In this document: one piece after another, positions 1-21,487 of the stretch
Numbering within the stretch: position 1 is the stretch's first letter
Layout of the letters: each line of letters opens with the position of its first letter
Virus record (IMG/VR): IMGVR_UViG_2703718857_000003
Coordinates: 1-21,487 of that record
Length of the DNA: 21,487 nt
Source: a virus
Lineage: Duplodnaviria > Heunggongvirae > Uroviricota > Caudoviricetes
Reading direction: 5' to 3' (one strand)
Program-made: the position numbers and the translations under genes
The notes under the pieces: generated by a model
What the model was told of the DNA's origin: nothing
The model's input: only the letters and a program-made list of their open reading frames with translations
Databases searched by the model: none

Positions 1-219
1 TTACATCCACATAATTTGCTGCCCTGACGGCAACGGGTGCGGCCTTACGGCGTGGACTTTTCCCGGCTTCACAATGTATCGCTGTACCGACTCATAAGTG
101 ATGAACGTGGCGCTGCAATTCACGTTCTGACACTGGTGATAACGCTCTTTTGTCGTGTCAGTGATATAGCGACTTGTACGCGCATGTGCGGCATGCTGAC
201 ATAAAGGACAATGAAACAT
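1..219 (-). CDS. ogr: Ogr late-gene transcriptional activator (zinc-finger)
   Basis: 72-aa product from internal ATG of the 1..282 ORF (MFHCPLCQHAAHARTSRYITDTTKERYHQCQNVNCSATF...), a Cys-x2-Cys...Cys-x4-Cys zinc-finger pattern; length and sequence match my recollection of P2 Ogr. GAGG Shine-Dalgarno 9 nt upstream of the ATG at 219. Confidence 0.85.
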   Translation of the reverse strand: MFHCPLCQHAAHARTSRYITDTTKERYHQCQNVNCSATFITYESVQRYIVKPGKVHAVRPHPLPSGQQIMWM

Positions 220-253
220 CGCGAGCACCTCTTCCGGTTTTGTTGATGGTGCC

Positions 254-282
254 ATTTTAGTTAATTTACCCTTATAAAACAA
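254..282 (-). promoter_or_regulatory. Candidate sigma70 promoter for ogr (-35 TTGTTT, 17-bp spacer, -10 TAAAAT on minus strand)
   Basis: Read on the minus strand upstream of the ogr ATG: TTGTTT-17 nt-TAAAAT. Hexamer match only; no experimental support. Confidence 0.35.
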
Positions 283-300
283 ACAGATAAAATAAAAACA

Positions 301-1464
301 TCACTCATTATCTTCTGTTTCGTACTCCACATCAGAAAGCCTGACCTCAAGCTCTAAGGACGTCGTGAAGCCGCTATTATTCAGAAAGTGTGTCACCTTA
401 GTGATTGTCCAGTCCTGCTCGTCTATGACGCGCTTAAAGCCAGACACTTTGACCGGTGTTTCCGTGTAAATATCTGCCCGACCGGTAGCCAGGCTGATGG
501 AGAACTCCGCGACGCCCCGTTGCAGTTTGTCCCACTTCGCCTGAGCGGCGCGCATGGCCTGCGCTTTCGTGGCATATACCGTGGTCAGGGCAAAAACGTT
601 GTCAGCCTCACCTGCCATGTATTCACCTTCGCGCGCTTCCGATACTTTTGGCGCTTTCTTCTGCGTGACTGGTTTCGCTTTCGGGTGTTCCAGTGCGCGC
701 AGGTGTTTTTCTTTCTTTTTGCGTTTCAGTTTTACCTTCTGCTTTTGTGGCTTCGGGTCTTTGGTGTGTAACCACTTTGCCGTTACGCCGGTATAGGCTC
801 CACGGTCAGCAATCGCAAAATGATGGCGGTCGCCGTCGCTGCGGGTGATGGTAATCTGCGGGATTTTTTTACCGCTGGCCGTCACCCCCTGCCCCGCTTT
901 GAGAAACAGCAGTTTTCCCATTTTTACCGACACCTCACCGCCGTTGCGTTCTGCAAGACGGGTCAGGAATTTTGCATCAGACTCCTGCGACTGGTCGATG
1001 TGCGGGATTTTAATTCCGGCCAGTGACGGAGCGACACTGGCTTCCAGCCTGTTACGGGAGGCTATCGCCTCAACAATCGCACCGAGCGTGGTGTCATGCC
1101 AGGAGCCTTCACGGCGGGAATTGAGCGTGCCACGAAAATCTGCACTCCGGGCACGGATGGTGACAACATCCGGCGCGCCCCGGTGTTCTACCTCATCAAC
1201 GGTGAATTTCCCTTTGCATACCAGGGCAAAACCTTTCCAGCCGATATACACCGTCAGGACAGCGCCACGAACCGGCAGTTCGACCTGCCCGTCGGCATCG
1301 TTCAGTTCAATATCAAGCTGGTCAGCCTCAAAGCCCCGGTTATCCGTCAGAGTCATGCTCATCAGACGGTCGCTGATATTGCCGGTAATATCCCTGCTGT
1401 CGAGCATCAGCATGTAATCCGGCGTCAGCGTACTGCCTGCATCAAATGTCAGCGCATCCGGCAT
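301..1464 (-). CDS. D: Tail protein D (P2 gpD-like)
   Basis: 387-aa ORF, same length as P2 gpD; position between U and ogr as in P2; start overlaps the U stop. Confidence 0.8.
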   Translation of the reverse strand: MPDALTFDAGSTLTPDYMLMLDSRDITGNISDRLMSMTLTDNRGFEADQLDIELNDADGQVELPVRGAVLTVYIGWKGFALVCKGKFTVDEVEHRGAPDVVTIRARSADFRGTLNSRREGSWHDTTLGAIVEAIASRNRLEASVAPSLAGIKIPHIDQSQESDAKFLTRLAERNGGEVSVKMGKLLFLKAGQGVTASGKKIPQITITRSDGDRHHFAIADRGAYTGVTAKWLHTKDPKPQKQKVKLKRKKKEKHLRALEHPKAKPVTQKKAPKVSEAREGEYMAGEADNVFALTTVYATKAQAMRAAQAKWDKLQRGVAEFSISLATGRADIYTETPVKVSGFKRVIDEQDWTITKVTHFLNNSGFTTSLELEVRLSDVEYETEDNE

Positions 1465-1943
1465 TATCCCACCCCCGTCATCCCCGTGAATTTAGTCGCC
1501 ATACTGCCAGCCTTACCGATGAGCGACTCCGCCTGTTTACCGATATCGCCATAAAGCGCGGCCAGTGATTCGTCAACGCGGGTGAGCGACAGCGTAAAAT
1601 CAATTTTTCGGGGTGTGCCGTCTGCAAAGAAAATACTCCCTGTTTCACTCACCCTGCTGATGACATACATGCCGTAAATCATGCCAGTGCCATCCAGCAA
1701 CGGCCACGCCCGGCCTTCATCTGCCATCAGCCTGAGCGTGGTCATCGTCAGCTTTCCGCCGGTCAGTTCGGGATAAAGCACACCGGCAAGCGTCATGTTT
1801 TCCTCACCCACACCGAGAAACTGGTAGGCCTCCCGTTTACCGATACGGGAATTTGACGGCCAGCGATAATCTGATTCACGCTGCATGGTCTGGTGTGGCA
1901 GCGTCTGGCGCATAAAAACAAACATACCTAACGCGAGCATCAT
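1464..1943 (-). CDS. U: Tail protein U (P2 gpU-like)
   Basis: 159-aa ORF, same length as P2 gpU; synteny T-U-D-ogr. Confidence 0.8.
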   Translation of the reverse strand: MMLALGMFVFMRQTLPHQTMQRESDYRWPSNSRIGKREAYQFLGVGEENMTLAGVLYPELTGGKLTMTTLRLMADEGRAWPLLDGTGMIYGMYVISRVSETGSIFFADGTPRKIDFTLSLTRVDESLAALYGDIGKQAESLIGKAGSMATKFTGMTGVG

Positions 1944-1957
1944 TTTTCGTCACCTCC

Positions 1958-2968
1958 TTAACCGTCATGCATCATGCTGGCACGGGCGCGCGCACGTTTA
2001 TCCCGCTCGTATTTTTCGAGCGCATCCTGTAACTGGCGGTCAAGCTGTGTCCCCGGCTCAGTACCACCCGTCAGGCTGATGTGATATTCGTTTTTACTCT
2101 GGTCTACATAAGAGCGGCCAGCCGGTGCCGTGACCGGCTGATAAGCCTGATAGCCTGCATAAGAGCTGGTCGCCGGAATATAACCACCGGTGCCATACGT
2201 GGCGGCATTAGTCCTTGCGGCGGTCTGGTCAAGTGTGTCTGACTCTTTGTTGATAACACCGAGTTTTTCCAGTACCCAGTCAATACCACTGCGCAGTTTG
2301 TTGAACGCATTAAGCGGCAGCATCAACGCGTCAGCCAGTGCCTGCCCGAACATGACGCCCGTGTCACGGCAACGGTTCAGGGTGTCCTGTGTGGCTTTAA
2401 CCGGGGCAATCAGGTTTTTAAACCACTGCCACGCGGCCTGTAACTTTTCGCCCAGCCAGTCAAACACCGGCTTCAGTGGCGTGAACAGTTCTCCCACCGG
2501 CGCAAATGCCGCTTTCAGCCCTTCCACCACACCGCCAAAGAATGCGCTGACAGGCTCCCAGTATTTACGGATAAGCAACGCCCCGGCGACAATGGCGGCC
2601 ACCACGGCCACAACCGGCCAGCTAATCGCCCCGATGGCCGTCATAACAGCACTGCCAACCGTCGTGAAGATTGCCCCCATTGCGCCTGCTGCCGCGATGA
2701 TGGCATTGATGCCAGTGATAACCGGCCAGGCTACGAGGCCAATGGCACCGATGACAGCAGTCAGCGCCAGTGCGCCACCGGCAATGAGGCCGATGGTTGA
2801 CGCCAGTGATTTGTTTTTCTGGATCCAGCCATCGAGTTTTAACACATACTTTGTGGCCGTCTGTGTGAGATTACGCAGTGCGCCTTCCTGCTGGTCAAAC
2901 AGGTCAGTCCCCACCGCCTCATAAGCAGACTGAAACTCCTTAAAGTCACCGCCGAGGTTATCCTGCAT
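1958..2968 (-). pseudogene. T: Tail tape-measure protein T, 3' fragment only (5' ~480 codons absent)
   Basis: 336-aa ORF with Gly/Ala-rich hydrophobic stretches typical of a tape measure, directly upstream of U. The reading frame is open upstream only as far as the lysB stop codon (3065-3067), so the N-terminal portion of an ~815-aa P2-type T cannot be present. Confidence 0.7.
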
Positions 2969-3018
2969 GATTTTAACCAGCTCTTCCGTTTTACCGTCCG
3001 AGGCTTTCAGCGTGGCGG

Positions 3019-3210
3019 TCAGCTTATCCAGTTTTCGGCACTTAAATCGCCGTTCGTCTGCGGGTCACTGCCCGGCATCGGGCAAAGGCTCACTTTCGGG
3101 CAGGCGTTGGGGACAATCACTGGCGTCGGTGCAGGCGTGGCGCTGGTGCAACCGGCGCACAGCATCAGGCAGGTCAGCACCGTACCAGCGGCGAAAATCT
3201 TCGTTCTCAT
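3019..3210 (-). CDS. lysC: LysC, Rz1-like lipoprotein spanin; 3' end overlaps lysB out of frame
   Basis: Product MRTKIFAAGTVLTCLMLCAGC... has a signal-peptide-like N-terminus with Cys residues (lipobox-like) and a Pro-rich tail; GAGG 8 nt upstream of the ATG at 3210. The maximal ORF extends to 3327, so the start is uncertain. Confidence 0.55.
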   Translation of the reverse strand: MRTKIFAAGTVLTCLMLCAGCTSATPAPTPVIVPNACPKVSLCPMPGSDPQTNGDLSAENWIS

Positions 3211-3490
3211 TAAGTAACCTCGTGATGGTTTTCTCGCGCTGTGCTTCACGTTTCGCGGCGTTCTCCAGTTCCTGACGCAGTGCCACCTGCGCCAGCTCGT
3301 TTTTATCTGCCCTGGTGAGCGCAACATGAAGCTGATTTTTCAGCATGGTGATGGTCGTCTGCTGACCGCTGGCGACGTTGTTCGCCCTGTCCAGCGAGGC
3401 GCGCAGGCTGGCATTTTTGTGTTTCACCAGAAACAGACCGGTCACCGCCAGCGATAACAACACGACCAGCACAATCATCAGCTTTGACAT
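3065..3490 (-). CDS. lysB: LysB, Rz-like spanin
   Basis: 141-aa ORF with an N-terminal transmembrane segment (MSKLMIVLVVLLSLAVTGLFLV) and a coiled-coil-like charged region; length equals P2 LysB; lysC lies in its +1 frame. Confidence 0.75.
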   Translation of the reverse strand: MSKLMIVLVVLLSLAVTGLFLVKHKNASLRASLDRANNVASGQQTTITMLKNQLHVALTRADKNELAQVALRQELENAAKREAQREKTITRLLNENEDFRRWYGADLPDAVRRLHQRHACTDASDCPQRLPESEPLPDAGQ

Positions 3491-3903
3491 AGTTCCCGCC
3501 CCTCAAGACGCTGACGACAGGCTTTACGTATCAGCCGGAAAAACAGCGATACCACGAGATAAATCAGTGCGGTAAAAATCCACCCGGCAGCGACCAGCGA
3601 GATAAACGTCGCCACCATCACCACCAGACCCACCGCCCGTCTGCGCCACGGCACCGGCTGCAAAAACAGCGACGTGACAATCTTCACGACCATCGATTCC
3701 GGCGGCAGCTCCCGCCCGTAGCGCTCCAGTACATACTCAGTGGCATACACGCCGACACCACAGGCAACCACACAGATAACCGTCGCCAGAATCGCCCAGG
3801 TGGCGACAAAACTGACGGCCACGCTCTGCGGGTAAATCAGGGACAGTGCCAGCATCAGCGCCAGCGACACGTTCAGCATCAGTGAAAGGGATAATTTCTT
3901 CAT
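3478..3903 (-). CDS. lysA: LysA, membrane protein of the lysis cassette (lysis timing)
   Basis: 141-aa ORF with several hydrophobic helices; length equals P2 LysA; GGAG Shine-Dalgarno upstream of the ATG. Confidence 0.7.
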   Translation of the reverse strand: MKKLSLSLMLNVSLALMLALSLIYPQSVAVSFVATWAILATVICVVACGVGVYATEYVLERYGRELPPESMVVKIVTSLFLQPVPWRRRAVGLVVMVATFISLVAAGWIFTALIYLVVSLFFRLIRKACRQRLEGRELCQS

Positions 3904-3940
3904 GGTGTTTACTCCGTTTTAAGGGCAGGGGGAAACCGTA

Positions 3941-4438
3941 ATGCCGGTTATTAACACGCATCAGAATATCGCCGCCTTTCTCGACATGCTGGCCGTGTCC
4001 GAAGGGACGGCGAACCATCCGCTGACGAAAAACCGGGGCTATGACGTGATAGTCACCGGACTGGACGGAAAGCCGGAAATTTTCACCGACTACAGTGACC
4101 ACCCGTTCGCACATGGCCGACCGGCGAAAGTGTTTAACCGTCGCGGTGAAAAATCCACGGCATCCGGTCGCTATCAGCAGCTTTACCTGTTCTGGCCGCA
4201 CTACCGCAAACAGCTTGCCCTGCCGGATTTCAGTCCGTTGTCACAGGACAGACTCGCCATTCAGTTGATCCGCGAACGCGGTGCACTGGATGACATCCGG
4301 GCGGGACGCATTGAGCGCGCCATTTCACGCTGTCGCAATATCTGGGCGTCCCTGCCGGGTGCCGGTTACGGTCAGCGTGAGCATTCACTGGAAAAACTGG
4401 TCACCGTCTGGCGTACCGCTGGCGGCGTACCGGCTTAA
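3941..4438 (+). CDS. K: Endolysin K (lambda R-like lytic transglycosylase), inverted relative to the lysis operon
   Basis: 165-aa product MPVINTHQNIAAFLDMLAVSEGT...GYDVIVTG...IWASLPGAGYGQ has clear similarity to lambda R-family lysozymes and the length of P2 gpK. It is on the opposite strand from flanking Y and lysA. Confidence 0.85.
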   Translation: MPVINTHQNIAAFLDMLAVSEGTANHPLTKNRGYDVIVTGLDGKPEIFTDYSDHPFAHGRPAKVFNRRGEKSTASGRYQQLYLFWPHYRKQLALPDFSPLSQDRLAIQLIRERGALDDIRAGRIERAISRCRNIWASLPGAGYGQREHSLEKLVTVWRTAGGVPA

Positions 4439-4696
4439 GCGGCGCTGAATGGCAATCTCAATCACCTGATAACCGGCGATACCCAGCATGGAGCCGATGC
4501 CGCACACCGCAGGCAGTGACAGGTCAGGAAACTGCACCAGAACAACACCGGCAACCATCGAGACAAAACCACCGAGCAACATGCGCCCGATAAACAGACG
4601 CGGGGTGATGGGTTCACCACCGGCAAGCACCTTGCCGACAACAATCAGCACCCCAATCATGAAAAGCGACAGGACGCTTTTTTCTTCTGCTGTCAT
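4385..4696 (-). CDS. Y: Holin Y, with C-terminus altered by the adjacent inversion
   Basis: 103-aa ORF with hydrophobic helices (LSLFMIGVLIVVGKVLAGG..., GFVSMVAGVVLVQF). The last 17 codons run through the 3' end of the inverted K segment. Confidence 0.7.
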   Translation of the reverse strand: MTAEEKSVLSLFMIGVLIVVGKVLAGGEPITPRLFIGRMLLGGFVSMVAGVVLVQFPDLSLPAVCGIGSMLGIAGYQVIEIAIQRRLSRYAASGTPDGDQFFQ

Positions 4697-4699
4697 GCG

Positions 4700-4903
4700 T
4701 TACTCCCACAGATTGACAGTTTCAGCCACGGGCGCGGTCTGAACGTCGGGCAGTTCGACGGCGGTGCCGTGCGGCAGCACCGCACCCAGTTCAGCCAGTC
4801 CCGGATTTGCGGCGAGCACAGCCTCGACCACGCCCTCAGTGCGTCCGTAATACCGGACACAGATGGCGTCGAGCGTGTCGCCCTGTAGCGCAAAGGTCTT
4901 CAT
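4700..4903 (-). CDS. X: Tail protein X (P2 gpX-like, 67 aa)
   Basis: 67 aa from the internal ATG (MKTFALQGDTLDAICVRYYGRTEG...), the length of P2 gpX; synteny L-X-Y. Confidence 0.65.
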   Translation of the reverse strand: MKTFALQGDTLDAICVRYYGRTEGVVEAVLAANPGLAELGAVLPHGTAVELPDVQTAPVAETVNLWE

Positions 4904-5412
4904 CAGATTTGACTCACGATGCAGCGCGGCTTGTCCTGGATGCGCGCCACTGCCCAGCGCATATCCCGCCACAGCTCATCAATGGTGCTGTCAATGCTGT
5001 CGGCCTTCTTGTCGCCCTTGGCACTGGCATCCACGCCGCGGTAACGCTCATAAAGCGACGCGGTCGCCATCGCACACACGGCGCGCTCGTAGTAAAAAAC
5101 TTTGATGCTTTCACCGTCGATGTCGTCCGCCGGAACGTCCGCCAGACGCGTAAAACCGGCGGCAATTGTCTGTTCGCGGTACTCGTACAGCTCCGCATTC
5201 GTCTCCGCCATGCCTGACTTGATGGCCTCACGCAGACGGGCGGGGGCGACGGTCTGCTCAAGGCGCATACGTTCCCGGACGCGCTTCGGGTCGATATCGG
5301 GAAAAAAGAACGTGTTTTTAATCACCGGCTCGTCGCCTGCCGGTTGCGGGATAACCACCGTACCCTCACCGGACACGGGAGCCTCCTTTCGCGGAATAAT
5401 CAGCGTCATCAT
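4903..5412 (-). CDS. L: Head completion/stabilisation protein L
   Basis: 169 aa from internal Met (MMTLIIP...), the length of P2 gpL; synteny M-L-X. Confidence 0.75.
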   Translation of the reverse strand: MMTLIIPRKEAPVSGEGTVVIPQPAGDEPVIKNTFFFPDIDPKRVRERMRLEQTVAPARLREAIKSGMAETNAELYEYREQTIAAGFTRLADVPADDIDGESIKVFYYERAVCAMATASLYERYRGVDASAKGDKKADSIDSTIDELWRDMRWAVARIQDKPRCIVSQI

Positions 5413-5511
5413 GACTACCTCTGAAAAGTCGGGCGGTGGACGCCGGTGTAGTGTCAGGTGATTCACCGTCACTGACCGGCGTGCCGCCCTGGCGCGGGGC
5501 GCATTCGGTTG

Positions 5512-6255
5512 TTAACTGGCTTTCTTTTTCGGGCGTCCACGTTTTGCCGGTGTCACGCTCCGGGTCTTACGCGGAGTGCGGGTGGCCGCTTTGGGCTGCG
5601 GCTCCGGCTTCGGTTTCAGCTCCCGCTCCAGTCGTTCAATCTCTTTTTTGACGCCTGCCTGACAGTCGAGCTGTGTCGCACGTTGCAGGTGCGCCAGCGC
5701 ACCGGCGGCATCACCAGCGTCACGCAGAAACAGACCGGTGATTTTGTGCAGCTTTGCGCGCACTTCATCAGGCATGTCAGCCGTGGCGGTCAGTTCGAGG
5801 GTGTCCGTCAGCAGGCGGGGATTCACAGACTCACCGGCAGCGTGAGCGCGCATGGCCGCAAGCGCCACCTCCTCGGTGAACATGTACGGCGGGGTGCGGC
5901 GGTGTTTACCCGGCATGGTCAGACCGTACTTCAGGGCATAACGGGCAATCTCCAGCGCACCGGCAATATCGCCGGTATCCAGACGCCACAGCATGACCGT
6001 CATCAGAATGTCATCCTGTGCACCTTTGCCCTGCTCCAGCACGCCGTTCACCCACGGCAACCAGAACGGCAGCAGTTCGCGTTTTTTCGCGGCCTTCAGC
6101 TCTTTTGAATAAATTGCTTTCAGTGTGCGCTGGTCTGCGGCCAGCTTGACCAGCATCTGCTCATAGACAGTTGCATGTCGCAGCGGGGCGGCTTCCCGCT
6201 GCGCGGTCATCGCTGCCGAGACCCGCATCATGTGGCGCTGTGCGGGACTCGTCAT
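5512..6255 (-). CDS. M: Terminase endonuclease (small) subunit M
   Basis: 247-aa ORF, the length of P2 gpM; basic Lys/Arg/Pro-rich C-terminus; synteny N-M-L. Confidence 0.8.
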   Translation of the reverse strand: MTSPAQRHMMRVSAAMTAQREAAPLRHATVYEQMLVKLAADQRTLKAIYSKELKAAKKRELLPFWLPWVNGVLEQGKGAQDDILMTVMLWRLDTGDIAGALEIARYALKYGLTMPGKHRRTPPYMFTEEVALAAMRAHAAGESVNPRLLTDTLELTATADMPDEVRAKLHKITGLFLRDAGDAAGALAHLQRATQLDCQAGVKKEIERLERELKPKPEPQPKAATRTPRKTRSVTPAKRGRPKKKAS

Positions 6256-6258
6256 CGG

Positions 6259-7332
6259 TTACGCTCCCGGCTCTGCGGTCGCCTTAGCCGGTGTGGAGAA
6301 ATCACCGACCTTAATTTTTTCCACCAGACAACCGGCGGCGTAGTCTTCCACCACGTAATCAATGTTCATTGACTCGTAGTTCTCCACGCGGTCGAGTTTC
6401 GGGTTTTCCTCAATCACGCGGCGATGGCTGTCATCCATGTAGTAGATGGACAGGTTTTCCAGCTTCGTGATGAGCATCGCATCCGCCGGGAAGTACGGGA
6501 CGCGTACCGCCGGCAGGTTACCGATGCGTTTCTGACTGATGATGACGTCAGCGGCCAGCATTTCGCTGTTGTCCTGCTCCTTGTTGACGATGGGGAAATA
6601 CTTGTCCGCCAGTAGCTGACGCCCCACAATCACCACAAGGTCAGGGTCTTCCTGATACCACGGCTCAATCAGGTTGTTGGTCGCATCCATCACCAGTGCA
6701 TCGAGGCTGGCATAATCACCGCCCTTACCCACGCGGATGACCTCAGAGGTCGTGTGACCTTCCTCGTCCGTAACCTTGCTCATCACGCGCGCCGGGGCTT
6801 CATTGCGGTATTTCTGCAGCCAGCCGACCGCCACATCCTGCAGCATCGGATTGCTGCTGCGGTCAGAGGTTTCTGCACGCTTCACACCGTTAAAACCGGC
6901 CATGATGAAATCAAGGGACTGGCGTTTGATAATGGCGTTACGGACACGGAGCTGGAAATCCTGATAACGCGCCCACAGGTCAAGCGTTTTGTAGCGGATA
7001 TAAAAATCGAAGTTAATCTGGTCGCATTCGTACTTGTTTGACGCCAGCTTCGAGAAGTCCTTCGGCTGACGCTCGGTGCCACCGGCGGTGTCGGTGGTGC
7101 TGGCGATGGAGCCGGTGACACCGATACCAATTTTTTCCCCTTTCATTTCGCTGACCGGCACAATGTTGATGCGGGTCAGAAAGTCAGAGGACTCCTGCAT
7201 GGTGTTCATCAGGGTCTGGGTGACCGACGGTTCAACGGTGAATTTTTTCGACACATCACCGGCGTCGATGCCGTTCAGTTCGGCAACACGGGACAGGTAA
7301 GCATTAAATTTAAAGCGGGTTTCCTGGCGCAT
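6259..7332 (-). CDS. N: Major capsid protein N
   Basis: 357-aa ORF, the length of P2 gpN; synteny O-N-M. Confidence 0.85.
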   Translation of the reverse strand: MRQETRFKFNAYLSRVAELNGIDAGDVSKKFTVEPSVTQTLMNTMQESSDFLTRINIVPVSEMKGEKIGIGVTGSIASTTDTAGGTERQPKDFSKLASNKYECDQINFDFYIRYKTLDLWARYQDFQLRVRNAIIKRQSLDFIMAGFNGVKRAETSDRSSNPMLQDVAVGWLQKYRNEAPARVMSKVTDEEGHTTSEVIRVGKGGDYASLDALVMDATNNLIEPWYQEDPDLVVIVGRQLLADKYFPIVNKEQDNSEMLAADVIISQKRIGNLPAVRVPYFPADAMLITKLENLSIYYMDDSHRRVIEENPKLDRVENYESMNIDYVVEDYAAGCLVEKIKVGDFSTPAKATAEPGA

Positions 7333-7390
7333 AGTTTTTCCTGAAATTAAGGGTTAATCGTGAAGGTTTTCCCGGACTGACTGACGCCGG

Positions 7391-8245
7391 TCAGCAGTTC
7401 GTCATCAGGGCGTCACCGCCACCACCGGTGGCCTTGCTGCGGCGCTGCTGGGTCAGACTTTCGGTGTGGTCGAGACTGTTTTTCAGGCGGGTGAATGCCT
7501 GGCTGGTTTCATCCGCCCTGTCAGTCACCTCCTGCTTAAGTGAGGAAAAGGCGGTTTCCATCTCAGCGAGGCGCTGCTCAGTGGCGCTCAGTTTTTCCTG
7601 CACATGTTCAGCGACAGCGGTCACCGCTTCATGCACGTCATTCAGACGGGCATCATCGCTGGCCTGTTTGCGGCCAAAAATGGACTTCACCTTTTCGGTC
7701 AGGGCGGTGAACACGGTTTCAGGCAGGTCTTCAAATTCCAGCTCAACAGGCGTTGCCACTGAAATCAGGTTTTCAGGGCTTAATTTGAAGCGGTTCAGGG
7801 GGTTGTGTTTTGCCGTGCGGCAGAATTCCAGGTATTCCGTGCCGAGGCTTGCCGGGTCATCGGTGACGGCCAGCCCCACCAGATAACATTTGCCGGTATT
7901 GGCAAAGTTCGGCTGAATTTCCATTGAGGTATAGACCTTCTGCGCGGCCTTGTTCATCGCGATAAGGTCATCGGTCGGGGTGATTTTCGCAAACAGCGCC
8001 CATTTGCCTTTCAGCGCCGAATCATCGTCAATCTTTTCGGCCTTCAGTTCGGCCACATCGCCATAACGCTTAAAAATACCGTCAGGCAGGATGCCGCGCA
8101 GATGTTCCAGGTTAATGCGGCAACCATAGACACGCGGGTCAAAGGTTTCGGCCATTTCCTGAATATCCTGCGCACTGATGACACGCCCGTCACAGGTGTC
8201 ACCCTCAACGCCGATACGAAAGAATTTTGAGACTTTTTTTGCCAT
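7391..8245 (-). CDS. O: Capsid scaffolding protein O
   Basis: 284 aa from the internal ATG at 8245 (MAKKVSKFFRIGVEGD...), the length of P2 gpO; coiled-coil-like C-terminus; divergent from P. Confidence 0.8.
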   Translation of the reverse strand: MAKKVSKFFRIGVEGDTCDGRVISAQDIQEMAETFDPRVYGCRINLEHLRGILPDGIFKRYGDVAELKAEKIDDDSALKGKWALFAKITPTDDLIAMNKAAQKVYTSMEIQPNFANTGKCYLVGLAVTDDPASLGTEYLEFCRTAKHNPLNRFKLSPENLISVATPVELEFEDLPETVFTALTEKVKSIFGRKQASDDARLNDVHEAVTAVAEHVQEKLSATEQRLAEMETAFSSLKQEVTDRADETSQAFTRLKNSLDHTESLTQQRRSKATGGGGDALMTNC

Positions 8246-8418
8246 TGTCAGGAGTCCTGAATAGTGATTAGAGGAGTCACATGTCGGCATCAGTTTCCCG
8301 ACGATGCGCATCCTCCGCCATCAGTCCCGGATGGCTTATCACTGACACAACAGCACCTTAGCGAATCGCGGGGCGCGACTCAGTAGCCTTGCCGTGTATT
8401 CATCACGGCGAGGTATTC
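8246..8418. promoter_or_regulatory. Divergent late-promoter region between O and P (expected Ogr-dependent)
   Basis: Position only: the intergenic space between divergent O and P start codons is where P2 carries its O- and P-operon late promoters. I could not identify the activator dyad with confidence. Confidence 0.3.
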
Positions 8419-9656
8419 ATGACCATCACCACAGACACCACTCTTTTACACGACCCGCGTCGTCAGGCGGCGCTGCTGTACTGGCAGGGGTTTTCCGTGC
8501 CGCAGATTGCCGCCATGTTGCAGATGAAACGCCCGACAGTGCAGAGCTGGAAACAGCGCGACGGCTGGGACAGCGTTGCCCCCATCAGCCGTGTCGAAAT
8601 GAGTCTGGAAGCGCGGCTGACCCAGCTCATCATCAAACCACAGAAAACCGGCGGTGACTTCAAGGAAATTGACCTGCTGGGACGCCAGATTGAACGACTG
8701 GCACGGGTCAACCGCTACAGCCAGACCGGCAACGAGGCAGACCTTAATCCGAACGTCGCTACCCGTTCTGGTCGGGTGAACTGTTCAACCGGGGACGCGC
8801 CAGCGCCGCCGAACGCGTGGAAATCGACGTCAGTCATAACGCACTTGCCGGAGGTCTTCTCTGTGCGGACGGCCAGTGGCGGCAGATTGTCACCATTGAG
8901 GACGCCCTGAAAGGTGGCTGCACGCTGTTCGACATTGAGCAGCTTAAACGCGAAAACAGCGCCGACGATTTTAAAAACCTGTTCATGTGTGAATTTGTTG
9001 ACGACAAGGCGTCGGTGTTCCCGTTCGAGGAGCTGCAACGCTGCATGGTCGACACGCTGGAAGAATGGGAAGACTATGCGCCGTTTGCCGCCAATCCGTT
9101 CGGCTCACGTCCGGTATGGATTGGTTACGACCCGTCACACCGTGGCGACAGTGCCGGATGCGTGGTGCTGGCACCGCCGGTGGTGGCCGGTGGCAAATTC
9201 AGAATACTTGAGCGTCACCAGTGGAAAGGCATGGACTTTGCCACCCAGGCTGAATCCATCCGCGAACTCACCGAAAAATACAACGTCGAATACATCGGTA
9301 TTGATGCCACCGGCCTCGGTGTCGGCGTGTTCCAGCTCGTGCGCTCGTTCTATCCCGCCGCGCGCGATATCCGCTACACGCCGGAAATGAAAACCGCAAT
9401 GGTGCTCAAGGCAAAAGACGTTATTCGCCGTGGCTGTCTGGAATATGACGTCAGCGCCACCGACATCACCAGCTCGTTTATGGCTATCCGCAAGACCATG
9501 ACCAGCAGCGGACGCAGCGCCACCTATGAGGCCAGCCGCAGCGAGGAAGCCAGCCACGCCGACCTCGCCTGGGCGACCATGCACGCCCTGTTAAATGAGC
9601 CACTCACCGCGGGTATCAGCACTCCGCTGACATCCACCATTCTGGAGTTTTACTGA
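8419..9656 (+). pseudogene. P: Large terminase (ATPase) subunit P, internally deleted and frameshifted
   Basis: The N-terminal part (MTITTDTTLLHDPRRQAALLYWQGF...NPNVA) is in one frame and the C-terminal RNaseH-like nuclease part (YPFWSGELF...VWIGYDPSH...IGIDATGLG...HADLAWA) is in another; the frames overlap between 8658 and 8910. The total span is ~412 codons versus ~590 for P2 gpP, and no Walker A/B ATPase segment is present. Confidence 0.7.
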
Positions 9657-10684
9657 TGAGCAAGAAAAAAGGGAAAACACCGCGACTAGCGGCAAAAAAA
9701 ATGACCGCCAGCGCCCCGAAAATGGAGGCATTCACCTTTGGTGAACCGGTGCCGGTACTCGACCGCCGTGACATTCTGGATTACGTCGAGTGCATCAGTA
9801 ACGGCAGATGGTATGAGCCACCGGTCAGCTTTACCGGTCTGGCAAAAAGCCTGCGTGCTGCCGTACATCACAGCTCACCGATTTACGTCAAACGTAATAT
9901 TCTGGCTTCAACGTTTATTCCGCACCCGTGGCTTTCCCAGCAGGATTTCAGCCGCTTTGTGCTGGATTTTCTGGTGTTCGGCAATGCGTTTCTGGAAAAG
10001 CGTTACAGCACCACCGGTAAGGTCATCAGACTGGAAACCTCACCGGCAAAATATACCCGCCGTGGGGTGGAAGAGGATGTTTACTGGTGGGTGCCGTCCT
10101 TCAACGAACCGACAGCCTTCGCGCCCGGCTCCGTATTTCACCTGCTGGAGCCGGATATCAATCAGGAGCTGTACGGCCTGCCGGAATATCTCAGCGCCCT
10201 TAACTCTGCCTGGCTGAATGAGTCGGCCACGCTGTTCCGCCGCAAGTATTATGAAAACGGCGCACATGCCGGATACATCATGTACGTCACCGATGCCGTG
10301 CAGGACCGCAACGATATCGAAATGCTTCGCGAAAACATGGTTAAGTCGAAAGGCCGCAATAACTTTAAAAATCTGTTTCTCTATGCCCCACAGGGGAAAG
10401 CCGACGGCATTAAAATTATCCCGCTCAGTGAAGTGGCAACGAAGGACGATTTTTTTAATATCAAAAAAGCCAGCGCCGCTGACCTGCTGGACGCGCACCG
10501 CATCCCCTTTCAGTTGATGGGGGGCAAGCCGGAGAACGTCGGGTCGCTGGGTGATATTGAGAAAGTGGCAAAGGTCTTTGTCCGCAATGAGCTTATCCCG
10601 TTACAGGACAGGATCCGCGAGATAAACGGCTGGCTCGGTCAGGAGGTCATCCGCTTTAAAGATTACAGTCTAGAATCTAATTAA
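9656..10684 (+). CDS. Q: Portal protein Q
   Basis: 342-aa ORF, close to the 344 aa of P2 gpQ; start overlaps the P stop (ATGA); synteny P-Q next to cos. Confidence 0.85.
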   Translation: MSKKKGKTPRLAAKKMTASAPKMEAFTFGEPVPVLDRRDILDYVECISNGRWYEPPVSFTGLAKSLRAAVHHSSPIYVKRNILASTFIPHPWLSQQDFSRFVLDFLVFGNAFLEKRYSTTGKVIRLETSPAKYTRRGVEEDVYWWVPSFNEPTAFAPGSVFHLLEPDINQELYGLPEYLSALNSAWLNESATLFRRKYYENGAHAGYIMYVTDAVQDRNDIEMLRENMVKSKGRNNFKNLFLYAPQGKADGIKIIPLSEVATKDDFFNIKKASAADLLDAHRIPFQLMGGKPENVGSLGDIEKVAKVFVRNELIPLQDRIREINGWLGQEVIRFKDYSLESN

Positions 10685-10694
10685 GTACCCTTAG

Positions 10695-10712
10695 CGCCGT
10701 CTCCAGACGGCG
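10695..10712. terminator. Bidirectional hairpin between convergent Q and the cargo operon
   Basis: Perfect 7-bp GC-rich stem CGCCGTC/GACGGCG with loop TCCA, 11 nt after the Q stop and between the two convergent gene ends; followed by T-rich sequence on the plus strand. Confidence 0.45.
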
Positions 10713-10779
10713 TGATTCTATGCAATCCAGGCAAGATTAACCCCCAACACCTTCAATTACTATATGGTTTAATAGAAAT

Positions 10780-11469
10780 TCAATCTTTAACTTCAATATA
10801 TGAAGAAGAAAACCATATAGATTTTTTCCCATTTATGTATTTAGAAACAGGCGAGCCATCTTCGTTCATTGCCTCAGCACTAAATGTTACATAATACATT
10901 CCTTTTTCTTTTGTCGAAACAAGATAGTTCAAGCGTCTTTCGGCAGAGATAGGAACGGATATATCATATAAAGGTATATTTTTAGCTTTTCCTTGCGAGC
11001 TACTTTCTTCATTAAGAACAGCCAACTCCTCATAATAATTTGGATAAAAAACTTCCGTAGCGACTTGCTTTGCACCGGCCGATAAAACACGACTAACAGC
11101 AAGGGACTTGTTATTAAGCTTCACATAAATTCGCTCATTACTGTTATTCCTAATAGTTACAATAGGCTTTATATAAAACACATCATCGATTTTAACAACA
11201 TTAACGTCAACATTAAAAAATGTCGATTCTGTATTTCTAATTCTATTTCTTAACTCTATAAGATCAGCTTCTGCCTTATCCCTTTGGTGCAAAACATCAA
11301 AAGTATATCCTCCCCACACAAGTGTCAAAACAGCGCACAATGACATCACGACGTTATTAAACTGATCGTGTGTTCTGTAAATATCTTTGAATTTTAAAAT
11401 TAATAATAGACATGCTATGAATAGCATGCCTATTATCAGCCAGTGTTCTTTTACAAATTCAAAGTTCAT
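10780..11469 (-). CDS. Uncharacterised membrane protein with two N-terminal TM helices and a beta-rich soluble C-terminal domain (cargo)
   Basis: 229-aa ORF; hydrophobic segments WLIIGMLFIACLLLIL and VVMSLCAVLTLVWGGYTF, then a Ser/Asn/Lys/Val/Tyr-rich soluble domain. AT-rich codon usage; start 2 nt after the stop of the upstream ORF. No family recognised by eye. Confidence 0.6.
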   Translation of the reverse strand: MNFEFVKEHWLIIGMLFIACLLLILKFKDIYRTHDQFNNVVMSLCAVLTLVWGGYTFDVLHQRDKAEADLIELRNRIRNTESTFFNVDVNVVKIDDVFYIKPIVTIRNNSNERIYVKLNNKSLAVSRVLSAGAKQVATEVFYPNYYEELAVLNEESSSQGKAKNIPLYDISVPISAERRLNYLVSTKEKGMYYVTFSAEAMNEDGSPVSKYINGKKSIWFSSSYIEVKD

Positions 11470-11471
11470 AG

Positions 11472-12554
11472 TTAGTCACTCGCATGCCTCGCATCACCAT
11501 CTTCAGGGAAATTGATCCCCTGTCCGATCTCACGGTTCGTTGGACGAGCAGAAACAAAGCCTCTATTTTGTCTTTTTAAACGCAACTCTAGAACTTGAGA
11601 AACTCTATCAAAGTTTAATCCATCCATTGCAACCTCTTTTTTCCCTTCAATATGAGATCGAAGTTCCTCACTTATACGATTATCAACCGTTGAAGCGAAG
11701 GCTACATCATGATTAAAAATGGCCCCCATAATTAACATAAACGCAATTCCGGCCTTTCTATTATTTGTTTTAAATTGTAGCCAAACATCCCCCGGAGACA
11801 TCAACATTTGTTGAGCAGTCAAGGATAACTCTCCATTATTAGAAAGTCTTTCCATCTCAAACTGAACAACTTCGTTTGTATACTCGCCATCAAACTCTTC
11901 GCCAATTAATAGCGCAAGTACCTGCACTCTATCGACCAGCTCAGCCAGCTGCTTAAGAGTATGATGCCGAATGGCTTCTGCTTGCTCGACTCTTAAGCTA
12001 GTACAGAAAATATTATCCGTTATAAAGAATGACATTAACCAATGCAGTACTTCTTCTGACTTCCCGCCCAAAGAGAATACGGTCTGGTATGCAGTAAACG
12101 ATTTCTGAAGAGCTAATGGAATCTCTCGTCTGCGAACTGGCTCTCCCCATGTGACTCTACGTCTTACATGAAACCCTTCATTATTACCTAAACATTCACG
12201 CTCAAAATACGCGGAAGATGCAATAACTCCAGGAACAACCATATCACCTGACAAAGTGAAAACAACATCACCGACCTGCATATCTATGAGGAAATTTTCA
12301 ATTTGGGTATGAATATTTCTTGAACCAATAGTATCTAACCCATCAACCTTTTGATTAATATTTTCATGGTTAATTTCATCATTAAAGTCAATTTGATCTG
12401 GACTTAACCTATCCAAGTGAGCAGTAGCAACCATATTGCGTTCAAGGAAGTCTGCAAAATATCTATACTTAATCCCAGGTCTAACGACCCAACACTTTAC
12501 ATTTAAATCAACATGTTGTACTGAAATAGCTCTTTGTGATGAAGTTCCAAGCAT
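11472..12554 (-). CDS. Uncharacterised soluble protein, first gene of the two-gene cargo operon
   Basis: Long AT-rich ORF; 361 aa from the first ATG at 12554, or 366 aa from the TTG at 12572. No Walker, HNH, DxD-nucleotidyltransferase or other motif recognised by eye. Confidence 0.55.
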   Translation of the reverse strand: MLGTSSQRAISVQHVDLNVKCWVVRPGIKYRYFADFLERNMVATAHLDRLSPDQIDFNDEINHENINQKVDGLDTIGSRNIHTQIENFLIDMQVGDVVFTLSGDMVVPGVIASSAYFERECLGNNEGFHVRRRVTWGEPVRRREIPLALQKSFTAYQTVFSLGGKSEEVLHWLMSFFITDNIFCTSLRVEQAEAIRHHTLKQLAELVDRVQVLALLIGEEFDGEYTNEVVQFEMERLSNNGELSLTAQQMLMSPGDVWLQFKTNNRKAGIAFMLIMGAIFNHDVAFASTVDNRISEELRSHIEGKKEVAMDGLNFDRVSQVLELRLKRQNRGFVSARPTNREIGQGINFPEDGDARHASD

Positions 12555-12778
12555 AGCTGATCCATAATTCAAAAAATTTTACGCATTTTACATATTTTTA
12601 TTTAAGACTCTAGAGCGTTAGGAATGATGAATCGCTTCAACAGATTATTTTTTGTGCAGATAGTGTGCTTAAACCAACTCATCGTAACGAAAGCACTCGC
12701 CTGAATCGTAAAGATAACATCTCATGACTCGATTCATAGGCTAATAGTATTATGCAATGGTCGTTAATGGAGCGCGCA

Positions 12779-12797
12779 GTGCTTTCCCCGCCTCGCC
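12779..12797. other. cos site: 19-nt cohesive-end sequence GGCGAGGCGGGGAAAGCAC (read on minus strand)
   Basis: Exact match, on the minus strand, to the 19-nt cohesive-end sequence as I recall it for phage P2 (not verified against a database). Followed towards the Q side by TGCGCGCT and then AT-rich cargo. A GC hairpin plus T-run (12797-12820) abuts it on the A side. Confidence 0.6.
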
Positions 12798-12939
12798 CGC
12801 CCGCTTCGTGGGGCGGTTTTAATGCAGATGCATTATGAGCCCTGAGCTGCGCCTAACGTGACACAGTTCACGAGAAAAATAGGAATTATCAAATGCAATT
12901 TCATGCAGATAGAGAGGCATGAGATCCCGAAGCTTATAT

Positions 12940-14292
12940 TCAACCCTCTGCCGAAATATTTCTTTGGAGAAATGCTCTAATTTTTTGCCTGAAAGCCTCA
13001 CATTCATCAGGCTTTAACCTCTCAAGGTATTCAAAAATCCTAGTTTCATCCCAGCCGTTGTTATAGGTTTTCACTACCCCTCGATAAACTTGCTTATCAA
13101 GTTTATCGTTACCTCTAGTTGTAACTCTCGGGATCGATTCATCTTGGCCGTATGCTTGATAGAAATCCTTCTCAACGCTTTGGAAAGGTATGCATAAAAT
13201 ATTTTCACCTCGAGCATACCTTTGACCTAATTGATCTCCGTCTAACACTGAGATCACATTCTGTTGAGTCGTGAGAAAGCTCTCTCTCTCATTACGACGC
13301 ATTAAATCAATGACATTAGTTCCTCCACCAACATATATTATTTTATATTCGTAGAAGTAATCATTCCCAGGAGCATTAATTATATATTCTAAGAAATTTT
13401 GCAGAACTTCATCTTCAGTAAGAATGTACTTATCCCATCCTTTAAATCCAAAAAGCGTACTTTTTATATAATTATATGATCGATTTGTAATTGTAGTTCC
13501 AGCATCACCTTCGCACATATAGTACAATTCATCATCATTCAGCGTTTGCATTAAAGCAAGTGAATGTGTTGTGAATACAATATTCACCGAGTGTCTCTGA
13601 CAATATTTCCTTAGCACTGCTATAAGATGGACTTGCGCCGAAGAGTCTAGTGATATATCTATCTCATCTATGACAATGAATTTTCTTTTGAGCTCAATCA
13701 TTCTAAATAAATTCAAAATAAAATACTCACCCGAGCTAAAGTAATCCTCCCTTATGTATGTTCCGTTCTCATTCAATCTGAAATAGAAAATTTCATTTTT
13801 TACAGAAAATGCTTTAAGATTATTGTAAGAAGAAGACTGATATACCTCATTGAGTATATTTATCAAATCCTCGGGAACGCTATAGCTTTCAAACGCAATA
13901 CTTTTTCTAAGTTCAGTATCAATTTTACTAAGTGTTGGGAAGTTATTGAACCTCATTCCATGAGGAATGGGCAACTCGACATAAAGATTGGATTTTATAT
14001 CTGCTGGAATTATTTGCTTAGTATCTATTACCTTCAAATTCTCATCATAGACATATACTATATCTTGATCATTAATATTATATACTATACTACTGTCAGG
14101 ATTGAATATATATCTAGAAGATGTCTTTATGAATGTATCTGCTGATTGTAAATTTTTAATTGCTTTGATTAGCGTTGTCTTTCCAGCACCGTTCTTTCCT
14201 ACAATGCAAGTCAGTTTATTTTCAGAAAGATCAATAGCAAATGACATATGTTCAACATGCTGGATTTTCGAGATCTCAATATTTATTTTCAT
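12940..14292 (-). CDS. OLD-family ABC-type ATPase with C-terminal Toprim-like domain (retron-associated effector candidate)
   Basis: 450 aa; Walker A GKNGAGKTT near the N-terminus, Walker B FIVIDEIDISLD, H-loop-like VFTTHS; C-terminal ILTEDEV and VLDGDQLG resemble the Toprim Glu and DxD motifs. Start ATG is 1 nt after the RT stop, indicating translational coupling. Confidence 0.7.
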   Translation of the reverse strand: MKINIEISKIQHVEHMSFAIDLSENKLTCIVGKNGAGKTTLIKAIKNLQSADTFIKTSSRYIFNPDSSIVYNINDQDIVYVYDENLKVIDTKQIIPADIKSNLYVELPIPHGMRFNNFPTLSKIDTELRKSIAFESYSVPEDLINILNEVYQSSSYNNLKAFSVKNEIFYFRLNENGTYIREDYFSSGEYFILNLFRMIELKRKFIVIDEIDISLDSSAQVHLIAVLRKYCQRHSVNIVFTTHSLALMQTLNDDELYYMCEGDAGTTITNRSYNYIKSTLFGFKGWDKYILTEDEVLQNFLEYIINAPGNDYFYEYKIIYVGGGTNVIDLMRRNERESFLTTQQNVISVLDGDQLGQRYARGENILCIPFQSVEKDFYQAYGQDESIPRVTTRGNDKLDKQVYRGVVKTYNNGWDETRIFEYLERLKPDECEAFRQKIRAFLQRNISAEG

Positions 14293-14293
14293 T

Positions 14294-15283
14294 TTAATTT
14301 ACATTCTTGTAAAAAAGCATATCGACAATCGTATTTCCGTATTTTCTCTTTAGCTTATCGAGATAACTCTTATCAATTGTGTTTATATGATTCAAAAGAC
14401 CAGAAACTGTATTAACGCCCTTTTCCAAGATCTCACTATCATTCAATCCGCTAGTTTTAACCTTAGGATCTTTTATTATAGAATCTATAAATTTATCTTT
14501 ATCCGTTACATAAAAATGAATCAAATGCTCAAGCTTTCTTTTTATTTTAATATCAACAGAGACTATCTGAGACGGTAAAATAACCATCCCCAGCAGCTTA
14601 ATCTTACTGCCTTTTTTAATCAATTTAGTTTTTGCTGAGTTTAGTTTGAAATGTCCCTTCCCAAACTCACCCAGCAGGTCACTTACTACAGAATGAATAT
14701 TCTCAAAGCCCTCATCATTTTCAGAGGAAATAATAATATCATCTGAATAGCGTGTGAATATATATTCATGGTTAATACAATATTGCTGCATCTCAACATC
14801 AAAGTCATATAAACATGCATTGCTGAAAGCTGGTGATGTCGGGAACCCTACAGGCAACGAATTATCGATAATAATATAATCTAAAATTTTATCCAAGTGT
14901 ATATTTAAATCGGAAATGGGAACGTTCGATAAGTTATCAACTAAAACTGATCGTGCATATTCACGAGTTATCGATGGGAAAAAGCTTTTAATATCAGTAT
15001 TGAAGAATATCTTACTACAGGCGTGAAGTTTTACTGCATCATAAGTGCTGCTTCCTTTTCTATACGAAAACACAACATCCTTATTTACTTTCAAGTATGA
15101 AAGAACAAATTCATTTATGAATTTGTGATACTCTTTTAGTTTAGAAGTGGGCTCAGCAATTAACCTTTCATCAAAGGTTATAAATTTAGTTTGTTGAAAT
15201 GGTTCAAACGAAAGAAAGTTTTGAAAGGAATCTTTTTCGAAGAATGCAATATTGAAGGCTTTTTCGAGACTAAGGGGTTTCAT
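14294..15283 (-). CDS. Retron-type reverse transcriptase
   Basis: 329 aa with RT motifs in order: NTDIKSFFPSI (domain 2), LPVGFPTSPAFSNA (domain 4), FTRYSDDIIIS (YxDD catalytic box). Motif order and spacing parallel retron Ec86 RT as I recall it (NIDLEDFFPSL / LPQGAPSSPKLANL / YTRYADDLTLS); size is typical of retron RTs. Confidence 0.8.
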   Translation of the reverse strand: MKPLSLEKAFNIAFFEKDSFQNFLSFEPFQQTKFITFDERLIAEPTSKLKEYHKFINEFVLSYLKVNKDVVFSYRKGSSTYDAVKLHACSKIFFNTDIKSFFPSITREYARSVLVDNLSNVPISDLNIHLDKILDYIIIDNSLPVGFPTSPAFSNACLYDFDVEMQQYCINHEYIFTRYSDDIIISSENDEGFENIHSVVSDLLGEFGKGHFKLNSAKTKLIKKGSKIKLLGMVILPSQIVSVDIKIKRKLEHLIHFYVTDKDKFIDSIIKDPKVKTSGLNDSEILEKGVNTVSGLLNHINTIDKSYLDKLKRKYGNTIVDMLFYKNVN

Positions 15284-15289
15284 CGTTGG

Positions 15290-15440
15290 CTGAGCTTTTG
15301 TTTTTTGAGTTGAATGGATTCTAAGATGAATGCTTTAACTCTCAGTCTTTCCTCACCCCAGACACCCTCCCTTCGCAGGCTTTACTTCTTGTACATACCT
15401 TCTCTCGAAAGAGAAGGCAGTACAAGAGCAACACTATATA
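15290..15440 (-). ncRNA. Candidate retron msr/msd non-coding RNA region (boundaries uncertain)
   Basis: Non-coding stretch immediately upstream of the RT containing a long interrupted hairpin at 15387-15427 (8-bp stem TCTTGTAC/GTACAAGA, internal loop, 7-bp stem CCTTCTC/GAGAAGG, loop TCGAAA), as expected for an msd stem. I could not identify a1/a2 flanking repeats by eye. Confidence 0.3.
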
Positions 15441-15456
15441 AAGGCCTGTAGAGGCC
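15441..15456 (-). terminator. Possible intrinsic terminator downstream of A (minus strand)
   Basis: 5-bp GC stem GGCCT/AGGCC with loop GTAG, followed on the minus strand by TTTATATA. The stem is short, and it could instead be part of the ncRNA. Confidence 0.25.
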
Positions 15457-15609
15457 AACATTTATGACTGGAGATGCTCCTAGTCGTTGGCATAAAAACA
15501 CTTTAAACCAGATTATGAGCATTTACAACATTTCAAGCCGTCGAACGCAGCCCCAATCAGAAAAGAACTCACACGGCCATCATAACATCATGATTTAGAT
15601 GGATATAAA

Positions 15610-17880
15610 TCACCCTTCATGCTTCACCCACTCGTCCGCTATCGGGTATACAAATCTTTTTTCGCCATAAACCACTATTCCGCCACGAGCCAGCGCCTGA
15701 AGTTCCCACCGCTGCGGCGTGATACCCTGCTGCGCCAGTTCGAAGCGGATGCGCGGAATCTGAGCCCTCTCGGCTTTTGTCATTCGCCCTGATGGTGCTA
15801 TCTGATGCGATTTTAATGGCTCATCGCTTCTTTGCTGTCGATTTTGCTGCGGCGCGCCGTGTTTTAATGCACTCCTGAGCACCGTCACAACTTCGGGGTC
15901 ATCCCATGCAATAACCCCATCATCGACAAGATTTAGCACCGCTGCGGCATGCTCAGACGGCGTAGGTGTCATAACTGGATCGCCACCGTCGGCAAGCTTT
16001 CCACAGTTATTGACAGGACTCCGAGGCGCGGCGATGCCGCTTTTTAAAGTCAAAGGCTCAACGACCGGAACTTTCGGCACAATGCGCCAGTCCGTCGTTC
16101 TGGTGATATGAATATGACGCGCGCCGAGATGCGGCGCGTAAATGCCGACCACTCTCTCGACTTCTTCCTCGTACTCGTTAACGTCATCCGACGGGCTACG
16201 GGCGACCCTGACAGTCTGACAATCGCGCGGGACATTTGCCCCGCCCTGCGCGCTGATATACAACGCAAAATCACCACTGTCTGCAGCGGCGCGTGCAGCC
16301 TCGACGCGCTCGTCAAACTCATCAGCAATGCTGACGCCGCGAGGCAATTTGCGTAGTTCACGGTAAGCCCCCATTGTCGGCAGACCAACCGTTTTAAATT
16401 GCGGAATGCGCCACGTTGACGCCCATGCGGTAACAGCCGCAGCAGTATCTTTCAGCGGCCTGCCGGTATCGTTATCGAGCTGACCATCCAGTGCATAGCC
16501 ATCGATGTTTTTTGAGATGTATTTCGCGATATACCCCGCAGCACCGCCCCGGTTAAGATGTTTTGCCTGAAAACGGTTTCGCGCGGCTCCTCTTTCGTCT
16601 CCATCCTCTTTGAGCGCGTAGCGACGCATGATTTCAATAATCTGGTTACGCTGGCGTGGATTACAAAAAAGCATCATATGCCAGTGCGGCGTTCCGTCGT
16701 GGTGTGGCTCGACGACACGCAAACCGTAGACCTGTAAATCATTATCCTTGAATGCCGTGCGCATCAGGCTCCAGATATGGCAGAGATAACGCTGCGCATC
16801 CTTTGGATTAAATGCCTCATCGTTCCAGCCGTGATTTAGCTGGACGGTTTTACTTTCGCCTTTTCTGACCTGACGTGTCGGGTGATACTTTGACGGCGCG
16901 GTCAGCGTGATAAACATCCCCACATCACCCTCTGCGGCGGCGTAACGCTCAATACCGGCGATGGTGTTCATCAGCTCCATCCGGCGAATTTCTGGATTAG
17001 AAATACTGCCCATCACCTTACTGATAAGGTCGATGCGCTCGCCGGTTTCCTTGTTTTCAAGGTCACACGATTTAAGAAATTCCAGATTTGCCTGGCGGCG
17101 CGCACGCACATCACGAATGGCATGTTTACTGGCATAAGGAGAACGGTCTTTATTGACCTCCCCGACAGCAATCAGTAACGCCTCATGCCAGCGCATACGC
17201 TGGCCTTTAAGCTGATGAGTCCACCACTCATCGTTAAACAGGCGGGCAATGGCAGAATATGCCTGCCTCGTGGTCATCTGCCCTTTACGGTATTTTTTCC
17301 AGTAAAGCGGGGAAATATTGAAAGCACGTGCAGCGCCAGCAACATGACCATAGAGGTGAGCCTGCGCCTCATCCGTAAACAGCGATTCTTTTTCGCCATG
17401 TGCATCAACCCAGGCATCGCAGAGTTCCTCATACATCATGAAAAGCTGCGATGAGATACGGGCAGCAAACTTTTTCAGCTCCTTGTCATTCATCCCCGGC
17501 AGGCGCGCATACTGGTCGCGCTCTGCCAGAAACAGCAACGACGCGTCGGTGTTCATTTCATGGCGCTGATTCACACGCTCAATGCGCGGCCATAAACGAC
17601 GCTGAAAAGTGGATGTGAGGAAATAAAACCCGTGCACCGGGCTTTTATTGCGCCGGATGTAGTCATAGCGTGAAGTAAACAGCGAGCGCAAAAAGTAAGG
17701 CAGGCGGTTAATCGTGGATAAAACACCTTGCACCTGACGCATCTCGTCACGTGTAAGGGGTCTTTCGCGCCCGACGGCCTCGCGTGGCGCGTTCCATGCA
17801 TAAGCACCGATAAACGCCTTACCGGTGCCTGCGGCAAATGCTGACGGAGGGACAAAACGCCCGGAGGCTTTAACGGCCAT
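15610..17880 (-). CDS. A: Replication initiation protein A (rolling-circle initiator, P2 gpA-like)
   Basis: 756 aa from the ATG at 17880 (MAVKASGRFVPPSAFAAGTGK...), close to the ~761 aa of P2 gpA; synteny B-small ORFs-A. The maximal ORF extends to 17922. Confidence 0.8.
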   Translation of the reverse strand: MAVKASGRFVPPSAFAAGTGKAFIGAYAWNAPREAVGRERPLTRDEMRQVQGVLSTINRLPYFLRSLFTSRYDYIRRNKSPVHGFYFLTSTFQRRLWPRIERVNQRHEMNTDASLLFLAERDQYARLPGMNDKELKKFAARISSQLFMMYEELCDAWVDAHGEKESLFTDEAQAHLYGHVAGAARAFNISPLYWKKYRKGQMTTRQAYSAIARLFNDEWWTHQLKGQRMRWHEALLIAVGEVNKDRSPYASKHAIRDVRARRQANLEFLKSCDLENKETGERIDLISKVMGSISNPEIRRMELMNTIAGIERYAAAEGDVGMFITLTAPSKYHPTRQVRKGESKTVQLNHGWNDEAFNPKDAQRYLCHIWSLMRTAFKDNDLQVYGLRVVEPHHDGTPHWHMMLFCNPRQRNQIIEIMRRYALKEDGDERGAARNRFQAKHLNRGGAAGYIAKYISKNIDGYALDGQLDNDTGRPLKDTAAAVTAWASTWRIPQFKTVGLPTMGAYRELRKLPRGVSIADEFDERVEAARAAADSGDFALYISAQGGANVPRDCQTVRVARSPSDDVNEYEEEVERVVGIYAPHLGARHIHITRTTDWRIVPKVPVVEPLTLKSGIAAPRSPVNNCGKLADGGDPVMTPTPSEHAAAVLNLVDDGVIAWDDPEVVTVLRSALKHGAPQQNRQQRSDEPLKSHQIAPSGRMTKAERAQIPRIRFELAQQGITPQRWELQALARGGIVVYGEKRFVYPIADEWVKHEG

Positions 17881-18145
17881 ATGAGCCAAAAGCCTCTGAA
17901 CAACGCTTGCTGAGTTGCTCAACCTGCGCGTTTAAATCAGCAAAAGACTTTGCGCTTCCGGTCAGAATATCGTGATGCATCAGGCCGGAAACGAGCTGGC
18001 TTAATTTCGGGTAATAACCAACCACCGCCAGCCATTCCTGACCGGCGTTTTTACCGCTTTCAGCTCTCTTTTTCTCGTGGAGAATAAACTGAAAGCTGTC
18101 ACTGGTAACGACATAACGTTCGCCAATTTCAATACGAATACTCAT
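17870..18145 (-). CDS. Small early-region protein (P2 orf83-position)
   Basis: 91-aa ORF tightly packed between A and the zinc-finger ORF, start overlapping the upstream stop. Confidence 0.5.
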   Translation of the reverse strand: MSIRIEIGERYVVTSDSFQFILHEKKRAESGKNAGQEWLAVVGYYPKLSQLVSGLMHHDILTGSAKSFADLNAQVEQLSKRCSEAFGSYGR

Positions 18146-18366
18146 GCCGTTCTCCGGTAATGTTTGTTTTTTGCTTCAAAGACTGACTGGCAGGAAACAC
18201 AACGCGTGGCTGACGGATAAGCCGCACGACGGGCAGCAGGTATTGGCGCGTCACACTCTTCGCAAACCAGCGCAGAAACACCGCAATGCTTTACCCTTGC
18301 CGCGTTAATCTGGCGCTCCAGTAATTCAGCCTGTTGTTCCTGAATAAAATCCACGTTGTCCGGCAT
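18142..18366 (-). CDS. TraR/DksA-like C4 zinc-finger protein (P2 orf82-position)
   Basis: 74 aa with CGVSALVCEECDAPIP...RCVSC, two Cys pairs of a C4 zinc finger; start overlaps the upstream stop. Confidence 0.55.
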   Translation of the reverse strand: MPDNVDFIQEQQAELLERQINAARVKHCGVSALVCEECDAPIPAARRAAYPSATRCVSCQSVFEAKNKHYRRTA

Positions 18367-18671
18367 TACCAGCTCCTTTTGTCGTTCAGTTTCTTAAATT
18401 CATCAGCGCAATAGCTGGCAATTTCAGCCGTTACTTTTGTCAGTTCATCTACGGAGGAAATTTGCTTGTGAAATACAGCGCGTTTCACAAGTAAATTGAC
18501 CACATCAGACAGGAGGTTTAATTCGTTCTGATAAATCGCGATAACAGATTCAGTTATTTCGTGTTTTTCTTTATCAAGCCTAAGTTGAATAAGAGACAAA
18601 TCGCCATTTTTCATAACGGAGATTTTTAAGGCATTGTTCAGTAATACAATTGAACGAGAACAGGACATCAA
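18366..18671 (-). CDS. Small early-region protein (P2 orf81-position)
   Basis: 101-aa ORF in an overlapping-stop/start chain with its neighbours. Confidence 0.45.
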
Positions 18672-18892
18672 AGCACCTCCCCGCGAGACAATCCGATATT
18701 GTGAAATTTTTCCGACTCCTGACTGAGCAGCTCGACTATCTCCACGCGGGATAACTCCGCCTTTGTGATGTGGCGAATCATGGCGTCAAGATGAGAAGAA
18801 AAGCGCGTCGCTGCATCGGCCTGTGCTTCGGTTCTGGCCTGTTGCAGCAGTAATGCGTATTTACCGCACTGATTTTCAGAAACTATATGCAT
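18668..18892 (-). CDS. Small early-region protein (P2 orf80-position)
   Basis: 74-aa ORF, same operon chain downstream of B. Confidence 0.45.
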
Positions 18893-18955
18893 GACTTTCT
18901 CCAGGCAAAAAGAAGCCCCGCACGATTAAGTGCGTTAAAAACTCTGGTTAATTAT

Positions 18956-19456
18956 TTAATGCAGATATTGCTCTGGTTTAACCGACGTCAGAATTGTCGG
19001 TGCATACTCAAACAGGCTGAATAATTCACGTAATGCACGGAATAAAGCATCACGCCAGTAACATGACTCTTCATTAATTCGCCAGTATGGCTGGTTGAAT
19101 TCTTTTTCAGTCAATCCGGCATGCATAAATAAAGTACGACGCTGACTGACTGTTAAAAAACTAATATATGCATACTCACTTGCGCCAACCTGACGGCGTT
19201 TTGAGAATGCACCACGCAATTCATCAATTGCACATACCAGTCGTTCACGTTCGACGTCGTTCATTTCTTCAAAACACATCGTTGCGTGACGCTGTTTTAA
19301 CTGAGCATGGAAGCAAACCGTTAGCCGTTCGCGTTCCATCATCTGATTATAATAATCGCATGTCTCCTGCCAGCGAGGGACGGCCAGATGCTTACCAATT
19401 ATCCGGCGCATAGTTGCTGGCTGTTTTTCAACGAGATTGAGCGTCATCACTGTCAT
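18956..19456 (-). CDS. B: Replication protein B (helicase-loader-like, P2 gpB-like)
   Basis: 166 aa from the internal Met (MTVMTLNLVEK...), the length of P2 gpB; sits between cox and A. Confidence 0.7.
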   Translation of the reverse strand: MTVMTLNLVEKQPATMRRIIGKHLAVPRWQETCDYYNQMMERERLTVCFHAQLKQRHATMCFEEMNDVERERLVCAIDELRGAFSKRRQVGASEYAYISFLTVSQRRTLFMHAGLTEKEFNQPYWRINEESCYWRDALFRALRELFSLFEYAPTILTSVKPEQYLH

Positions 19457-19623
19457 TTCCATACCCTCCGGCTTTTCAGAAAGGTCAGAGCCTTTTTTAA
19501 CGGACTCTGTTTTTTGGTGCGGATAATGATTCCCTTACGCCCCTTACCGTGGGTGATGGTGAAGTCAATCGCCCTGGGGCTTTCGTTACGCAATAACTGA
19601 GCAATACAACGAGGCTCGTTCAT
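19453..19623 (-). CDS. Small early ORF between cox and B (start uncertain)
   Basis: The maximal ORF 19453..19713 overlaps the cox-like ORF by 80 nt. The internal ATG at 19623 has a GGTGGAAAGG Shine-Dalgarno and lies 10 nt after the cox stop, so I prefer it. Confidence 0.35.
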   Translation of the reverse strand: MNEPRCIAQLLRNESPRAIDFTITHGKGRKGIIIRTKKQSPLKKALTFLKSRRVWK

Positions 19624-19633
19624 CCTTTCCACC

Positions 19634-19990
19634 TTAAGCCGCACGGCCATGTCTTGATTTGCTGTAACTAATGCGATTTTTCCAGTCATGCCATTCTGTC
19701 GGAGCTTCATCAACTAGCTGGGCTGCGTACTTGTCCCACTCACGGCGATTAATCCATAATTCAGCTTTCCCTCTTGGTTTTAATGGGTCTGTCATGTAGA
19801 AGGCTGGCAGCTTTCCTGCTTTAGCCATTTCAGCCACCGCGCGTGGTGTCTTACCGATGTAAAGAGCAAAACCTTCTTTCGACAGCAAATCAGATGGGCG
19901 CTCTGAAATCTGAATGCTTTTACGTTTGGCTTCATTTTCGAAACTTGCCTCATCGCTAGTTGGACAAGAAATTTCTACATTTGTCGTCAC
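19634..19990 (-). CDS. cox: Cox/Apl-like excisionase and early-operon regulator (HTH)
   Basis: Helix-turn-helix-like segment FALYIGKTPRAVAEMAKAGKLPAFYMTDP resembles the P2 Cox / 186 Apl family; first gene of the early operon, divergent from C. A GTG at 19990 has a GGAGGA Shine-Dalgarno; the ATG at 20005 has none. Confidence 0.6.
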   Translation of the reverse strand: MTTNVEISCPTSDEASFENEAKRKSIQISERPSDLLSKEGFALYIGKTPRAVAEMAKAGKLPAFYMTDPLKPRGKAELWINRREWDKYAAQLVDEAPTEWHDWKNRISYSKSRHGRAA

Positions 19991-20005
19991 TTTGCTATCC
20001 TCCAT

Positions 20006-20098
20006 AAGATTTGCGATTCACCAACTGGAGCCATCTAGAGCCTTTTTGAGCGAATCACAAATTGCCAAGTAACAATATAATTGGAGATTAGCAAAATT
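20006..20098. promoter_or_regulatory. Immunity switch region between divergent cox and C, with imperfect direct repeats (candidate repressor operators)
   Basis: GCGATTCACCA (20013-20023) and GCGAATCACAA (20050-20060) form a direct repeat 37 bp apart; TATAAT at 20076-20081. P2-type C repressors bind direct repeats, but the assignment here is by position only. Confidence 0.35.
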
Positions 20099-20398
20099 AT
20101 GTCAAGTGAACAAAGTGAGAAACTAAAGCTCATCCGTGAATCCGAACGCCTTAAAACTAAGGAACTTGCTGAATTAATTGGAATTAATTACTACACATAT
20201 CATGGATATGAATCAGGAAAATCAAAAATGCCTATGGAAGCAGGTATGAAGCTGTTTAAGCATCCACGCTTTCGCAAGTATCGTGACTGGTTCATGTTTG
20301 ATGAAACAGATCCAGCAGCTGGACAAATAGCCCCGGCTCTCGCACACATTGGGCAAGACTCAACAACCTTGCACCACTCAGACCAGAAGACTGGCTGA
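20099..20398 (+). CDS. C: Immunity repressor C (P2 C-like)
   Basis: 99 aa from the ATG at 20099; C-terminal GQIAPALAHIGQ...QKTG matches my recollection of the P2 C repressor C-terminus, with a divergent N-terminal half (different immunity specificity). GGAG Shine-Dalgarno upstream. Confidence 0.75.
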   Translation: MSSEQSEKLKLIRESERLKTKELAELIGINYYTYHGYESGKSKMPMEAGMKLFKHPRFRKYRDWFMFDETDPAAGQIAPALAHIGQDSTTLHHSDQKTG

Positions 20399-20491
20399 CG
20401 ATTTATTCAGCATATGTGTGTAGTAAATGTACGAAAGAAAATTGCATTAATTTTCAAGTAGTAGAAGTAAACAGCGTCATCGGAGGGCTTT

Positions 20492-21487
20492 ATGTCTATT
20501 AAAAAGCTCGATGATGGTCGTTATGAAGTGGACGTCAGACCGCAGGGTGCAGATGGAAAACGTATCAGGCGGAAATTTAAAACTAAAGGTGAAGCTCAAG
20601 CATTCGAACGTCATGTACTGGTTAACTACCACAACAAAGAGTGGTTGGAGAAACCAGCCGACCGCCGAACTCTTACAGAGTTGTTAGGCAGATGGTGGAT
20701 ATATCACGGAAAATCACATGAGCGTGGAGATATTGAACGGGGGCGTTTAACGACAATAATCGCCAAATTTGCAGAAATGGGAGTGTCCAGAGCTGACCAG
20801 CTAACAAAGAAAACGATAACTGATTATCGCGTTGTAATGATGAACGATGGTCTGAAACCAGCCAGCGTAAATCGACATCTGGCAATAATGAGCGGGATGT
20901 TCACCAAGTTAATTGACGCCGGTGAATACCACTCTCACAACCCGTTCCGTGAGATTAAACGGTTACGTGAAGCTGTTACGGAAATGGCTTTTTTGTCCAG
21001 TGAAGAGATTACGCGGCTGTTATCCATGCTTGATGGTGATGAATTAAATGCAACTCTGGTCTGCCTTTCTACTGGTGGACGCTGGAGTGAAGTATCTAAT
21101 TTAAAAGCTGAACACATCATTAACCAGATGGTTACGTTTATGAAAACTAAAAACGGAAAACGCAGGACAATTCCCGTTTCGCAGGACCTGATTAAACGGA
21201 TCAAGACCAAAAATTCAGGCAGGCTTTTTAATGCCAGTTACTACAAAGTGCGTAACGCTCTCAGGGAAGTAAAACCCGATTTACCTGACGGACAAGCAGT
21301 ACATGTTTTGAGGCATACATTTGCCACACATTTTATAATGAATGGAGGTAACATAATCACATTGCAGCGCATCCTGGGTCATTCTAACATTCAGCAAACT
21401 ATGACCTACGCACACTTTGCACCGGATTTCTTACAAGATGCTGTGACTCTTAACCCGGTGTCAGGAATGTCCATAATGCGTCCATAA
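20492..21487 (+). CDS. int: Tyrosine integrase (P2 Int-like)
   Basis: 331-aa ORF ending ...HVLRHTFATHF...LGHSNIQQTMTYAHF, containing the R...HxxR...Y catalytic signature of tyrosine recombinases; GGAGGG Shine-Dalgarno; sits next to C as in P2. Confidence 0.85.
   Translation: MSIKKLDDGRYEVDVRPQGADGKRIRRKFKTKGEAQAFERHVLVNYHNKEWLEKPADRRTLTELLGRWWIYHGKSHERGDIERGRLTTIIAKFAEMGVSRADQLTKKTITDYRVVMMNDGLKPASVNRHLAIMSGMFTKLIDAGEYHSHNPFREIKRLREAVTEMAFLSSEEITRLLSMLDGDELNATLVCLSTGGRWSEVSNLKAEHIINQMVTFMKTKNGKRRTIPVSQDLIKRIKTKNSGRLFNASYYKVRNALREVKPDLPDGQAVHVLRHTFATHFIMNGGNIITLQRILGHSNIQQTMTYAHFAPDFLQDAVTLNPVSGMSIMRP

What the first reader, a model, noticed from the sequence alone, without database searches (positions are those of the whole stretch)
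1958..3070. Whole tail-assembly block (R through 5' half of T) is missing; tape-measure gene is a 3' stump
lysC ends at 3019 and, about 50 bp later, the reading frame of the tape-measure C-terminus begins; that frame is closed by the lysB stop codon at 3065-3067. In P2 synteny the genes R, S, V, W, J, I, H, G, Z/fun, FI, FII, E/E' and ~480 codons of T (roughly 10 kb) lie between lysC and this point. The element therefore cannot build a tail, yet keeps D, U and the T C-terminus. The junction lies within about 3019-3065.
Basis: partly seen in the sequence, partly recalled or inferred. Interest (0 to 1): 0.45.

Follow-up and report, generated by a model that had tools for sequence, protein, structure and literature searches.

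The report
Freshly crippled P2-like prophage lacking tail genes
The window is an E. coli P2-type prophage that very recently lost its 10.3-kb tail-gene block through a real deletion. It also carries a flipped lysis gene and a broken DNA-packaging gene, so it is an ordinary, if unusually young, defective prophage.

Summary
On the minus strand, the last 358 codons of tape-measure gene T (1958-3034) abut a truncated lysC. The junction is at 3035-3036, where 2 bp are shared by both sides.

An intact sibling prophage (GCA_054732435.1) is identical base for base to the window outside the breakpoints. Measured against it, the deletion is exactly 10,297 bp. It removes the lysC 3' end, R, S, a 246-aa cargo ORF, V, W, J, I, H, G, FI, FII, E/E' and T codons 1-456.

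The window equals that sibling plus three operations:
- the tail deletion;
- a conservative 521-bp inversion of endolysin gene K (3918-4438);
- a 535-bp frameshifting deletion in terminase gene P (junction 8759-8761).

There are no substitutions over about 20.5 kb.

The junction is not a mis-join. Two separately deposited NCBI assemblies and one Logan run assembly carry identical junctions, and the breakpoints share no homology. None of 5,426 complete E. coli genomes has the tail junction or the K inversion.

The element is therefore a very young defective Peduovirus prophage, not a natively tail-less satellite. Sibling prophages carry other large late-region deletions, so this kind of decay is common. 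Interest is low to moderate. The only unusual point is three microhomology-scale rearrangements with no point mutations.

The parts
1958..3034 (-). 3' stump of tape-measure gene T (residues 458-815 plus stop). The first in-frame ATG is at 2968, giving a 336-aa ORF.
   Evidence: tblastn with P2 T. The stretch 974-3034 (2,061 bp) is identical to the T/U/D of sibling L042. Frame translation.
3035..3036 (.). Deletion junction lysC|T. These 2 bp (TC on +, GA on -) are shared by both parental sequences. Base 3037 comes from lysC and base 3034 from T.
   Evidence: Three-way alignments with P2, Wphi, L016, L029, L042 and L043; greedy reconstruction.
3019..3210 (-). Truncated chimeric lysC' (Rz1-like o-spanin): 58 native residues plus ENWIS plus a neo-stop located in T-derived DNA.
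   Evidence: Translation against P2 LysC; Pfam LysC match covers profile positions 1-42 of 69 only.
3065..3490 (-). lysB, intact (141 aa). Its stop codon (3065-3067) is in frame with T and closes the T frame upstream.
3478..3903 (-). lysA, intact (141 aa).
3918..4438 (+). Inverted 521-bp segment carrying the ribosome-binding site and the intact endolysin gene K (ORF 3941-4438). It now lies antisense to the late O operon. The inversion is conservative, with 2 bp of microhomology at each end.
   Evidence: The K protein is 100% identical to P2 K.
4385..4696 (-). Holin Y' with an altered C-terminus: 88 native residues plus 15 new ones (103 aa instead of 93), a consequence of the K inversion.
   Evidence: This exact protein occurs in only 3 contigs of the collection.
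8419..9656 (+). Large terminase gene P with a 535-bp frameshifting internal deletion (junction 8759-8761, CTA microhomology). The N-terminal ORF ends at 8910. The C-terminal part (from 8760) is in another frame. Most of the ATPase domain is lost.
1464..1943 (-). Tail gene U, intact (159 aa).
301..1464 (-). Tail gene D, intact (387 aa). Six substitutions at 642-973 match the alleles of a yegQ-site P2-like prophage.
1..219 (-). ogr late-gene activator (72 aa plus stop).
4700..8245 (-). Intact head and head-completion genes O, N, M, L and tail gene X.
   Evidence: full-length matches, 97.6-99.6% amino-acid identity.

Best explanation
The window is a P2-like (Peduovirus) prophage of E. coli, integrated between pflB and pflA. 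A fully intact ancestor, still found unchanged in other isolates, suffered a 10,297-bp illegitimate (non-homologous) deletion. The deletion joined codon 59 of lysC to codon 457 of T at 2 bp of shared sequence. It removed every tail, baseplate, fibre, sheath and tube gene from R to E/E', the first 456 codons of T, and the pV and pF late promoters.

The T stump, U and D remain only because the distal breakpoint fell inside T. They now sit as a passive transcriptional extension of the O operon.

The same element has two more lesions of the same microhomology type: a conservative flip of the endolysin gene K, and a frameshifting 535-bp deletion in terminase P. It therefore cannot make tails, cannot package DNA, and lacks expressed endolysin and a complete o-spanin.

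Shown here: the structures, the breakpoints, the isogenic intact parent and the reproducibility across assemblies.

Inferred: the molecular mechanism (microhomology-mediated end-joining, a topoisomerase-type exchange, or template switching), and whether the three lesions arose in one episode or under selection against host killing.
For: - Breakpoint mapping to P2 and Wphi.
- All other P2 gene homologues in the window are full length.
- Intact sibling prophage: GCA_054732435.1, contig DBLRQZ010000003.1, has the same cargo, intact P, forward K, and lysC-R-S-orf246-V-W-J-I-H-FI-FII-E-T.
- The window (21,487 bp) is exactly the 32,319-bp parent minus 535 bp, minus 10,297 bp, with one 521-bp inversion. 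There are 0 substitutions in 18,453 + 2,061 bp.
- Identical junctions occur in GCA_001576505.1 (100% over 14.7 kb), GCA_019228025.1 and Logan SRR15116329.
- No homology at the breakpoints beyond 2-3 bp. The longest shared words within +-150 bp are 8-9 nt and lie away from the junctions.
- Independent large late-region deletions occur in sibling prophages: L039 (Y to J, 4.7 kb), L042 (J to FI, 4.0 kb) and L011.
- Defective P2-like prophages that keep intact defence cargo are described in PMC13586616.
Against: - No read-level data could be examined.
- The Logan run may be the read set behind one of the two NCBI assemblies, so the number of independent isolates may be two rather than three.
- No intermediates with one or two lesions were found, so the order and mechanism of the events are unresolved.
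- Loss of function (no tails, no packaging, no lysis) is inferred from gene content and was not tested.
Confidence: 0.9

Rival explanations
1. Assembly artefact: the lysC|T junction is a mis-join or collapse, and the true genome has an intact tail module here.
For: - The source assemblies are drafts.
- The host lineage carries a second, about 97% identical P2-like element.
- The D gene shows a mosaic of alleles that could reflect assembler path-switching between the two copies.
Against: - The same junction, K inversion and P deletion appear base for base in assemblies deposited under different accessions and in Logan's own assembly of an SRA run.
- The two sides of the junction share only 2 bp, so no k-mer graph could join them without reads that span it.
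- Repeat collapse between two prophages would join homologous positions, not lysC to mid-T.
Confidence: 0.03
2. A natively tail-less, helper-dependent element (like a capsid-forming satellite): it makes its own heads and borrows tails, terminase and lysis functions from a co-resident P2-like helper.
For: - Head genes Q, O, N, M, L, the cos site, replication genes A and B, and int/cox/C are all intact.
- A second P2-like prophage type, complete in E. coli Combat13F7, has left its alleles in this element's D gene.
Against: - Tail-lessness is not a lineage trait. The sibling with an identical backbone has the full tail module.
- The leftovers (T stump, U, D, X, truncated lysC) are debris from a deletion.
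- Its own large terminase is frameshifted and K is inverted.
- The configuration occurs in only 3 contigs out of billions of gene records and in 0 of 5,426 complete genomes.
- From my own knowledge, not tested: 21.5 kb is about 65% of P2 genome length, which may be too short for stable packaging in P2-size heads.
Confidence: 0.04
3. The deletion arose by homologous or unequal recombination between the two co-resident P2-like prophages, or by deliberate engineering.
For: - Recombination between the two prophages clearly happens. L004 crosses over in D and continues into the yegQ flank.
- The inverted K segment ends exactly at K's stop codon, which looks tidy.
Against: - lysC and mid-T share no homology.
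- There are no scars, cassettes or FRT/lox sites.
- The P and tail breakpoints fall inside genes and out of frame.
- K's tidy end is explained by the TTTAAG/CTTAAA inverted repeat, which includes the TAA stop.
Confidence: 0.02

Closest known systems
Bacteriophage P2 and Wphi (Peduovirus, Peduoviridae)
   Same: - Gene order ogr-D-U-T ... lysC-lysB-lysA-K-Y-X-L-M-N-O | P-Q | cos | cargo | A-orf83-82-81-80-B-orf78-cox | C-int.
- Shared blocks are 94-98% identical in nucleotide sequence.
- Shared late and replication proteins are about 90-100% identical.
   Different: - Lacks R to mid-T.
- K is inverted and P is internally deleted.
- The immunity and integration module differs: Int is 53% identical, C 51%, Cox 35% to P2, and the attachment site lies between pflA and pflB.
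- The cargo is a type I-B retron plus a DUF8426 pair instead of old/tin.
Defective or 'grounded' P2-like prophages of E. coli, such as incomplete P2-like regions that retain defence genes (PMC13586616). The K-12 ogrK-yegZ remnant at yegQ is a further example, cited from my own knowledge.
   Same: Core morphogenesis functions are lost by deletion or pseudogenisation, while the defence cargo stays intact. Sibling prophages L039, L042 and L011 show comparable large internal deletions.
   Different: This one is extremely young: 0 substitutions against an intact sibling. Its three lesions are all structural, and there are no point pseudogenes.
Capsid-forming satellites (cf-PICI) and P4-type satellites
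   Same: An integrated element with a cos site and no tail genes, in a host lineage that also carries a P2-like phage.
   Different: In satellites the absence of tail genes is ancestral and conserved, and packaging specificity is functional. Here the tail genes were lost by a datable deletion and the terminase is broken. The element works like a dead prophage, not like a satellite.
R-type tailocins (P2-derived contractile bacteriocins)
   Same: A P2-type morphogenetic cluster reduced to one half of the virion.
   Different: This is the mirror image. Tailocins keep the tail and lysis genes and lose the head and replication genes. This element keeps head and replication genes and loses the tail. 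There is no sign of selection for a product.

Membership tests
P2-like (Peduovirus) prophage | P2 synteny of the head, lysis, replication and control genes, with high sequence identity. | tested here: met
   26 P2 gene homologues in P2 order. Shared nucleotide blocks are 94-98% identical.
P2-like (Peduovirus) prophage | A cos site, a tyrosine integrase, and integration at a defined chromosomal site. | tested here: met
   The cos match is at 12771-12826. The 331-aa Int always lies next to pflA, and the window's own contig has pflB next to ogr.
Complete (viable) P2-like prophage | A full tail module: R, S, V, W, J, I, H, G, FI, FII, E/E', T, U, D. | tested here: not met
   tblastn finds none of R through E and only T residues 458-815. 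The deletion is 10,297 bp against the sibling.
Complete (viable) P2-like prophage | An intact large terminase P and a co-oriented lysis cassette Y-K-lysA-lysB-lysC. | tested here: not met
   P has a 535-bp frameshifting deletion. K is inverted, the Y C-terminus is altered and lysC is truncated.
Capsid-forming, tail-less phage satellite | Absence of tail genes is the conserved native architecture of the lineage. | tested here: not met
   The sibling with an identical backbone carries the tail module. The tail-less form occurs in only 3 contigs.
Capsid-forming, tail-less phage satellite | Mobilisation by a helper phage, producing transducing particles. | not testable with these tools
   This needs an induction and transduction experiment.
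Microhomology-mediated illegitimate recombination product | Junctions with 1-10 bp of shared sequence and no extended homology. | tested here: met
   The four junctions share 2, 2, 2 and 3 bp. There are no shared words longer than 9 nt within +-150 bp, and none at the breakpoints.

The most novel reading that the evidence does not exclude
The three lesions (535-bp deletion, conservative 521-bp inversion, 10.3-kb deletion) all lie within 16.5 kb of the late region, all have 2-3 bp junctions, and there is not one substitution relative to the intact sibling. They could therefore be the product of a single multi-break or multi-template-switch episode. That would be a bacterial, prophage-scale analogue of chromothripsis or chromoanasynthesis, perhaps during an abortive in-situ induction. 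Such an event would have grounded a fully functional P2-like prophage at once while preserving its retron defence cargo. The hits on K, lysC, Y and P would also remove every host-killing function.
Probability: 0.2. Interest if true: 0.5.

Novelty: new member of a known kind. Interest (0 to 1): 0.22.

Why it matters
The value is mostly practical. Annotation should call this a defective prophage with pseudogenes T', lysC' and P', and an antisense K. It should not be called an intact phage or a satellite.

It is also a clean, datable example of how a prophage is inactivated. Three structural hits occurred with no point mutations, and an identical intact parent is still circulating. The anti-phage cargo, a type I-B retron, is untouched. 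That fits the view that hosts keep the useful cargo of prophages while losing the dangerous functions. If sister isolates with one or two of the lesions can be found, the case could show whether such inactivation happens stepwise or in one event.

Tried and rejected
- Exact junction k-mers for the tail deletion, the P deletion and the K inversion were searched in GTDB representative genomes, IMG/VR and JGI metagenome contigs. No scan gave a hit, so no intermediates or extra carriers were found there.
- Megablast of the junction regions against 5,426 complete E. coli genomes found none spanning the tail junction or the K inversion. For P, the tool joins the two flanks across the 535-bp gap, so the hits shown are intact P genes.
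- Exact-protein look-ups of LysC' (63 aa) and the P' N-terminal ORF (163 aa) are not on record.
- The 336-aa T-stump ORF matched only a Logan contig (L016) that actually holds an intact-length T region. That contig served as a parental T sequence.
- The window's D protein is unique to GCA_001576505.1. This led to the discovery of the mosaic D alleles.
- A promoter and terminator scan of 1-4800 gave nothing above shuffled expectation. No promoter-like site lies upstream of the inverted K, and no terminator lies between lysB and T'.
- An Rfam scan of the whole window gave no hit at gathering score, so the retron msr/msd was not located.
- A literature search for the assembly accession found nothing.
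- I rejected in-register recombination within the 6-bp inverted repeat TTTAAG/CTTAAA as the origin of the K inversion, because the junctions are offset by 1 nt from that prediction.
- I rejected homologous recombination as the origin of the deletions.

Full report
**1. What the window is**

The 21,487-bp window runs exactly from the stop codon of ogr (position 1, minus strand) to the stop codon of an integrase gene (21,487, plus strand). It is a P2-like prophage.

Megablast against phage records gives 95-97% identity to P2, Wphi and many Peduovirus genomes, but in separate pieces. BLASTN against P2 (NC_001895) and Wphi (NC_005056), whose annotations were read, resolves these blocks:
- window 1-3036/3039 = ogr, D, U and the 3' part of T;
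- window 3035-3919 = the 5' part of lysC, lysB and lysA;
- window 3914-4442 = gene K, in the opposite orientation;
- window 4437-8766 = Y, X, L, M, N, O and the 5' end of P;
- window 8750-10666 = the 3' part of P, and Q;
- the cos site at 12771-12826;
- window 15628-19637 = A through orf78.

A tblastn of every P2 protein shows that R, S, V, W, J, I, H, G, FI, FII and E are absent. T is present only from residue 458, lysC only to residue 59, and P in two out-of-frame pieces. All other genes are full length.

**2. The finding itself**

- On the minus strand, the T reading frame is open from 3064 to the stop at 1958-1960. It is closed upstream by the lysB stop codon at 3065-3067.
- Homology to T starts at 3034-3036, and the first ATG is at 2968.
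- Three-way alignments with parental-type sequences place the junction at 3035-3036. The sequences used were lysC from P2, Wphi and L029, and T from L016, L042 and L043. The two junction bases are common to both parents, base 3037 is lysC-derived and base 3034 is T-derived. The surrounding 5 nt match 4 of 5.

It begins at 3210, keeps 58 native residues including the lipoprotein signal and cysteine, then reads ENWIS and stops at 3019-3021 inside T-derived DNA. Its last 38 residues are gone (P2 LysC has 96 residues). Pfam sees only profile positions 1-42 of 69 of the LysC model.

The putative O-operon attenuator annotated in P2 lysC and the pV and pF promoters lie in the deleted interval. T', U and D are therefore now simply downstream of the O operon. 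The consensus scan found no terminator-like site between lysB and T' above chance.

**3. Source and reproducibility**

The chimeric 103-aa holin created by the K inversion was looked up by exact sequence. It exists in only three contigs of the collection:
- GCA_001576505.1, contig LOPQ01000018.1;
- GCA_019228025.1, contig DAESSZ010000004.1;
- a Logan assembly of run SRR15116329.

The first is 100% identical to the window over the 14.7 kb fetched. The Logan contig is 100% identical over 6.8 kb. The second differs only by 21 substitutions, all within window 43-826. All three carry the lysC|T junction, the K inversion and the P deletion.

In the window's own contig, the prophage lies between pflB (next to ogr) and, by inference, pflA. 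In thousands of contigs the same 331-aa integrase always sits next to pflA.

None of 5,426 complete E. coli genomes spans the tail junction or the K inversion junction. Junction k-mers are absent from GTDB representatives, IMG/VR and JGI metagenomes.

**4. The intact parent**

Look-ups with the cargo reverse transcriptase and with LysA found GCA_054732435.1, contig DBLRQZ010000003.1 (loci L022 and L029), with four similar places not shown. This contig has the same integrase and the same unusual cargo combination. It also has an intact 590-aa P, Y (93 aa) and K in the normal orientation, lysA, lysB and lysC. After those come R, S, a 246-aa ORF, V, W, J, I, H, FI, FII, E, E' and an 815-aa T.

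I built a composite parent from this contig, plus L042 for the 3' part of T through ogr. The two sources agree perfectly over their 631-nt overlap. The window was then reconstructed exactly. The parent measures 32,319 bp from int stop to ogr stop. The window is this parent after three operations:
- a 535-bp deletion in P (window junction 8759-8761, CTA shared);
- a conservative inversion of 521 bp (window 3918-4438, 2 bp shared at each end, no base lost or gained);
- a 10,297-bp deletion (junction 3035-3036).

The arithmetic closes: 32,319 - 535 - 10,297 = 21,487.

Outside the junctions there are zero substitutions in 18,453 bp (int to lysC) and in the next 2,061 bp (T', U and the 5' part of D). 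The lesions are therefore very recent, and the lineage natively has the tail genes.

**5. Nature of the lesions**

No homology exists at the breakpoints. The longest words shared within +-150 bp are 8-9 nt and do not coincide with the junctions. This excludes homologous or unequal recombination, including recombination between two resident prophages, as the source of the deletions.

The inverted K segment runs from 23 nt upstream of the K start codon, including its ribosome-binding site, to the last base of its TAA stop. Its ends fall in a 6-bp inverted repeat (TTTAAG...CTTAAA). However, the junctions are offset by 1 nt from what an in-register exchange would give.

Consequences:
- K is intact (100% identical to P2 K) but antisense to the late operon. 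No promoter-like site was found upstream of it.
- Holin Y loses its last 5 residues and gains 15.
- The P deletion removes most of the Terminase_6N ATPase domain and shifts the frame.

Gene content therefore predicts that the element cannot make tails, cannot package DNA, and lacks expressed endolysin and a complete o-spanin. This is inference from established P2 genetics, as summarised in the NC_001895 annotation. It was not tested.

**6. How it probably happened**

The junction pattern fits microhomology-scale illegitimate recombination: end-joining, a topoisomerase-type exchange, or replicative template switching. The exactly conservative inversion argues against extensive end resection at those two breaks.

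Whether the three lesions were one episode or sequential hits is unresolved. Zero substitutions and the absence of any intermediate in the databases favour a short time span. The search for intermediates was limited, however, to exact k-mers and to proteins that gene callers happened to predict.

All three lesions remove or disable host-killing functions: endolysin, spanin, holin tail, and terminase cos cleavage. This would also fit selection on survivors of late-gene expression. That is speculation.

**7. This kind of decay is common here**

Among the sibling prophages that share the identical U protein:
- L039 (E. coli EF7-18-58, CP068591.1) has a 4.7-kb deletion from Y to J.
- L042 has a 4.0-kb deletion from J to FI.
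- L011, at the same attachment site, joins the A region to tail-fibre genes.

[quoted passage not shown] The present element fits that description. Its cargo is a type I-B retron reverse transcriptase with an ATPase-Toprim partner and is untouched.

**8. A second P2-like element in the host lineage**

The only substitutions between the window and its siblings lie in D and ogr. Six of the seven (973, 952, 709, 688, 651, 642) are the alleles of a different P2-like prophage type, one that sits at the yegQ site. In E. coli Combat13F7 that prophage is complete, with sheath, tube, T, U, D and ogrK.

The GCA_019228025.1 contig carries that type's alleles from 973 to the end of ogr, then continues into yegQ-yegP-baeR-baeS instead of pflB. 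Given the gene orders seen, the two prophages are in opposite chromosomal orientation, so a crossover in D would invert the pflB-yegQ interval.

The mosaic in the window could be gene conversion, or it could be assembler path-switching between two copies. Either way it indicates that a second D-ogr copy exists in these genomes. A potential helper is likely present in the lineage, but I could not inspect the rest of the genome.

**9. Verdict**

The feature is a new instance of a well-known kind, a deletion-inactivated P2-like prophage. It is not a mis-assembly and not a natively tail-less satellite.

Its only unusual aspect is its youth and the triple structural inactivation without point mutations. 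Interest is low to moderate.

Noticed in passing
window 3918-4438 (K ORF 3941-4438, + strand); Y' 4385-4696 (-): The endolysin gene K, with its ribosome-binding site, is inverted relative to the whole late operon. The flip is exactly conservative, 521 bp long, with 2-bp junction microhomologies inside a 6-bp inverted repeat. It gives holin Y a new 15-residue C-terminus. The configuration was found in only 3 contigs worldwide.
   Followed up: yes
window 8419-9656 (junction 8759-8761): Large terminase gene P has a 535-bp out-of-frame internal deletion at a CTA microhomology within an imperfect repeat of about 17 bp. Most of the ATPase domain is lost.
   Followed up: yes
window 642-973 (gene D); L004 13700-15000; L047: D carries two short patches of alleles from a yegQ-site P2-like prophage type. 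The sister assembly GCA_019228025.1 switches to that type within D and continues into yegQ-baeRS. This implies a second P2-like prophage in the lineage and probably a prophage-mediated pflB-yegQ chromosomal inversion. Assembler path-switching between the two copies is the alternative.
   Followed up: partly
window 12940-15283 (-): The cargo between cos and gene A is a type I-B retron: a 329-aa RT (PADLOC RT_I-B, E = 6.5e-110) and a 450-aa ATPase-Toprim (E = 3.3e-179). No Rfam hit was obtained for an msr/msd RNA, which would be expected upstream of the RT, around 15284-15600.
   Followed up: partly
window 10667-12770 (ORFs 10780-11469 and 11472-12572, -); cos 12771-12826: A second cargo pair lies between the end of Q and cos: a DUF8426 protein with a weak PDC-S02 match, plus a 229-aa protein with no family hit. 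It replaces P2 positions 28-210, including the tQ terminator, and changes the last residues of Q (342 aa instead of 344). In complete E. coli genomes the two cargo halves occur separately and meet only at cos. None of the 5,426 genomes has both, so the combination may have arisen by exchange at cos.
   Followed up: partly
L039 (CP068591.1), L042 (GCA_017761175.1), L011 (GCA_949281605.1): Sibling prophages at the same pflA/pflB site carry other large internal deletions: Y to J (4.7 kb), J to FI (4.0 kb), and an A-to-tail-fibre join. The alignment blocks on either side of the first two deletions overlap by 4 nt and 6 nt in the query, which suggests short microhomology; those junctions were not aligned base by base.
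   Followed up: partly
window 19634-21487: The immunity and integration module is not P2's. Int is 53% identical, C 51% and Cox 35% to the P2 proteins. This integrase is very common (listed in 13,402 blocks of the collection), and in the 10 places shown it lies next to pflA.
   Followed up: partly
L016 (Logan ERR10121322 contig, 2,431 bp): This contig has full-length T-region DNA that is 99.8% identical to the stump. The gene caller split it into two ORFs (290 aa and 336 aa), so it may contain a frameshift or stop in T. This was not examined.
   Followed up: no

Follow-up and report, generated by a model that had tools for sequence, protein, structure and literature searches.

The P2-like prophage that fills the 21,487-bp window analysed here, bounded by the stop codons of ogr, at position 1, and of int, at position 21487, carries its endolysin gene K back to front. 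The arrangement is best explained by a single conservative inversion of ~0.52 kb that took in the full K translation unit and that represents ordinary decay of a defective prophage, not a functional device. We put the probability of this reading at about 85%.

Alignment to P2 (NC_001895) showed that positions 3035-3919 and 4437-7000 of the window are collinear with the phage at ~97.5% identity, and that 3914-4442 matches as the reverse complement with collinear flanks. A pairwise comparison with the Y-K-lysA region of P2 had been proposed in a preliminary description made from the letters of the window, which had placed K on the plus strand amid minus-strand Y, lysA, lysB and lysC; both the open reading frame layout and the alignment bear this out. 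The features of the region, together with the junctions of two further lesions, are as follows.

3019-3327, minus strand: lysC' (Rz1-like o-spanin), C-terminal third to half lost, few T codons fused on
3035/3036: junction of a 10,562-bp deletion with one end in mid-lysC and the other in mid-T, 2-bp microhomology (TC); determined against PEC395 and, for the right side, against L009
3065-3490, minus strand: lysB (Rz-like i-spanin), intact, 141 aa
3478-3903, minus strand: lysA, intact, 141 aa (PF28015, LysA)
3904-4384, minus strand: untranslated antisense-K stretch, 481 nt of the late transcript, from the Y' stop to the lysA start
3914-3919: left inversion junction, CCGTTT-T, P2-collinear through 3919, inverted-P2 match from 3918
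3920-4436 (517 bp) to 3918-4438 (521 bp): inverted block, K and 21-23 nt of upstream leader, from BLAST and base-by-base alignment against P2
3920-3940, plus strand: ribosome-binding leader of K, AGGGGGAAACCGTA-ATG, once the last Y codons, moved along with K
3941-4438, plus strand: K endolysin, intact 165-codon open reading frame between Y and lysA
4385-4696, minus strand: holin Y', 103 aa, residues 1-86 identical to P2 Y
4437-4442: right inversion junction, TT-AAGCGG, inverted-P2 match through 4438, collinear from 4437
4700-4972, minus strand: X
8759-8761: junction of a 535-bp deletion in the terminase large-subunit gene P, CTA 3-bp microhomology within an imperfect repeat

All five genes of the P2 cassette Y-K-lysA-lysB-lysC, which belongs to the P_O late operon, are present at ~97% nucleotide identity. 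The window differs from that cassette in that K lies on the opposite strand, the overlap of the Y stop with the K start and the coupling of K to lysA are gone, Y has a new 17-residue tail, and lysC is cut by a separate deletion.

The ancestral state is preserved in an intact twin, L009 (GCA_054732435.1, DBLRQZ010000003.1), which has a 93-aa Y, a same-strand K, lysC, R, S, the tail genes and a 590-aa terminase. Once 3920-4436 (or, equivalently, 3918-4438) is flipped back, positions 3036-8750 of the window are 100.000% identical to L009 over 5,715 bp with 0 gaps. The inversion was therefore exact and conservative, and no substitution has accrued since. In the restored sequence, which reads ...TTTAAGGGCAGGGGGAAACCGTAATG around the K leader, the 93-codon Y overlaps the start of K in a TAATG stop/start, and lysA begins 14 nt past the K stop with its GGAG ribosome-binding site in place. 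The preliminary description had anticipated the 93 codons, the overlap and the canonical placing of K before the lysA ribosome-binding site. It was mistaken about the end of the restored Y, which is ...IQRRFKGRGKP (P2 ...FKGRGKQ) and not ...IQRRGNRNAGY, and its block of about 3931-4438 has the correct right end and a left end 11-13 bp away from the actual one at 3918-3920. An exact-protein look-up placed the identical LysB in nine other genomic contexts, eight of them with an intact 590-aa terminase; all nine have the canonical same-strand order Y(93 aa)-K-lysA-lysB-lysC-R-S.

Base-by-base inspection puts the left breakpoint somewhere from 3917/3918 to 3919/3920 and the right one from 4436/4437 to 4438/4439, an ambiguity of 2 bp per end that stems from the 2-bp microhomology. 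The block comprises K, its Shine-Dalgarno sequence and 21-23 nt that once belonged to the 3' end of Y. The ancestral left site, CCGTTTAAGCCGG, and the ancestral right site, GCCCTTAAAGCGG, are the same in P2, PEC395, JX21CE8 and L009, and the breaks fall at CCGTTT^AAGCCGG at the K stop codon and at GCCCTTA^AAGCGG within the final Y codons. The homology between them is 2 bp when exact (TT/AA), or 5/6 when read as the imperfect inverted repeat CCGTTT/AAGCGG. No substantial inverted repeat was found at the two junctions beyond this one, and the earlier remark that they have none is essentially right. By calculation, at least 2 bp of microhomology is expected at ~16% of random junctions, and the observed homology is not statistically distinguishable from chance.

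The right junction creates a CTTAAG palindrome, and relative to the perfect TTTAAG/CTTAAA hexamers that flanked K in the ancestor the exchange is shifted by 1 nt. This motif occurs three times in the restored sequence between 3000 and 5000, at 3917 and 4433 (the inversion ends) and at 3041, 5 bp from the junction of the large deletion. The third copy was noticed post hoc and its position is probably due to chance.

The K protein is identical to P2 gpK (ENLYS_BPP2), and at each of the eight nucleotides where the genes differ the change is synonymous, which reflects purifying selection on K older than the flip. K, LysA and LysB gave no matches at the Pfam default threshold, and their identities are those of the annotated P2 genes that they match. 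In Y', residues 1-86 align with the 86-position model of PF04550 (E = 3.7e-42), and the entire holin domain is kept. The Y frame enters the antisense 3' end of K by 54 nt and ends ...IQRRLSRYAASGTPDGDQFFQ, exactly as had been read at the outset. The 17 residues taken from antisense K, LSRYAASGTPDGDQFFQ, stand in place of FKGRGK(Q/P) (FKGRGKP before the flip, FKGRGKQ in P2), and by count the net charge of the tail falls from +5 in Y to +1 in Y'. The altered holin is on record as WP_061354870.1, KXR56501.1 and HBH9087851.1. The breakpoint is 3' of the GGAG ribosome-binding site of lysA, which has therefore stayed with its gene. The Pfam LysC match of LysC' covers only model positions 1-42 of 69, and a complete spanin pair is not encoded.

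K is now antisense to P_O, the sole known promoter serving it, and is no longer co-oriented with the other genes of its P2-type operon; all genes from 1 to ~8300 except K lie on the opposite strand. No sigma-70-like promoter was predicted in 3000-5000, and hence none for K in its new orientation, in keeping with the preliminary view that K lacks a late promoter there. The Ogr-type motif TGT-N12-ACA would be expected 4.7 times by chance in the window and occurs once, at 3418-3435, some 500 bp upstream of K; this match does not count as evidence. With K off the Ogr-dependent P_O transcript and with no predicted promoter, endolysin should therefore not be made during late transcription.

The translational coupling of Y, K and lysA has been replaced by 481 nt of untranslated antisense RNA, which would probably lower expression of lysA and lysB. 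Rho-dependent polarity on both genes is plausible; no intrinsic terminator was predicted within 3904-4384. In phage lambda, the C-terminal domain of S is regulatory. Y' keeps the entire membrane core with a new, less basic cytoplasmic tail and, by analogy, may still form lethal holes, perhaps with altered timing. As the annotation of the P2 record (NC_001895) marks K, the endolysin, and likewise Y as essential for lysis, the cassette as it stands should not lyse cells.

The lysis cassette was struck twice, since K is flipped and LysC truncated, and the damage extends beyond it. The 10,562-bp deletion takes out R, S, V, W, J, I, H, G, FI, FII, E, E' and the 5' part of T besides truncating lysC, and the 535-bp deletion frameshifts terminase P after ~114 codons. 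The preliminary description overlooked this deletion of 10.6 kb, the truncated lysC and the frameshifted terminase. With the tail genes deleted and the terminase frameshifted, the prophage would be non-viable whatever the state of K. For this reason the compromised lysis that had been suspected matters little: where tails and terminase are missing, the lysis defect has no further effect on phage production, and its selective meaning, if any, would lie in survival of the host.

Among complete E. coli genomes, none matched at least 80% of a query across the lysC-T deletion junction, and the only matches to the terminase junction query were split by the missing ~535 bp. Junction queries and exact open reading frame look-ups found no intermediates with only one or two of the three lesions. 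The one match to the exact T' open reading frame is an unrelated split T gene in ERR10121322, and the truncated terminase product is not on record.

All the other late genes (Q, O, N, M, L, X, lysA, lysB, U, D and ogr) have survived intact, as has the early region. In the cargo slot lie a type I-B retron (RT_I-B, E = 6.5e-110; ATPase-Toprim_I-B, E = 3.3e-179) and a second module consisting of a 360-aa protein with DUF8426 and PDC-S02 matches and a 229-aa protein. An Rfam scan for retron msr/msd or other RNAs returned none at the gathering threshold. The DUF8426/PDC-S02 two-gene module is common across P2-like prophages. Four sister prophages with the same cargo (L018, L021, L023 and L024) are independently deleted remnants that have kept the early region and the cargo and have lost most late genes.

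Positions 1-14696 of the window are 100% identical to contig LOPQ01000018.1 of GCA_001576505.1, which a figure legend in PMC9774513 gives as E. coli G65, from a cow, ST540. In the G65 genome, ogr adjoins pflB-focA-ycaO, and pflB/pflA is also the insertion site of the related complete prophage in strain PEC395. No shared stretch of at least 10 nt that could serve as an att core was found in the PEC395 flanking stretches compared.

The exact 103-aa Y' is on record in three contigs: LOPQ01000018.1 of G65, DAESSZ010000004.1 of GCA_019228025.1, and a Logan assembly of SRR15116329. Both junctions are present in each of them, and the region is 100% identical to the window. GCA_019228025.1 differs from the window by 21 SNPs, all within 43-826 (ogr and the 3' end of D), and its flank is yegQ, as against pflB in G65. 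The carriers thus come from two or more isolates and were assembled by two or more pipelines. The position of the element beside pflB in G65 and its identity from position 827 on in the second assembly are in keeping with vertical inheritance at a fixed site. The inverted arrangement was found in none of the 1,571 complete E. coli genomes and none of the 114 phage records that hold the region, and it is therefore not the native phage arrangement. Nor did the junction strings occur in GTDB species representatives, in IMG/VR or in JGI metagenomes. The inversion is a derived character, private to one small E. coli lineage.

A flip of this kind could be an error of assembly or scaffolding that was never present in cells, the more so as the window comes from a draft short-read assembly (LOPQ01). 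This is very unlikely. Two NCBI assemblies that stem from separate projects have identical junctions, one of them set apart from the window by its SNPs and its different flank, and so has the Logan assembly, which was built by a different pipeline; the contigs are continuous across both junctions, and no repeat longer than 2-6 bp lies there to mislead an assembler. That several assemblies share the arrangement might instead suggest that inverted K is native to a functional P2-like sub-lineage, an idea to which we attach practically no credence. The carriers all have one and the same prophage, tail-less and terminase-frameshifted, with 100% identity over the region, and the related prophages, in which a native inverted K had been named as a finding that would speak against the flip, provide no example of it: the nine contexts with identical LysB are all canonical, one of them 100% identical at the nucleotide level, and neither the 114 phage records nor IMG/VR yielded the inverted form.

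It is also highly improbable that the block is a programmed invertible segment, a lysis on/off switch worked at quasi-sites that have a 2-bp core by a Cin/Gin/Pin-type invertase of the sort found beside the tail-fibre genes in relatives. Some points favour the idea: the exchange neither gained nor lost a base, its 2-bp TT/AA overlap resembles serine-invertase chemistry, the block is exactly one gene plus its ribosome-binding site, and in PEC395, a relative, a 'recombinase family protein' is encoded in the tail-fibre region, which the window has deleted. Like the known phage segments (Mu G/Gin, P1 C/Cin, e14 P/Pin and some P2-like tail-fibre switches), it is a discrete block inverted with respect to relatives. 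However, those segments carry tail-fibre C-termini, not a lysis gene, and the window lacks their 26-bp crossover sites, flanking inverted repeats, invertase gene and any sign of switching. An invertase-recognition site had been suggested as something to look for at the junctions; set against the Hin/Gin/Cin/Pin consensus, the 26-bp junction sites agree with it at 2-4 of 18 positions, no better than background, where the mean is 4.3. None of the open reading frames of the window encodes an invertase, an overlap of 2 bp arises by chance at the ~16% of junctions calculated above, and at the assembly level one orientation is seen in the three carriers and only the other in more than 1,500 genomes and 114 phages. 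That the TTTAAG/CTTAAA pair around K is a cryptic recombination site toggling lysis is still less likely than a common origin of all three lesions, which is taken up below.

Other enzymatic routes were considered and set aside. Cutting and flipping at TTAA by a restriction-type enzyme with palindromic overhangs predicts TTT/AAA, and the window has TTTT and AA. There is no IS or transposase in or near the block to mediate an inversion. Action of the phage integrase on pseudo-att sites is unlikely a priori, and neither junction has arm-type sites.

The reading that we prefer is a single conservative flip of the complete K translation unit (Shine-Dalgarno sequence, open reading frame and stop codon), with its ends in short AT-rich spots: CCGTTT^AAGCC, which lies at the K stop, and CCCTTA^AAGCG, which lies in the last Y codons. 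Its most likely cause is an illegitimate recombination, independent of RecA, between short inverted microhomologies. This may have proceeded by breakage and reunion of a topoisomerase type or by two template switches at a replication fork; these mechanisms are indistinguishable from the sequence because 2-bp microhomology is expected at ~16% of junctions. Breakpoints at short inverted homology, with no recombinase site and with a reciprocal, conservative product, are what such an event leaves behind. Together with the two deletions, all three very recent and of the microhomology type, the inversion has made a defective prophage of an intact phage; int, the immunity and replication genes and the anti-phage cargo (the type I-B retron and the PDC-S02-like pair) are retained. 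Two observations sit less easily with this account. Three rare lesions with no substitution relative to an intact twin are more clustered than simple neutral decay predicts, and the lossless flip of a whole gene with its ribosome-binding site is unusual for two random breaks.

The clustering raises the question of a common origin for the inversion and the two deletions, in a single complex replication event (MMBIR-like serial template switching) or one episode of DNA damage within the prophage. We consider this unlikely, although it has points in its favour: 2-3 bp of microhomology at all three junctions, the location of all three within 5.7 kb of present sequence, the lack of a single point substitution against L009 across 5.7 kb, and the failure to find any genome with only one or two of the lesions. 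On the other hand, three separate events under selection for disarmament would leave the same picture, the many different independent deletions in the sister prophages indicate that lesions are frequent here, and sampling of the lineage is thin (3-4 samples). It is similarly doubtful, and if anything a little more so, that the three lesions reflect either one multi-template-switch (MMBIR/chromoanasynthesis-like) accident or one burst of strongly selected disarmament. A single event is compatible with an illegitimate flip as part of prophage decay and refines its timing; if true, the element has been caught almost at the moment of 'grounding'.

Inversion between short inverted repeats is a known process in E. 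coli. The spontaneous cases of Schofield et al. share three traits with the present one: ends that fall at a very short imperfect inverted repeat, a conservative outcome and no recombinase site. They differ in the length of the repeat, 12-23 bp in the classic cases as against 2 bp exact (5/6) here, and in that the exchange in the window is 1 nt off the register of the perfect TTTAAG/CTTAAA pair. In comparison with template-switch spacer inversions (PMC8604942), the inverted spacer of ~517 bp is far longer than hairpin-loop spacers.

Prophages are zones of frequent inversions and deletions (PMC6379469). The element shares with the defective ('grounded' or cryptic) prophages described there inactivating lesions in morphogenesis and packaging genes, the retention of int, immunity, replication genes and defence cargo, and sister prophages that show other deletions. 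It departs from them in that one lesion is a gene-sized conservative inversion and not the usual deletion or IS insertion, and in that the lesions are so recent that a substitution-free intact twin survives.

The inversion represents neither a new mechanism nor a new system; it is a fresh instance of prophage decay by illegitimate rearrangement. Such decay by deletion and rearrangement, with useful cargo kept, was reportedly described for defective prophages by Bobay et al. in 2014. The value of the case lies in its being a clean natural example, as the substitution-free twin over 5.7 kb lets each lesion be set to the base. It also illustrates that a small, repeat-less conservative inversion in a bacterial genome can be real and need not be an assembly error. 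Prophage-completeness callers and annotation pipelines may be misled in this case, where K appears intact and RefSeq has an accession for the 103-aa holin. The clustering of three recent lesions fits either strong, rapid selection for disarmament or one complex event. Since sister prophages with the same cargo have been independently deleted, the G65 element is a freshly grounded prophage of a repeatedly decaying type. It offers a snapshot of early prophage domestication, in which lysis, tail and packaging functions are lost and the integrase, immunity, replication and anti-phage cargo are kept.

Two deletions were identified in the late genes of the window. The larger one removed 10,562 bp and joined the middle of lysC to the middle of the tape measure gene T at 3035-3036, with a microhomology of 2 bp at the junction. 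It affects 1958-3327, where an ORF of 336 codons (T') and a truncated LysC are left over, and the baseplate, tail-fibre, sheath and tube genes were lost in their entirety. The smaller one is a frameshifting deletion of 535 bp in the terminase large-subunit gene P (8419-9656), with its junction at 8759-8761 showing a 3-bp microhomology (CTA) within an imperfect repeat (ACGTCGCTA / ACGACGCCTA). This P-gene deletion was absent from every complete E. coli genome searched.

After the inverted block carrying the endolysin gene K had been flipped back in silico, the hexamer TTTAAG/CTTAAA occurred only three times between 3000 and 5000, at 3041, 3917 and 4433 of the restored coordinates. All three lie no more than 5 bp from a rearrangement breakpoint: two mark the limits of the inversion, and the third is near the right-hand boundary of the 10.6-kb deletion. 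The proximity was spotted post hoc and is probably a coincidence. At the right inversion junction (window 4435-4440), the rearrangement gave rise to an AflII-type palindrome, CTTAAG, which the ancestral sequence lacks and which would suit as a diagnostic restriction or PCR marker of the inverted allele.

Position 1 of the window is exactly the ogr stop codon and position 21487 exactly that of int. Evidently, the window was cut along the gene boundaries of the predicted prophage, and the att sites therefore lie outside it. In the sister prophage L024 (GCA_017728655.1), the int end adjoins pflA, and the ogr end is flanked by yegQ-baeR-baeS instead of pflB. L004 (GCA_019228025.1), the second assembly with the K inversion, has the same flank at its ogr end; the locus examined excludes the int end. 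All 21 SNPs between L004 and the window cluster at 43-826, falling within ogr and the 3'-terminal part of D. This pattern suggests homologous recombination with the resident ogrK/D' remnant at yegQ, which could have taken the form of a large chromosomal inversion approximately symmetric about the terminus; a mis-join by the assembler could also account for it.

The cargo comprises the following genes:

10780-12554, minus strand, two-gene module encoding proteins of 360 aa and 229 aa
12940-14292, minus strand, retron ATPase-Toprim (E = 3.3e-179)
14294-15283, minus strand, retron reverse transcriptase (PADLOC RT_I-B, E = 6.5e-110)

The type I-B retron (12940-15283) occupies the P2 cargo hotspot. 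No msr/msd RNA was found at the Rfam gathering threshold, and the retron ncRNA is presumably positioned at 15283-15610. The 360-aa protein has a weak match to DUF8426 and a match to the PADLOC candidate PDC-S02 (E = 2.5e-12); no family was assigned to the 229-aa protein. In the assembly collection, 561 index blocks contain a protein identical to the 360-aa one, and among the matches listed, all ten contexts were P2-like prophages, some of them at pflA and others at yegR/yegQ.

Four sister prophages with the same cargo (L018, L021, L023 and L024) carry large late-region deletions, each different and independent. Some of them have ogr joined directly to the cargo, and one has lost K through J, with the holin shortened to 81 aa. 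Through repeated grounding, these prophages have kept their early region and defence cargo.

Follow-up and report, generated by a model that had tools for sequence, protein, structure and literature searches.

The large terminase gene of this prophage, P (8419-9656), raises two questions: can the locus still provide a working large terminase subunit, and how did it come to be divided between two reading frames? We addressed these questions in the window, the whole 21,487-nt stretch of DNA analysed here. The window is an entire P2-like (Peduovirus) prophage, extending from ogr (1-219) to int (20492-21487), and its genes follow the order of phage P2 (ogr-D-U-T...lys-L-M-N-O / P-Q-cos-(cargo)-A-B-cox-C-int) with three rearrangements. 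A preliminary description, made from the sequence alone, had placed the N-terminal and nuclease parts of P in different frames. Pfam searches, reading of the frames and alignment to P2 all bore this out.

The deletion in gene P and what it leaves

According to blastn, positions 8300-9800 of the window align to P2 as two collinear blocks with a mutual offset of 535 bp, that is, 178 codons plus 1 nt. The left block (8300-8766) comprises the pO/pP promoter region and gpP codons 1-116 and is identical to P2 at 466 of 467 positions. The right block (8750-9800) comprises gpP from codon ~290 to the stop and the beginning of Q, and is 97.3% identical to P2. The same region matched 118 phage records and 1670 E. 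coli records, and all matches listed were two-piece alignments over 2036 subject bases. Relative to both phage P2 and the intact Ec-U9-2 prophage (NZ_CM192140.1, beside pflB/pflA), the window has thus lost codons 115-292 and one additional nucleotide. The preliminary description had counted ~113 N-terminal codons and ~180 absent ones; the retained segment and the loss both stand, with the counts corrected to 114 native codons and to 178 codons plus 1 nt, respectively.

The junction had been read as NPNVA / YPFWSGELF at 8757-8762, which is exact. Codon 114 (GCT) finishes at position 8760, and the same T8760, which corresponds to P2 coordinate 2117, opens TAC, codon Y293, in the other frame. The TA at 8760-8761 on the plus strand is common to both parental sites. 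Intact P contains two imperfect direct repeats of 17-18 nt, CGAACGTCG-CTAACCGT at codons ~111-116 and CGCACGACGCCTACCCGT at codons ~288-294, which agree at 14 of 17 positions. According to the P2 alignment, the window retains a single hybrid copy, CGAACGTCGCTACCCGT (8750-8766, plus strand), which places the crossover within the shared TA. The repeat also accounts for the 17-nt overlap of the two blastn blocks. Exact homology at the junction is confined to the TA, as in a short-homology deletion, and no IS or foreign DNA occurs at 8760-8761.

The frame of P is broken by the length of the deletion, with no homopolymer involved. A sequencing or homopolymer error at the junction was ruled out, as 535 bp are lost and the junction lies outside any run; a frameshift with no missing sequence, the refutation that the preliminary description had allowed for, is contradicted by 535 bp that are truly missing between TA-joined ends. 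The first BLAST alignment could be read as an in-frame 534-bp deletion with a separate 1-nt indel. That reading was rejected because the gap falls inside the imperfect repeat, which makes the loss one event. None of 5,426 complete E. coli genomes contains the junction as a single piece, and neither do the viral contigs, metagenome contigs and species-representative genomes searched. The exact 163-aa product of 8419-8910 likewise had no record among the protein sequences searched. Proteins encoded near P in the window have identical counterparts in E. coli, which places the source in this species but outside the set of complete genomes; by these searches, the P lesion is private to it.

Two remnants of P persist on the plus strand. 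The 5' remnant is an ORF of 163 aa (8419-8910), made up of 114 native residues carrying the HTH/Terminase_5 domain and 49 out-of-frame residues that end at a TGA (8908-8910). The 3' remnant (8760-9656) runs uninterrupted from codon Y293 to Y590 and the stop, out of frame with the start codon, and still encodes the whole RNase-H-like nuclease domain, preceded by the last part of the ATPase domain. Its longest callable ORF (8817-9656) encodes 279 aa from a GTG; no obvious ribosome-binding site was seen ahead of the GTG at 8817.

A domain search of both segments, which the preliminary description had proposed together with the alignment to gpP, found no intact ATPase domain in either. The first segment matched only Terminase_5, the N-terminal HTH (residues 12-69; E = 4e-28). 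The second matched only the last third of Terminase_6N (profile positions 143-215), followed by a complete Terminase_6C (E = 1e-47) in a frame unconnected to the start codon. In the intact Ec-U9-2 relative, Terminase_6N occupies residues 164-386 (profile positions 2-215). An NCBIfam search yielded nothing informative. Residues 115-292 of the P2 protein, which are those lost from the window, include all three of the motifs KSRQIGAT, LYVDE and STP. We take these, by analogy with T4 gp17, to be the Walker A, Walker B and coupling motifs, respectively, and the Walker A/B segment is absent as had been claimed.

Over all retained sequence, the window is 98% identical in nucleotides to the gene for P2 gpP, a protein of Terminase_5, Terminase_6N and Terminase_6C domains. 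The gene is placed as in P2, flanked by the divergent pO/pP promoters on one side and by Q on the other, and still overlaps Q at TGATG. By contrast with P2, it is without codons 115-292, the ATPase motif and a single ORF. Two features by which the gpP family is recognized, the ATPase core and a single frame of ~590 codons, are both wanting in the window. On sequence grounds, the locus is a pseudogene remnant of the gpP family and no working member of it.

The late promoter region of the P operon (8325-8396, plus strand) is intact in sequence. The P2 annotation, transferred via the alignment (window = L001 + 7299), places the binding site of the activator Ogr at 8325-8355 and the start of P transcription at 8396. 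Downstream, the portal gene Q (9656-10684, plus strand; 342 aa) is intact. Because its ATG overlaps the stop of P, normal translational coupling of Q to P would be lost, and Q expression is probably reduced through this loss and through polarity.

The P2 terminase requires the ATPase of gpP. As the ATPase core is absent, the prophage would be packaging-defective: we infer that gene P is dead and that the prophage is unable to cut or translocate its own DNA. The earlier view that it cannot package on its own is supported to this extent by the missing ATPase core and by the tail deletion described below. Judged as a gene, the P of the window is unremarkable, one more pseudogene of a prophage in decay; the allele is new and the kind of object is known. 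The lesion alone is useful for annotation and for predicting no spread without a helper. Beyond this, its interest lies solely in the right breakpoint, which falls on a TA-specific site where deletions have ended repeatedly.

A recurrent breakpoint at codon Y293

The T at P2 coordinate 2117 is the endpoint of 12 independent, DNA-verified collinear deletions of 0.4-18.8 kb, including that of the window. All 12 resume at the T of TACCCGTTCTGG. They extend from the T of Y293 towards the head and tail genes, and their left ends are scattered over 19 kb: in P (two), N, S, J (two), FII, upstream of E, T (two), U and D. The junctions verified in DNA are those of the window and of L005, L006, L007, L023/27, L028, L030, L031-L034 and L040.

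These events were collected by several routes. Looking up the 279-aa product of the 3' remnant, a route biased to about 135 nt, returned three other defective P2-like prophages whose other ends lie in U, J and FII. A pattern search for the site sequence after a non-native base added three events from metagenomes; four of the 12 junctions were reached with such a pattern, which itself forces the boundary at the T. Fusion proteins found by homology search yielded four more events, and a second search one further, intragenic event. To these we can add a sample of fused or truncated P proteins that is unbiased over codons 1-311. In this sample, 7 of 27 junctions fall at codon 293, as against about 0.1 expected, and the others are scattered singletons. 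Junctions at codon 293 also occur, as protein fusions, in four divergent lineages with 83%, ~72%, 64% and 59% identity to P2 gpP. The corresponding DNA in these lineages reads TATCCGTTYTGGTC and differs at wobble positions.

The partner sites follow a simple rule. Ten of the 11 native partner sites examined start with TA, and the length of homology is exactly 2 nt at eight of these ten; the remaining two have 3 nt and 5 nt, respectively. Exactly 2 nt in eight of ten is as a bare TA requirement predicts. Other deletions in the same contigs have ordinary, unrelated microhomologies and do not obey the TA rule. TA occurs at 44 sites in gene P (median spacing, 32 nt), such that the TA of the hotspot is not isolated and scarcity of TA is ruled out as a cause.

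Further events touch the same site. Rightward deletions start from the same TA and end at Y498, where CTAC is shared (15 contigs), or in Q, where the two ends form a 17-nt imperfect repeat; the latter also occur in a lineage of 81% identity. An in-frame Y207|Y293 deletion ends at the hotspot TA, and a Halomonas relative has a -1 frameshift at exactly the hotspot T. No inversions from the site were seen among the events examined, the products all being collinear deletions. Loss at the site is rare: 18 of 1633 complete E. coli genome records were without most of a 400-nt probe centred on it. Overall, these comparisons of sequence indicate that the right breakpoint of the window deletion is not random. 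We found no description in the literature of a breakpoint at codon 293 of P2-like prophages.

A survey of P2-like elements saw no obvious pattern of pseudogenized core components in inactive elements (PMC13586616). The defective P2-like prophages of enterobacteria in that survey resemble the window in having deletions and pseudogenes while keeping defence cargo (PMC13586616). By contrast with the survey, one exact nucleotide of P recurs here as a breakpoint.

Three explanations of the lesion would deny it this significance or its consequence. That the missing 535 bp are an artefact of assembly or sequencing, the real P being intact, is very improbable. The exact junction did occur in no other record searched. 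However, a 535-bp loss is unlike a homopolymer-type error, and the stretch shared by both sites, 2 nt exactly or 17 nt imperfectly, is much too short for an assembly graph to collapse on it. Assemblies from different pipelines at NCBI, ENA, JGI and Logan also show this breakpoint base, and a neighbouring inversion allele of the prophage has been recorded independently. Equally hard to credit is a split P that still functions, by programmed frameshifting or as a two-piece terminase, or whose fragments are re-used, for example against P2-like phages. The HTH and nuclease domains are each undamaged in sequence, the promoter is intact, and comparable short N-terminal P proteins are annotated in E. 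coli (P0360). Nevertheless, the ATPase core is physically gone, and hence no frameshifting restores packaging; the nuclease frame is without a start that has an obvious ribosome-binding site. Since the junction is unique to the source genome, nothing shows maintenance by selection, and the same prophage carries two further disabling rearrangements.

Somewhat less remote, and still improbable, is a one-off generic slipped-strand deletion between the imperfect 17-nt repeats, the hotspot being a product of ascertainment and chance. The window junction does lie in a direct repeat matching at 14 of 17 positions, extended imperfect homology is also present at L034, L006 and L037, and two of the three search routes are biased to this position. 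Moreover, the rightward events have longer microhomology (CTAC and the 17-nt imperfect repeat), so part of the recurrence may be ordinary. Against slippage, the excess at codon 293 comes from the protein sample that is unbiased over codons 1-311, most partners share TA only, and a single TA among the 44 in P, itself not isolated, is joined to 12 left ends over 19 kb. The same codon is also used in lineages that differ at wobble positions. We infer from this evidence that the window deletion is not generic microhomology slippage. Taken jointly, it is very probable that this gpP pseudogene arose by one 535-bp deletion, made by a TA-specific breakpoint process, in a defective prophage that persists. 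A deletion between the two TA-containing imperfect repeats of P removed the ATPase core and shifted the frame. It left the frame of a 163-aa N-terminal HTH fragment and an out-of-frame nuclease domain that would go untranslated.

Several other features of broken P genes were observed in these searches. Two further positions are recurrent endpoints at a TA with several partners: Y498 (CGC|TACACG; L038/L039, P0033, P0096, P0030, P0360 and P0276) and Q codon ~108 (TTCGG|TAATGC; L027, P0278 and P0069). Some of these endpoint pairs are explained by 5-9-nt imperfect repeats. Prophages broken at the hotspot (L006, L027, L028, L034, L037, L038 and L040) usually have two to four separate deletions each, and several keep little beyond ogr, a D or U fragment, P', Q, cargo and early genes. 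A different, widespread pseudogene allele of P (P0009; 263 aa, 300 members; H45, NZ_CP067342.1) has a 1-nt frameshift near codon 343 of a gene that is otherwise of full length, and its C-terminal piece is often annotated 'oxidoreductase'. Finally, the 373-aa protein P0272, from a 5.9-Mb NCBI contig, fuses P residues 1-295 to 78 residues of an unrelated, real-looking protein, and may represent an inversion or insertion junction two codons beyond the hotspot.

Candidate mechanisms for the breakpoint

The window deletion probably arose, as a small product, from a process specific to the breakpoint at the hotspot TA. Such a process could be either the breaking or the joining of strands with a test of about 2 nt of homology, or a switch of template during replication from a fixed stop. 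We tentatively propose that a specific activity, breaking or joining DNA, acts on the conserved site GCN|TAYCCGTTYTGG (codon Y293) of the large-terminase gene and would generate nested TA-to-TA deletions of late genes, from E. coli to Halomonas.

A possible agent, conceivable rather than probable, is a site-specific enzyme, either an endonuclease or a recombinase. It would cut the conserved YPFWSG-coding DNA around the TA or on its 5' side, and the end would then be joined to another TA. Candidates would be a nuclease bound to the conserved side, a homing-type nuclease that belongs to some competing element, or a recombinase of the tyrosine or serine class for which the site acts as a pseudo-site. 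Cutting is consistent with one end being kept nucleotide-exact in all 12 events, with the need for only 2 nt beside the break, and with products that are all collinear deletions and never inversions. It would also fit the retention of either side, the -1 frameshift of the Halomonas relative at the same T, and the conservation of the target DNA across lineages. However, no intein or insertion was present at residue 293 in the 150 best representative homologues (compared as proteins, in which introns are invisible), and no IS or foreign DNA at any hotspot junction. The site has no likeness to the P2 ori nick site or the P2 attP core, nor, when compared by eye, to dif. The cargo differs among affected prophages, such that no shared accessory enzyme is apparent; the analysis turned up no enzyme for the role, and the window has no Chi site to protect an end. 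Features expected of a recombinase pseudo-site are mixed: breakpoints are exact at both partners and identity is found only beside the cut, and likeness to the attP core is absent.

A rather unlikely alternative to cutting is that a polymerase halts after the hotspot T and that its 3' end (…GGGTA) re-primes on a TA further along the template. Rolling-circle replication of P2 from the ori in gene A probably runs through A, cos, Q, P, O and onward. The nested deletions run one way from a fixed point, in the same direction as this presumed replication. Microhomology starts at the fixed base and extends into the retained side, being exactly 2 nt in eight of ten cases, and there is weak similarity past the TA (by hand count, 22 of 44 positions agree with CCCG, as against about 11 expected). 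By contrast, re-priming gives no reason for a halt at the hotspot base, an ACCCG/CGGGT hairpin being absent in lineages that also break there. Rightward events exist, and similarity is also found upstream of the TA (CG within 6 nt in 10 of 12, by hand count), which re-priming does not need.

Deletion hotspots at the nick sites of the rolling-circle replicons M13 and pC194 were reportedly described by Michel and Ehrlich in 1986. They resemble the P hotspot in that one end is fixed to the nucleotide and the other is variable with few shared bases. The fixed end in M13 and pC194 is the Rep nick in the origin, whereas the hotspot lies in a terminase gene and is unlike the P2 ori nick region.

A number of specific causes were considered and rejected. 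A pseudo-origin for P2 gpA was discarded because ori (GCGCCTC|GGAGTCC) and the site (GACGCC|TACCCG) have only CGCCT in common. Neither a pseudo-att of P2 Int nor a pseudo-dif of XerCD (again by eye) showed convincing similarity, and the affected prophages carry different integrases. P2 has a small hairpin at the site (ACCCG-N7-CGGGT), but breakage driven by it fails as a general cause: two divergent lineages without the hairpin also break at codon 293. IS-mediated deletion was ruled out, as all 12 hotspot junctions join phage DNA directly to phage DNA, and the partner sites do not fit either an IS110/IS621-type CT core or the IS5 target YTAR. Three more ideas were set aside for the reasons given above: that residue 293 hosts an intein or other insertion, that Chi shields the retained end, and that the affected prophages share a cargo-encoded enzyme.

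Prophage decay is usually viewed as random deletion followed by selection. If reuse of the breakpoint is real, part of this decay would be mechanistically directed. If the proposed breaking or joining activity exists, it would provide a recurrent, defined route to defective prophages that keep cos, portal, replication, integration and defence cargo, and the 535-bp deletion of the window would be its smallest kind of product. The hotspot is a concrete site at which to ask which host or phage activity inactivates prophages.

The surrounding prophage

The Ec-U9-2 prophage, an intact sister, has the same gene order and orientation as the window. The two are 99.6-99.9% identical over ogr-D-U, the head genes, P, Q and the cargo between Q and cos, and ~96% identical over blocks of the lysis genes and the early region. 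The window is 11 kb shorter than its sister: its tail genes have lost 10.3 kb and its P 535 bp, and its gene K is inverted.

The head and packaging cluster, defined by ORFs and domains, occupies 5512-10684, with M, N and O on the minus strand and P and Q on the plus strand. The small terminase subunit gene M (5512-6255; 247 aa) is intact, and N (6259-7332) and O (7391-8311) have the lengths found in the intact relative; overall, M, N, O, L and Q are as long as their intact counterparts. The 19-nt cohesive-end sequence, cos, lies on the minus strand at 12779-12797 and is identical to that of P2 (GGCGAGGCGGGGAAAGCAC). The preliminary description had called M, Q and cos intact, which holds for all three (M 247 aa, Q 342 aa, P2 19-mer), but cos does not adjoin Q as it does in P2. 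It sits 2.1 kb past Q, beyond a two-gene cargo, an arrangement shared with Ec-U9-2. This position of cos, the recurrent right breakpoint in P and the inversion of the lysozyme gene K go beyond that description.

The tail deletion, by contrast, had been recognized. It extends over 10.3 kb, T to R, and its ends, now joined at 3035-3036, have a microhomology of TC only. The deletion took the 5' part of T, then E, E', FII, FI, G, H, I, J, W, V, an orf, S and R, as well as the end of lysC. The third rearrangement is a 529-bp inverted segment (3914-4442) that takes in lysozyme gene K along with the final codons of holin Y, such that the K ORF (3941-4438) is now on the plus strand. The segment is bounded by the imperfect inverted repeats CCGTTTAAG and CTTAAAGCGG. 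One of its junctions has gained a T, and the other has lost an A. The altered 103-aa holin that results from the inversion is also recorded in two other E. coli contigs (WP_061354870.1).

The prophage is predicted to be defective in packaging and tail formation, and probably in lysis, a wider defect than the preliminary description had suggested. Its immunity, integration and replication genes and its defence cargo look intact. The element thus appears to persist as a defective, defence-carrying prophage.

The cargo occupies two places, both on the minus strand. Between Q and cos, where P2 has 186 bp, two genes are present (10780-12572). The product of one, of 229 aa, is without a family; its 366-aa partner matches the candidate defence family PDC-S02 and is annotated as DUF8426 in Ec-U9-2. 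Beyond cos lies a type I-B retron (12940-15283). Its reverse transcriptase (14294-15283) matches RT_I-B with E = 6e-110, and its ATPase-Toprim effector (12940-14292) gave a match with E = 3e-179. At the corresponding place, Ec-U9-2 carries another retron-type RT locus.

Follow-up and report, generated by a model that had tools for sequence, protein, structure and literature searches.

A mobile two-gene cassette beside the cos site of a P2-like prophage, encoding a predicted PUA-like protein and a membrane partner, is a candidate anti-phage module

Introduction

The cos-proximal gpA-gpQ locus of P2 is a hotspot in which several defence systems have been validated experimentally (Rousset 2022, PMC9122126), and its cargo includes old, tin, PARIS and retrons. 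Several described systems read modified bases or nucleotides with a PUA-like domain. PUA-HNH enzymes of the VcaM4I type read 5hmC and restrict T4gt (PMC6765204). In Metis/PUA-Cal-HAD, PUA-like domains sense m6dAMP, and in type II Metis the sensing of a modified nucleotide drives a transmembrane (TM) effector.

The cassette described here, formed by genes A and B, occupies the same gpA-gpQ locus in a window of 21,487 nt, which is the whole stretch of phage DNA analysed (IMG/VR record IMGVR_UViG_2703718857_000003). An earlier note, made from the sequence alone, had put the pair forward as the strongest candidate for an undescribed anti-phage system in this window. Its candidacy is credible by locus, by recurrence and by DefensePredictor, but the pair is not fully undescribed, as it had been flagged in earlier computational surveys. 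It is listed in Table S5 of Rousset 2022 as 'hypothetical + hypothetical' P2 hotspot cargo (PMC9122126), and in the DefensePredictor tables the log-odds of A (6.53) and B (5.18) exceed the strict cut-off of 4, both genes being labelled 'Predicted novel defense gene' (PMC13092281). About 55% of the units predicted by DefensePredictor failed validation in the assays of that study (PMC13092281). There was no sign of the pair among the systems tested in Rousset 2022 (PMC9122126), and the literature surveyed contained no experiment showing that it defends, is toxic or binds a ligand.

Results

Position and boundaries of the cassette

The portal gene Q was located at 9656-10684 on the + strand, and the replication gene gpA at 15610-17922. 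Between them, the 19 nt at 12779..12797 are identical to P2 cosL in reverse complement (gtgctttccccgcctcgcc, the reverse complement of P2 GGCGAGGCGGGGAAAGCAC); this cohesive-end sequence, cos, is the right-hand limit of the cassette. As Q ends at 10684 and cos starts at 12779, positions 10685-12778 are exactly the Q-to-cos gap, in agreement with the earlier note, which had placed the operon between the portal gene and cos. The gap measures about 2.1 kb and carries A and B on the minus strand, with 2 nt between them. The GC content of the operon was 37.0%, compared to 56.2% in the phage body; its description as AT-rich DNA with a tightly coupled gene pair was also correct. The earlier note also stated that only a short non-coding stretch separates cos from Q in P2, and the P2 annotation bears it out (cosL 1-19, terminator tQ 160-181, Q 187-1221), with a cos-Q distance of 167 nt. 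On the Q side of cos, homology to P2 ends about 9 nt away from the cohesive end. The cassette lies at the cos-adjacent gpA-gpQ locus of a P2-like prophage, which is the location that defines the hotspot.

The AT-rich region upstream of gene A (12573..12778, minus strand) is, by its position, the presumed promoter region. A promoter and terminator scan gave counts not above the expectation from shuffled sequences, and alignment of the regions upstream of the pair from four contexts revealed no conserved promoter. In the space between Q and B, whose ends converge there, an inverted repeat at 10695..10712 would form a perfect, GC-rich 8-bp hairpin, which lacks a U-tract and is possibly a bidirectional terminator; it sits where P2 has tQ and differs from tQ in sequence.

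The neighbour that had been called a retron was confirmed as such with PADLOC, and is of type I-B (RT_I-B, E=6.5e-110; ATPase-Toprim_I-B, E=3e-179). An Rfam scan of the whole window gave no match, and the retron ncRNA was not located by this means. The operon physically adjoins the retron, cos and Q, as would be the case if it were a part of the retron or a packaging or portal accessory of P2. However, the retron is found on one side of cos and the operon on the opposite (Q) side, and the GC content of the operon is foreign to the phage. Similar prophages vary in their cargo, which consists of the operon alone (LR-71-1 and ET881) or of the operon together with a retron, either RT-HTH or type I-B; the retron beside the operon is a different one in Ec-U9-2 and EF7-18-58. 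Moreover, the operon also occurs outside P2-like phages, it is absent from P2, and tblastn of A gave no match in 50,697 phage records or in 72,556 plasmid records. Both the retron-accessory and the packaging-accessory readings are effectively refuted by these comparative data, and the probability that we leave to them is negligible.

Protein A carries a predicted PUA-like domain

Gene A (11472..12572, minus strand) encodes 366 aa if translated from a TTG codon; with the ATG at 12554, which is the start given by RefSeq/PGAP, the product has 360 aa (WP_024234794.1, 'DUF8426 domain-containing protein'). Protein A is cytoplasmic, with no hydropathy window above 1.6 (maximum of 1.57 at residues 269-287). 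It had been described as an unrecognised soluble protein; the solubility stands, whereas the protein turned out to be recognisable, both by its PGAP name, as DUF8426 (PF28530), and by an EVE/YTH-type PUA-like domain. Precomputed PF28530 matches exist for most A homologues.

Two domains were delimited, a PUA-like (EVE/YTH-type) domain at the N-terminus (residues ~10-190 in the 360-aa numbering; 11985..12527, minus strand) and an alpha/beta domain at the C-terminus (residues ~197-340; 11535..11966, minus strand), whose fold has no known match. The best structural match of the N-terminal domain was the domain with which the restriction enzyme VcaM4I reads 5hmC, and the structural model shows that the N-terminal domain is predicted to adopt a PUA-like pseudobarrel fold. 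This assignment rests on the predicted structure, because no EVE or YTH profile of Pfam matches A; with the EVE, YTH and ASCH profiles, no match was obtained for A or for 45 family members at E<=1. PDB sequence-profile searches with the family alignments of A and B gave chance-level matches only, and searches against NCBIfam and a Pfam set without PF28530 returned nothing useful for either protein. In PHROGs, A matched only phrog_10226, of unknown function.

The C-terminal domain was unmatched by Foldseek against the PDB, and structure searches with A gave either matches of the reader-domain type or weak ones, none identifiable as a nuclease fold. Likewise, no nuclease family (HNH, PD-(D/E)XK, GIY-YIG or PLD) was detected in A with Pfam, PADLOC or NCBIfam. 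A putative PD-(D/E)XK motif near PGD256 was discarded for lack of conservation of its candidate lysine. Neither A nor B matched any cyclase, nucleotidyltransferase, HNH or ATPase family, as had been noted from the translations. In two distant members of the A family (P0126 and P0179), the N-terminal domain matches an internal segment of a REase_II profile.

When 124 distant members of the family were compared, the invariant positions were concentrated in the N-terminal domain and comprised two Trp residues together with R, H, D and Q; W22, W136, F36, F88, R25, H46, D48, Q84 and D96 were invariant in at least 82% of them. In the C-terminal domain, S253 and G255 are invariant across the whole A family, and the polar invariants are mostly confined to the clade that carries B.

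Protein B is a membrane protein with a predicted beta-sandwich

Gene B (10780..11469, minus strand; WP_024234795.1) starts 2 nt past the stop codon of A and encodes a membrane protein of 229 aa. Its AlphaFold model (pLDDT 85.9) shows N-terminal helices followed by a C-terminal beta-sandwich (residues 83-227; 10789..11223, minus strand), consistent with the two N-terminal TM helices and beta-rich C-terminal domain that had been proposed, with the second helix weaker than the first. With a hydropathy cut-off of 1.6, only TM1 passes (residues 9-27; 11389..11445, minus strand; hydropathy 2.3), and TM2 is more weakly hydrophobic in this B. Nevertheless, TM1 is variable in the family alignment and absent from the L016 and L015 partners, whereas in B homologues with a single TM helix this helix is the segment equivalent to TM2. 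The family alignment and the model together define a region at 11233..11358 (minus strand) that comprises a juxtamembrane NN motif, TM2 (residues 38-57) and a stalk helix (residues 58-79), and residues 34-79 are modelled as one long helix. The corresponding motif, NNxxxxLCAxxTxxWGxYTFDALxQRDKA, is nearly invariant across homologues.

In the orientation that we infer for B, the beta-sandwich is most likely on the periplasmic side of the membrane and the NN motif on the cytoplasmic side. The beta-sandwich has a generic fold and no known phage-sensing relative. With the bulk of B in the periplasm, about 12 cytoplasmic residues would be left to contact A, which is a thin basis for coupling.

An N-terminal anchor followed by a periplasmic domain, encoded in a prophage or a satellite, would also suit superinfection exclusion, with B blocking the entry of phage DNA from the periplasmic face and A acting as a regulator or chaperone. 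HK97 gp15 and the lactococcal Sie proteins block DNA entry from that face. To our knowledge, however, known Sie proteins all act alone, and exclusion would leave without explanation the co-inheritance and co-divergence of B with a 360-aa reader-domain protein; furthermore, the pair is also present in non-phage islands. For these reasons, we give superinfection exclusion only a slim chance of being correct.

A and B are inherited together and recur in mobile loci

Homologues of 40-79% identity were found in many genera, and the pair is distributed among Enterobacterales and Pseudomonas. Judged by sequence comparison, A and B are real genes under purifying selection and not chance ORFs, with a dN/dS of ~0.075 for each of them against an E. 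coli variant of 68% identity, at which dS is near saturation. Searches yielded 47 clusters of A and 49 of B, with the same longest contig for 19 pairs. The two genes were adjacent in all of the contexts inspected in the A+B clade (8/8), and the pairwise identities of A and B were correlated (r=0.90), a value that none of 2000 permutations reached in a Mantel test. Therefore, the pair is conserved together, as a check proposed in the earlier note had asked of it, and the comparison shows strict co-inheritance of A and B within the B-carrying clade.

The pair was found in six distinct contexts of mobile or defence type, and in the five other than gpA-gpQ the spacing between the genes was 1-5 nt. 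In E. coli, a PICI-like satellite carries it at its accessory end, and in another P2-like prophage it lies between cI and int. In Pectobacterium, it belongs to an integrase island with CcdAB, TacAT and AbiE; it adjoins icd in Serratia and a PifA-like KAP NTPase in Pseudomonas. RM systems are also among the neighbours of the pair or of A-family genes. Within P2-like prophages, the operon remained intact even in those stripped of most structural genes. Its occurrence in 8 out of 5426 complete E. coli genomes makes the cassette very rare. By composition and distribution, it is an autonomous, horizontally acquired and mobile two-gene accessory module.

The same contexts bear on whether the module acts on phages at all. 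It could instead be an addiction pair similar to toxin-antitoxin (TA) systems, or a factor for lysogenic conversion or envelope fitness with no direct anti-phage role. The TA systems CcdAB and TacAT around the Pectobacterium pair, and the persistence of the operon in decayed prophages, would be in agreement with addiction, a periplasmic beta-sandwich protein could have a function in the envelope, and the DefensePredictor failures mentioned above point in the same direction. In contrast, a domain that reads modified bases is atypical of TA systems and envelope factors, the loci are ones with experimentally demonstrated defence cargo, a PifA-like protein and AbiE, as well as RM systems and a retron, are encoded nearby, and both genes have high machine-learning defence scores. 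On balance, a non-defence function appears rather improbable.

The A family extends beyond the pair. The DUF8426 superfamily comprises ~900 representative clusters at 50% identity, of which some are solo and some have other partners; among the distant A-family members, some lack B and others have an unrelated soluble partner. As A-family proteins without B still have both domains, A may be able to act alone, in which case B would be an accessory and not the effector.

Discussion

The data are best explained by a self-contained mobile module that most likely acts in anti-phage defence and that joins a PUA-like sensor to a membrane partner, a proposal that we hold with about even confidence. Protein A would bind a modified base or nucleotide in the cytoplasm through its N-terminal PUA-like domain. 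Candidate ligands are marks of the 5hmC, 5mC or m6A type on incoming phage nucleic acid or, alternatively, modified mononucleotides, for example m6dAMP, freed during infection. The clade-specific C-terminal domain of A would couple the binding event to B, a coupling favoured both by the restriction of its polar invariants to the B-linked clade and by the near invariance of the NN motif and TM2 of B. Protein B would be inserted in the inner membrane through its conserved TM helix, with the short juxtamembrane motif in the cytoplasm and the stalk and beta-sandwich facing the periplasm, and would execute or localise the response at the membrane. This response could consist in a loss of membrane integrity, with abortive infection as the result, or in stopping the DNA where it enters the cell.

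The roles of both proteins could also be reversed, as in Kiwa and Zorya, with B as an envelope sentinel or anchor and A as the effector. The periplasmic domain of B would then detect the phage attack or place the complex at the DNA-entry site, the reader of A would recognise phage DNA as it comes in, perhaps in modified form, and the C-terminal domain of A would block or damage this DNA. The probable location of the large domain of B in the periplasm argues for such an arrangement, as do the conservation of both A domains in the absence of B, suggestive of an autonomous A, the family-wide invariance of S253 and G255, and the fact that type IV restriction enzymes have nucleases fused to the PUA-like domains closest to that of A. 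Against it, no nuclease or other enzymatic fold was detected in the C-terminal domain, most of whose polar invariants are specific to the B clade, unlike those of a universal catalytic site. In addition, PADLOC detected neither KwaA/KwaB nor Zor proteins, and the generic beta-sandwich of B lacks a phage-sensing relative. We consider this reversal unlikely, and prefer A as the sensor.

A bolder version of the sensor proposal, which we put forward only tentatively and consider doubtful, is that the cassette is the first representative of an immune class that had gone unrecognised, in which an inner-membrane protein that faces the periplasm is connected to a PUA-like reader of modified nucleotides whose C-terminal domain has a new fold. 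Detection of a modified base or nucleotide in the cytoplasm would then lead to a response in the envelope or, conversely, sensing in the envelope would guide the reader to DNA entering the cell, and the DUF8426 superfamily would consist of sensors whose outputs can be exchanged.

If the module is active, it would bring a new output, a membrane protein with its bulk in the periplasm, to the growing range of defences that respond to modified bases or nucleotides, among them type IV restriction and Metis/PUA-Cal-HAD, and it would assign a function to the DUF8426 superfamily. The cassette is compact, with 1.8 kb of coding sequence. It also indicates that cargo of the P2 hotspot can occupy the Q side of cos, up to ~9 nt from the cohesive end, and can outlast the decay of its prophage.

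Comparison with known systems

Despite the common locus, no homology was found between A+B and the validated cargo of the P2 hotspot, and the recently named satellite systems Crouga, Bandua, Aernus, Toga, Reve and Hailong, from a 2026 preprint on P2 and P4, were discarded because their architecture differs from that of A+B. The single-gene PADLOC candidate PDC-S02 shares part of A. The first 155-185 positions of its profiles were matched by A and by its whole superfamily with E-values down to 1e-21, so that the sensor domain is common to both. However, the C-terminal half of these profiles (~300-346 positions) was never matched by the A superfamily, and A+B is a strict two-gene unit. Membership of A in PDC-S02 was therefore rejected, as only positions 3-185 of 324 match, and likewise in 10 distant relatives.

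The combination of a cytoplasmic component and a small membrane protein is shared with RexAB, CBASS Cap15, other TM effectors, Kiwa and Zorya, as is carriage by a prophage or a defence island. The analogy to RexAB and CBASS/Pycsar drawn in the earlier note did not extend to homology, as components of RexAB, CBASS and Pycsar had no PADLOC or Pfam match in A+B, which has no cyclase or second-messenger enzyme. Furthermore, the ligand-binding barrel of Cap15 is cytoplasmic, whereas the globular beta-domain of B is most likely periplasmic.

Modification-dependent restriction enzymes (MDREs, type IV) of the PUA superfamily, such as VcaM4I/TspA15I (EVE-HNH), contain a nuclease domain, which is not recognisable in A, and MDREs have no membrane partner, in contrast to the obligate partnership of A with B. 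Type II Metis (MisB-MisC, Rst_Hydrolase-3TM) resembles A+B in its TM effector and in being found as cargo of an E. coli satellite hotspot. However, MisC has three TM helices and an intracellular pocket, compared to the one or two TM helices and probably periplasmic beta-sandwich of B, and the membrane protein is itself the sensor in type II Metis, unlike in the model proposed for A+B. Homology to this type was rejected on the lack of a HAD domain, of three TM helices in B and of sequence similarity; more generally, neither the calcineurin-like nor the HAD phosphatase of Metis was found in A+B. What A shares with type I Metis/PUA-Cal-HAD is the logic proposed for it, as there a PUA-like domain senses m6dAMP as a signal of infection.

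The cos-proximal operon

The window carried a P2-like prophage reversed relative to the P2 map, with the phage genes integrase, C, cox, B and A on the right and Q, P, O, N and M on the left. The portal gene Q ended at 10684 and the 19-nt cohesive-end sequence of P2 (cos) was located at 12779-12797. This left a gap of 2094 nt, so the coordinates given by the earlier note for an operon between portal gene and cos (10685-12778) match the Q-to-cos interval exactly. The short spacing it gave for P2 was also right, the cosL-to-Q distance there being 167 nt, terminator tQ included. Two minus-strand genes were found in the gap, hereafter A (11472-12572; 366 aa with a TTG start, or 360 aa from the RefSeq ATG at 12554, WP_024234794.1) and B (10780-11469; 229 aa, WP_024234795.1). 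The start codon of B lay 2 nt past the stop of A, and the GC content of the operon was 37.0% compared to 56.2% in the phage body, in agreement with the AT-rich, tightly coupled pair of about 2.1 kb described before.

Judged by sequence, A and B are real genes; homologues of both were found at 40-79% identity in many genera, and dN/dS was about 0.075 for each when compared to an E. coli variant of 68-69% identity, with dS near saturation. Homology to P2 on the Q side of cos stopped around 9 nt from the cohesive end (12771-12797 against 1-30 of L018, the P2 locus), and the apparently intact prophage of LR-71-1 had an identical Q-side arrangement, suggesting that cos may need little sequence on that side. 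A 16-nt inverted repeat (94% complementary, ATAATAGACATGCTAT / ATAGCATGCCTATTAT) was present at 11403-11436, within the part of B coding for its first transmembrane helix (TM1), and was overlapped by promoter-like matches on both strands. The only terminator-like site in a scan of the region was a GC-rich stem-loop followed by TTTT on the plus strand (12797-12816), immediately next to cos in the direction of the retron.

Neighbouring retron and state of the prophage

Across cos from the operon, a type I-B retron was detected by PADLOC (RT_I-B, E=6.5e-110; ATPase-Toprim_I-B, E=3e-179), as expected from the earlier note. The reverse transcriptase (RT; 14294-15283) and the ATPase-TOPRIM (12940-14292) lay in a segment of 33% GC (12940-15600), and the ncRNA presumably precedes the RT, around 15284-15600; no Rfam match to it was obtained at the gathering threshold. 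Compared to an otherwise identical prophage of E. coli Ec-U9-2, in which the terminase large-subunit gene P is 1773 nt, P of the window (8389-9656) had a 535-bp internal frame-shifting deletion (junction 8758/8759) that left half-ORFs at 8389-8910 and 8817-9656. With P so broken, this prophage is probably packaging-defective (cryptic).

A and B across genetic contexts

The search with A yielded 47 clusters and that with the B profile 49, and in 19 A/B pairs both members had the same longest contig. In every context inspected within the clade, B followed A at a distance of 1-5 nt. These contexts were the window, a further four P2-like prophages of E. coli, the accessory end of an E. coli PICI-like satellite, one more P2-like prophage in which the pair lies between cI and int, an integrase island of Pectobacterium that also encodes CcdAB, TacAT and AbiE, a Serratia islet adjoining icd, a Pseudomonas locus adjoining a PifA-like KAP NTPase, and a metagenomic contig. 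Pairwise identities of A and B were correlated over 21 matched pairs (r=0.90, a value reached in none of 2000 Mantel permutations). On this comparative evidence A and B form a single unit that depends on neither the retron nor P2, and the pair is conserved together elsewhere.

An identical E. coli operon adjoined a different retron (RT + HTH) in Ec-U9-2 and EF7-18-58, and in LR-71-1 and ET881 the hotspot contained no other cargo. A role as a component of the retron or of packaging, the latter having been named in the earlier note as a competing function, is effectively excluded, as the operon occurs with another retron, alone, or outside P2-like prophages. The operon was intact in EF7-18-58 and ET881, in decayed prophages from which P and part of Q, or almost every structural gene (84-nt portal remnant), had disappeared, which suggests that the cargo may be kept on after prophage decay.

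The pair was rare: among 5426 complete genomes of E. coli, 7 carried the P2-type variant and 1 the satellite variant, and A had no match in phage and plasmid collections. In E. coli ARS-C101, a PICI-like element of about 15 kb with an integrase, which also encodes RepA helicase, PerC, ProQ/FinO and DUF4222, carried at its distal end (locus L025, 12001-13760) a variant with 68-69% protein identity to the window pair; a lambdoid prophage came next downstream.

Protein A and the DUF8426 family

A had no match in a Pfam release lacking PF28530, in NCBIfam or in PDB sequence searches, and its single match in PHROGs was a family of unknown function. The description of A as unrecognised needs amending, since a sensor (reader) domain is recognizable: Foldseek searches with an AlphaFold2 model from 45 homologues (pLDDT 81.7, pTM 0.80) matched VcaM4I (prob 1.00), YTHDF2 (prob 0.99) and Atu2648 (prob 0.85). 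Enzymes of the VcaM4I group read 5hmC and restrict T4gt (PMC6765204). PGAP names A "DUF8426 domain-containing", and most homologues have precomputed PF28530 hits; no mention of DUF8426 was found in the papers searched, and PDC-S02, a PADLOC candidate, appeared there in annotation lists only.

The match of A to PDC-S02 covered only positions 1-185 of 324 (E=2.5e-12), and 10 distant A-family members matched only the N-terminal 155-185 positions of PDC-S02 profiles; therefore, the reader domain is common to both families and the C-terminal half is not. At E<=1e-3 the profile of A retrieved 902 representative clusters, and at E<=1e-30 it retrieved 68; the majority were of 340-400 aa and aligned over both domains. 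Among 124 distant members, the reader-domain invariants were W22, R25, F36, H46, D48, Q84, F88, D96, G109, R131/R132, W136 and H171, and those of the C-domain S253 and G255 only. The polar C-domain invariants of the close clade (R188, H198, K201, E205, D208, R209, Q248, Q249, D256, Q329 and N330) were not conserved outside it. Because the reader invariants are family-wide and the polar ones clade-limited, A is predicted to have a universally conserved ligand site and, in addition, a surface specific to the clade, through which it may well be coupled to B.

Some distant members were found without B, one adjoining a type II RM system and another with an EVE-domain protein and a group II intron nearby. 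In locus L022 (5148-6326), the distant member P0113 is followed in place of B by an unrelated soluble 392-aa protein with no family match, which may be an alternative partner. A D...EVK-like motif was read in it by eye, and the island also has an AbiO/Nhi/PDC-S41-like helicase and a MazG-like gene.

Topology of protein B

The model of B (pLDDT 85.9) had four parts, namely a hydrophobic TM1, a short loop, a long helix (34-79) forming TM2 and a stalk, and a C-terminal beta-sandwich. TM1 was variable across the family, whereas TM2 with its flanks was nearly invariant (NNxxxxLCAxxTxxWGxYTFDALxQRDKA). The N-tail was short and almost uncharged, and the end of TM1 plus loop averaged about 2.4 K+R. 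A single-TM homologue (hhalign probability 99.9%), beginning directly past the stop codon of its A-partner, had the conserved helix alone, preceded by MRRRIRD; another homologue had an MKK... start and only a 9-residue hydrophobic stretch before that helix. A cytoplasmic juxtamembrane motif with a periplasmic stalk and beta-sandwich is the probable topology, as the sole one compatible with all variants.

Proposed role and relation to known systems

The operon occupies the gpA-gpQ hotspot next to cos that was described by Rousset et al. 2022 (PMC9122126). In their supplementary table of loci the pair is entered as "hypothetical + hypothetical, WP_024234794 + WP_024234795", and no sign of it being put to test was found. 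In the DefensePredictor supplement (PMC13092281), log-odds were 6.53 for A and 5.18 for B (strict cut-off 4), both "Predicted novel defense gene"; the pair was not seen among the 42 validated systems in the accessible part of its text and supplement. The observation of the earlier note is confirmed and its interpretation supported in part: the operon stands as a credible defence candidate, as proposed, but one already flagged by computation. A non-defence accessory role for the pair appears quite unlikely.

We give about even chances to a defence module in which the reader domain of A would detect a modified base or nucleotide, and the clade-specific C-domain would relay the signal to B at the inner membrane. 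B would be, as first choice, a membrane-disrupting or entry-blocking effector; plain superinfection exclusion is highly improbable as the function of the pair. Roles could also be reversed, so that B would serve at the envelope as a sentinel or anchor while A would act on the incoming DNA. This is unlikely, yet a serious rival, because the bulk of B is probably periplasmic and A-family proteins exist without B.

The likeness to RexAB and CBASS drawn in the earlier note was not upheld, as it implies a cytoplasmic picture, whereas the beta-sandwich of B is probably periplasmic. The newly named satellite systems of a 2026 P2/P4 preprint also have architectures other than A/B. The closest functional precedents, neither of them homologous to the pair, are Metis and PUA-Cal-HAD, in which a PUA-like domain senses m6dAMP from phage-degraded host DNA and, in type II Metis, the effector is a TM protein.

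Follow-up and report, generated by a model that had tools for sequence, protein, structure and literature searches.

The AT-rich stretch of 4.9 kb in the viral DNA analysed here (the window, 21,487 nt) is the known cargo hotspot beside cos, the DNA-packaging site, of a P2-like prophage. Very probably, this cos-proximal hotspot holds two independent low-GC cassettes, a type I-B1 retron and a gene pair encoding a DUF8426 protein and a protein with two transmembrane (TM) helices, which are split by the cos core and swapped by recombination. We document the composition, anatomy and family assignments of the locus, the independent assortment of its cassettes and its mosaic breakpoints. The gpA-gpQ (old/tin) hotspot of P2 is the same locus, with similarly AT-rich variable cargo that includes retrons. 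As it has already been published (Rousset et al. 2022, PMC9122126; also PMC13586616), the compositional island alone is not new. Both gene sets of the window are listed in Table S5 of Rousset et al. (PMC9122126), who also found non-defence genes in the hotspot, e.g. partition systems and toxins. Whereas the P2 hotspot is treated as a single one in these studies (PMC9122126, PMC13586616), the window contains two separately exchanged cos flanks. Less described so far are the flank on the portal side, which is rarely occupied, and its uncharacterised cassette, here termed cassette A or module 1.

Composition and anatomy of the cos-proximal island

A preliminary description had noted by eye an AT-rich island at approximately 10.7-15.6 kb, and computation bore this out, with a GC content of 0.359 at 10685-15609 vs. 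0.562 at 1-10684 (late genes to Q) and 0.531 at 15610-18366 (the A region). Sliding-window GC falls from 0.50-0.62 over 501-10750 to 0.29-0.44 at 10751-15500 and returns to 0.51-0.58 by 15501-16500, and the nine non-overlapping 500-nt windows in the island (mean GC 0.351) differ from the 32 windows outside (mean 0.535; Mann-Whitney U=3, p=1e-5). The proposed limits were right to approximately 30 nt, with P2 homology ending at 10666 and restarting at 15628. The GC3 of the four cargo genes (0.283, 0.308, 0.297, and 0.306) is far below that of Q (0.633), A (0.555) and the other late genes (0.61-0.71), so the visual reading of A/T-rich codon use was correct; GC1 and GC2 are lowered too, not GC3 alone. 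The flanking Q and A genes are indeed GC-rich, but this does not extend to the whole backbone, as the early/immunity region (18.4-21.5 kb) has a GC content of only 0.435. The island is also non-uniform. The GC content is 0.37 in cassette A and 0.33 in the two retron genes, and 100-nt windows at 12726-12875 reach a peak of 0.55-0.60 at the cos core mid-island.

The cargo lies beside cos, between the portal gene Q (9656-10684, plus strand; Pfam Phage_portal) and the replication gene A (15610-17922, minus strand; Pfam Phage_GPA, E=3e-123). Q is 97% identical to P2 Q up to 10666, and its final 18 nt (10667-10684) are part of the variable cassette, not of the backbone: the C-terminal tail of gpQ is KDYSLESN in all module 1 carriers vs. 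KNYSLDTDNG/D in P2 and the empty-spacer loci L001 and L023. The 3' end of A (about 15610-15900) moves with the retron cassette. All retron carriers, L022 included, have an identical 25-aa C-terminal tail of gpA, and the mismatch density vs. L022 jumps near 15900 within A. The 59-nt cos core (12769-12827, GC 0.56-0.60) is kept in each P2-like locus compared, six in all with unrelated flanks, and contains the 19-nt cohesive-end sequence (12779-12797, reverse complement of GGCGAGGCGGGGAAAGCAC), identical to cosL/cosR annotated in P2 (AF063097). With this 19-mer in a conserved core and unrelated sequence on either side, the earlier placement of two modules on the two flanks of cos, joined into one island only in the prophage, holds.

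On the portal side, cassette A (10667-12770, minus strand) has no homology to P2 or L001 and is 100% identical to L002. It stands in place of the Q-cos spacer of approximately 160-170 nt found in P2 and most relatives, and the Q-cos distance is thus 2094 nt here vs. 161-169 nt in L001, L022, L023, and P2. The retron cassette, Cargo B (12836-15627, minus strand), is in the position of P2 old-tin-orf91, and no P2 homology is found between 12827 and 15627. Where Q and the TM-protein gene converge, an inverted repeat read from the sequence (CGCCGTC-TCCA-GACGGCG, 10695-10712) is a possible bidirectional terminator; it was not called in the terminator scan. Overall, the promoter/terminator scan returned 18 promoter-like sites vs. 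18.7 expected. A small ORF of 62 aa (12819-13007), which overlaps the 3' end of the OLD-family effector gene and enters the cos core, was taken as spurious because it is unannotated in L001 and L022 and belongs to no family. As a separate observation, the prophage itself is decaying.

Assortment and exchange of the two cassettes

The suggested alternation of modules among related P2-like prophages was found when the locus was compared: each flank has alternative partners, and eight loci comprise three Q-side and at least five A-side states. Alongside module 1 there is another retron in L002/L003, no annotated cargo in L021, or the retron of the window, and the latter mostly occurs with an empty Q-cos spacer of 161-169 nt. 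The two cassettes are present in 7 and 10 of 5,426 complete E. coli genomes, with no genome shared. Occupation of the portal-side flank is rare, with a short spacer in 1,513 of 2,158 P2-like records, and only about 5% of the sampled P2-like records have a Q end without a nearby cos.

The left half of the window is closest to L002 and the right half to L001, with the change of parentage located within 12771-12810 (approximately 40 bp around cos). Cargo B is 99.9% identical to L001 and 98.0% identical to the retron of E. coli A15 (L022), in which the flanking backbone is only 75-79% identical. This backbone-independent transfer supports the earlier claim of horizontal acquisition, but not its recency: such cargo typically has a low GC content, which may be maintained, so that composition by itself gives no date. 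Crossovers map to cos and to the 3'-terminal parts of Q or A, and the exchanges resemble recombinational replacement of cassettes rather than insertion. We propose that the cassettes swap between P2-like genomes by recombination, with one crossover at or beside cos and the other within the 3'-terminal part of Q or A, which would explain both the separate variation of the flanks and the foreign, AT-rich composition of the cargo. Dodd and Egan are said to have described in 1996 that the retrons Ec67 and Ec86 replace DNA beside cos in 186-related prophages.

Gain of all 4.9 kb as one block in a single event would fit the four genes having the same strand and a similar GC content. However, a cos core of backbone type lies between the halves, each half occurs alone in other prophages, and the best relatives differ (L002 on the left, L001 on the right), making this scenario extremely unlikely. 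The pairing of module 1 and the retron might also be an artefact of assembly, joined wrongly across the short cos core, which is repeated in genomes with several P2/P4 elements, as the parentage switch of approximately 40 bp lies inside this conserved core, none of the 5,426 complete E. coli genomes contains both modules, and a short-read contig with an identical module 1 ends at cos. Yet a 232-kb isolate contig, with 100% identity to the window, contains this arrangement, as do a second isolate contig and a 173-kb metagenome scaffold (99.6-99.97% identity). Its presence in three independent assemblies therefore argues for a natural arrangement, and we regard a mis-join as very improbable. Over 13,353 nt, L037 matches the window at 100% identity, and the same double cargo, together with an intact terminase gene, is present in L039 and L041.

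Low GC need not stem from recent acquisition if the cassettes are old P2-like residents kept AT-rich by selection (e.g. H-NS silencing) or by amino-acid composition. The same cassettes are AT-rich at each place found, all three codon positions are affected, and a preprint reports H-NS silencing of immunity genes on AT-rich mobile elements; we infer that the cargo of the window may also be silenced by H-NS. Against long residence, the cassettes occur in only 0.1-0.2% of genomes, with a patchy distribution over closely related backbones; they are 98-100% identical on backbones that are 2-25% apart and have relatives in Photorhabdus, Pseudomonas, Shewanella, Serratia, and Providencia. This rarity, patchiness, near-identity and scatter of relatives indicate that the cassettes move, whatever keeps their composition, and we consider old residence an unlikely reason for the low GC.

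The retron cassette on the A side of cos

Judged from sequence, Cargo B is a type I-B1 retron: full-length PADLOC matches, the TOPRIM motifs EDxxL and DxD, and the order ncRNA-RT-OLD match the description of type I-B1 with Class 3B OLD proteins, an RT of clade 1 and OLD downstream of ncRNA-RT (Mestre 2020). The reverse transcriptase (RT; 14294-15283, minus strand, 329 aa; PADLOC RT_I-B, E=6.5e-110; Pfam RVT_1) has YSDD at residue 179, which is invariant in 12 of 12 RTs compared. At the positions of the retron-specific RT motifs NAxxH and VTG (Mestre 2020), it has NACLY and LLG, respectively. Both appear to be subtype variants and not signs of decay, because LLG or ILG occurs in all 12 I-B1 RTs and NACLY in 10 of them, and the Ec78 RT has NFCLY in the NAxxH slot. 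The effector (12940-14292, minus strand, 450 aa) is a Class 3B OLD-family protein with ABC-ATPase and TOPRIM domains, matches PADLOC ATPase-Toprim_I-B over its full length (E=3e-179), and contains the Walker A motif GKNGAGKT (residue 32), SGE (187), the Walker B motif FIVIDE (205), and the TOPRIM motifs EDEVL (293; motif IV EDxxL) and DGD (351; motif V DxD). When solved structures were searched by sequence, the effector retrieved only generic ABC ATPases, and the nearest RTs were a PDB chain labelled 'Retron' (22et) and Ec78 (E=1e-19). The operon is kept in 11 diverged loci, from Erwinia to Shewanella, where ncRNA, RT and OLD follow each other in this order and a single nucleotide separates the RT and OLD genes, and the effector always sits just downstream of the RT. 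Sequence matches identify the St85/Ec78 families as the nearest RTs, in line with placement in clade 1. We found no characterised representative of type I-B1 in the literature.

The predicted ncRNA (msr-msd region; 15384-15493, minus strand, with an undefined 3' end) contains the motif CCUCUACAGGCC (15454-15443), conserved in 12 loci. Its predicted helix P1 (15491-15486 with 15458-15453) has compensatory changes in five of six pairs, with 98.7% of the P1 cells paired vs. at most 41% in slid controls; helix P2 (15485-15466) also has covariation support, and the long variable hairpin (15429-15384) has a stable long counterpart in each of six lineages. Rfam searches returned nothing at gathering thresholds for the whole window and only chance-level matches at E<=10 for the island. 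A search for a1/a2, both manual and with RNAalifold, gave no canonical pair around msr and msd, and the outer helix proposed by RNAalifold was without covariation. Candidate priming G residues are located at 15485 and 15445. The putative retron promoter (15500-15528, minus strand) consists of a -35 element TTGTAA (15528-15523), a 17-nt spacer and a -10 element TAAAGT (15505-15500), and the transcript is predicted to start at A 15493. A -10-like hexamer is found 6 nt upstream of a conserved AUG(C/U) in six lineages; the site at 15500-15528 was not called in the consensus promoter scan.

This promoter would drive the structured ncRNA, part of which the RT would copy into msDNA. The RT-msDNA complex may then restrain the OLD-family ATPase-TOPRIM nuclease until a phage factor disturbs the complex, and the released nuclease would kill or arrest the cell (abortive infection). 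We infer msDNA synthesis and this defence mechanism by analogy with other retrons. Retron-Eco8 (type I-B2, Class 3A OLD) is also tripartite with an ATPase-TOPRIM OLD-family effector, so that a similar mode of action is expected. Eco8 no longer defends once YADD in the RT, the branching G or the Walker A lysine of OLD is mutated, and there is evidence implicating phage SSB in triggering it (PMC10568477). The retron of the window is nevertheless not an Eco8 or type I-B2 system, the traits of which are the TOPRIM motif IV EGxxE, OLD upstream of the RT and an RT of clade 3: EGxxE is absent, with EDxxL instead, OLD is located downstream, and the Eco8 RT matches only at E=4e-8. Ec78, Ec83, and St85 (RT clade 1; types I-A and II-A1) have the nearest RTs and the N(A/F)CLY variant of NAxxH in common with the window RT, but the latter differs in having LLG at the VTG position and scores 177.6 bits with NCBIfam retron_St85_RT, under the 235-bit cut-off. 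Their effectors are an ATPase plus HNH or a nucleoside deoxyribosyltransferase, in contrast to the fused ATPase-TOPRIM protein here. P2 Old (Class 1 OLD nuclease) is found on the same cos side and belongs to the same ATPase-TOPRIM superfamily, but it is a stand-alone protein of 586 aa with no retron, and there is no DNA homology.

The portal-side cassette

Module 1 encodes protein A (11472-12554, minus strand, 360 aa, alternative start TTG at 12572), a member of DUF8426 (PF28530) whose N-terminal domain is PUA-like (EVE/YTH) and whose C-terminal domain has no recognised fold, and protein B (10780-11469, minus strand, 229 aa), in which two N-terminal TM helices are followed by a helical stalk and, at the C-terminus, a beta-sandwich. 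Presumably, protein A is a sensor and protein B a membrane effector. The N-terminal domain of protein A has the PUA-like beta-barrel fold and four invariant aromatic residues (W22, Y30, W136, and W172); at E<=0.01, it matched none of Pfam EVE, YTH, or ASCH, readers for which an aromatic cage around the modified base is a further criterion. A nuclease family or fold was detected neither in protein B nor in protein A (residues 195-360), and sequence searches of solved structures retrieved none for either protein. The protein A family comprises 897 representative clusters at 50% identity, and the gene pair is kept down to distant relatives, across six types of mobile or hotspot setting. Cassette A corresponds to system #140 of Rousset et al. 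2022 (PMC9122126), which is outside their tested systems. In the literature, we found no mention of DUF8426, and PDC-S02, a PADLOC candidate, only in survey lists.

PDC-S02 shares the N-terminal domain, as positions 3-185 of its 324-position profile match protein A (E=2.5e-12). However, its C-terminal half is unrelated to that of protein A, and module 1 has a dedicated 2-TM partner. Since only the N-terminal half matches single-gene profiles, likewise in ten distant family members, module 1 was not assigned to PDC-S02. EVE/YTH type IV restriction enzymes (e.g. VcaM4I, McrB N-domains) have the same N-terminal reader-domain fold; assignment to these modification-dependent enzymes was rejected, as no nuclease domain was detected. 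The closest functional analogy is Metis, in which a PUA-like N-domain senses m6dAMP and the type II effector is a membrane protein (bioRxiv 10.1101/2025.11.05.686725). Metis consists of the calcineurin-like phosphoesterase MisA (PF00149) or the 3-TM MisC, with the HAD phosphatase MisB (PF13419) (bioRxiv 10.1101/2025.11.05.686725). None of these Pfam families is present in either module 1 protein, protein B has two TM helices rather than three, and the sensor-like and membrane parts of module 1 are separate proteins, so module 1 is not Metis.

By this analogy, the PUA-like reader of protein A may sense a phage-associated modified base, whether part of a nucleic acid or a free nucleotide, and then activate the 2-TM partner, which would damage the membrane. 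Tentatively, cassette A may thus represent a new abortive-infection family, in which a PUA-like reader of a phage-specific modified base, or of a free modified nucleotide that infection releases, gates a membrane-disrupting partner via a C-terminal domain of novel fold, with the portal-side flank being a second, separately exchanged cargo site swapped at cos itself; we consider this combined proposal possible rather than probable. Module 1 might also have no anti-phage role and instead be a toxin-antitoxin (TA) or addiction pair, a membrane protein for superinfection exclusion or lysis timing together with a regulator, or a host-fitness moron. No known effector domain was found, some copies adjoin TA modules (CcdAB, TacAT), and the hotspot also carries partition systems and toxins (PMC9122126). 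Conversely, the N-terminal domain is common to PDC-S02 and a restriction-enzyme model, its fold is that of the modified-base readers of type IV restriction enzymes and Metis, and the pair recurs in prophage hotspots and integration sites, with one distant relative beside a restriction-modification system, so that a role outside defence appears unlikely, though far from negligible.

The mapping of crossovers to cos and the 3' ends of Q and A offers sequence-level support for a mechanism on which Rousset et al. only speculated (PMC9122126). The type I-B1 retron is intact here and has 11 diverged relatives, and its ncRNA element, which covariation supports, could guide experiments or retron engineering. 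For the widespread cassette A, catalogued but outside the tested set, the predicted PUA-like sensor suggests a concrete trigger.

Base composition and prophage setting

The window is a P2-like prophage in the reverse of the P2 map order, with Pfam matches for gpD, gpU, the small and large terminase, portal Q, gpA, Cox, an HTH repressor, and an integrase, and is collinear with P2 (AF063097) at 95–98% identity (blastn). Homology to P2 ends at 10666, 18 nt ahead of the Q stop codon, and resumes at 15628, 18 nt within the 3′ end of A; between the Q and A ends, it is found only at 12771–12826. The P2 19-nt cohesive-end sequence lies within this remnant (12779–12797, reverse strand), has no mismatch, and corresponds to cosL/cosR as annotated in the P2 record.

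The preliminary description placed an AT-rich island at ~10.7–15.6 kb, and the drop in GC content proved both real and sharp. In 500-nt windows, GC is 0.50–0.62 over 501–10750, 0.29–0.44 over 10751–15500, and again 0.51–0.58 by 15501–16500. The segment between portal gene Q (9656–10684, + strand) and replication gene A (15610–17922, − strand) has a GC content of 0.359 (10685–15609) vs. 0.562 for 1–10684 and 0.531 for 15610–18366 (nine inside vs. 32 outside non-overlapping 500-nt windows, Mann–Whitney p = 1e-5), and GC3 separates the four cargo genes (0.28–0.31) from Q (0.63), A (0.56), and the other late genes (0.61–0.71). Within the island, GC peaks at 0.55–0.60 around 12726–12875. A second lower-GC region is the early/immunity/integration end (18367–21487, 0.435, falling to 0.40 at 19751–20500), where the C repressor–integrase part (20321–21457) has just 66–70% identity to P2 and thus represents a different immunity/integration module. 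The existence of the cargo hotspot, its adjacency to cos, the presence of retrons, and 1,650 arrangements in 18,150 loci have been published (PMC9122126; also PMC13586616), so the AT-rich island is a correct observation that already has an explanation. The island may also be silenced by H-NS, a possibility that comes from the abstract of a preprint.

Judged from its gene content, the prophage cannot make tails. At 3035–3036, P2 position 21219 in the tape-measure gene T is fused to 8377 in lysB, and ~12.8 kb encompassing R, S, orf30, V, W, J, I, H, G, fun(Z), FI, FII, E, and most of T is gone. The endolysin K segment (3914–4442, P2 6970–7498) is inverted relative to its own operon, with ~6-nt overlaps at both junctions, which explains why the K ORF (3941–4438) is on the + strand and its neighbours are on the − strand. 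The large terminase gene P carries a 517-nt frame-shifting deletion, marked by a 17-nt alignment overlap at 8750–8766, which has left two ORFs (8389–8910 and 8817–9656).

Cargo exchange on the two flanks of cos

A 59-nt core (12769–12827) is common to all six prophages aligned at cos, with unrelated sequence on both sides. The distance from the Q stop codon to cos is 161–169 nt in P2 and the E. coli P2-like loci L001, L022 (strain A15), and L023, where the spacer is empty, 2,094 nt in the window, L002, L003, and L021, which carry module 1 (10667–12770, − strand), and 2,262 nt in L024 (isolate 68, NZ_OX030728), with an Ec48-family retron RT and a membrane effector (6179–8067). From cos to the A stop codon, the distances are 894 nt in L021 (no annotated cargo), 2,153 nt in L024 (a DUF7380 gene), 2,797 nt in L023 (an AAA ATPase), 2,812 nt in the window, L001, and L022 (a type I-B1 retron, 12836–15627, − strand, in the window), and 2,924 nt in L002 and L003 (a retron with HTH and RT). 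Each flank therefore varies independently of the other, bearing out the proposal of two cargo modules, one on either side of cos, and the Ec48-family retron indicates that the rarely used Q flank accepts other cargo too. When a synthetic query joining the Q end to the cos core was searched against E. coli records, both parts fell within ~370–390 bp in 1,513 of 2,158 records. Sixty evenly spaced records comprised 42 with a short spacer, three with a Q end but no nearby cos, and 15 cos-only matches, which we take to be P4-like satellites. As a rough estimate from the summary counts and this 60-row sample, the portal-side flank is filled in a small percentage of P2-like prophages.

By its identities to other loci, the window is a mosaic of L002-like and L001-like parts. 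Identity to L002 is 99.65–100% over the late genes and module 1, identity to L001 is 100% over the cos core and 99.9% over the retron, and the A gene has 97.6% identity to L001 and 93.7% to L002. Left of the core, the window matches the module-1 carriers, and a variable base inside the core already has the L001 allele, so the switch in parentage lies within 12771–12810, including the cleavage site. A misassembly could have produced such a combination, an explanation ruled out by a 232-kb isolate contig that is 100% identical to window positions 6940–20292 and by a second isolate contig and a 173-kb metagenome scaffold with the same double cargo at 99.6–99.97% identity. The first of these contigs matches the window at the P deletion point; the other two have an intact 590-aa P gene beside both cassettes, and the P deletion is thus later than their combination.

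In L022, the retron is 98.0% identical to that of the window on a backbone (Q/P, N/O, and A) of 75–79% identity, and of 5,426 complete E. coli genomes, seven carry module 1 DNA, ten the retron, and none both. These observations uphold the horizontal acquisition put forward in the preliminary description. That it was recent is favoured by the near-identical cassettes across divergent backbones; base composition itself is not what supports it. The high-identity tract in L022 runs from cos to ~15900, ~290 nt into A, the C-terminal tail of gpA is identical among all retron carriers, and a common gpQ tail is found in every carrier of module 1. As read from these tracts, the exchange replaces one cassette with another by crossovers at cos and within the 3′ ends of Q and A. 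The cassettes include the C-terminal coding ends of essential genes (Q, 10667–10684, six codons; A, 15610–15900, with up to ~95 codons moved in the L022 exchange), and a swap of cargo therefore also alters the gpA and gpQ tails.

A type I-B1 retron beside the A gene

The A-side cassette encodes a 329-aa ORF with a full-length match to the PADLOC model RT_I-B (E = 6.5e-110) and a 450-aa ORF matching ATPase-Toprim_I-B (E = 3e-179), the latter with Walker A (GKNGAGKT), Walker B (FIVIDE), and TOPRIM (EDEVL and DGD) motifs. In the scheme of Mestre et al., I-B1 is defined by an RT of clade 1 and the TOPRIM motif IV EDxxL, as opposed to EGxxE in the Eco8-type I-B2, and a review places I-B1 in OLD Class 3B, with the OLD gene downstream of the RT (PMC10568477). 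The cassette fits type I-B1 in all of these features (RT clade, EDxxL, and gene order). Its RT is distant from that of Eco8 (E = 4e-8), and of the RTs with solved structures, those of Ec78 type are nearest. The order RT then OLD is kept in 11 loci from Erwinia, Kluyvera, Photorhabdus, Pseudomonas, an Alcaligenaceae MAG, Methylomicrobium, and Shewanella, with RT identities of 88–40%. YSDD and LLG or ILG occur in all 12 RTs and NACLY in ten; the departures from the canonical NAxxH and VTG are therefore subtype-wide. A 62-aa ORF (12819–13007, − strand), which overlaps the 3′ end of the OLD gene and extends into the cos core, has no family match and no annotation in L001 or L022, and is probably spurious; one record in Table S5A of Rousset lists a small “hypothetical” between RVT_1 and AAA_21 (PMC9122126).

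Each RT is preceded by the motif CGACUAGGAGyAkCUCCAGUCA (helix P2), which sits inside a helix P1 with compensatory changes at five of six pairs and 98.7% of cells paired, vs. ≤41% with the partners slid. A conserved CCUCUAC...G..C stretch and then a long lineage-specific hairpin follow downstream, as would be expected if the msr is conserved and the msd variable. We read a −10-like hexamer 6 nt upstream of a conserved AUG(C/U) in six lineages as the putative retron promoter. A canonical a1/a2 pair and the priming G were not located at this ncRNA, and Rfam scans of the whole window and the island returned no family matching it. Eco8 needs its RT motif, the branching G, and the Walker A lysine, phage SSB is implicated as its trigger, and Class 3 OLD enzymes had no biochemical characterisation (PMC10568477). 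By analogy with other retrons, the msDNA may restrain the OLD nuclease until a phage trigger lifts this restraint.

The DUF8426 and membrane protein pair

Module 1 encodes a 360-aa protein A, named “DUF8426 domain-containing protein” in RefSeq, and a protein B predicted to consist of two TM helices, a helical stalk, and a generic beta-sandwich. It corresponds to system #140 in Table S5B of Rousset (16 occurrences, Pfam domain none, “2 TM in protein 2”), and its sequences are missing from the tables of tested systems of that study (PMC9122126). Relatives of protein A form 48 clusters in Enterobacterales and Pseudomonas in a word-indexed search, and 897 representative clusters at E ≤ 1e-3 (242 at E ≤ 1e-10) in an exhaustive profile search, the latter mostly 340–390 aa long with alignments spanning both domains.

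The two genes, 2–10 nt apart, stay together in all contexts examined but one: beside icd in Serratia and Providencia (partners 41–43% identical), in Pectobacterium integrase islands where CcdAB and TacAT modules also occur, on the border of a D5-primase element in E. coli, in Pseudomonas, in another P2/186-like prophage between its integrase and CI repressor genes, and beside smpB. The copy by the D5-primase element, from E. coli drafts (L029–L031, 8001–9760), is 68% identical and lies next to the xdh genes, at the edge of a different mobile element encoding a D5-type primase/helicase, PerC, and ProQ; this variant is listed in 100 index blocks and is therefore far more frequent in E. coli than the pair borne by P2-like prophages. 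The sole exception is a very distant DUF8426 member without a TM partner on a hydrothermal-vent metagenome contig (L035, 311–3695), located immediately upstream of genes for an MvaI/BcnI-type restriction endonuclease and a DNA methylase. The N-domain of this DUF8426 member also matches part of a PADLOC model for a type II REase.

In Metis defence, m6dAMP is bound by a PUA-like N-domain and the effector is thereby activated, this effector being a membrane protein in type II (bioRxiv 10.1101/2025.11.05.686725). Metis proteins belong to other families than those of module 1, which rules out that module 1 is a Metis system. From homology, predicted structures, and context, the basis of our functional statements on both cassettes, we infer that module 1 is probably a defence system. 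That it acts by abortive infection, with protein A as the sensor and protein B as the membrane effector, is a more tentative proposal drawn from the same lines of evidence. What this adds to the published hotspot is its resolution into two flanks with mapped crossovers, together with the identification of their cargo as an uncharacterised retron subtype and a cassette that had been catalogued without an assay.

Follow-up and report, generated by a model that had tools for sequence, protein, structure and literature searches.

An intact P2-type cos site between a retron module and a two-gene cassette in a defective P2-like prophage

The window (the whole 21,487-nt stretch of DNA that was analyzed) contains an intact P2-type cos site, in which the exact 19-nt cohesive-end sequence is set within a complete 55-bp core. 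The best explanation, in which we place high confidence, is that it is the genuine cos of a P2-like, pro483-related Peduovirus prophage, located at its canonical place between A and Q, and that its survival has most likely been passive. The prophage itself can no longer use the site, and the two cargo modules that flank it, a type I-B retron and a two-gene cassette, assort independently of each other. The P2-family cos, its 55-bp core, its position between gpA and gpQ, and the retrons and defence genes adjoining it have all been published previously. The main features of the window are collected in Table 1.

Table 1. Features of the window that bear on the cos site and its surroundings
Feature	Position	Strand	Basis and remarks
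19-nt cohesive-end sequence (cosN equivalent)	12779..12797	-	Exact match
55-bp cos core	12772..12826	-	Alignment of the window with the P2, P4, and 186 junctions
65-bp block, the sole sequence common to the retron-module and cassette-module homology blocks	12771..12835		E. coli genome matches
GC hairpin, stem 12797-12802 / 12811-12816, 8-nt loop, then TTTT at 12817-20	12797..12820	+	Terminator-like scan
Palindrome TAATGC-AGAT-GCATTA, at the right-arm edge of the conserved block	12820..12835		Fold
Retron ATPase-Toprim effector, gpA side	12940-14292	-	PADLOC ATPase-Toprim_I-B, 3.3e-179
Type I-B retron RT, gpA side	14294-15283	-	PADLOC RT_I-B, 6.5e-110
Two-gene cassette, gpQ side (left arm)	10780..12554	-	
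DUF8426 protein	11472-12554	-	RefSeq annotation; weak PADLOC PDC-S02 match, 2.5e-12
229-aa protein, no significant family match	10780-11469	-	ORF; Pfam/PADLOC
gpQ portal gene, intact	9656..10684	+	342/344 aa aligned; 97.7% P2, 98.2% pro483; Pfam Phage_portal
gpP (large terminase) remnant	8419..9656	+	tblastn and Pfam
gpM small terminase gene, intact	5515..6255	-	247/247 aa aligned, 97.6% P2 gpM
gpA replication endonuclease gene, ori nick region around 16022	15610..17880	-	tblastn 751/761 aa, 92.8% P2

The cohesive-end sequence GGCGAGGCGGGGAAAGCAC has a single exact match in the window, with nothing else found at three or fewer mismatches, and shuffles give a chance expectation of 0.01. On the plus strand, the cos region reads ...gcgcgcaGTGCTTTCCCCGCCTCGCCcgcccgcttcgtggggcggttttaatgcagatgcatta... 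The exact comparison with the P2 reference cos, proposed as a check in the initial annotation, was carried out, and the 19-mer proved identical to both ends of the P2 RefSeq record NC_001895, annotated as cosL ('left cohesive end', 1-19) and cosR (33575-33593). The first 19 nt of the P4 record NC_001609 are the same 19-mer, and phage 186 differs from it at 2 positions. The core was aligned by joining the right and left ends of P2, P4, and 186 and comparing these junctions with the window; it consists of TGCATTAAAACCGCCCCnnnAAGCGGGCG, the 19-mer, and nGCGCGC. This block, which P2 and P4 have in common, corresponds to the 55-bp cos of Ziermann and Calendar (1990), as cited in PMC9594776, PMC5694545, and PMC2231350. 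Identity of the window core is 53/55 with P2 and 52/55 with P4, the latter being also the identity between P2 and P4. The differences from P2 are confined to the loop of the inverted repeat, where two substitutions are found (ACG versus GTG) at positions where natural variants differ freely. Conservation of at least 90% extends from about -36 to +7 around the 19-mer in a sample of 116 distinct flanks, taken from IMG/VR contigs with the exact 19-mer, and the window agrees with this pattern. Escherichia phage 10W, whose record gives E. coli lysogens as the source, shares a 63-bp stretch with the window at 100% identity. Judged by these comparisons, the cis sequence requirements of a P2-type cos are present in full, and the site would be cleavable by a P2-type terminase supplied in trans.

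By synteny with P2 and pro483, cos is located between the side of the replication gene A and the portal gene Q. The 19-mer had been placed between two cargo modules by the initial annotation, and this arrangement was confirmed, the retron being on the gpA side and the cassette on the gpQ side. The further description of cos as embedded in a cargo island is correct insofar as cargo is found on either side, but there is nothing special in it, since the gpA-gpQ region houses cos in all P2-like phages. In a live phage, the gpM/gpP terminase recognizes the 55-bp core on a closed circle and introduces staggered nicks 19 nt apart, which yields a linear genome with 19-nt 5' cohesive ends, the A-side cargo at its right end, and the Q-side cargo at its left end. 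The virion ends proposed for the window, which assign the retron to the right (A) end and the cassette to the left (Q) end, agree with synteny with the P2 map, in which cosL lies beside Q. P2-like elements mostly continue on the Q side with a left-arm flank conserved at 60-80% (TGGCGGTGGTGCTGATT...). The window is without this usual flank, its cargo beginning directly after TGCGCGCT, so that the part of the P2 left arm beyond this point (about 160 bp to tQ) is replaced by the 2-kb cassette. Since longer cos flanks increased cosmid transduction more than 1000-fold in one study (PMC9594776), the absence of the left-arm flank could reduce packaging efficiency.

The P2 cos occupies the same place as that of the window, between the A-side accessory genes and Q, and has the same orientation to Q/P and M; in P2, the genes adjoining cosR are old and tin. 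A difference from P2 is that the cognate large terminase gene of the window is broken. P4 resembles the window in carrying defence-type cargo directly beside cos, and its core functions with entirely unrelated flanks; P4 also does without the P2 left-arm flank, which does not prevent its packaging. As an 11.6-kb satellite, however, P4 exploits its helper by means of sid, psu, delta, and epsilon, whereas the element in the window is a P2-like phage in decay that carries capsid genes of its own and, of the P4 functions, a homolog of ogr/delta alone. No P4-type genes (epsilon, sid/psu, or the alpha primase) were observed in the synteny map of the window.

All four cargo genes are located on the minus strand, which is the strand of A. 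For the gpA-side module, an anti-phage function is suggested by very strong HMM matches to retron I-B, and the retron protein genes also match Pfam RVT_1 and AAA_21. The cassette gave a weak match to the candidate system PDC-S02, and its second gene matched no family. The same retron module adjoins cos at 99.9% identity in intact prophages, e.g., in E. coli PEC395. In the gap between the RT gene and A (15284-15609), nested perfect inverted repeats, TCTTGTAC...GTACAAGA enclosing CCTTCTCT/AGAGAAGG, are located at 15387-15427, upstream of the RT gene on the minus strand, and constitute a candidate msd stem. Rfam searches gave no matches at the gathering threshold over the whole window, and at E<=1 over 12500-15700 they likewise assigned neither cos nor the retron ncRNA to a curated RNA family; no msr/msd family was found over the repeat region. 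The DUF8426 cassette is very common (indexed in 1081 blocks) and was found in P2-like prophages at two integration sites with differing right-side cargo, namely yegS/yegR, with a P2-type integrase of 337 aa, and pflA/pflB, with a pro483-type integrase of 331 aa. Several cassette-carrying prophages are heavily deleted, independently of each other. Among the sequenced phages of the phage collection, neither cargo module was present, and the match was to the cos core alone.

The cos-proximal region between gpA and gpQ has been described as a defence hotspot with 1,650 arrangements, retrons included (Rousset et al., 2022, PMC9122126), and extra genes between cosL and the Q homolog have been noted as a hotspot (PMC5694545). 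The window likewise carries variable accessory genes between gpA and gpQ, beside cos, by which the hotspot is recognized, and shares with the published cases the locus, the cargo class, and the link to cos (PMC9122126, PMC13586616). The available sections of these two papers treat gpA-gpQ as a single hotspot, whereas in the window the two sides of cos are separately exchangeable and are joined at the 65-bp core. According to PMC13586616, where they appear as 'UGRs', P2 elements that are defective but have kept their defence genes well conserved occur commonly. Compared with these, the window is a specific case with a deletion in P, a 12.8-kb tail deletion, and an inversion of K, and with an early region in which int, C, and cox still match those of an intact phage at 100% identity. 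Retrons beside cos in P2/186-like prophages were reportedly noted by Dodd and Egan in 1996 (Virology 219:115). In the P2/186-like prophages that bear the retrons Ec67 and Ec86, the retron lies between cos and the replication-gene side, as in the window; unlike in this comparison, the retron of the window is of type I-B (RT and ATPase-Toprim) and is carried on a pro483-like backbone.

BLAST comparison with P2 and pro483 identified the window as a P2-like (Peduovirus) prophage in reversed orientation, extending from ogr at the left end to the int stop codon at the right end, with the att sites outside the window. The element is ~21.5 kb long, i.e., ~64% of the 33.6 kb of P2. Its int, C, and cox show 100% identity to their pro483 counterparts; B, orf80-83, and A are all full length, and the ori context matches P2 at 74/80 positions, including all 30 positions on either side of the nick. 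The intact genes include Q, O, N, M, L, X, lysA, lysB, U, D, and ogr. The initial annotation had M and Q intact and P broken, and all three assignments hold. In gpP, a net 535-bp frameshifting internal deletion has removed most of the ATPase domain: in tblastn, frame 1 covers the protein up to about residue 116 and frame 3 covers residues 293-590, and the Pfam Terminase_6N match is restricted to profile positions 167-215. The deletion junction (8750-8766) lies between imperfect direct repeats (CGCTAACCGT / CGCCTACCCGT in P2), an arrangement suggestive of deletion by slippage or through microhomology.

The prophage is more defective than had been recognized, as the P deletion is accompanied by the tail deletion and the K inversion. 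At ~3035, the window lacks about 12.8 kb that is present in P2 (10.6 kb by comparison with pro483). This deletion covers R, S, V, W, J, I, H, G, FI, FII, and E, together with the 3' part of lysC and 457 codons from the start of T. The lysB/lysC region is thereby joined to codon 458 of the tape-measure gene T, the truncated T occupying 1961-3034. A 529-bp segment (3914-4442) with the complete endolysin gene K is inverted in comparison with P2 and pro483, so that K, whose 165-aa product is 100% identical to that of P2, is now oriented opposite to the late operon; the inversion is flanked by 6-bp inverted repeats (TTTAAG/CTTAAA), and the last 5 residues of the holin Y are changed. With gpP destroyed, K inverted, and none of the tail genes left from R through the first half of T, the prophage itself is unable to use cos.

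Survival of the site is most readily understood as passive. A target of 55 bp in a recently decayed prophage, situated between two cargo modules at least one of which (the retron) is a recognized defence system, has a low likelihood of being hit and would persist in this way. The exact 19-mer and the core were kept in all 10 cassette-carrying P2-like prophages examined, at least 4 of which are without some or all of the morphogenesis genes (one has none left, and at least 3 others have large deletions). Because cos is kept equally in decayed prophages, its retention says little about function. We infer passive retention here, although sequence alone cannot separate it from weak selection for mobilization.

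A mobilized element is the alternative that survives best, although we consider it unlikely. The decayed prophage would be a helper-dependent mobile element, for which a P2-like helper, either co-resident or superinfecting, would supply gpP, tails, and lysis and would package ~21.5 kb via cos, thus spreading both cargo modules. The initial annotation had pointed to such packaging from the retained cos, and in principle it would be mechanistically possible: the core is intact and matches that of the helper; the capsid genes Q, O, N, M, and L, together with ogr, are intact; and the pro483 int, C, and cox, the full-length A and B, and the conserved ori make excision and replication to circles plausible. 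The P2/P4 terminase packages any cos-carrying circular replicon, such as cosmids of 5-10 kb, with a preference for closed circles, and P4 is packaged by the P2 terminase (PMC2231350); cos alone is sufficient in cis for the packaging of circular replicons by P2/P4 (PMC2231350, PMC9942202); and P2 without cos gives no progeny (PMC9942202). Given the preference of the terminase for closed circles, packaging of the element would need excision and replication. When P4 carries a sid mutation, dimers or trimers of its genome are packaged into P2-size heads, which would bear on the packageability of a 21.5-kb molecule.

The step from the retention of cos to packaging by a helper holds in principle only. 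Retention says little, cos being kept just as well in prophages without any morphogenesis genes, and the element has lost its tail genes and carries K in inverted orientation. The att sites are located beyond the window, and repression in the resident element would have to be relieved, which a heteroimmune helper would not obviously bring about, there being no P4 epsilon-like gene. The size of the element, at ~64% of P2, is a further difficulty, as packaging efficiency depends on size match (PMC9942202). A second copy of the deleted element was not found among the 5426 complete E. coli genomes, in which megablast coverage of the whole window was 88% or less. The ORF across the P junction has no exact-protein match on record. 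The ORF of the truncated T has a single match, in a Logan contig, yet the T region there is uninterrupted, and the 32-mer spanning the tail-deletion junction is absent from genome_contigs, which, with one genome per species, is a weak test. As to transfer as a unit, recurrence is limited to the cargo-cos-cargo segment, in one metagenome contig.

A distinctly unlikely reading is that the element is a phage-to-satellite intermediate, packageable by a heteroimmune helper and spreading a new pairing of cargo, with the core serving both as the packaging signal and as the joint at which cargo is shuffled. Such shuffling might be aided by terminase breaks or by cohesive-end joining between co-infecting genomes. 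Such an intermediate would have kept the functions for integration, excision, and replication, the capsid genes, and a perfect cos, and would have lost the terminase ATPase and the tails.

The GC hairpin and the T-run that had been reported as abutting cos are present, but they are part of the cos core and not its neighbor. The sequence is CCGCCC-GCTTCGTG-GGGCGG followed by TTTT, with a 6-bp all-GC stem; the stem opens with the final base of the 19-mer, and the entire hairpin lies within the 55-bp core. The hairpin with its T-run is the conserved right-hand half of cos itself, and there is no separate adjoining terminator. The invariant positions of the hairpin are its 3' arm and the AAGC of the loop, which fits a double-stranded protein-recognition sequence better than a terminator. 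Among 108 distinct core variants, all six stem pairs are intact in 51 and broken in 57, and no compensatory stem changes were found. The common stem changes, C to A (36 times) and G to A (31 times), disrupt pairs, and phage 186 has two uncompensated stem changes. The DNA fold of the 65-mer is no better than that of shuffles (z = -0.49 for the plus strand and -1.39 for the minus strand). As a conserved structure, the hairpin was rejected on account of the broken stems, the missing compensation, and the unremarkable fold.

These data also bear on a very unlikely reading, in which the hairpin and the T-run are a functional intrinsic terminator or insulator that stops late P-Q read-through antisense into the retron, the conservation of cos being secondary. 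The plus-strand pattern of 6 GC pairs followed by TTTTAATG is terminator-like, but it has merely 4 consecutive T and an 8-nt loop, the plus-strand fold is no more stable than shuffles, and natural variants, phage 186 included, break the stem without compensation. The P2 counterpart of this element is located on the P-Q/old transcribed strand, with the Q terminator region on one side and the old promoter on the other, yet tQ is already present upstream in P2, at 160-181. The scan returned 4 terminator-like matches in the region, against a shuffle expectation of 2.9 +/- 1.7.

Two other patterns were observed in and beside the core. In the palindrome at the right-arm edge, the inner five pairs are kept in 86-94% of the variants and the outermost tested pair in 48%. 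At core columns 25 and 40 (window 12813 and 12798), the changes C to A and G to A occur jointly in 19 of the 108 variants, as in 186. These are non-partner positions that form no base pair, and their joint changes may be co-variation with terminase specificity rather than structure.

The two cargo modules assort independently. The retron module alone was found in 10 of the 5426 complete E. coli genomes (window 12771-15610, mostly at 99.8-99.9%) and the cassette alone in 7 (10685-12835, at 99.7-100%), and none of the 5426 carries both. Matches to the retron module start at 12771 and those to the cassette module end at 12827-12835, the overlap being limited to the 65-bp core. In total, 2128 of the 5426 genomes match the query region, through the 65-bp block alone in most of the matches listed. 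The intact prophage of PEC395 has the order retron, cos, nothing, Q, and Ec-U9-2 has another retron, cos, the cassette, and Q. By its polymorphisms, the core of the window equals the retron donors from 12771 upward and the cassette donors from 12807 downward; these limits place the junction of the modules within 37 bp (12771-12807), an interval containing the cohesive-end sequence. Because the core is the sole conserved sequence between the modules, exchange of a single module needs a crossover in the core, and we infer that it occurred there. The cos core would then double as a joint for recombination, through which the cargo on the left can assort independently of that on the right. Candidate routes would be homologous recombination on the short identity, recombination stimulated by terminase breaks, and cohesive-end joining.

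The metagenome contig ERZ773149 NODE-1333 has the same cassette-cos-retron order as the window, at 99.97% over 2990 bp. The first 441 bases of this stretch are unrelated, low in GC, and apparently coding, and are followed by an abrupt switch to the retron RT gene; judged from this non-matching start, the contig is probably chimeric. That the modules meet across cos through mis-assembly of two P2-like prophages at their shared core, or that the 19-mer is a chance match, is scarcely credible: an artefact would fit the lack of a complete E. coli genome with both modules and the frequent presence of several P2-like elements per genome (median of 2 matching places), but the arrangement recurs in this independent contig, typical reads are longer than the 65-bp repeat, and the low chance expectation of the 19-mer, together with its syntenic position, argues against coincidence.

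For annotation, the identification of cos sets the orientation of the element and the map of its virion ends, assigns the hairpin to cos, and marks the boundary of the exchangeable modules. The most useful by-products of the analysis are the corrected account of the prophage defects and the finding that the cargo junction maps to the cos core. If helper packaging were true, the element would illustrate how a phage can decay into a satellite-like carrier of defence systems, which would bear on the spread of defence genes.

Follow-up and report, generated by a model that had tools for sequence, protein, structure and literature searches.

What kind of system occupies the old/tin position of this P2-like prophage, and how might it act? 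The window, that is, the whole 21,487-nucleotide stretch of DNA analysed here, had been described in a preliminary way, from its letters, as carrying there a retron-type reverse transcriptase (RT) gene coupled to a gene for an OLD-family ATPase with a Toprim-like C-terminus, an arrangement compared to that of Retron-Eco8. We found three conserved parts at this locus: a structured noncoding RNA (ncRNA) of ~115 nt, an RT of the retron lineage and a tightly coupled ABC ATPase with an acidic, Toprim-like C-terminus, with the catalytic motifs intact. Very probably, what the P2-like prophage carries here as cargo is a type I-B1 retron, still intact, that works by effector release in the manner of Eco8, Ec78 and Ec83.

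A gene pair between gene A and cos

The two genes and the boundaries of the cargo slot are as follows.

12779-12797, minus strand: P2 cos cohesive-end sequence, one boundary of the slot, an exact match (19/19) to GGCGAGGCGGGGAAAGCAC
12940-14292, minus strand: effector gene, encoding an ABC ATPase with a Toprim-like C-terminus, 450 aa
14294-15283, minus strand: RT gene, 329 aa, with the YSDD box at residues 179-182
15610-17922, minus strand: P2 replication gene A, bounding the slot on its other side, a 770-aa ORF

In the window search that located cos, 0.01 chance matches were expected. The gene A homologue is named "replication endonuclease" in RefSeq, in near-identical E. coli prophages. In the P2 reference, gene A precedes orf91, tin and old, and cosR comes after old; the placement in the old/tin slot was thus described correctly. 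P2 structural and replication genes flank the retron, whose own genes form an island of 29-42% GC within a prophage of 51-62% GC. This is the position of old/tin hotspot cargo, defined as variable, non-essential genes between gene A and cos or portal in a P2-like prophage (Rousset 2022).

The two minus-strand ORFs had been placed accurately, and their junction reads TAA-A-ATG, with a 1-nt gap. All the motifs named for them were present: YSDD (from residue 179) and PTSP (148) in the RT; GKNGAGKTT (32), VIDEID (207), TEDE (292) and DGD (351) in the ATPase. Over their full lengths, the RT matched the PADLOC model RT_I-B (PDLC02937, E=6.5e-110) and the effector matched ATPase-Toprim_I-B (E=3.3e-179), homology scores that rule out chance. 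The earlier view of the locus as a pair of genes was right in that both are present, but it overlooked a third part, the defining element of a retron, namely the ncRNA at ~15379-15496. On the minus strand the order is ncRNA, RT, effector.

The reverse transcriptase

The identification of the RT as retron-type was borne out by similarity searches of PADLOC, NCBIfam and PDB, all of which were led by retron RTs. The best 25 PADLOC matches were retron RT models, every one; of the two RT_I-B models, one scored 365 bits against the window RT and the other 115 bits. In NCBIfam the best model was retron_St85_RT (177.6 bits, under its cut-off of 235 bits), as against 45 bits for group II intron, 41.7 for Drt3a and 40.4 for Drt2 models. 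Among the PDB matches, 15 of 16 were retron RTs, including those of Ec78 (74 bits), Ec83 (64 bits) and Eco8 (36 bits). The protein also matched Pfam RVT_1 (E=8.2e-19) and PHROG 2825 (E=2e-92), and a RefSeq cluster of E. coli proteins has the same sequence (100% identity). Membership in the AbiK, Abi-P2, group II intron or DRT groups was rejected on the PADLOC and NCBIfam scores.

NAxxH and VTG are signature motifs of retron RTs (Mestre 2020, Figure 1 legend). In an alignment to a solved retron RT, both are absent from the window RT, which has AVKLH (83-87) and LLG (230-232) at those positions. Residues A83, V84, H87, L231 and G232 are conserved across the family. Because I-B1 RTs are nonetheless assigned to retron clade 1 (Mestre 2020), we regard this departure as a family-wide variant and not as a defect of the window copy. 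The PADLOC and PDB scores, an indirect test, likewise point to clade 1, together with types I-A and II-A1, rather than to clade 3.

A structured ncRNA upstream of the RT

The third component of the retron is a conserved structured ncRNA of ~115 nt upstream of the RT, at ~15379-15496. Its elements, with two predicted features, are listed here.

15420-15496, minus strand: conserved 5' domain of the ncRNA, covariance model 81.7 bits, E=1.3e-22
15486-15491 and 15454-15459, minus strand: outer stem P1, in which GCCAAC pairs with GUUGGC, respectively
15466-15485, minus strand: near-invariant hairpin hp1, GACUAGGAGCAUCUCCAGUC, enclosed by P1
15379-15434, minus strand: long, msd-like hairpin of variable sequence, 56 nt, predicted dG -28.2 kcal/mol
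15502-15536, minus strand: candidate ncRNA promoter, TTGAAA/TTGTAA and CATAAT/TGgTTTAAA-like, weak, read from the sequence
15380-15491, minus strand: predicted template for reverse transcription, ~112 nt, from homology only

In the 5' domain, P1 and hp1 are followed by a CCUCUAC linker. The covariance model gave a single match per source in 80 of 81 related sources, and the window ncRNA had the second-highest score of the 80 matches. With 55 loci aligned by MAFFT and the alignment left unfitted, the share of paired cells in the 5' domain was 91.6%, compared with at most 45.8% in slid registers. Eight pairs had changed on both sides in this alignment, a number reached in none of 500 shuffles. 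In 79 of 80 loci the 5' domain is succeeded by one long hairpin (medians 55 nt, 22 bp and -27.4 kcal/mol), the stem of which showed compensatory changes in a subgroup alignment. An Rfam search of the window at E<=1 matched nothing, so the ncRNA is outside Rfam.

In a classical retron, the msr-msd RNA has one or more short hairpins and a long stem-loop, is closed by the terminal inverted repeats a1 and a2 with a branching G beside a2, and gives rise to msDNA with a 2'-5' branch. No conserved a1/a2 stem was found with an inverted-repeat tool, by hand, in single-sequence minimum free energy folds or with RNAalifold. For the subgroup, RNAalifold predicted P1 with hp1 and the long hairpin alone, and conservation stops just 3' of that hairpin. 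In single-sequence folds the long hairpin is closed by short variable stems (CAGGC/GCCUG in the window), none of them conserved in position. There is no invariant G in the ncRNA outside hp1, and no branching G could be assigned. In 17 of the 80 loci, which have one RT gene apiece, the ncRNA and the RT gene point in opposite directions. In the related loci, an element of the form TTGnnn...TAnnnT or TGnTAnnnT is found at a conserved position ~7 nt before the 5' end of the ncRNA. A consensus promoter scan made no minus-strand call at 15502-15536, and the assignment of the promoter in the window is tentative for that reason. Taken together, the ncRNA looks non-canonical: it appears to lack a terminal a1/a2 stem, probably has its own promoter, and occurs in either orientation to the RT.

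The ~112-nt template was predicted from alignments of the window ncRNA to two sequences of Mestre-308, a type I-B1 system included in a retron census: its ncRNA and the 116-nt RT-DNA sequenced from it, taken as the reverse complement (PMC10849725 supplement). The 5' core of the window ncRNA is the same as in this tested I-B1 ncRNA. Mestre-308 was scored "0 by PAGE", yet the 116-nt RT-DNA was recovered by sequencing (PMC10849725); in our alignment it covers the ncRNA throughout, with hp1 and the long hairpin included. Another census member, Mestre-314, gave no RT-DNA, and the ncRNA used there was without the 5' domain (PMC10849725). The missing domain may account for that result.

Proposed mode of action

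The retron probably acts as an anti-phage suicide system. The scheme that we propose is modelled on the established mechanisms of Retron-Eco8 (I-B2) and of Ec78 and Ec83 (I-A). The RT would bind the ncRNA at its conserved 5' hairpin domain, and reverse transcription would begin immediately 3' of the long hairpin. Together, RNA/cDNA and RT would form a complex that binds the effector and keeps it inactive. Once a phage factor bound or altered the cDNA, an ATP-dependent nuclease would be released; by destroying DNA, this nuclease would abort the infection, so that the prophage and the population of lysogens would be protected.

The features of the ncRNA allow another reading, in which the locus is an RT system of a non-canonical kind: an autonomous ncRNA would be copied end to end, perhaps upon infection only, without a 2'-5' branch, and the cDNA would be an inducible signal and not a constitutive sensor. 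The opposite orientation of ncRNA and RT in 17 of 80 loci with one RT gene each, the position-conserved promoter-like elements immediately upstream of the ncRNA, the unpredicted a1/a2 stem with conservation ending at the hairpin base, and the Mestre-308 product that covers the whole ncRNA despite its score by PAGE are all consistent with this. However, the low yield of RT-DNA may be an artefact, because the census expressed the RT and the ncRNA alone in a heterologous setting, and linkage at the 5' end cannot be read from sequencing coverage. Moreover, Mestre 2020 calls all of its consensus ncRNAs canonical, IB1 included, and homology places the RT within retron clade 1. We consider this reading unlikely, and we hold it equally unlikely that type I-B1 "retrons" in general, the window copy among them, are something other than classical msDNA producers. 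If they were, this would point to an OLD-like effector fed by cDNA that is primed in another way, induced by infection, or both.

Assignment to subtype I-B1

The comparison with Eco8 held for the overall architecture of an RT with an ATPase-Toprim protein but not for the subtype. In subtype I-B1, the effector is an ABC ATPase with a Toprim domain that has the motif IV EDxxL and the motif V DxD, called "Class 3B OLD" (Mestre 2020), and its gene lies downstream of the RT (PMC10568477). The window effector has both motifs (E293-D-E-V-L297 and D351-G-D353), and its gene lies downstream. The ncRNA also agrees with the IB1 family: aligned to that of Mestre-308, it shows the same layout, and hp1 is identical. 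The features of I-B2, namely an effector upstream, a clade 3 RT and the motif IV EGxxE, were lacking at the locus. Three sequence features thus place the system in subtype I-B1 and not in the Eco8 subtype I-B2: an effector gene that comes after the RT gene, the motif IV EDxxL, and an RT nearer to type I-A RTs than to that of Eco8.

Mestre-308 (I-B1, from Pseudomonas/Atopomonas hussainii) has the same order of ncRNA, RT and ATPase-Toprim gene and the same EDxxL and DxD motifs. The two ncRNAs share the core GACUAGGAG-N3-CUCCAGUC within a covarying outer stem, followed by a long hairpin. The P. hussainii proteins are ~45% (RT) and ~50% (effector) identical to those of the window, with no difference in kind. 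What sets the window copy apart from Mestre-308 is that a P2-like prophage carries it as cargo and that an additional structured spacer, specific to its lineage, separates the ncRNA from the RT.

Retron-Eco8 (I-B2, "Class 3A OLD") likewise combines an RT, an ncRNA and an ABC-ATPase/Toprim effector, and it is the best mechanistic model: its RT, msDNA and OLD form an autoinhibited complex, phage SSB is the trigger, and DNA degradation leads to abortive infection (PMC13402713, PMC12887533). An Eco8-type I-B2 system acting just as Eco8 does, with a 4:4:4 complex of RT, msDNA and OLD triggered by phage SSB on the msdDNA, is nevertheless an improbable account of the window locus. In Eco8 the effector is upstream of a clade 3 RT and motif IV is EGxxE, whereas in the window the effector is downstream, the RT is nearer to type I-A and motif IV is EDEVL. 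The window RT scored 36 bits against the Eco8 RT compared with 64-83 bits against I-A-type RTs (PDB matches), and the effector (450 aa, compared with 738 aa for the Eco8 OLD) had no match to the Eco8 OLD at E<=0.001. The architecture of the ncRNA differs as well. Membership in the Eco8 group was rejected on these grounds.

The effector

Two regions were distinguished in the effector.

Residues 1 to ~278: N-terminal ABC/SMC-type ATPase
Residues ~279-450: C-terminal Toprim-like acidic alpha/beta domain, with E293, D351-G-D353 and E374

In addition to the Walker motifs, the ATPase region carries the ABC signature SSGE (186) and the H-loop TTHS (241), so that Walker A, signature, Walker B and H-loop of an OLD-type N-terminal ABC ATPase are all present. 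E293, D351, G352 and D353 do not vary among 42 homologues. When a model of the effector was compared over its full length, the best fold match was OLD nuclease, followed by retron I-A PtuA and by GajA.

A Toprim-like C-terminus had been proposed, and the PADLOC full-length match, the motifs, the strand topology and the fold match to OLD uphold the proposal. The Toprim fold itself did not gain support from further sequence and profile tests. There was no specific Toprim match in Pfam for the full-length family, the C-terminal domains or distant relatives from an exhaustive profile search, nor for the effector in a profile search of PDB sequences. In an hhalign comparison with P2 Old, the Walker B region alone aligned (probability 55.8%), and the Toprim domain was unaligned. 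In the other direction, the phylogeny of Mestre 2020 sets the C-terminal domain of I-B1 beside the OLD Toprims. We consider that a Toprim-like assignment is supported by the motifs and the strand topology.

The C-terminus might instead be a receiver-like domain for regulation or oligomerisation, with toxicity driven by the ATPase or dependent on a partner outside the locus. We infer that cross-matches between receiver and Toprim domains are to be expected, since both folds bind Mg2+ through acidic residues at the same positions. The invariant residues E293, D351, D353 and E374 are placed as they are in Toprim domains, at the C-terminal ends of beta-1 and beta-3 and just past beta-4. Together with the full-length fold match to OLD nuclease and the published phylogeny, this makes a receiver-like domain very improbable.

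Among other related systems, the type I-A retrons Retron-Eco7/Ec78 and Retron-Eco4/Ec83 (Septu-like PtuAB) have a separate HNH nuclease, PtuB, whereas in the window a Toprim-like domain is fused to the ATPase; their ncRNA family is IA/IIA1 and that of the window is IB1. P2 Old (Class 1 OLD) occupies the same slot between gene A and cos and is alike in its plan of ABC ATPase and Toprim nuclease and in its anti-phage role. It is, however, a stand-alone protein of 586 aa, with neither RT nor ncRNA, and its gene runs opposite to gene A whereas the window retron is co-oriented with gene A. Gabija GajA (Class 2 OLD) has the helicase-like GajB as its partner and likewise no RT or ncRNA; GajA models in PADLOC matched weakly, the full-length window effector at E=5.5e-10 and one of 19 C-terminal domains.

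Distribution and integrity

Nothing here is categorically new: the exact locus can already be found in public data, I-B1 has been a defined subtype since 2020, and detection tools recognise it. The P2-hotspot tables of Rousset 2022 list the same gene pair, with the same RT accession in Table S5A. In our search of the literature we found no published defence assay or phenotype, trigger or structure for subtype I-B1, and the window copy, an intact phage-borne locus from E. coli, would be a convenient I-B1 model. For such work, the analysis of the ncRNA yields coordinates and three predictions: that the 5' hairpin domain is essential, that the promoter is autonomous and that the cDNA measures ~112 nt.

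Among 80 related loci of Gamma- and Betaproteobacteria, every one has its effector gene 3' of the RT gene and in the same orientation; in 57 of 61 loci, the effector start lies between -4 and +6 nt from the RT stop. In a collection of phage genomes, a copy of the retron was absent, and the matches were short and cos-proximal only. The locus was present in 10 of 5,426 complete E. coli genomes, and these copies are 97.9-99.9% identical over the full 2.85 kb. Its rarity might suggest that the prophage passively carries a remnant that has decayed or does not function, but this is scarcely credible given two full-length ORFs with every catalytic residue intact, an ncRNA with the second-best of 80 scores, the near-identity of the E. 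coli copies and the quite different appearance of a genuinely disrupted locus. Such a truly disrupted locus, unlike the window copy, is the relative L043.

A type I-B1 retron in the P2 old/tin slot

An intact type I-B1 retron occupies the old/tin slot of a P2-like prophage. The preliminary description had recognised a retron-type reverse transcriptase (RT) coupled to an OLD-family ATPase-Toprim protein (the effector). That reading is supported but needs three corrections: the locus does not belong to the Retron-Eco8 subtype, a structured RNA (ncRNA) upstream of the RT went unnoticed, and independent comparisons did not confirm the Toprim fold. The features are as follows.

12779–12797, exact 19-nt match to P2 cos
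12940–14292, minus strand, effector ORF, 450 aa
14294–15283, minus strand, RT ORF, 329 aa
~14588–14596 and ~15023–15037, altered RT signature motifs (RT residues 230–232 and 83–87)
15379–15434, minus strand, long hairpin of variable sequence in the ncRNA
After P1/hp1 and before the long hairpin, minus strand, CCUCUAC linker
15486–15491 paired with 15454–15459, minus strand, P1, the outer stem around hp1
15466–15485, minus strand, hp1, the hairpin at the core of the conserved ncRNA stretch, GACUAGGAG-N3-CUCCAGUC
15610–17922, P2 gene A

Both ORFs were found where they had been described, with a 1-nt gap between RT stop and effector start (TAA-A-ATG) and with every motif named: YSDD at 179 and PTSP at 148 in the RT; GKNGAGKTT at 32, VIDEID at 207, TEDE at 292 and DGD at 351 in the effector. 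The effector additionally carries the ABC signature SSGE at 186 and the H-loop TTHS at 241. The two genes lie within an island of 29–42% GC (~10.5–15.5 kb), the surrounding prophage having 51–62%. The old/tin position was correctly assigned, because gene A and the cos match flank the pair and the same A-cosR interval of the P2 reference genome is occupied by orf91, tin and old. For the 19-nt P2 cos sequence, 0.01 matches were expected by chance. A terminator-like GC-rich palindrome with a T-run (CCGCCCGCTTCGTGGGGCGG TTTTAATGCA; 12797–12816, plus strand) adjoins cos. Positions 12800–12833 are identical in other P2-like phages (P24C9, 10W), so the palindrome belongs to the conserved cos region and not to the retron.

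The locus is already known and catalogued. A RefSeq cluster of E. coli proteins matches its RT at 100% identity, and the 2.85-kb locus is present in 10 of 5,426 complete E. coli genomes at 97.9–99.9% identity, always adjoining the P2 replication endonuclease gene. Rousset et al. (2022) noted retrons in the P2 hotspot and listed, among its arrangements, "RVT_1 + AAA_21" with the accession of this RT. The ncRNA of this functionally uncharacterised subtype appears non-canonical.

Assignment of the RT and the subtype

The retron nature of the RT was borne out by profile and structure searches. It gave a full-length match to RT_I-B in PADLOC (E=6.5e-110) and matched RVT_1 in Pfam. The top NCBIfam model was retron_St85_RT (177.6 bits, under the model's cut-off of 235 bits), with group II intron, Drt2 and Drt3a models scoring just 40–45 bits. 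Nearly all matches among solved structures were retron RTs, led by 22et, labelled only "Retron" (83 bits), and followed by Ec78 (74 bits), Ec83 (64 bits) and Eco8 (only 36 bits). RT and effector each match a PHROG family over the full length. The retron signatures NAxxH and VTG read AVKLH and LLG in this RT; A83, V84, H87, L231 and G232 are kept across the I-B1 RT family.

Type I-B was divided by Mestre et al. (2020) into I-B1, with a clade 1 RT and the effector Toprim motif IV EDxxL, and I-B2, with a clade 3 RT and motif IV EGxxE. In a review of OLD nucleases (PMC10568477), the effector lies downstream of the RT in I-B1 ("Class 3B") and upstream in I-B2 ("Class 3A", Retron-Eco8). The downstream effector, motif IV (E293-D-E-V-L297) and motif V (D351-G-D353) of the present locus place it in type I-B1. 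The likeness to Eco8 that had been proposed thus holds for the overall architecture but not for the subtype, since Eco8 has its effector upstream of the RT and EGxxE in motif IV.

The effector and its coupling to the RT

The effector matched ATPase-Toprim_I-B of PADLOC over its full length (E=3.3e-179) and AAA_21, AAA_15, ABC_tran and SMC_N in Pfam. The Walker A, signature, Walker B and H-loop residues, E293, D351-G-D353 and E374 are invariant in 42 homologues. A predicted Toprim fold at the C-terminus is consistent with motifs, topology, a full-length fold match and published phylogeny. Independent comparisons did not confirm it: the Pfam Toprim, OLD-like and DUF4435 models matched one family member (E=0.016) and no other, nor any of the family's distant relatives; the C-terminal domain profile had zero matches among PDB sequences; and the alignment of P2 Old with the family was confined to Walker B. 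The Eco8 OLD nuclease gave no sequence-level match to the effector. The family of the C-terminal domain is very narrow: 1.84 billion proteins yielded only 160 cluster representatives at E<=0.001.

Both proteins have widely distributed homologues among the Gamma- and Betaproteobacteria. The effector is the more conserved among distant homologues (~48–52% identity to the window protein, against ~41–46% for the RT in the same genomes). In 80 of 80 loci fetched with the RT alignment, an effector homologue lay downstream of the RT on the same strand. Of the 61 loci in which the spacing could be measured, 57 had the effector start −4 to +6 nt from the RT stop; tight coupling is therefore a family trait, probably translational in nature.

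A conserved ncRNA upstream of the RT

Gene A and the RT are 326 nt apart, and part of this interval hardly differs between enterobacterial and Photorhabdus loci, although the RTs of these loci share only ~57% identity. When 55 loci were aligned without reference to structure, 91.6% of cells were paired, against at most 45.8% in slid registers, and six of six P1 pairs showed compensatory changes; none of 500 shuffles reached the observed values. The covariance model derived from this alignment matched 80 of 81 sources exactly once each, in every case directly before the RT; its match in the window scored 81.7 bits (E=1.3e-22). Rfam has no family for this RNA.

The sole related locus without a match, L043 (3977–7384), has its effector split into two fragments (4905–5261 and 6263–7384) by an insertion of ~1 kb bearing a 320-aa ORF on the opposite strand; this locus was probably inactivated by a mobile element.

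Downstream of the 5′ domain, 79 of 80 loci have one long hairpin (medians, 55 nt and 22 bp). In the subgroup aligning over its full length, RNAalifold predicted just two elements, P1 with hp1 and the long hairpin, and no terminal a1/a2 stem; conservation ended a few nucleotides after the long hairpin. Short, variable stems closed the long hairpin in single-sequence folds. No branching G was identified. The ncRNA lies on the strand opposite the RT, ~55–150 nt upstream of the RT start, in 17 of 80 loci (L019, L027, L030, L036, L042, L047, L055, L056, L062, L066, L068, L071, L074, L076, L078, L079 and L080). Fifteen of these loci are betaproteobacterial, and each of the 17 has only one RT gene, transcribed divergently from the ncRNA, which must therefore be a separate transcription unit there. 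Such an arrangement is unusual for retrons. About 7 nt ahead of the ncRNA 5′ end, the loci keep promoter-like elements (TTGnnn...TAnnnT or an extended -10, TGnTAnnnT) at a conserved position; that of the window is only weakly recognisable and was not called by a consensus scan.

The spacer separating the ncRNA from the RT start contains a second predicted hairpin, rich in G-U pairs (15316–15367, minus strand). It is common to the Erwinia and Kluyvera loci (L002, L003), and Photorhabdus lacks a 21-nt stretch of it. It overlaps a candidate promoter-like site (15345–15318, 9 of 12 matches) that could drive RT and effector.

Reverse-transcribed DNA and a possible mechanism

Two I-B1 retrons, Mestre-308 and Mestre-314, were tested in a retron census preprint (PMC10849725, supplement file 3, "Retron Terminal 308" and "Retron Terminal 314"). 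Mestre-308 (P. hussainii), with an RT ~45% identical to that of the window, was scored "0 by PAGE", yet 116-nt RT-DNA was recovered by sequencing (PMC10849725). In reverse complement, this DNA covers the ncRNA starting just 3′ of the long hairpin and reaching back as far as the P1 5′ strand, and includes the RT-recognition hairpin itself. Mapped onto the window, the predicted template would be ~15491 to 15380. For Mestre-314 (B. pseudomallei), "RTDNA: None" was recorded (PMC10849725). The ncRNA tested begins CGGCTCTGCATC..., downstream of the conserved P1/hp1 domain, which related Burkholderia loci have (compare L013). The absence of this domain may explain the result, which is what a requirement for the 5′ domain would predict.

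In Eco8 (I-B2), a 4:4:4 RT:msDNA:OLD complex inhibits itself; binding of phage SSB to the msdDNA lifts the inhibition, whereupon DNA is degraded and infection aborted (PMC13402713, PMC12887533). For I-B1, a literature search yielded neither a defence assay nor a trigger or structure. By analogy, the most likely mechanism is that a complex of RT and cDNA/RNA would restrain an ATP-dependent OLD-like nuclease, that a phage factor perturbing the cDNA would free it, and that the freed nuclease would abort infection.

A second cassette across cos

Across cos from the retron, a second low-GC two-gene cassette (10780–12572, minus strand) lies between cos and the portal gene.

11472–12572, minus strand, 366-aa ORF; PADLOC candidate family PDC-S02 (E=2.5e-12), PHROG 10226, RefSeq label "DUF8426 domain-containing"
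10780–11469, minus strand, 229-aa ORF; hydrophobic N-terminus read from the translation, no family match

This pair was entered as "hypothetical + hypothetical" by Rousset (2022, Table S5A). The cassette adjoins the portal gene in seven complete E. coli genomes, none of which has the retron, and in one of them, Ec-U9-2, it accompanies a different RT + HTH system; variation on one side of cos thus seems independent of that on the other. The combination of retron and cassette seen in the window is absent from the complete E. coli genome set.

Follow-up and report, generated by a model that had tools for sequence, protein, structure and literature searches.

A conserved noncoding RNA gene beside the reverse transcriptase of a predicted type I-B1 retron in a P2-like E. 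coli prophage

The retron locus and its prophage setting

The DNA analyzed here (the window, 21,487 nucleotides) is a P2-like prophage with integrase, gene A, portal, terminase, gpO, gpN, gpM, and gpD genes. Between gene A and the portal gene of this E. coli prophage lie a reverse transcriptase (RT) gene and a gene for an OLD-like ATPase-TOPRIM effector (Table 1). The gpA-portal hotspot of P2 carries defense genes, retrons included (Rousset et al. 2022, PMC9122126), and the 2.8-kb retron at this position is found in 10 of 5,426 complete E. coli genomes. Elsewhere in the prophage, the terminase large-subunit gene (8389–9656, plus strand) seems split and shortened into two open reading frames in different frames (8389–8910 and 8817–9656), which together span only ~1.3 kb from the gpO start to the portal start and show a partial N-terminal domain match. 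This may reflect a defective prophage or a frameshift in the sequence.

After RT_I-B, the PADLOC profiles that best match the 329-aa RT are RT_II-A and RT_I-A, and the best relatives of the RT among solved structures are type I-A and II-A retron RTs. Retron-Eco8 (type I-B2), which likewise combines an RT, a noncoding RNA, and an OLD-family ATPase-TOPRIM nuclease and operates by abortive infection, is a remote match (E 4.4e-8), with a distant RT from another clade. The effector translation contains EDEVL and DGD motifs; compared with solved structures, it gave no sequence match except to generic ABC ATPases. The I-B1 subtype was defined by a motif IV of the form EDxxL and a motif V of the form DxD, an RT of clade 1, and its own “IB1” RNA family, with no described member (Mestre 2020, PMC7736814). 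Our locus encodes a clade-1 retron-type RT and, adjacent to it, an ABC-ATPase and TOPRIM protein with EDxxL and DxD motifs, and a structured noncoding RNA lies beside the RT gene. On this gene content, we assign the RT and the OLD-like ATPase-TOPRIM protein to a predicted type I-B1 retron.

Table 1. Features of the retron locus in window coordinates
Feature	Coordinates	Strand	Basis or remark
OLD-like ATPase-TOPRIM effector, 450 aa	12940–14292	minus	PADLOC ATPase-Toprim_I-B 3.3e-179, full length
Retron reverse transcriptase, 329 aa	14294–15283	minus	PADLOC RT_I-B 6.5e-110 over residues 3–328; Pfam RVT_1
Variable spacer and RT leader	15284–15375	minus	Unstructured; conserved only at RT identity of at least 79%
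Noncoding RNA module, I-B1	15376–15493	minus	Predicted start A15493 (conserved CAT); conserved 3' edge just past GUAAAGCCUG
a2-like segment UAAAGCCUG	15376–15384	minus	Preceded by G15385 (“opposing G” position); G-UAAAG motif as in type I-A a2
P3, candidate msd	15382–15431	minus	Base UUGC 15428–15431 / GUAA 15382–15385 plus hairpin 15387–15427; UUCG loop 15406–15409
a1-like segment CAGGCCUUUA	15439–15448	minus	Pairs with 15376–15384 in the window MFE fold
Terminator-like hairpin GGCCU-CUAC-AGGCC (GGCCUCUACAGGCC and UUUAUAUAGU)	15443–15456	minus	Terminator scan
CUCUA box, single-stranded, nearly invariant	15449–15453	minus	C 87/88, U 65/88, C 87/88, U 88/88, A 83/88
P1 3' strand GUUGGC	15454–15459	minus	Partner of 15486–15491
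6-nt bulge AUAAAU	15460–15465	minus	Precedes P1 3' strand
Near-invariant 20-nt stem-loop GACUAGGAG-CAU-CUCCAGUC	15466–15485	minus	First base G15485 invariant, 88/88
P1 5' strand GCCAAC	15486–15491	minus	Pairs with 15454–15459; every pair changes on both sides
-10 element TAAAGT	15500–15505	minus	17-nt spacer to -35; TAnAnT conserved
-35 element TTGTAA	15523–15528	minus	TTG conserved in 70 non-redundant relatives
P2-type replication gene A, 770 aa	15610–17922	minus	Pfam Phage_GPA 3.3e-123

A conserved RNA module with its own promoter

The first-pass annotation had described a 326-bp noncoding gap between gene A and the RT, with a long hairpin inside it, and both are present. The gap is bounded by the stop codon of gpA (15610) and the start codon of the RT (15283), and the only mechanical open reading frames within it, of at most 46 aa, all overlap the covarying helices described below. 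The hairpin at 15387–15427 consists of two perfect 8-bp blocks (15387–15394 with 15420–15427, and 15398–15405 with 15410–15417) separated by an internal loop and capped by a UUCG tetraloop, for a total of 16 pairs; it forms the body of P3, the long hairpin of a conserved RNA. Folding of the minus strand, which had been proposed as a check, shows that the whole gap folds better than its shuffles (z -3.44), with the signal concentrated in a 118-nt module at 15376–15493 (-48.2 kcal/mol vs -25.7 +/- 3.1 for shuffles; z -7.29; equaled by 0 of 200 shuffles). Positions 15284–15375 fold no better than chance (z -0.37).

We compared 80 loci with related RT genes, one genome per species, and 10 contigs whose RTs are 56–88% identical to that of the window. 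Common to most upstream regions is a 20-nt motif, GACUAGGAGyAkCUCCAGUC (window 15485–15466), with a 6-nt segment on one side complementary to that on the other; beyond these come CUCUA, a linker containing UUUA, and a long hairpin whose base is of the UUAC/GUAA type. When 37 sequences are aligned with plain MAFFT, each of the six base pairs of the flanking helix (P1) varies in both strands, and the stem-loop is 100% paired; RNAalifold, applied to 21 full-length relatives, returns exactly three helices, namely P1, the stem-loop, and P3. A covariance model (R1) built from the latter alignment finds one match beside 88 of 91 related RT genes, and its match in the window covers 15376–15491 (117.6 bits, E 2.4e-20). 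In the resulting 88-sequence alignment, which is fitted to the model and favors structure, 96.8% of cells are paired, compared with 29–46% when partners are slid, and both strands vary in 23 of 27 pairs. The base helix of P3 itself covaries, appearing as UUAC/GUAA, UUUC/GAAA, or CUAC/GUAG. The module shares with canonical msr-msd RNAs the combination of short conserved hairpin(s) with one long, sequence-variable stem-loop. Curated models do not recognize it: a covariance search with Rfam, its retron msr models included, gave no match in the window at the gathering threshold, and only chance-level matches (E of at least 0.38) in 15100–15800.

Overall, the gap holds a ~118-nt noncoding RNA gene of the type I-B1 retron, with its boundaries, helices, and promoter. 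The earlier proposal that the retron’s noncoding RNA lies in the gap holds as to location, the RNA gene being directly upstream of the RT on the same strand; as to extent, the conserved RNA takes up just ~118 of the 326 nt, plus ~35 nt of promoter. We also considered that the hairpin might be a palindrome that arose by chance, or might serve P2 regulation or replication and have nothing to do with the retron. Beyond its location in a phage genome nothing speaks for this, and we give it scarcely any credence: the helices covary, and the same module accompanies I-B1 RT genes in chromosomal, non-P2 contexts in gamma- and betaproteobacteria.

To locate the promoter, we aligned 70 non-redundant loci on the first base of P1. 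The profile shows TTG at -37 to -35, TAnAnT at -14 to -9, and CAT at -3 to -1. The best -35/-10 score is 8.36 vs 5.91 in shuffled sequences, and a score of at least 9/12 is reached in 44% of loci vs 1.7%. The window’s own -35/-10 match is weak, at 8/12 and under the scan threshold. From the conserved promoter, the RNA is predicted to start at ~A15493, so that only ~2 nt would precede P1. At the other end, relatives with 57–79% RT identity lose conservation a few bases past GUAA, and the spacer from the long hairpin to the RT start codon ranges from 6 to ~270 nt in other loci.

Retron noncoding RNAs are normally described as co-directional with the RT, as is the module in the window. Seventeen of the 88 relatives instead carry it on the opposite strand (L023, L026, L031, L036, L041, L047, L048, L053, L057, L059, L061, L063, L065, L066, L068, L069, and L070). 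These opposite-strand modules sit just upstream of the RT with back-to-back promoters, at ~2720–2940 on the minus strand in most loci and at 1073–1175 in L026. One of these loci, L041, encodes both RT_I-B and ATPase-Toprim_I-B and is a bona fide I-B system. Since its orientation to the RT varies, we view the module as a self-contained unit of ~115–120 nt served by its own promoter. As an annotation tool, the covariance model locates the RNA at almost every related locus, opposite-strand ones included.

Some minor features concern the spacer and the RT start. A purine-rich run, GGGAGGGUGUCUGGGGUGAGG (15351–15371, minus strand), lies between the noncoding RNA and the RT and is kept only where RT identity is at least 79%. 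The matching spacer of several Pseudomonas loci is pyrimidine-rich, with CUCCAG repeats (L017), and that of a Kosakonia cowanii P2-like prophage (L084, ~2380–2420) carries ~4 copies of the tandem repeat CAAATAGG. The 8-nt sequence GCCAACGA (15484–15491), comprising the P1 5' strand, the invariant G, and an A, is directly repeated at the RT start (15283–15290, minus strand; GCCAACGAUG). The P1 3' strand could also pair with the RT translation start region; this is seen in close relatives only and may be due to chance.

Flanks of the long hairpin and candidate priming sites

The GC hairpin at 15443–15456 had been read as a possible terminator of the gene A transcript. The hairpin is present and is flagged by a terminator scan as a 5-bp stem with 4 GC pairs followed by the U-rich UUUAUAUAGU, fitting the scan consensus at the one site found vs 0.3 expected. 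Its position argues against that role: it lies ~155 nt past the A stop codon, downstream of the conserved noncoding RNA promoter and within the conserved RNA. Moreover, it is built from the last bases of the P1 3' strand, the CUCUA box, and the a1-like segment, and takes bases from the covarying P1; it is unused in the MFE fold of the module; and its stem is weakened (CAAGCC) or absent in relatives. We consider an intrinsic terminator of gene A at this site very improbable, and regard the hairpin instead as a putative alternative fold of the RNA, in competition with P1 and the a1-like segment. We also inspected possible pairing of the CUCUA box with the 5' strand of the stem-loop (UAGGAG) and rejected it, as we saw no covariation when either varies.

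The a1/a2 repeats that define canonical retron RNAs had not been identified in the first-pass annotation. In the window, a helix between CAGGC(C)UUUA (15448–15439) and UAAAGCCUG (15384–15376) flanks P3, with G15385 ahead of its 3' arm. Enteric relatives retain this helix with some compensatory changes, such as CAGG/CCUG vs CAAG/CUUU and UUUA/UAAA vs UUGA/UAAGG. An a1/a2-like helix around P3 is therefore present in the window and its enteric relatives, but no a1/a2 pair extends across the family. In a family-wide comparison of outer helices around P3, cognate linker and downstream segments pair no better than non-cognate ones (mean z 0.07, p 0.67). The window’s flanking helix, placed on fixed columns, is 56% paired, a value reached by 50 of 500 shuffles. 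In other subgroups, closing helices lie elsewhere, at varying distances, or are absent.

The 5' end of the RNA pairs with an internal segment (P1), unlike canonical terminal a1/a2 repeats and unlike a1 of type I-A RNAs, which pairs with the RNA 3' end. A search downstream of P3 for the complement of the RNA 5' end or P1 5' strand gave no signal (mean z 0.13) and no consistent position. Two further placements were rejected. An a1 upstream of P1 overlapping CUGGUUUA (15505–15512) would coincide with the -10 region, shows no covariation with the 3' element in relatives, and conflicts with a promoter that leaves 2 nt before P1. An a2 within the RT coding region (GAAAAAGCCUUC), as annotated for retron #314 of a published census, shows on inspection no covariation with the a1-like segment in enteric relatives.

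No candidate slot beside P3 holds a conserved priming G in the 88 sequences, and the first-pass annotation had likewise found none. The slot after UUUA is G in 16 of 88 and U in 49 of 88 (U15438 in the window). An automated search for a G flanking UUAC gave no usable priming mark: the slot before UUAC is G in 30 of 88 (G15432 in the window), and the slot after it is G in 27 of 88, usually pairable with the opposite strand (U15427 in the window), so that neither is diagnostic. The opposing G15385 is conserved in 79 of 88. The sole invariant G beside a helix end is G15485, directly after the P1 5' strand (88 of 88). As judged from these alignments, the I-B1 family appears to depart from the canonical layout of a1/a2 repeats and branching G.

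Candidate template, relatives, and defense context

Among the clade-1 retrons with tabulated noncoding RNAs and sequenced RT-DNAs, type I-A RNAs are arranged as a1 (CUCUUUA), G, SL1, SL2, CUCUAAyUUAUUGA, long stem, G, and UAAAGAG (PMC10849725). Like these RNAs, the I-B1 RNA has a conserved hairpin, a CUCUAA-type box, an AU-rich tail, a long stem, and G-UAAAG, in the order CCAGUC...CUCUAC...UUUAU...long stem...G-UAAAG. Its RT is of the same clade as those of type I-A and II-A1 retrons (Ec78/Eco7, Ec83/Eco4, and census terminals 6–290), and its ATPase belongs to the same protein cluster family. Because of the homologous layout of type I-A RNAs, we take the stem-loop to be the probable RT recognition element and P3 the probable template. 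The differences are that the I-B1 RNA has no 5' a1-G-SL1, that its a1-like segment comes after the 5' hairpin and ahead of the long stem, the window having a U in the branching slot, and that the I-B1 effector carries a fused TOPRIM domain, whereas type I-A systems encode a separate HNH protein. Retron-Kva1, described with a “non-canonical ncRNA”, was set aside as a relative; it is of type II-A1 and not relevant here.

Two I-B1 retrons are included in the census of Khan et al. (PMC10849725), #308 from Pseudomonas hussainii and #314 from Burkholderia pseudomallei, and both were scored 0 by PAGE. Retron #308 resembles our locus in its clade-1 RT, its ATPase-TOPRIM protein with EDxxL and DxD motifs, and its order of P1, an identical 20-nt stem-loop, CUCUAG, UUUAU, and a hairpin between UUUUAC and GUAAAA; unlike #308, the window copy resides in an E. 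coli P2-like prophage. The window RT is ~45% identical to the RT of Atopomonas (Pseudomonas) hussainii, P0033, which we tentatively equate with #308 from the organism name. On the #308 sequence, the window RNA is assigned as a predicted member of the “IB1” family of Mestre. The RT-DNA listed for #308 covers the module from end to end, P1 to GUAAAAAA, and begins precisely at an A6 run; the census protocol combined poly-A tailing with an anchored oligo-dT primer. We did not accept this RT-DNA as proof of the template: the gel signal is 0, P1 is covered as well, and the start at the A6 run suggests to us possible mispriming.

The RNA-sense strand of P3 folds more stably than the complementary strand, by a mean of 4.05 kcal/mol (58 vs 11 of 71 non-redundant sequences, p 3e-10). 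G-U pairs make up 9.2% of its pairs vs 3.8% in ten canonical msd regions with sequenced RT-DNA, a small sample with little strand bias. Over the 71 sequences, we count 121 G-U pairs in the sense strand vs 22 in the antisense strand (A4 alignment columns 88–179, window 15382–15431). A DNA copy of P3 would have A-C mismatches at the positions of these G-U pairs.

Our preferred explanation, to which we assign a probability of roughly 0.65, is that a promoter drives a ~118-nt I-B1 RNA on whose 5' hairpin the RT docks, that the RT copies P3, and that the resulting complex restrains the ATPase-TOPRIM protein. The RNA, predicted to start at ~A15493, has two domains: a 5' hairpin (P1 around the stem-loop) with the CUCUA box, and then P3. 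The RT would recognize the invariant 5' hairpin and CUCUA box, prime near the base of P3, and copy P3 into an msDNA hairpin of roughly 50–70 nt. The complex of RT, RNA, and msDNA would keep the nuclease inactive, and its disturbance by a phage would trigger abortive infection. The RT binding site, template identity, priming site, msDNA, and defense role of the I-B1 RNA in this scheme are inferred by homology with the sister type I-A and II-A1 RNAs. The earlier suggestion that the hairpin forms an msDNA stem is in keeping with its homology to the long stem of related RNAs. Both that suggestion and our preferred explanation have against them the lack of a conserved G at the expected priming slots (U15438 in the window), the lack of a family-wide a1/a2 pair, the bias of P3 toward the RNA strand with its elevated G-U content, and the two census scores of 0 by PAGE; the lack of a matching Rfam family further counts against the preferred explanation.

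The RNA-strand bias of P3, together with the invariance of G15485, which borders a covarying terminal helix, keeps another assignment alive, in which P1 is the true a1/a2 stem and G15485 the branching G. Only 15460–15484 would then be copied, into an msDNA of ~20–25 nt, and P3 would stay RNA as a scaffold for the RT or effector. P1 covaries strongly and occupies the extreme 5' terminus of the transcript, the place of a1 in canonical retrons; after its 5' strand comes the only invariant helix-end G, and a G is often found opposite, just ahead of the P1 3' strand. P3, for its part, behaves like a selected RNA helix, and two I-B1 retrons gave no msDNA band in the normal size range. We nonetheless judge this assignment distinctly unlikely. 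So short an msDNA would be unprecedented, recognition by the RT explains the invariance of the stem-loop equally well, the stem-loop shape and CUCUA box correspond to SL2 of type I-A RNAs, an element that is left uncopied, and the related type I-A ATPase is described as binding the long msDNA stem.

The same features of P3, namely its RNA-strand bias and its lack of a flanking conserved priming G or a1/a2, would also fit a structured RNA that is never made into branched msDNA and instead serves as an RNA partner of the RT and effector, or that is primed in some other mode. The scores of 0 by PAGE for #308 and #314 agree with this, as does the sole listed RT-DNA, that of #308, if its span over the whole module from the A6 run reflects oligo-dT mispriming as we suspect. 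Against it, the RT has a full retron-type catalytic domain and groups in clade 1 alongside msDNA-making type I-A and II-A1 retrons. Moreover, the RNA cloned for #314 lacked the 5' hairpin, which makes its failure uninformative, and a foreign host without the effector may also fail to yield a product. On balance, we hold an RNA that never becomes branched msDNA to be quite improbable.

A broader proposition spans these alternatives: I-B1 RNAs may not be canonical msr-msd RNAs at all, with priming at the P1/stem-loop G to give an msDNA of ~20–25 nt, or with no branched msDNA. P3 would then remain RNA and scaffold the OLD-like nuclease, and the module would be an autonomous unit with its own promoter, placed on either strand. 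We regard this as unlikely, and put it forward tentatively.

On current sequence evidence, the window element adds a new P2-borne E. coli member to the predicted and experimentally uncharacterized I-B1 family. The subtype has no experimentally described member, and the only two that were tried yielded no visible msDNA. With its promoter, RNA start, three covarying helices, and candidate priming sites mapped, the E. coli copy offers a convenient model for asking whether I-B1 retrons prime and template like other retrons, and how the OLD-like nuclease is restrained.

Like P2 Old and other gpA-portal cargo (PMC9122126), the retron occupies this genomic slot, and its effector is of the same ATPase-TOPRIM class as Old; unlike Old, the window nuclease comes together with an RT and a structured RNA. 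Two more minus-strand open reading frames, at 10780–12572, lie between the retron effector and the portal gene. The product of one (229 aa) has a hydrophobic N-terminus and no family match, and that of the other (366 aa) weakly matches the PADLOC candidate PDC-S02 (2.5e-12); together, these genes may represent a second defense cargo in the same hotspot.
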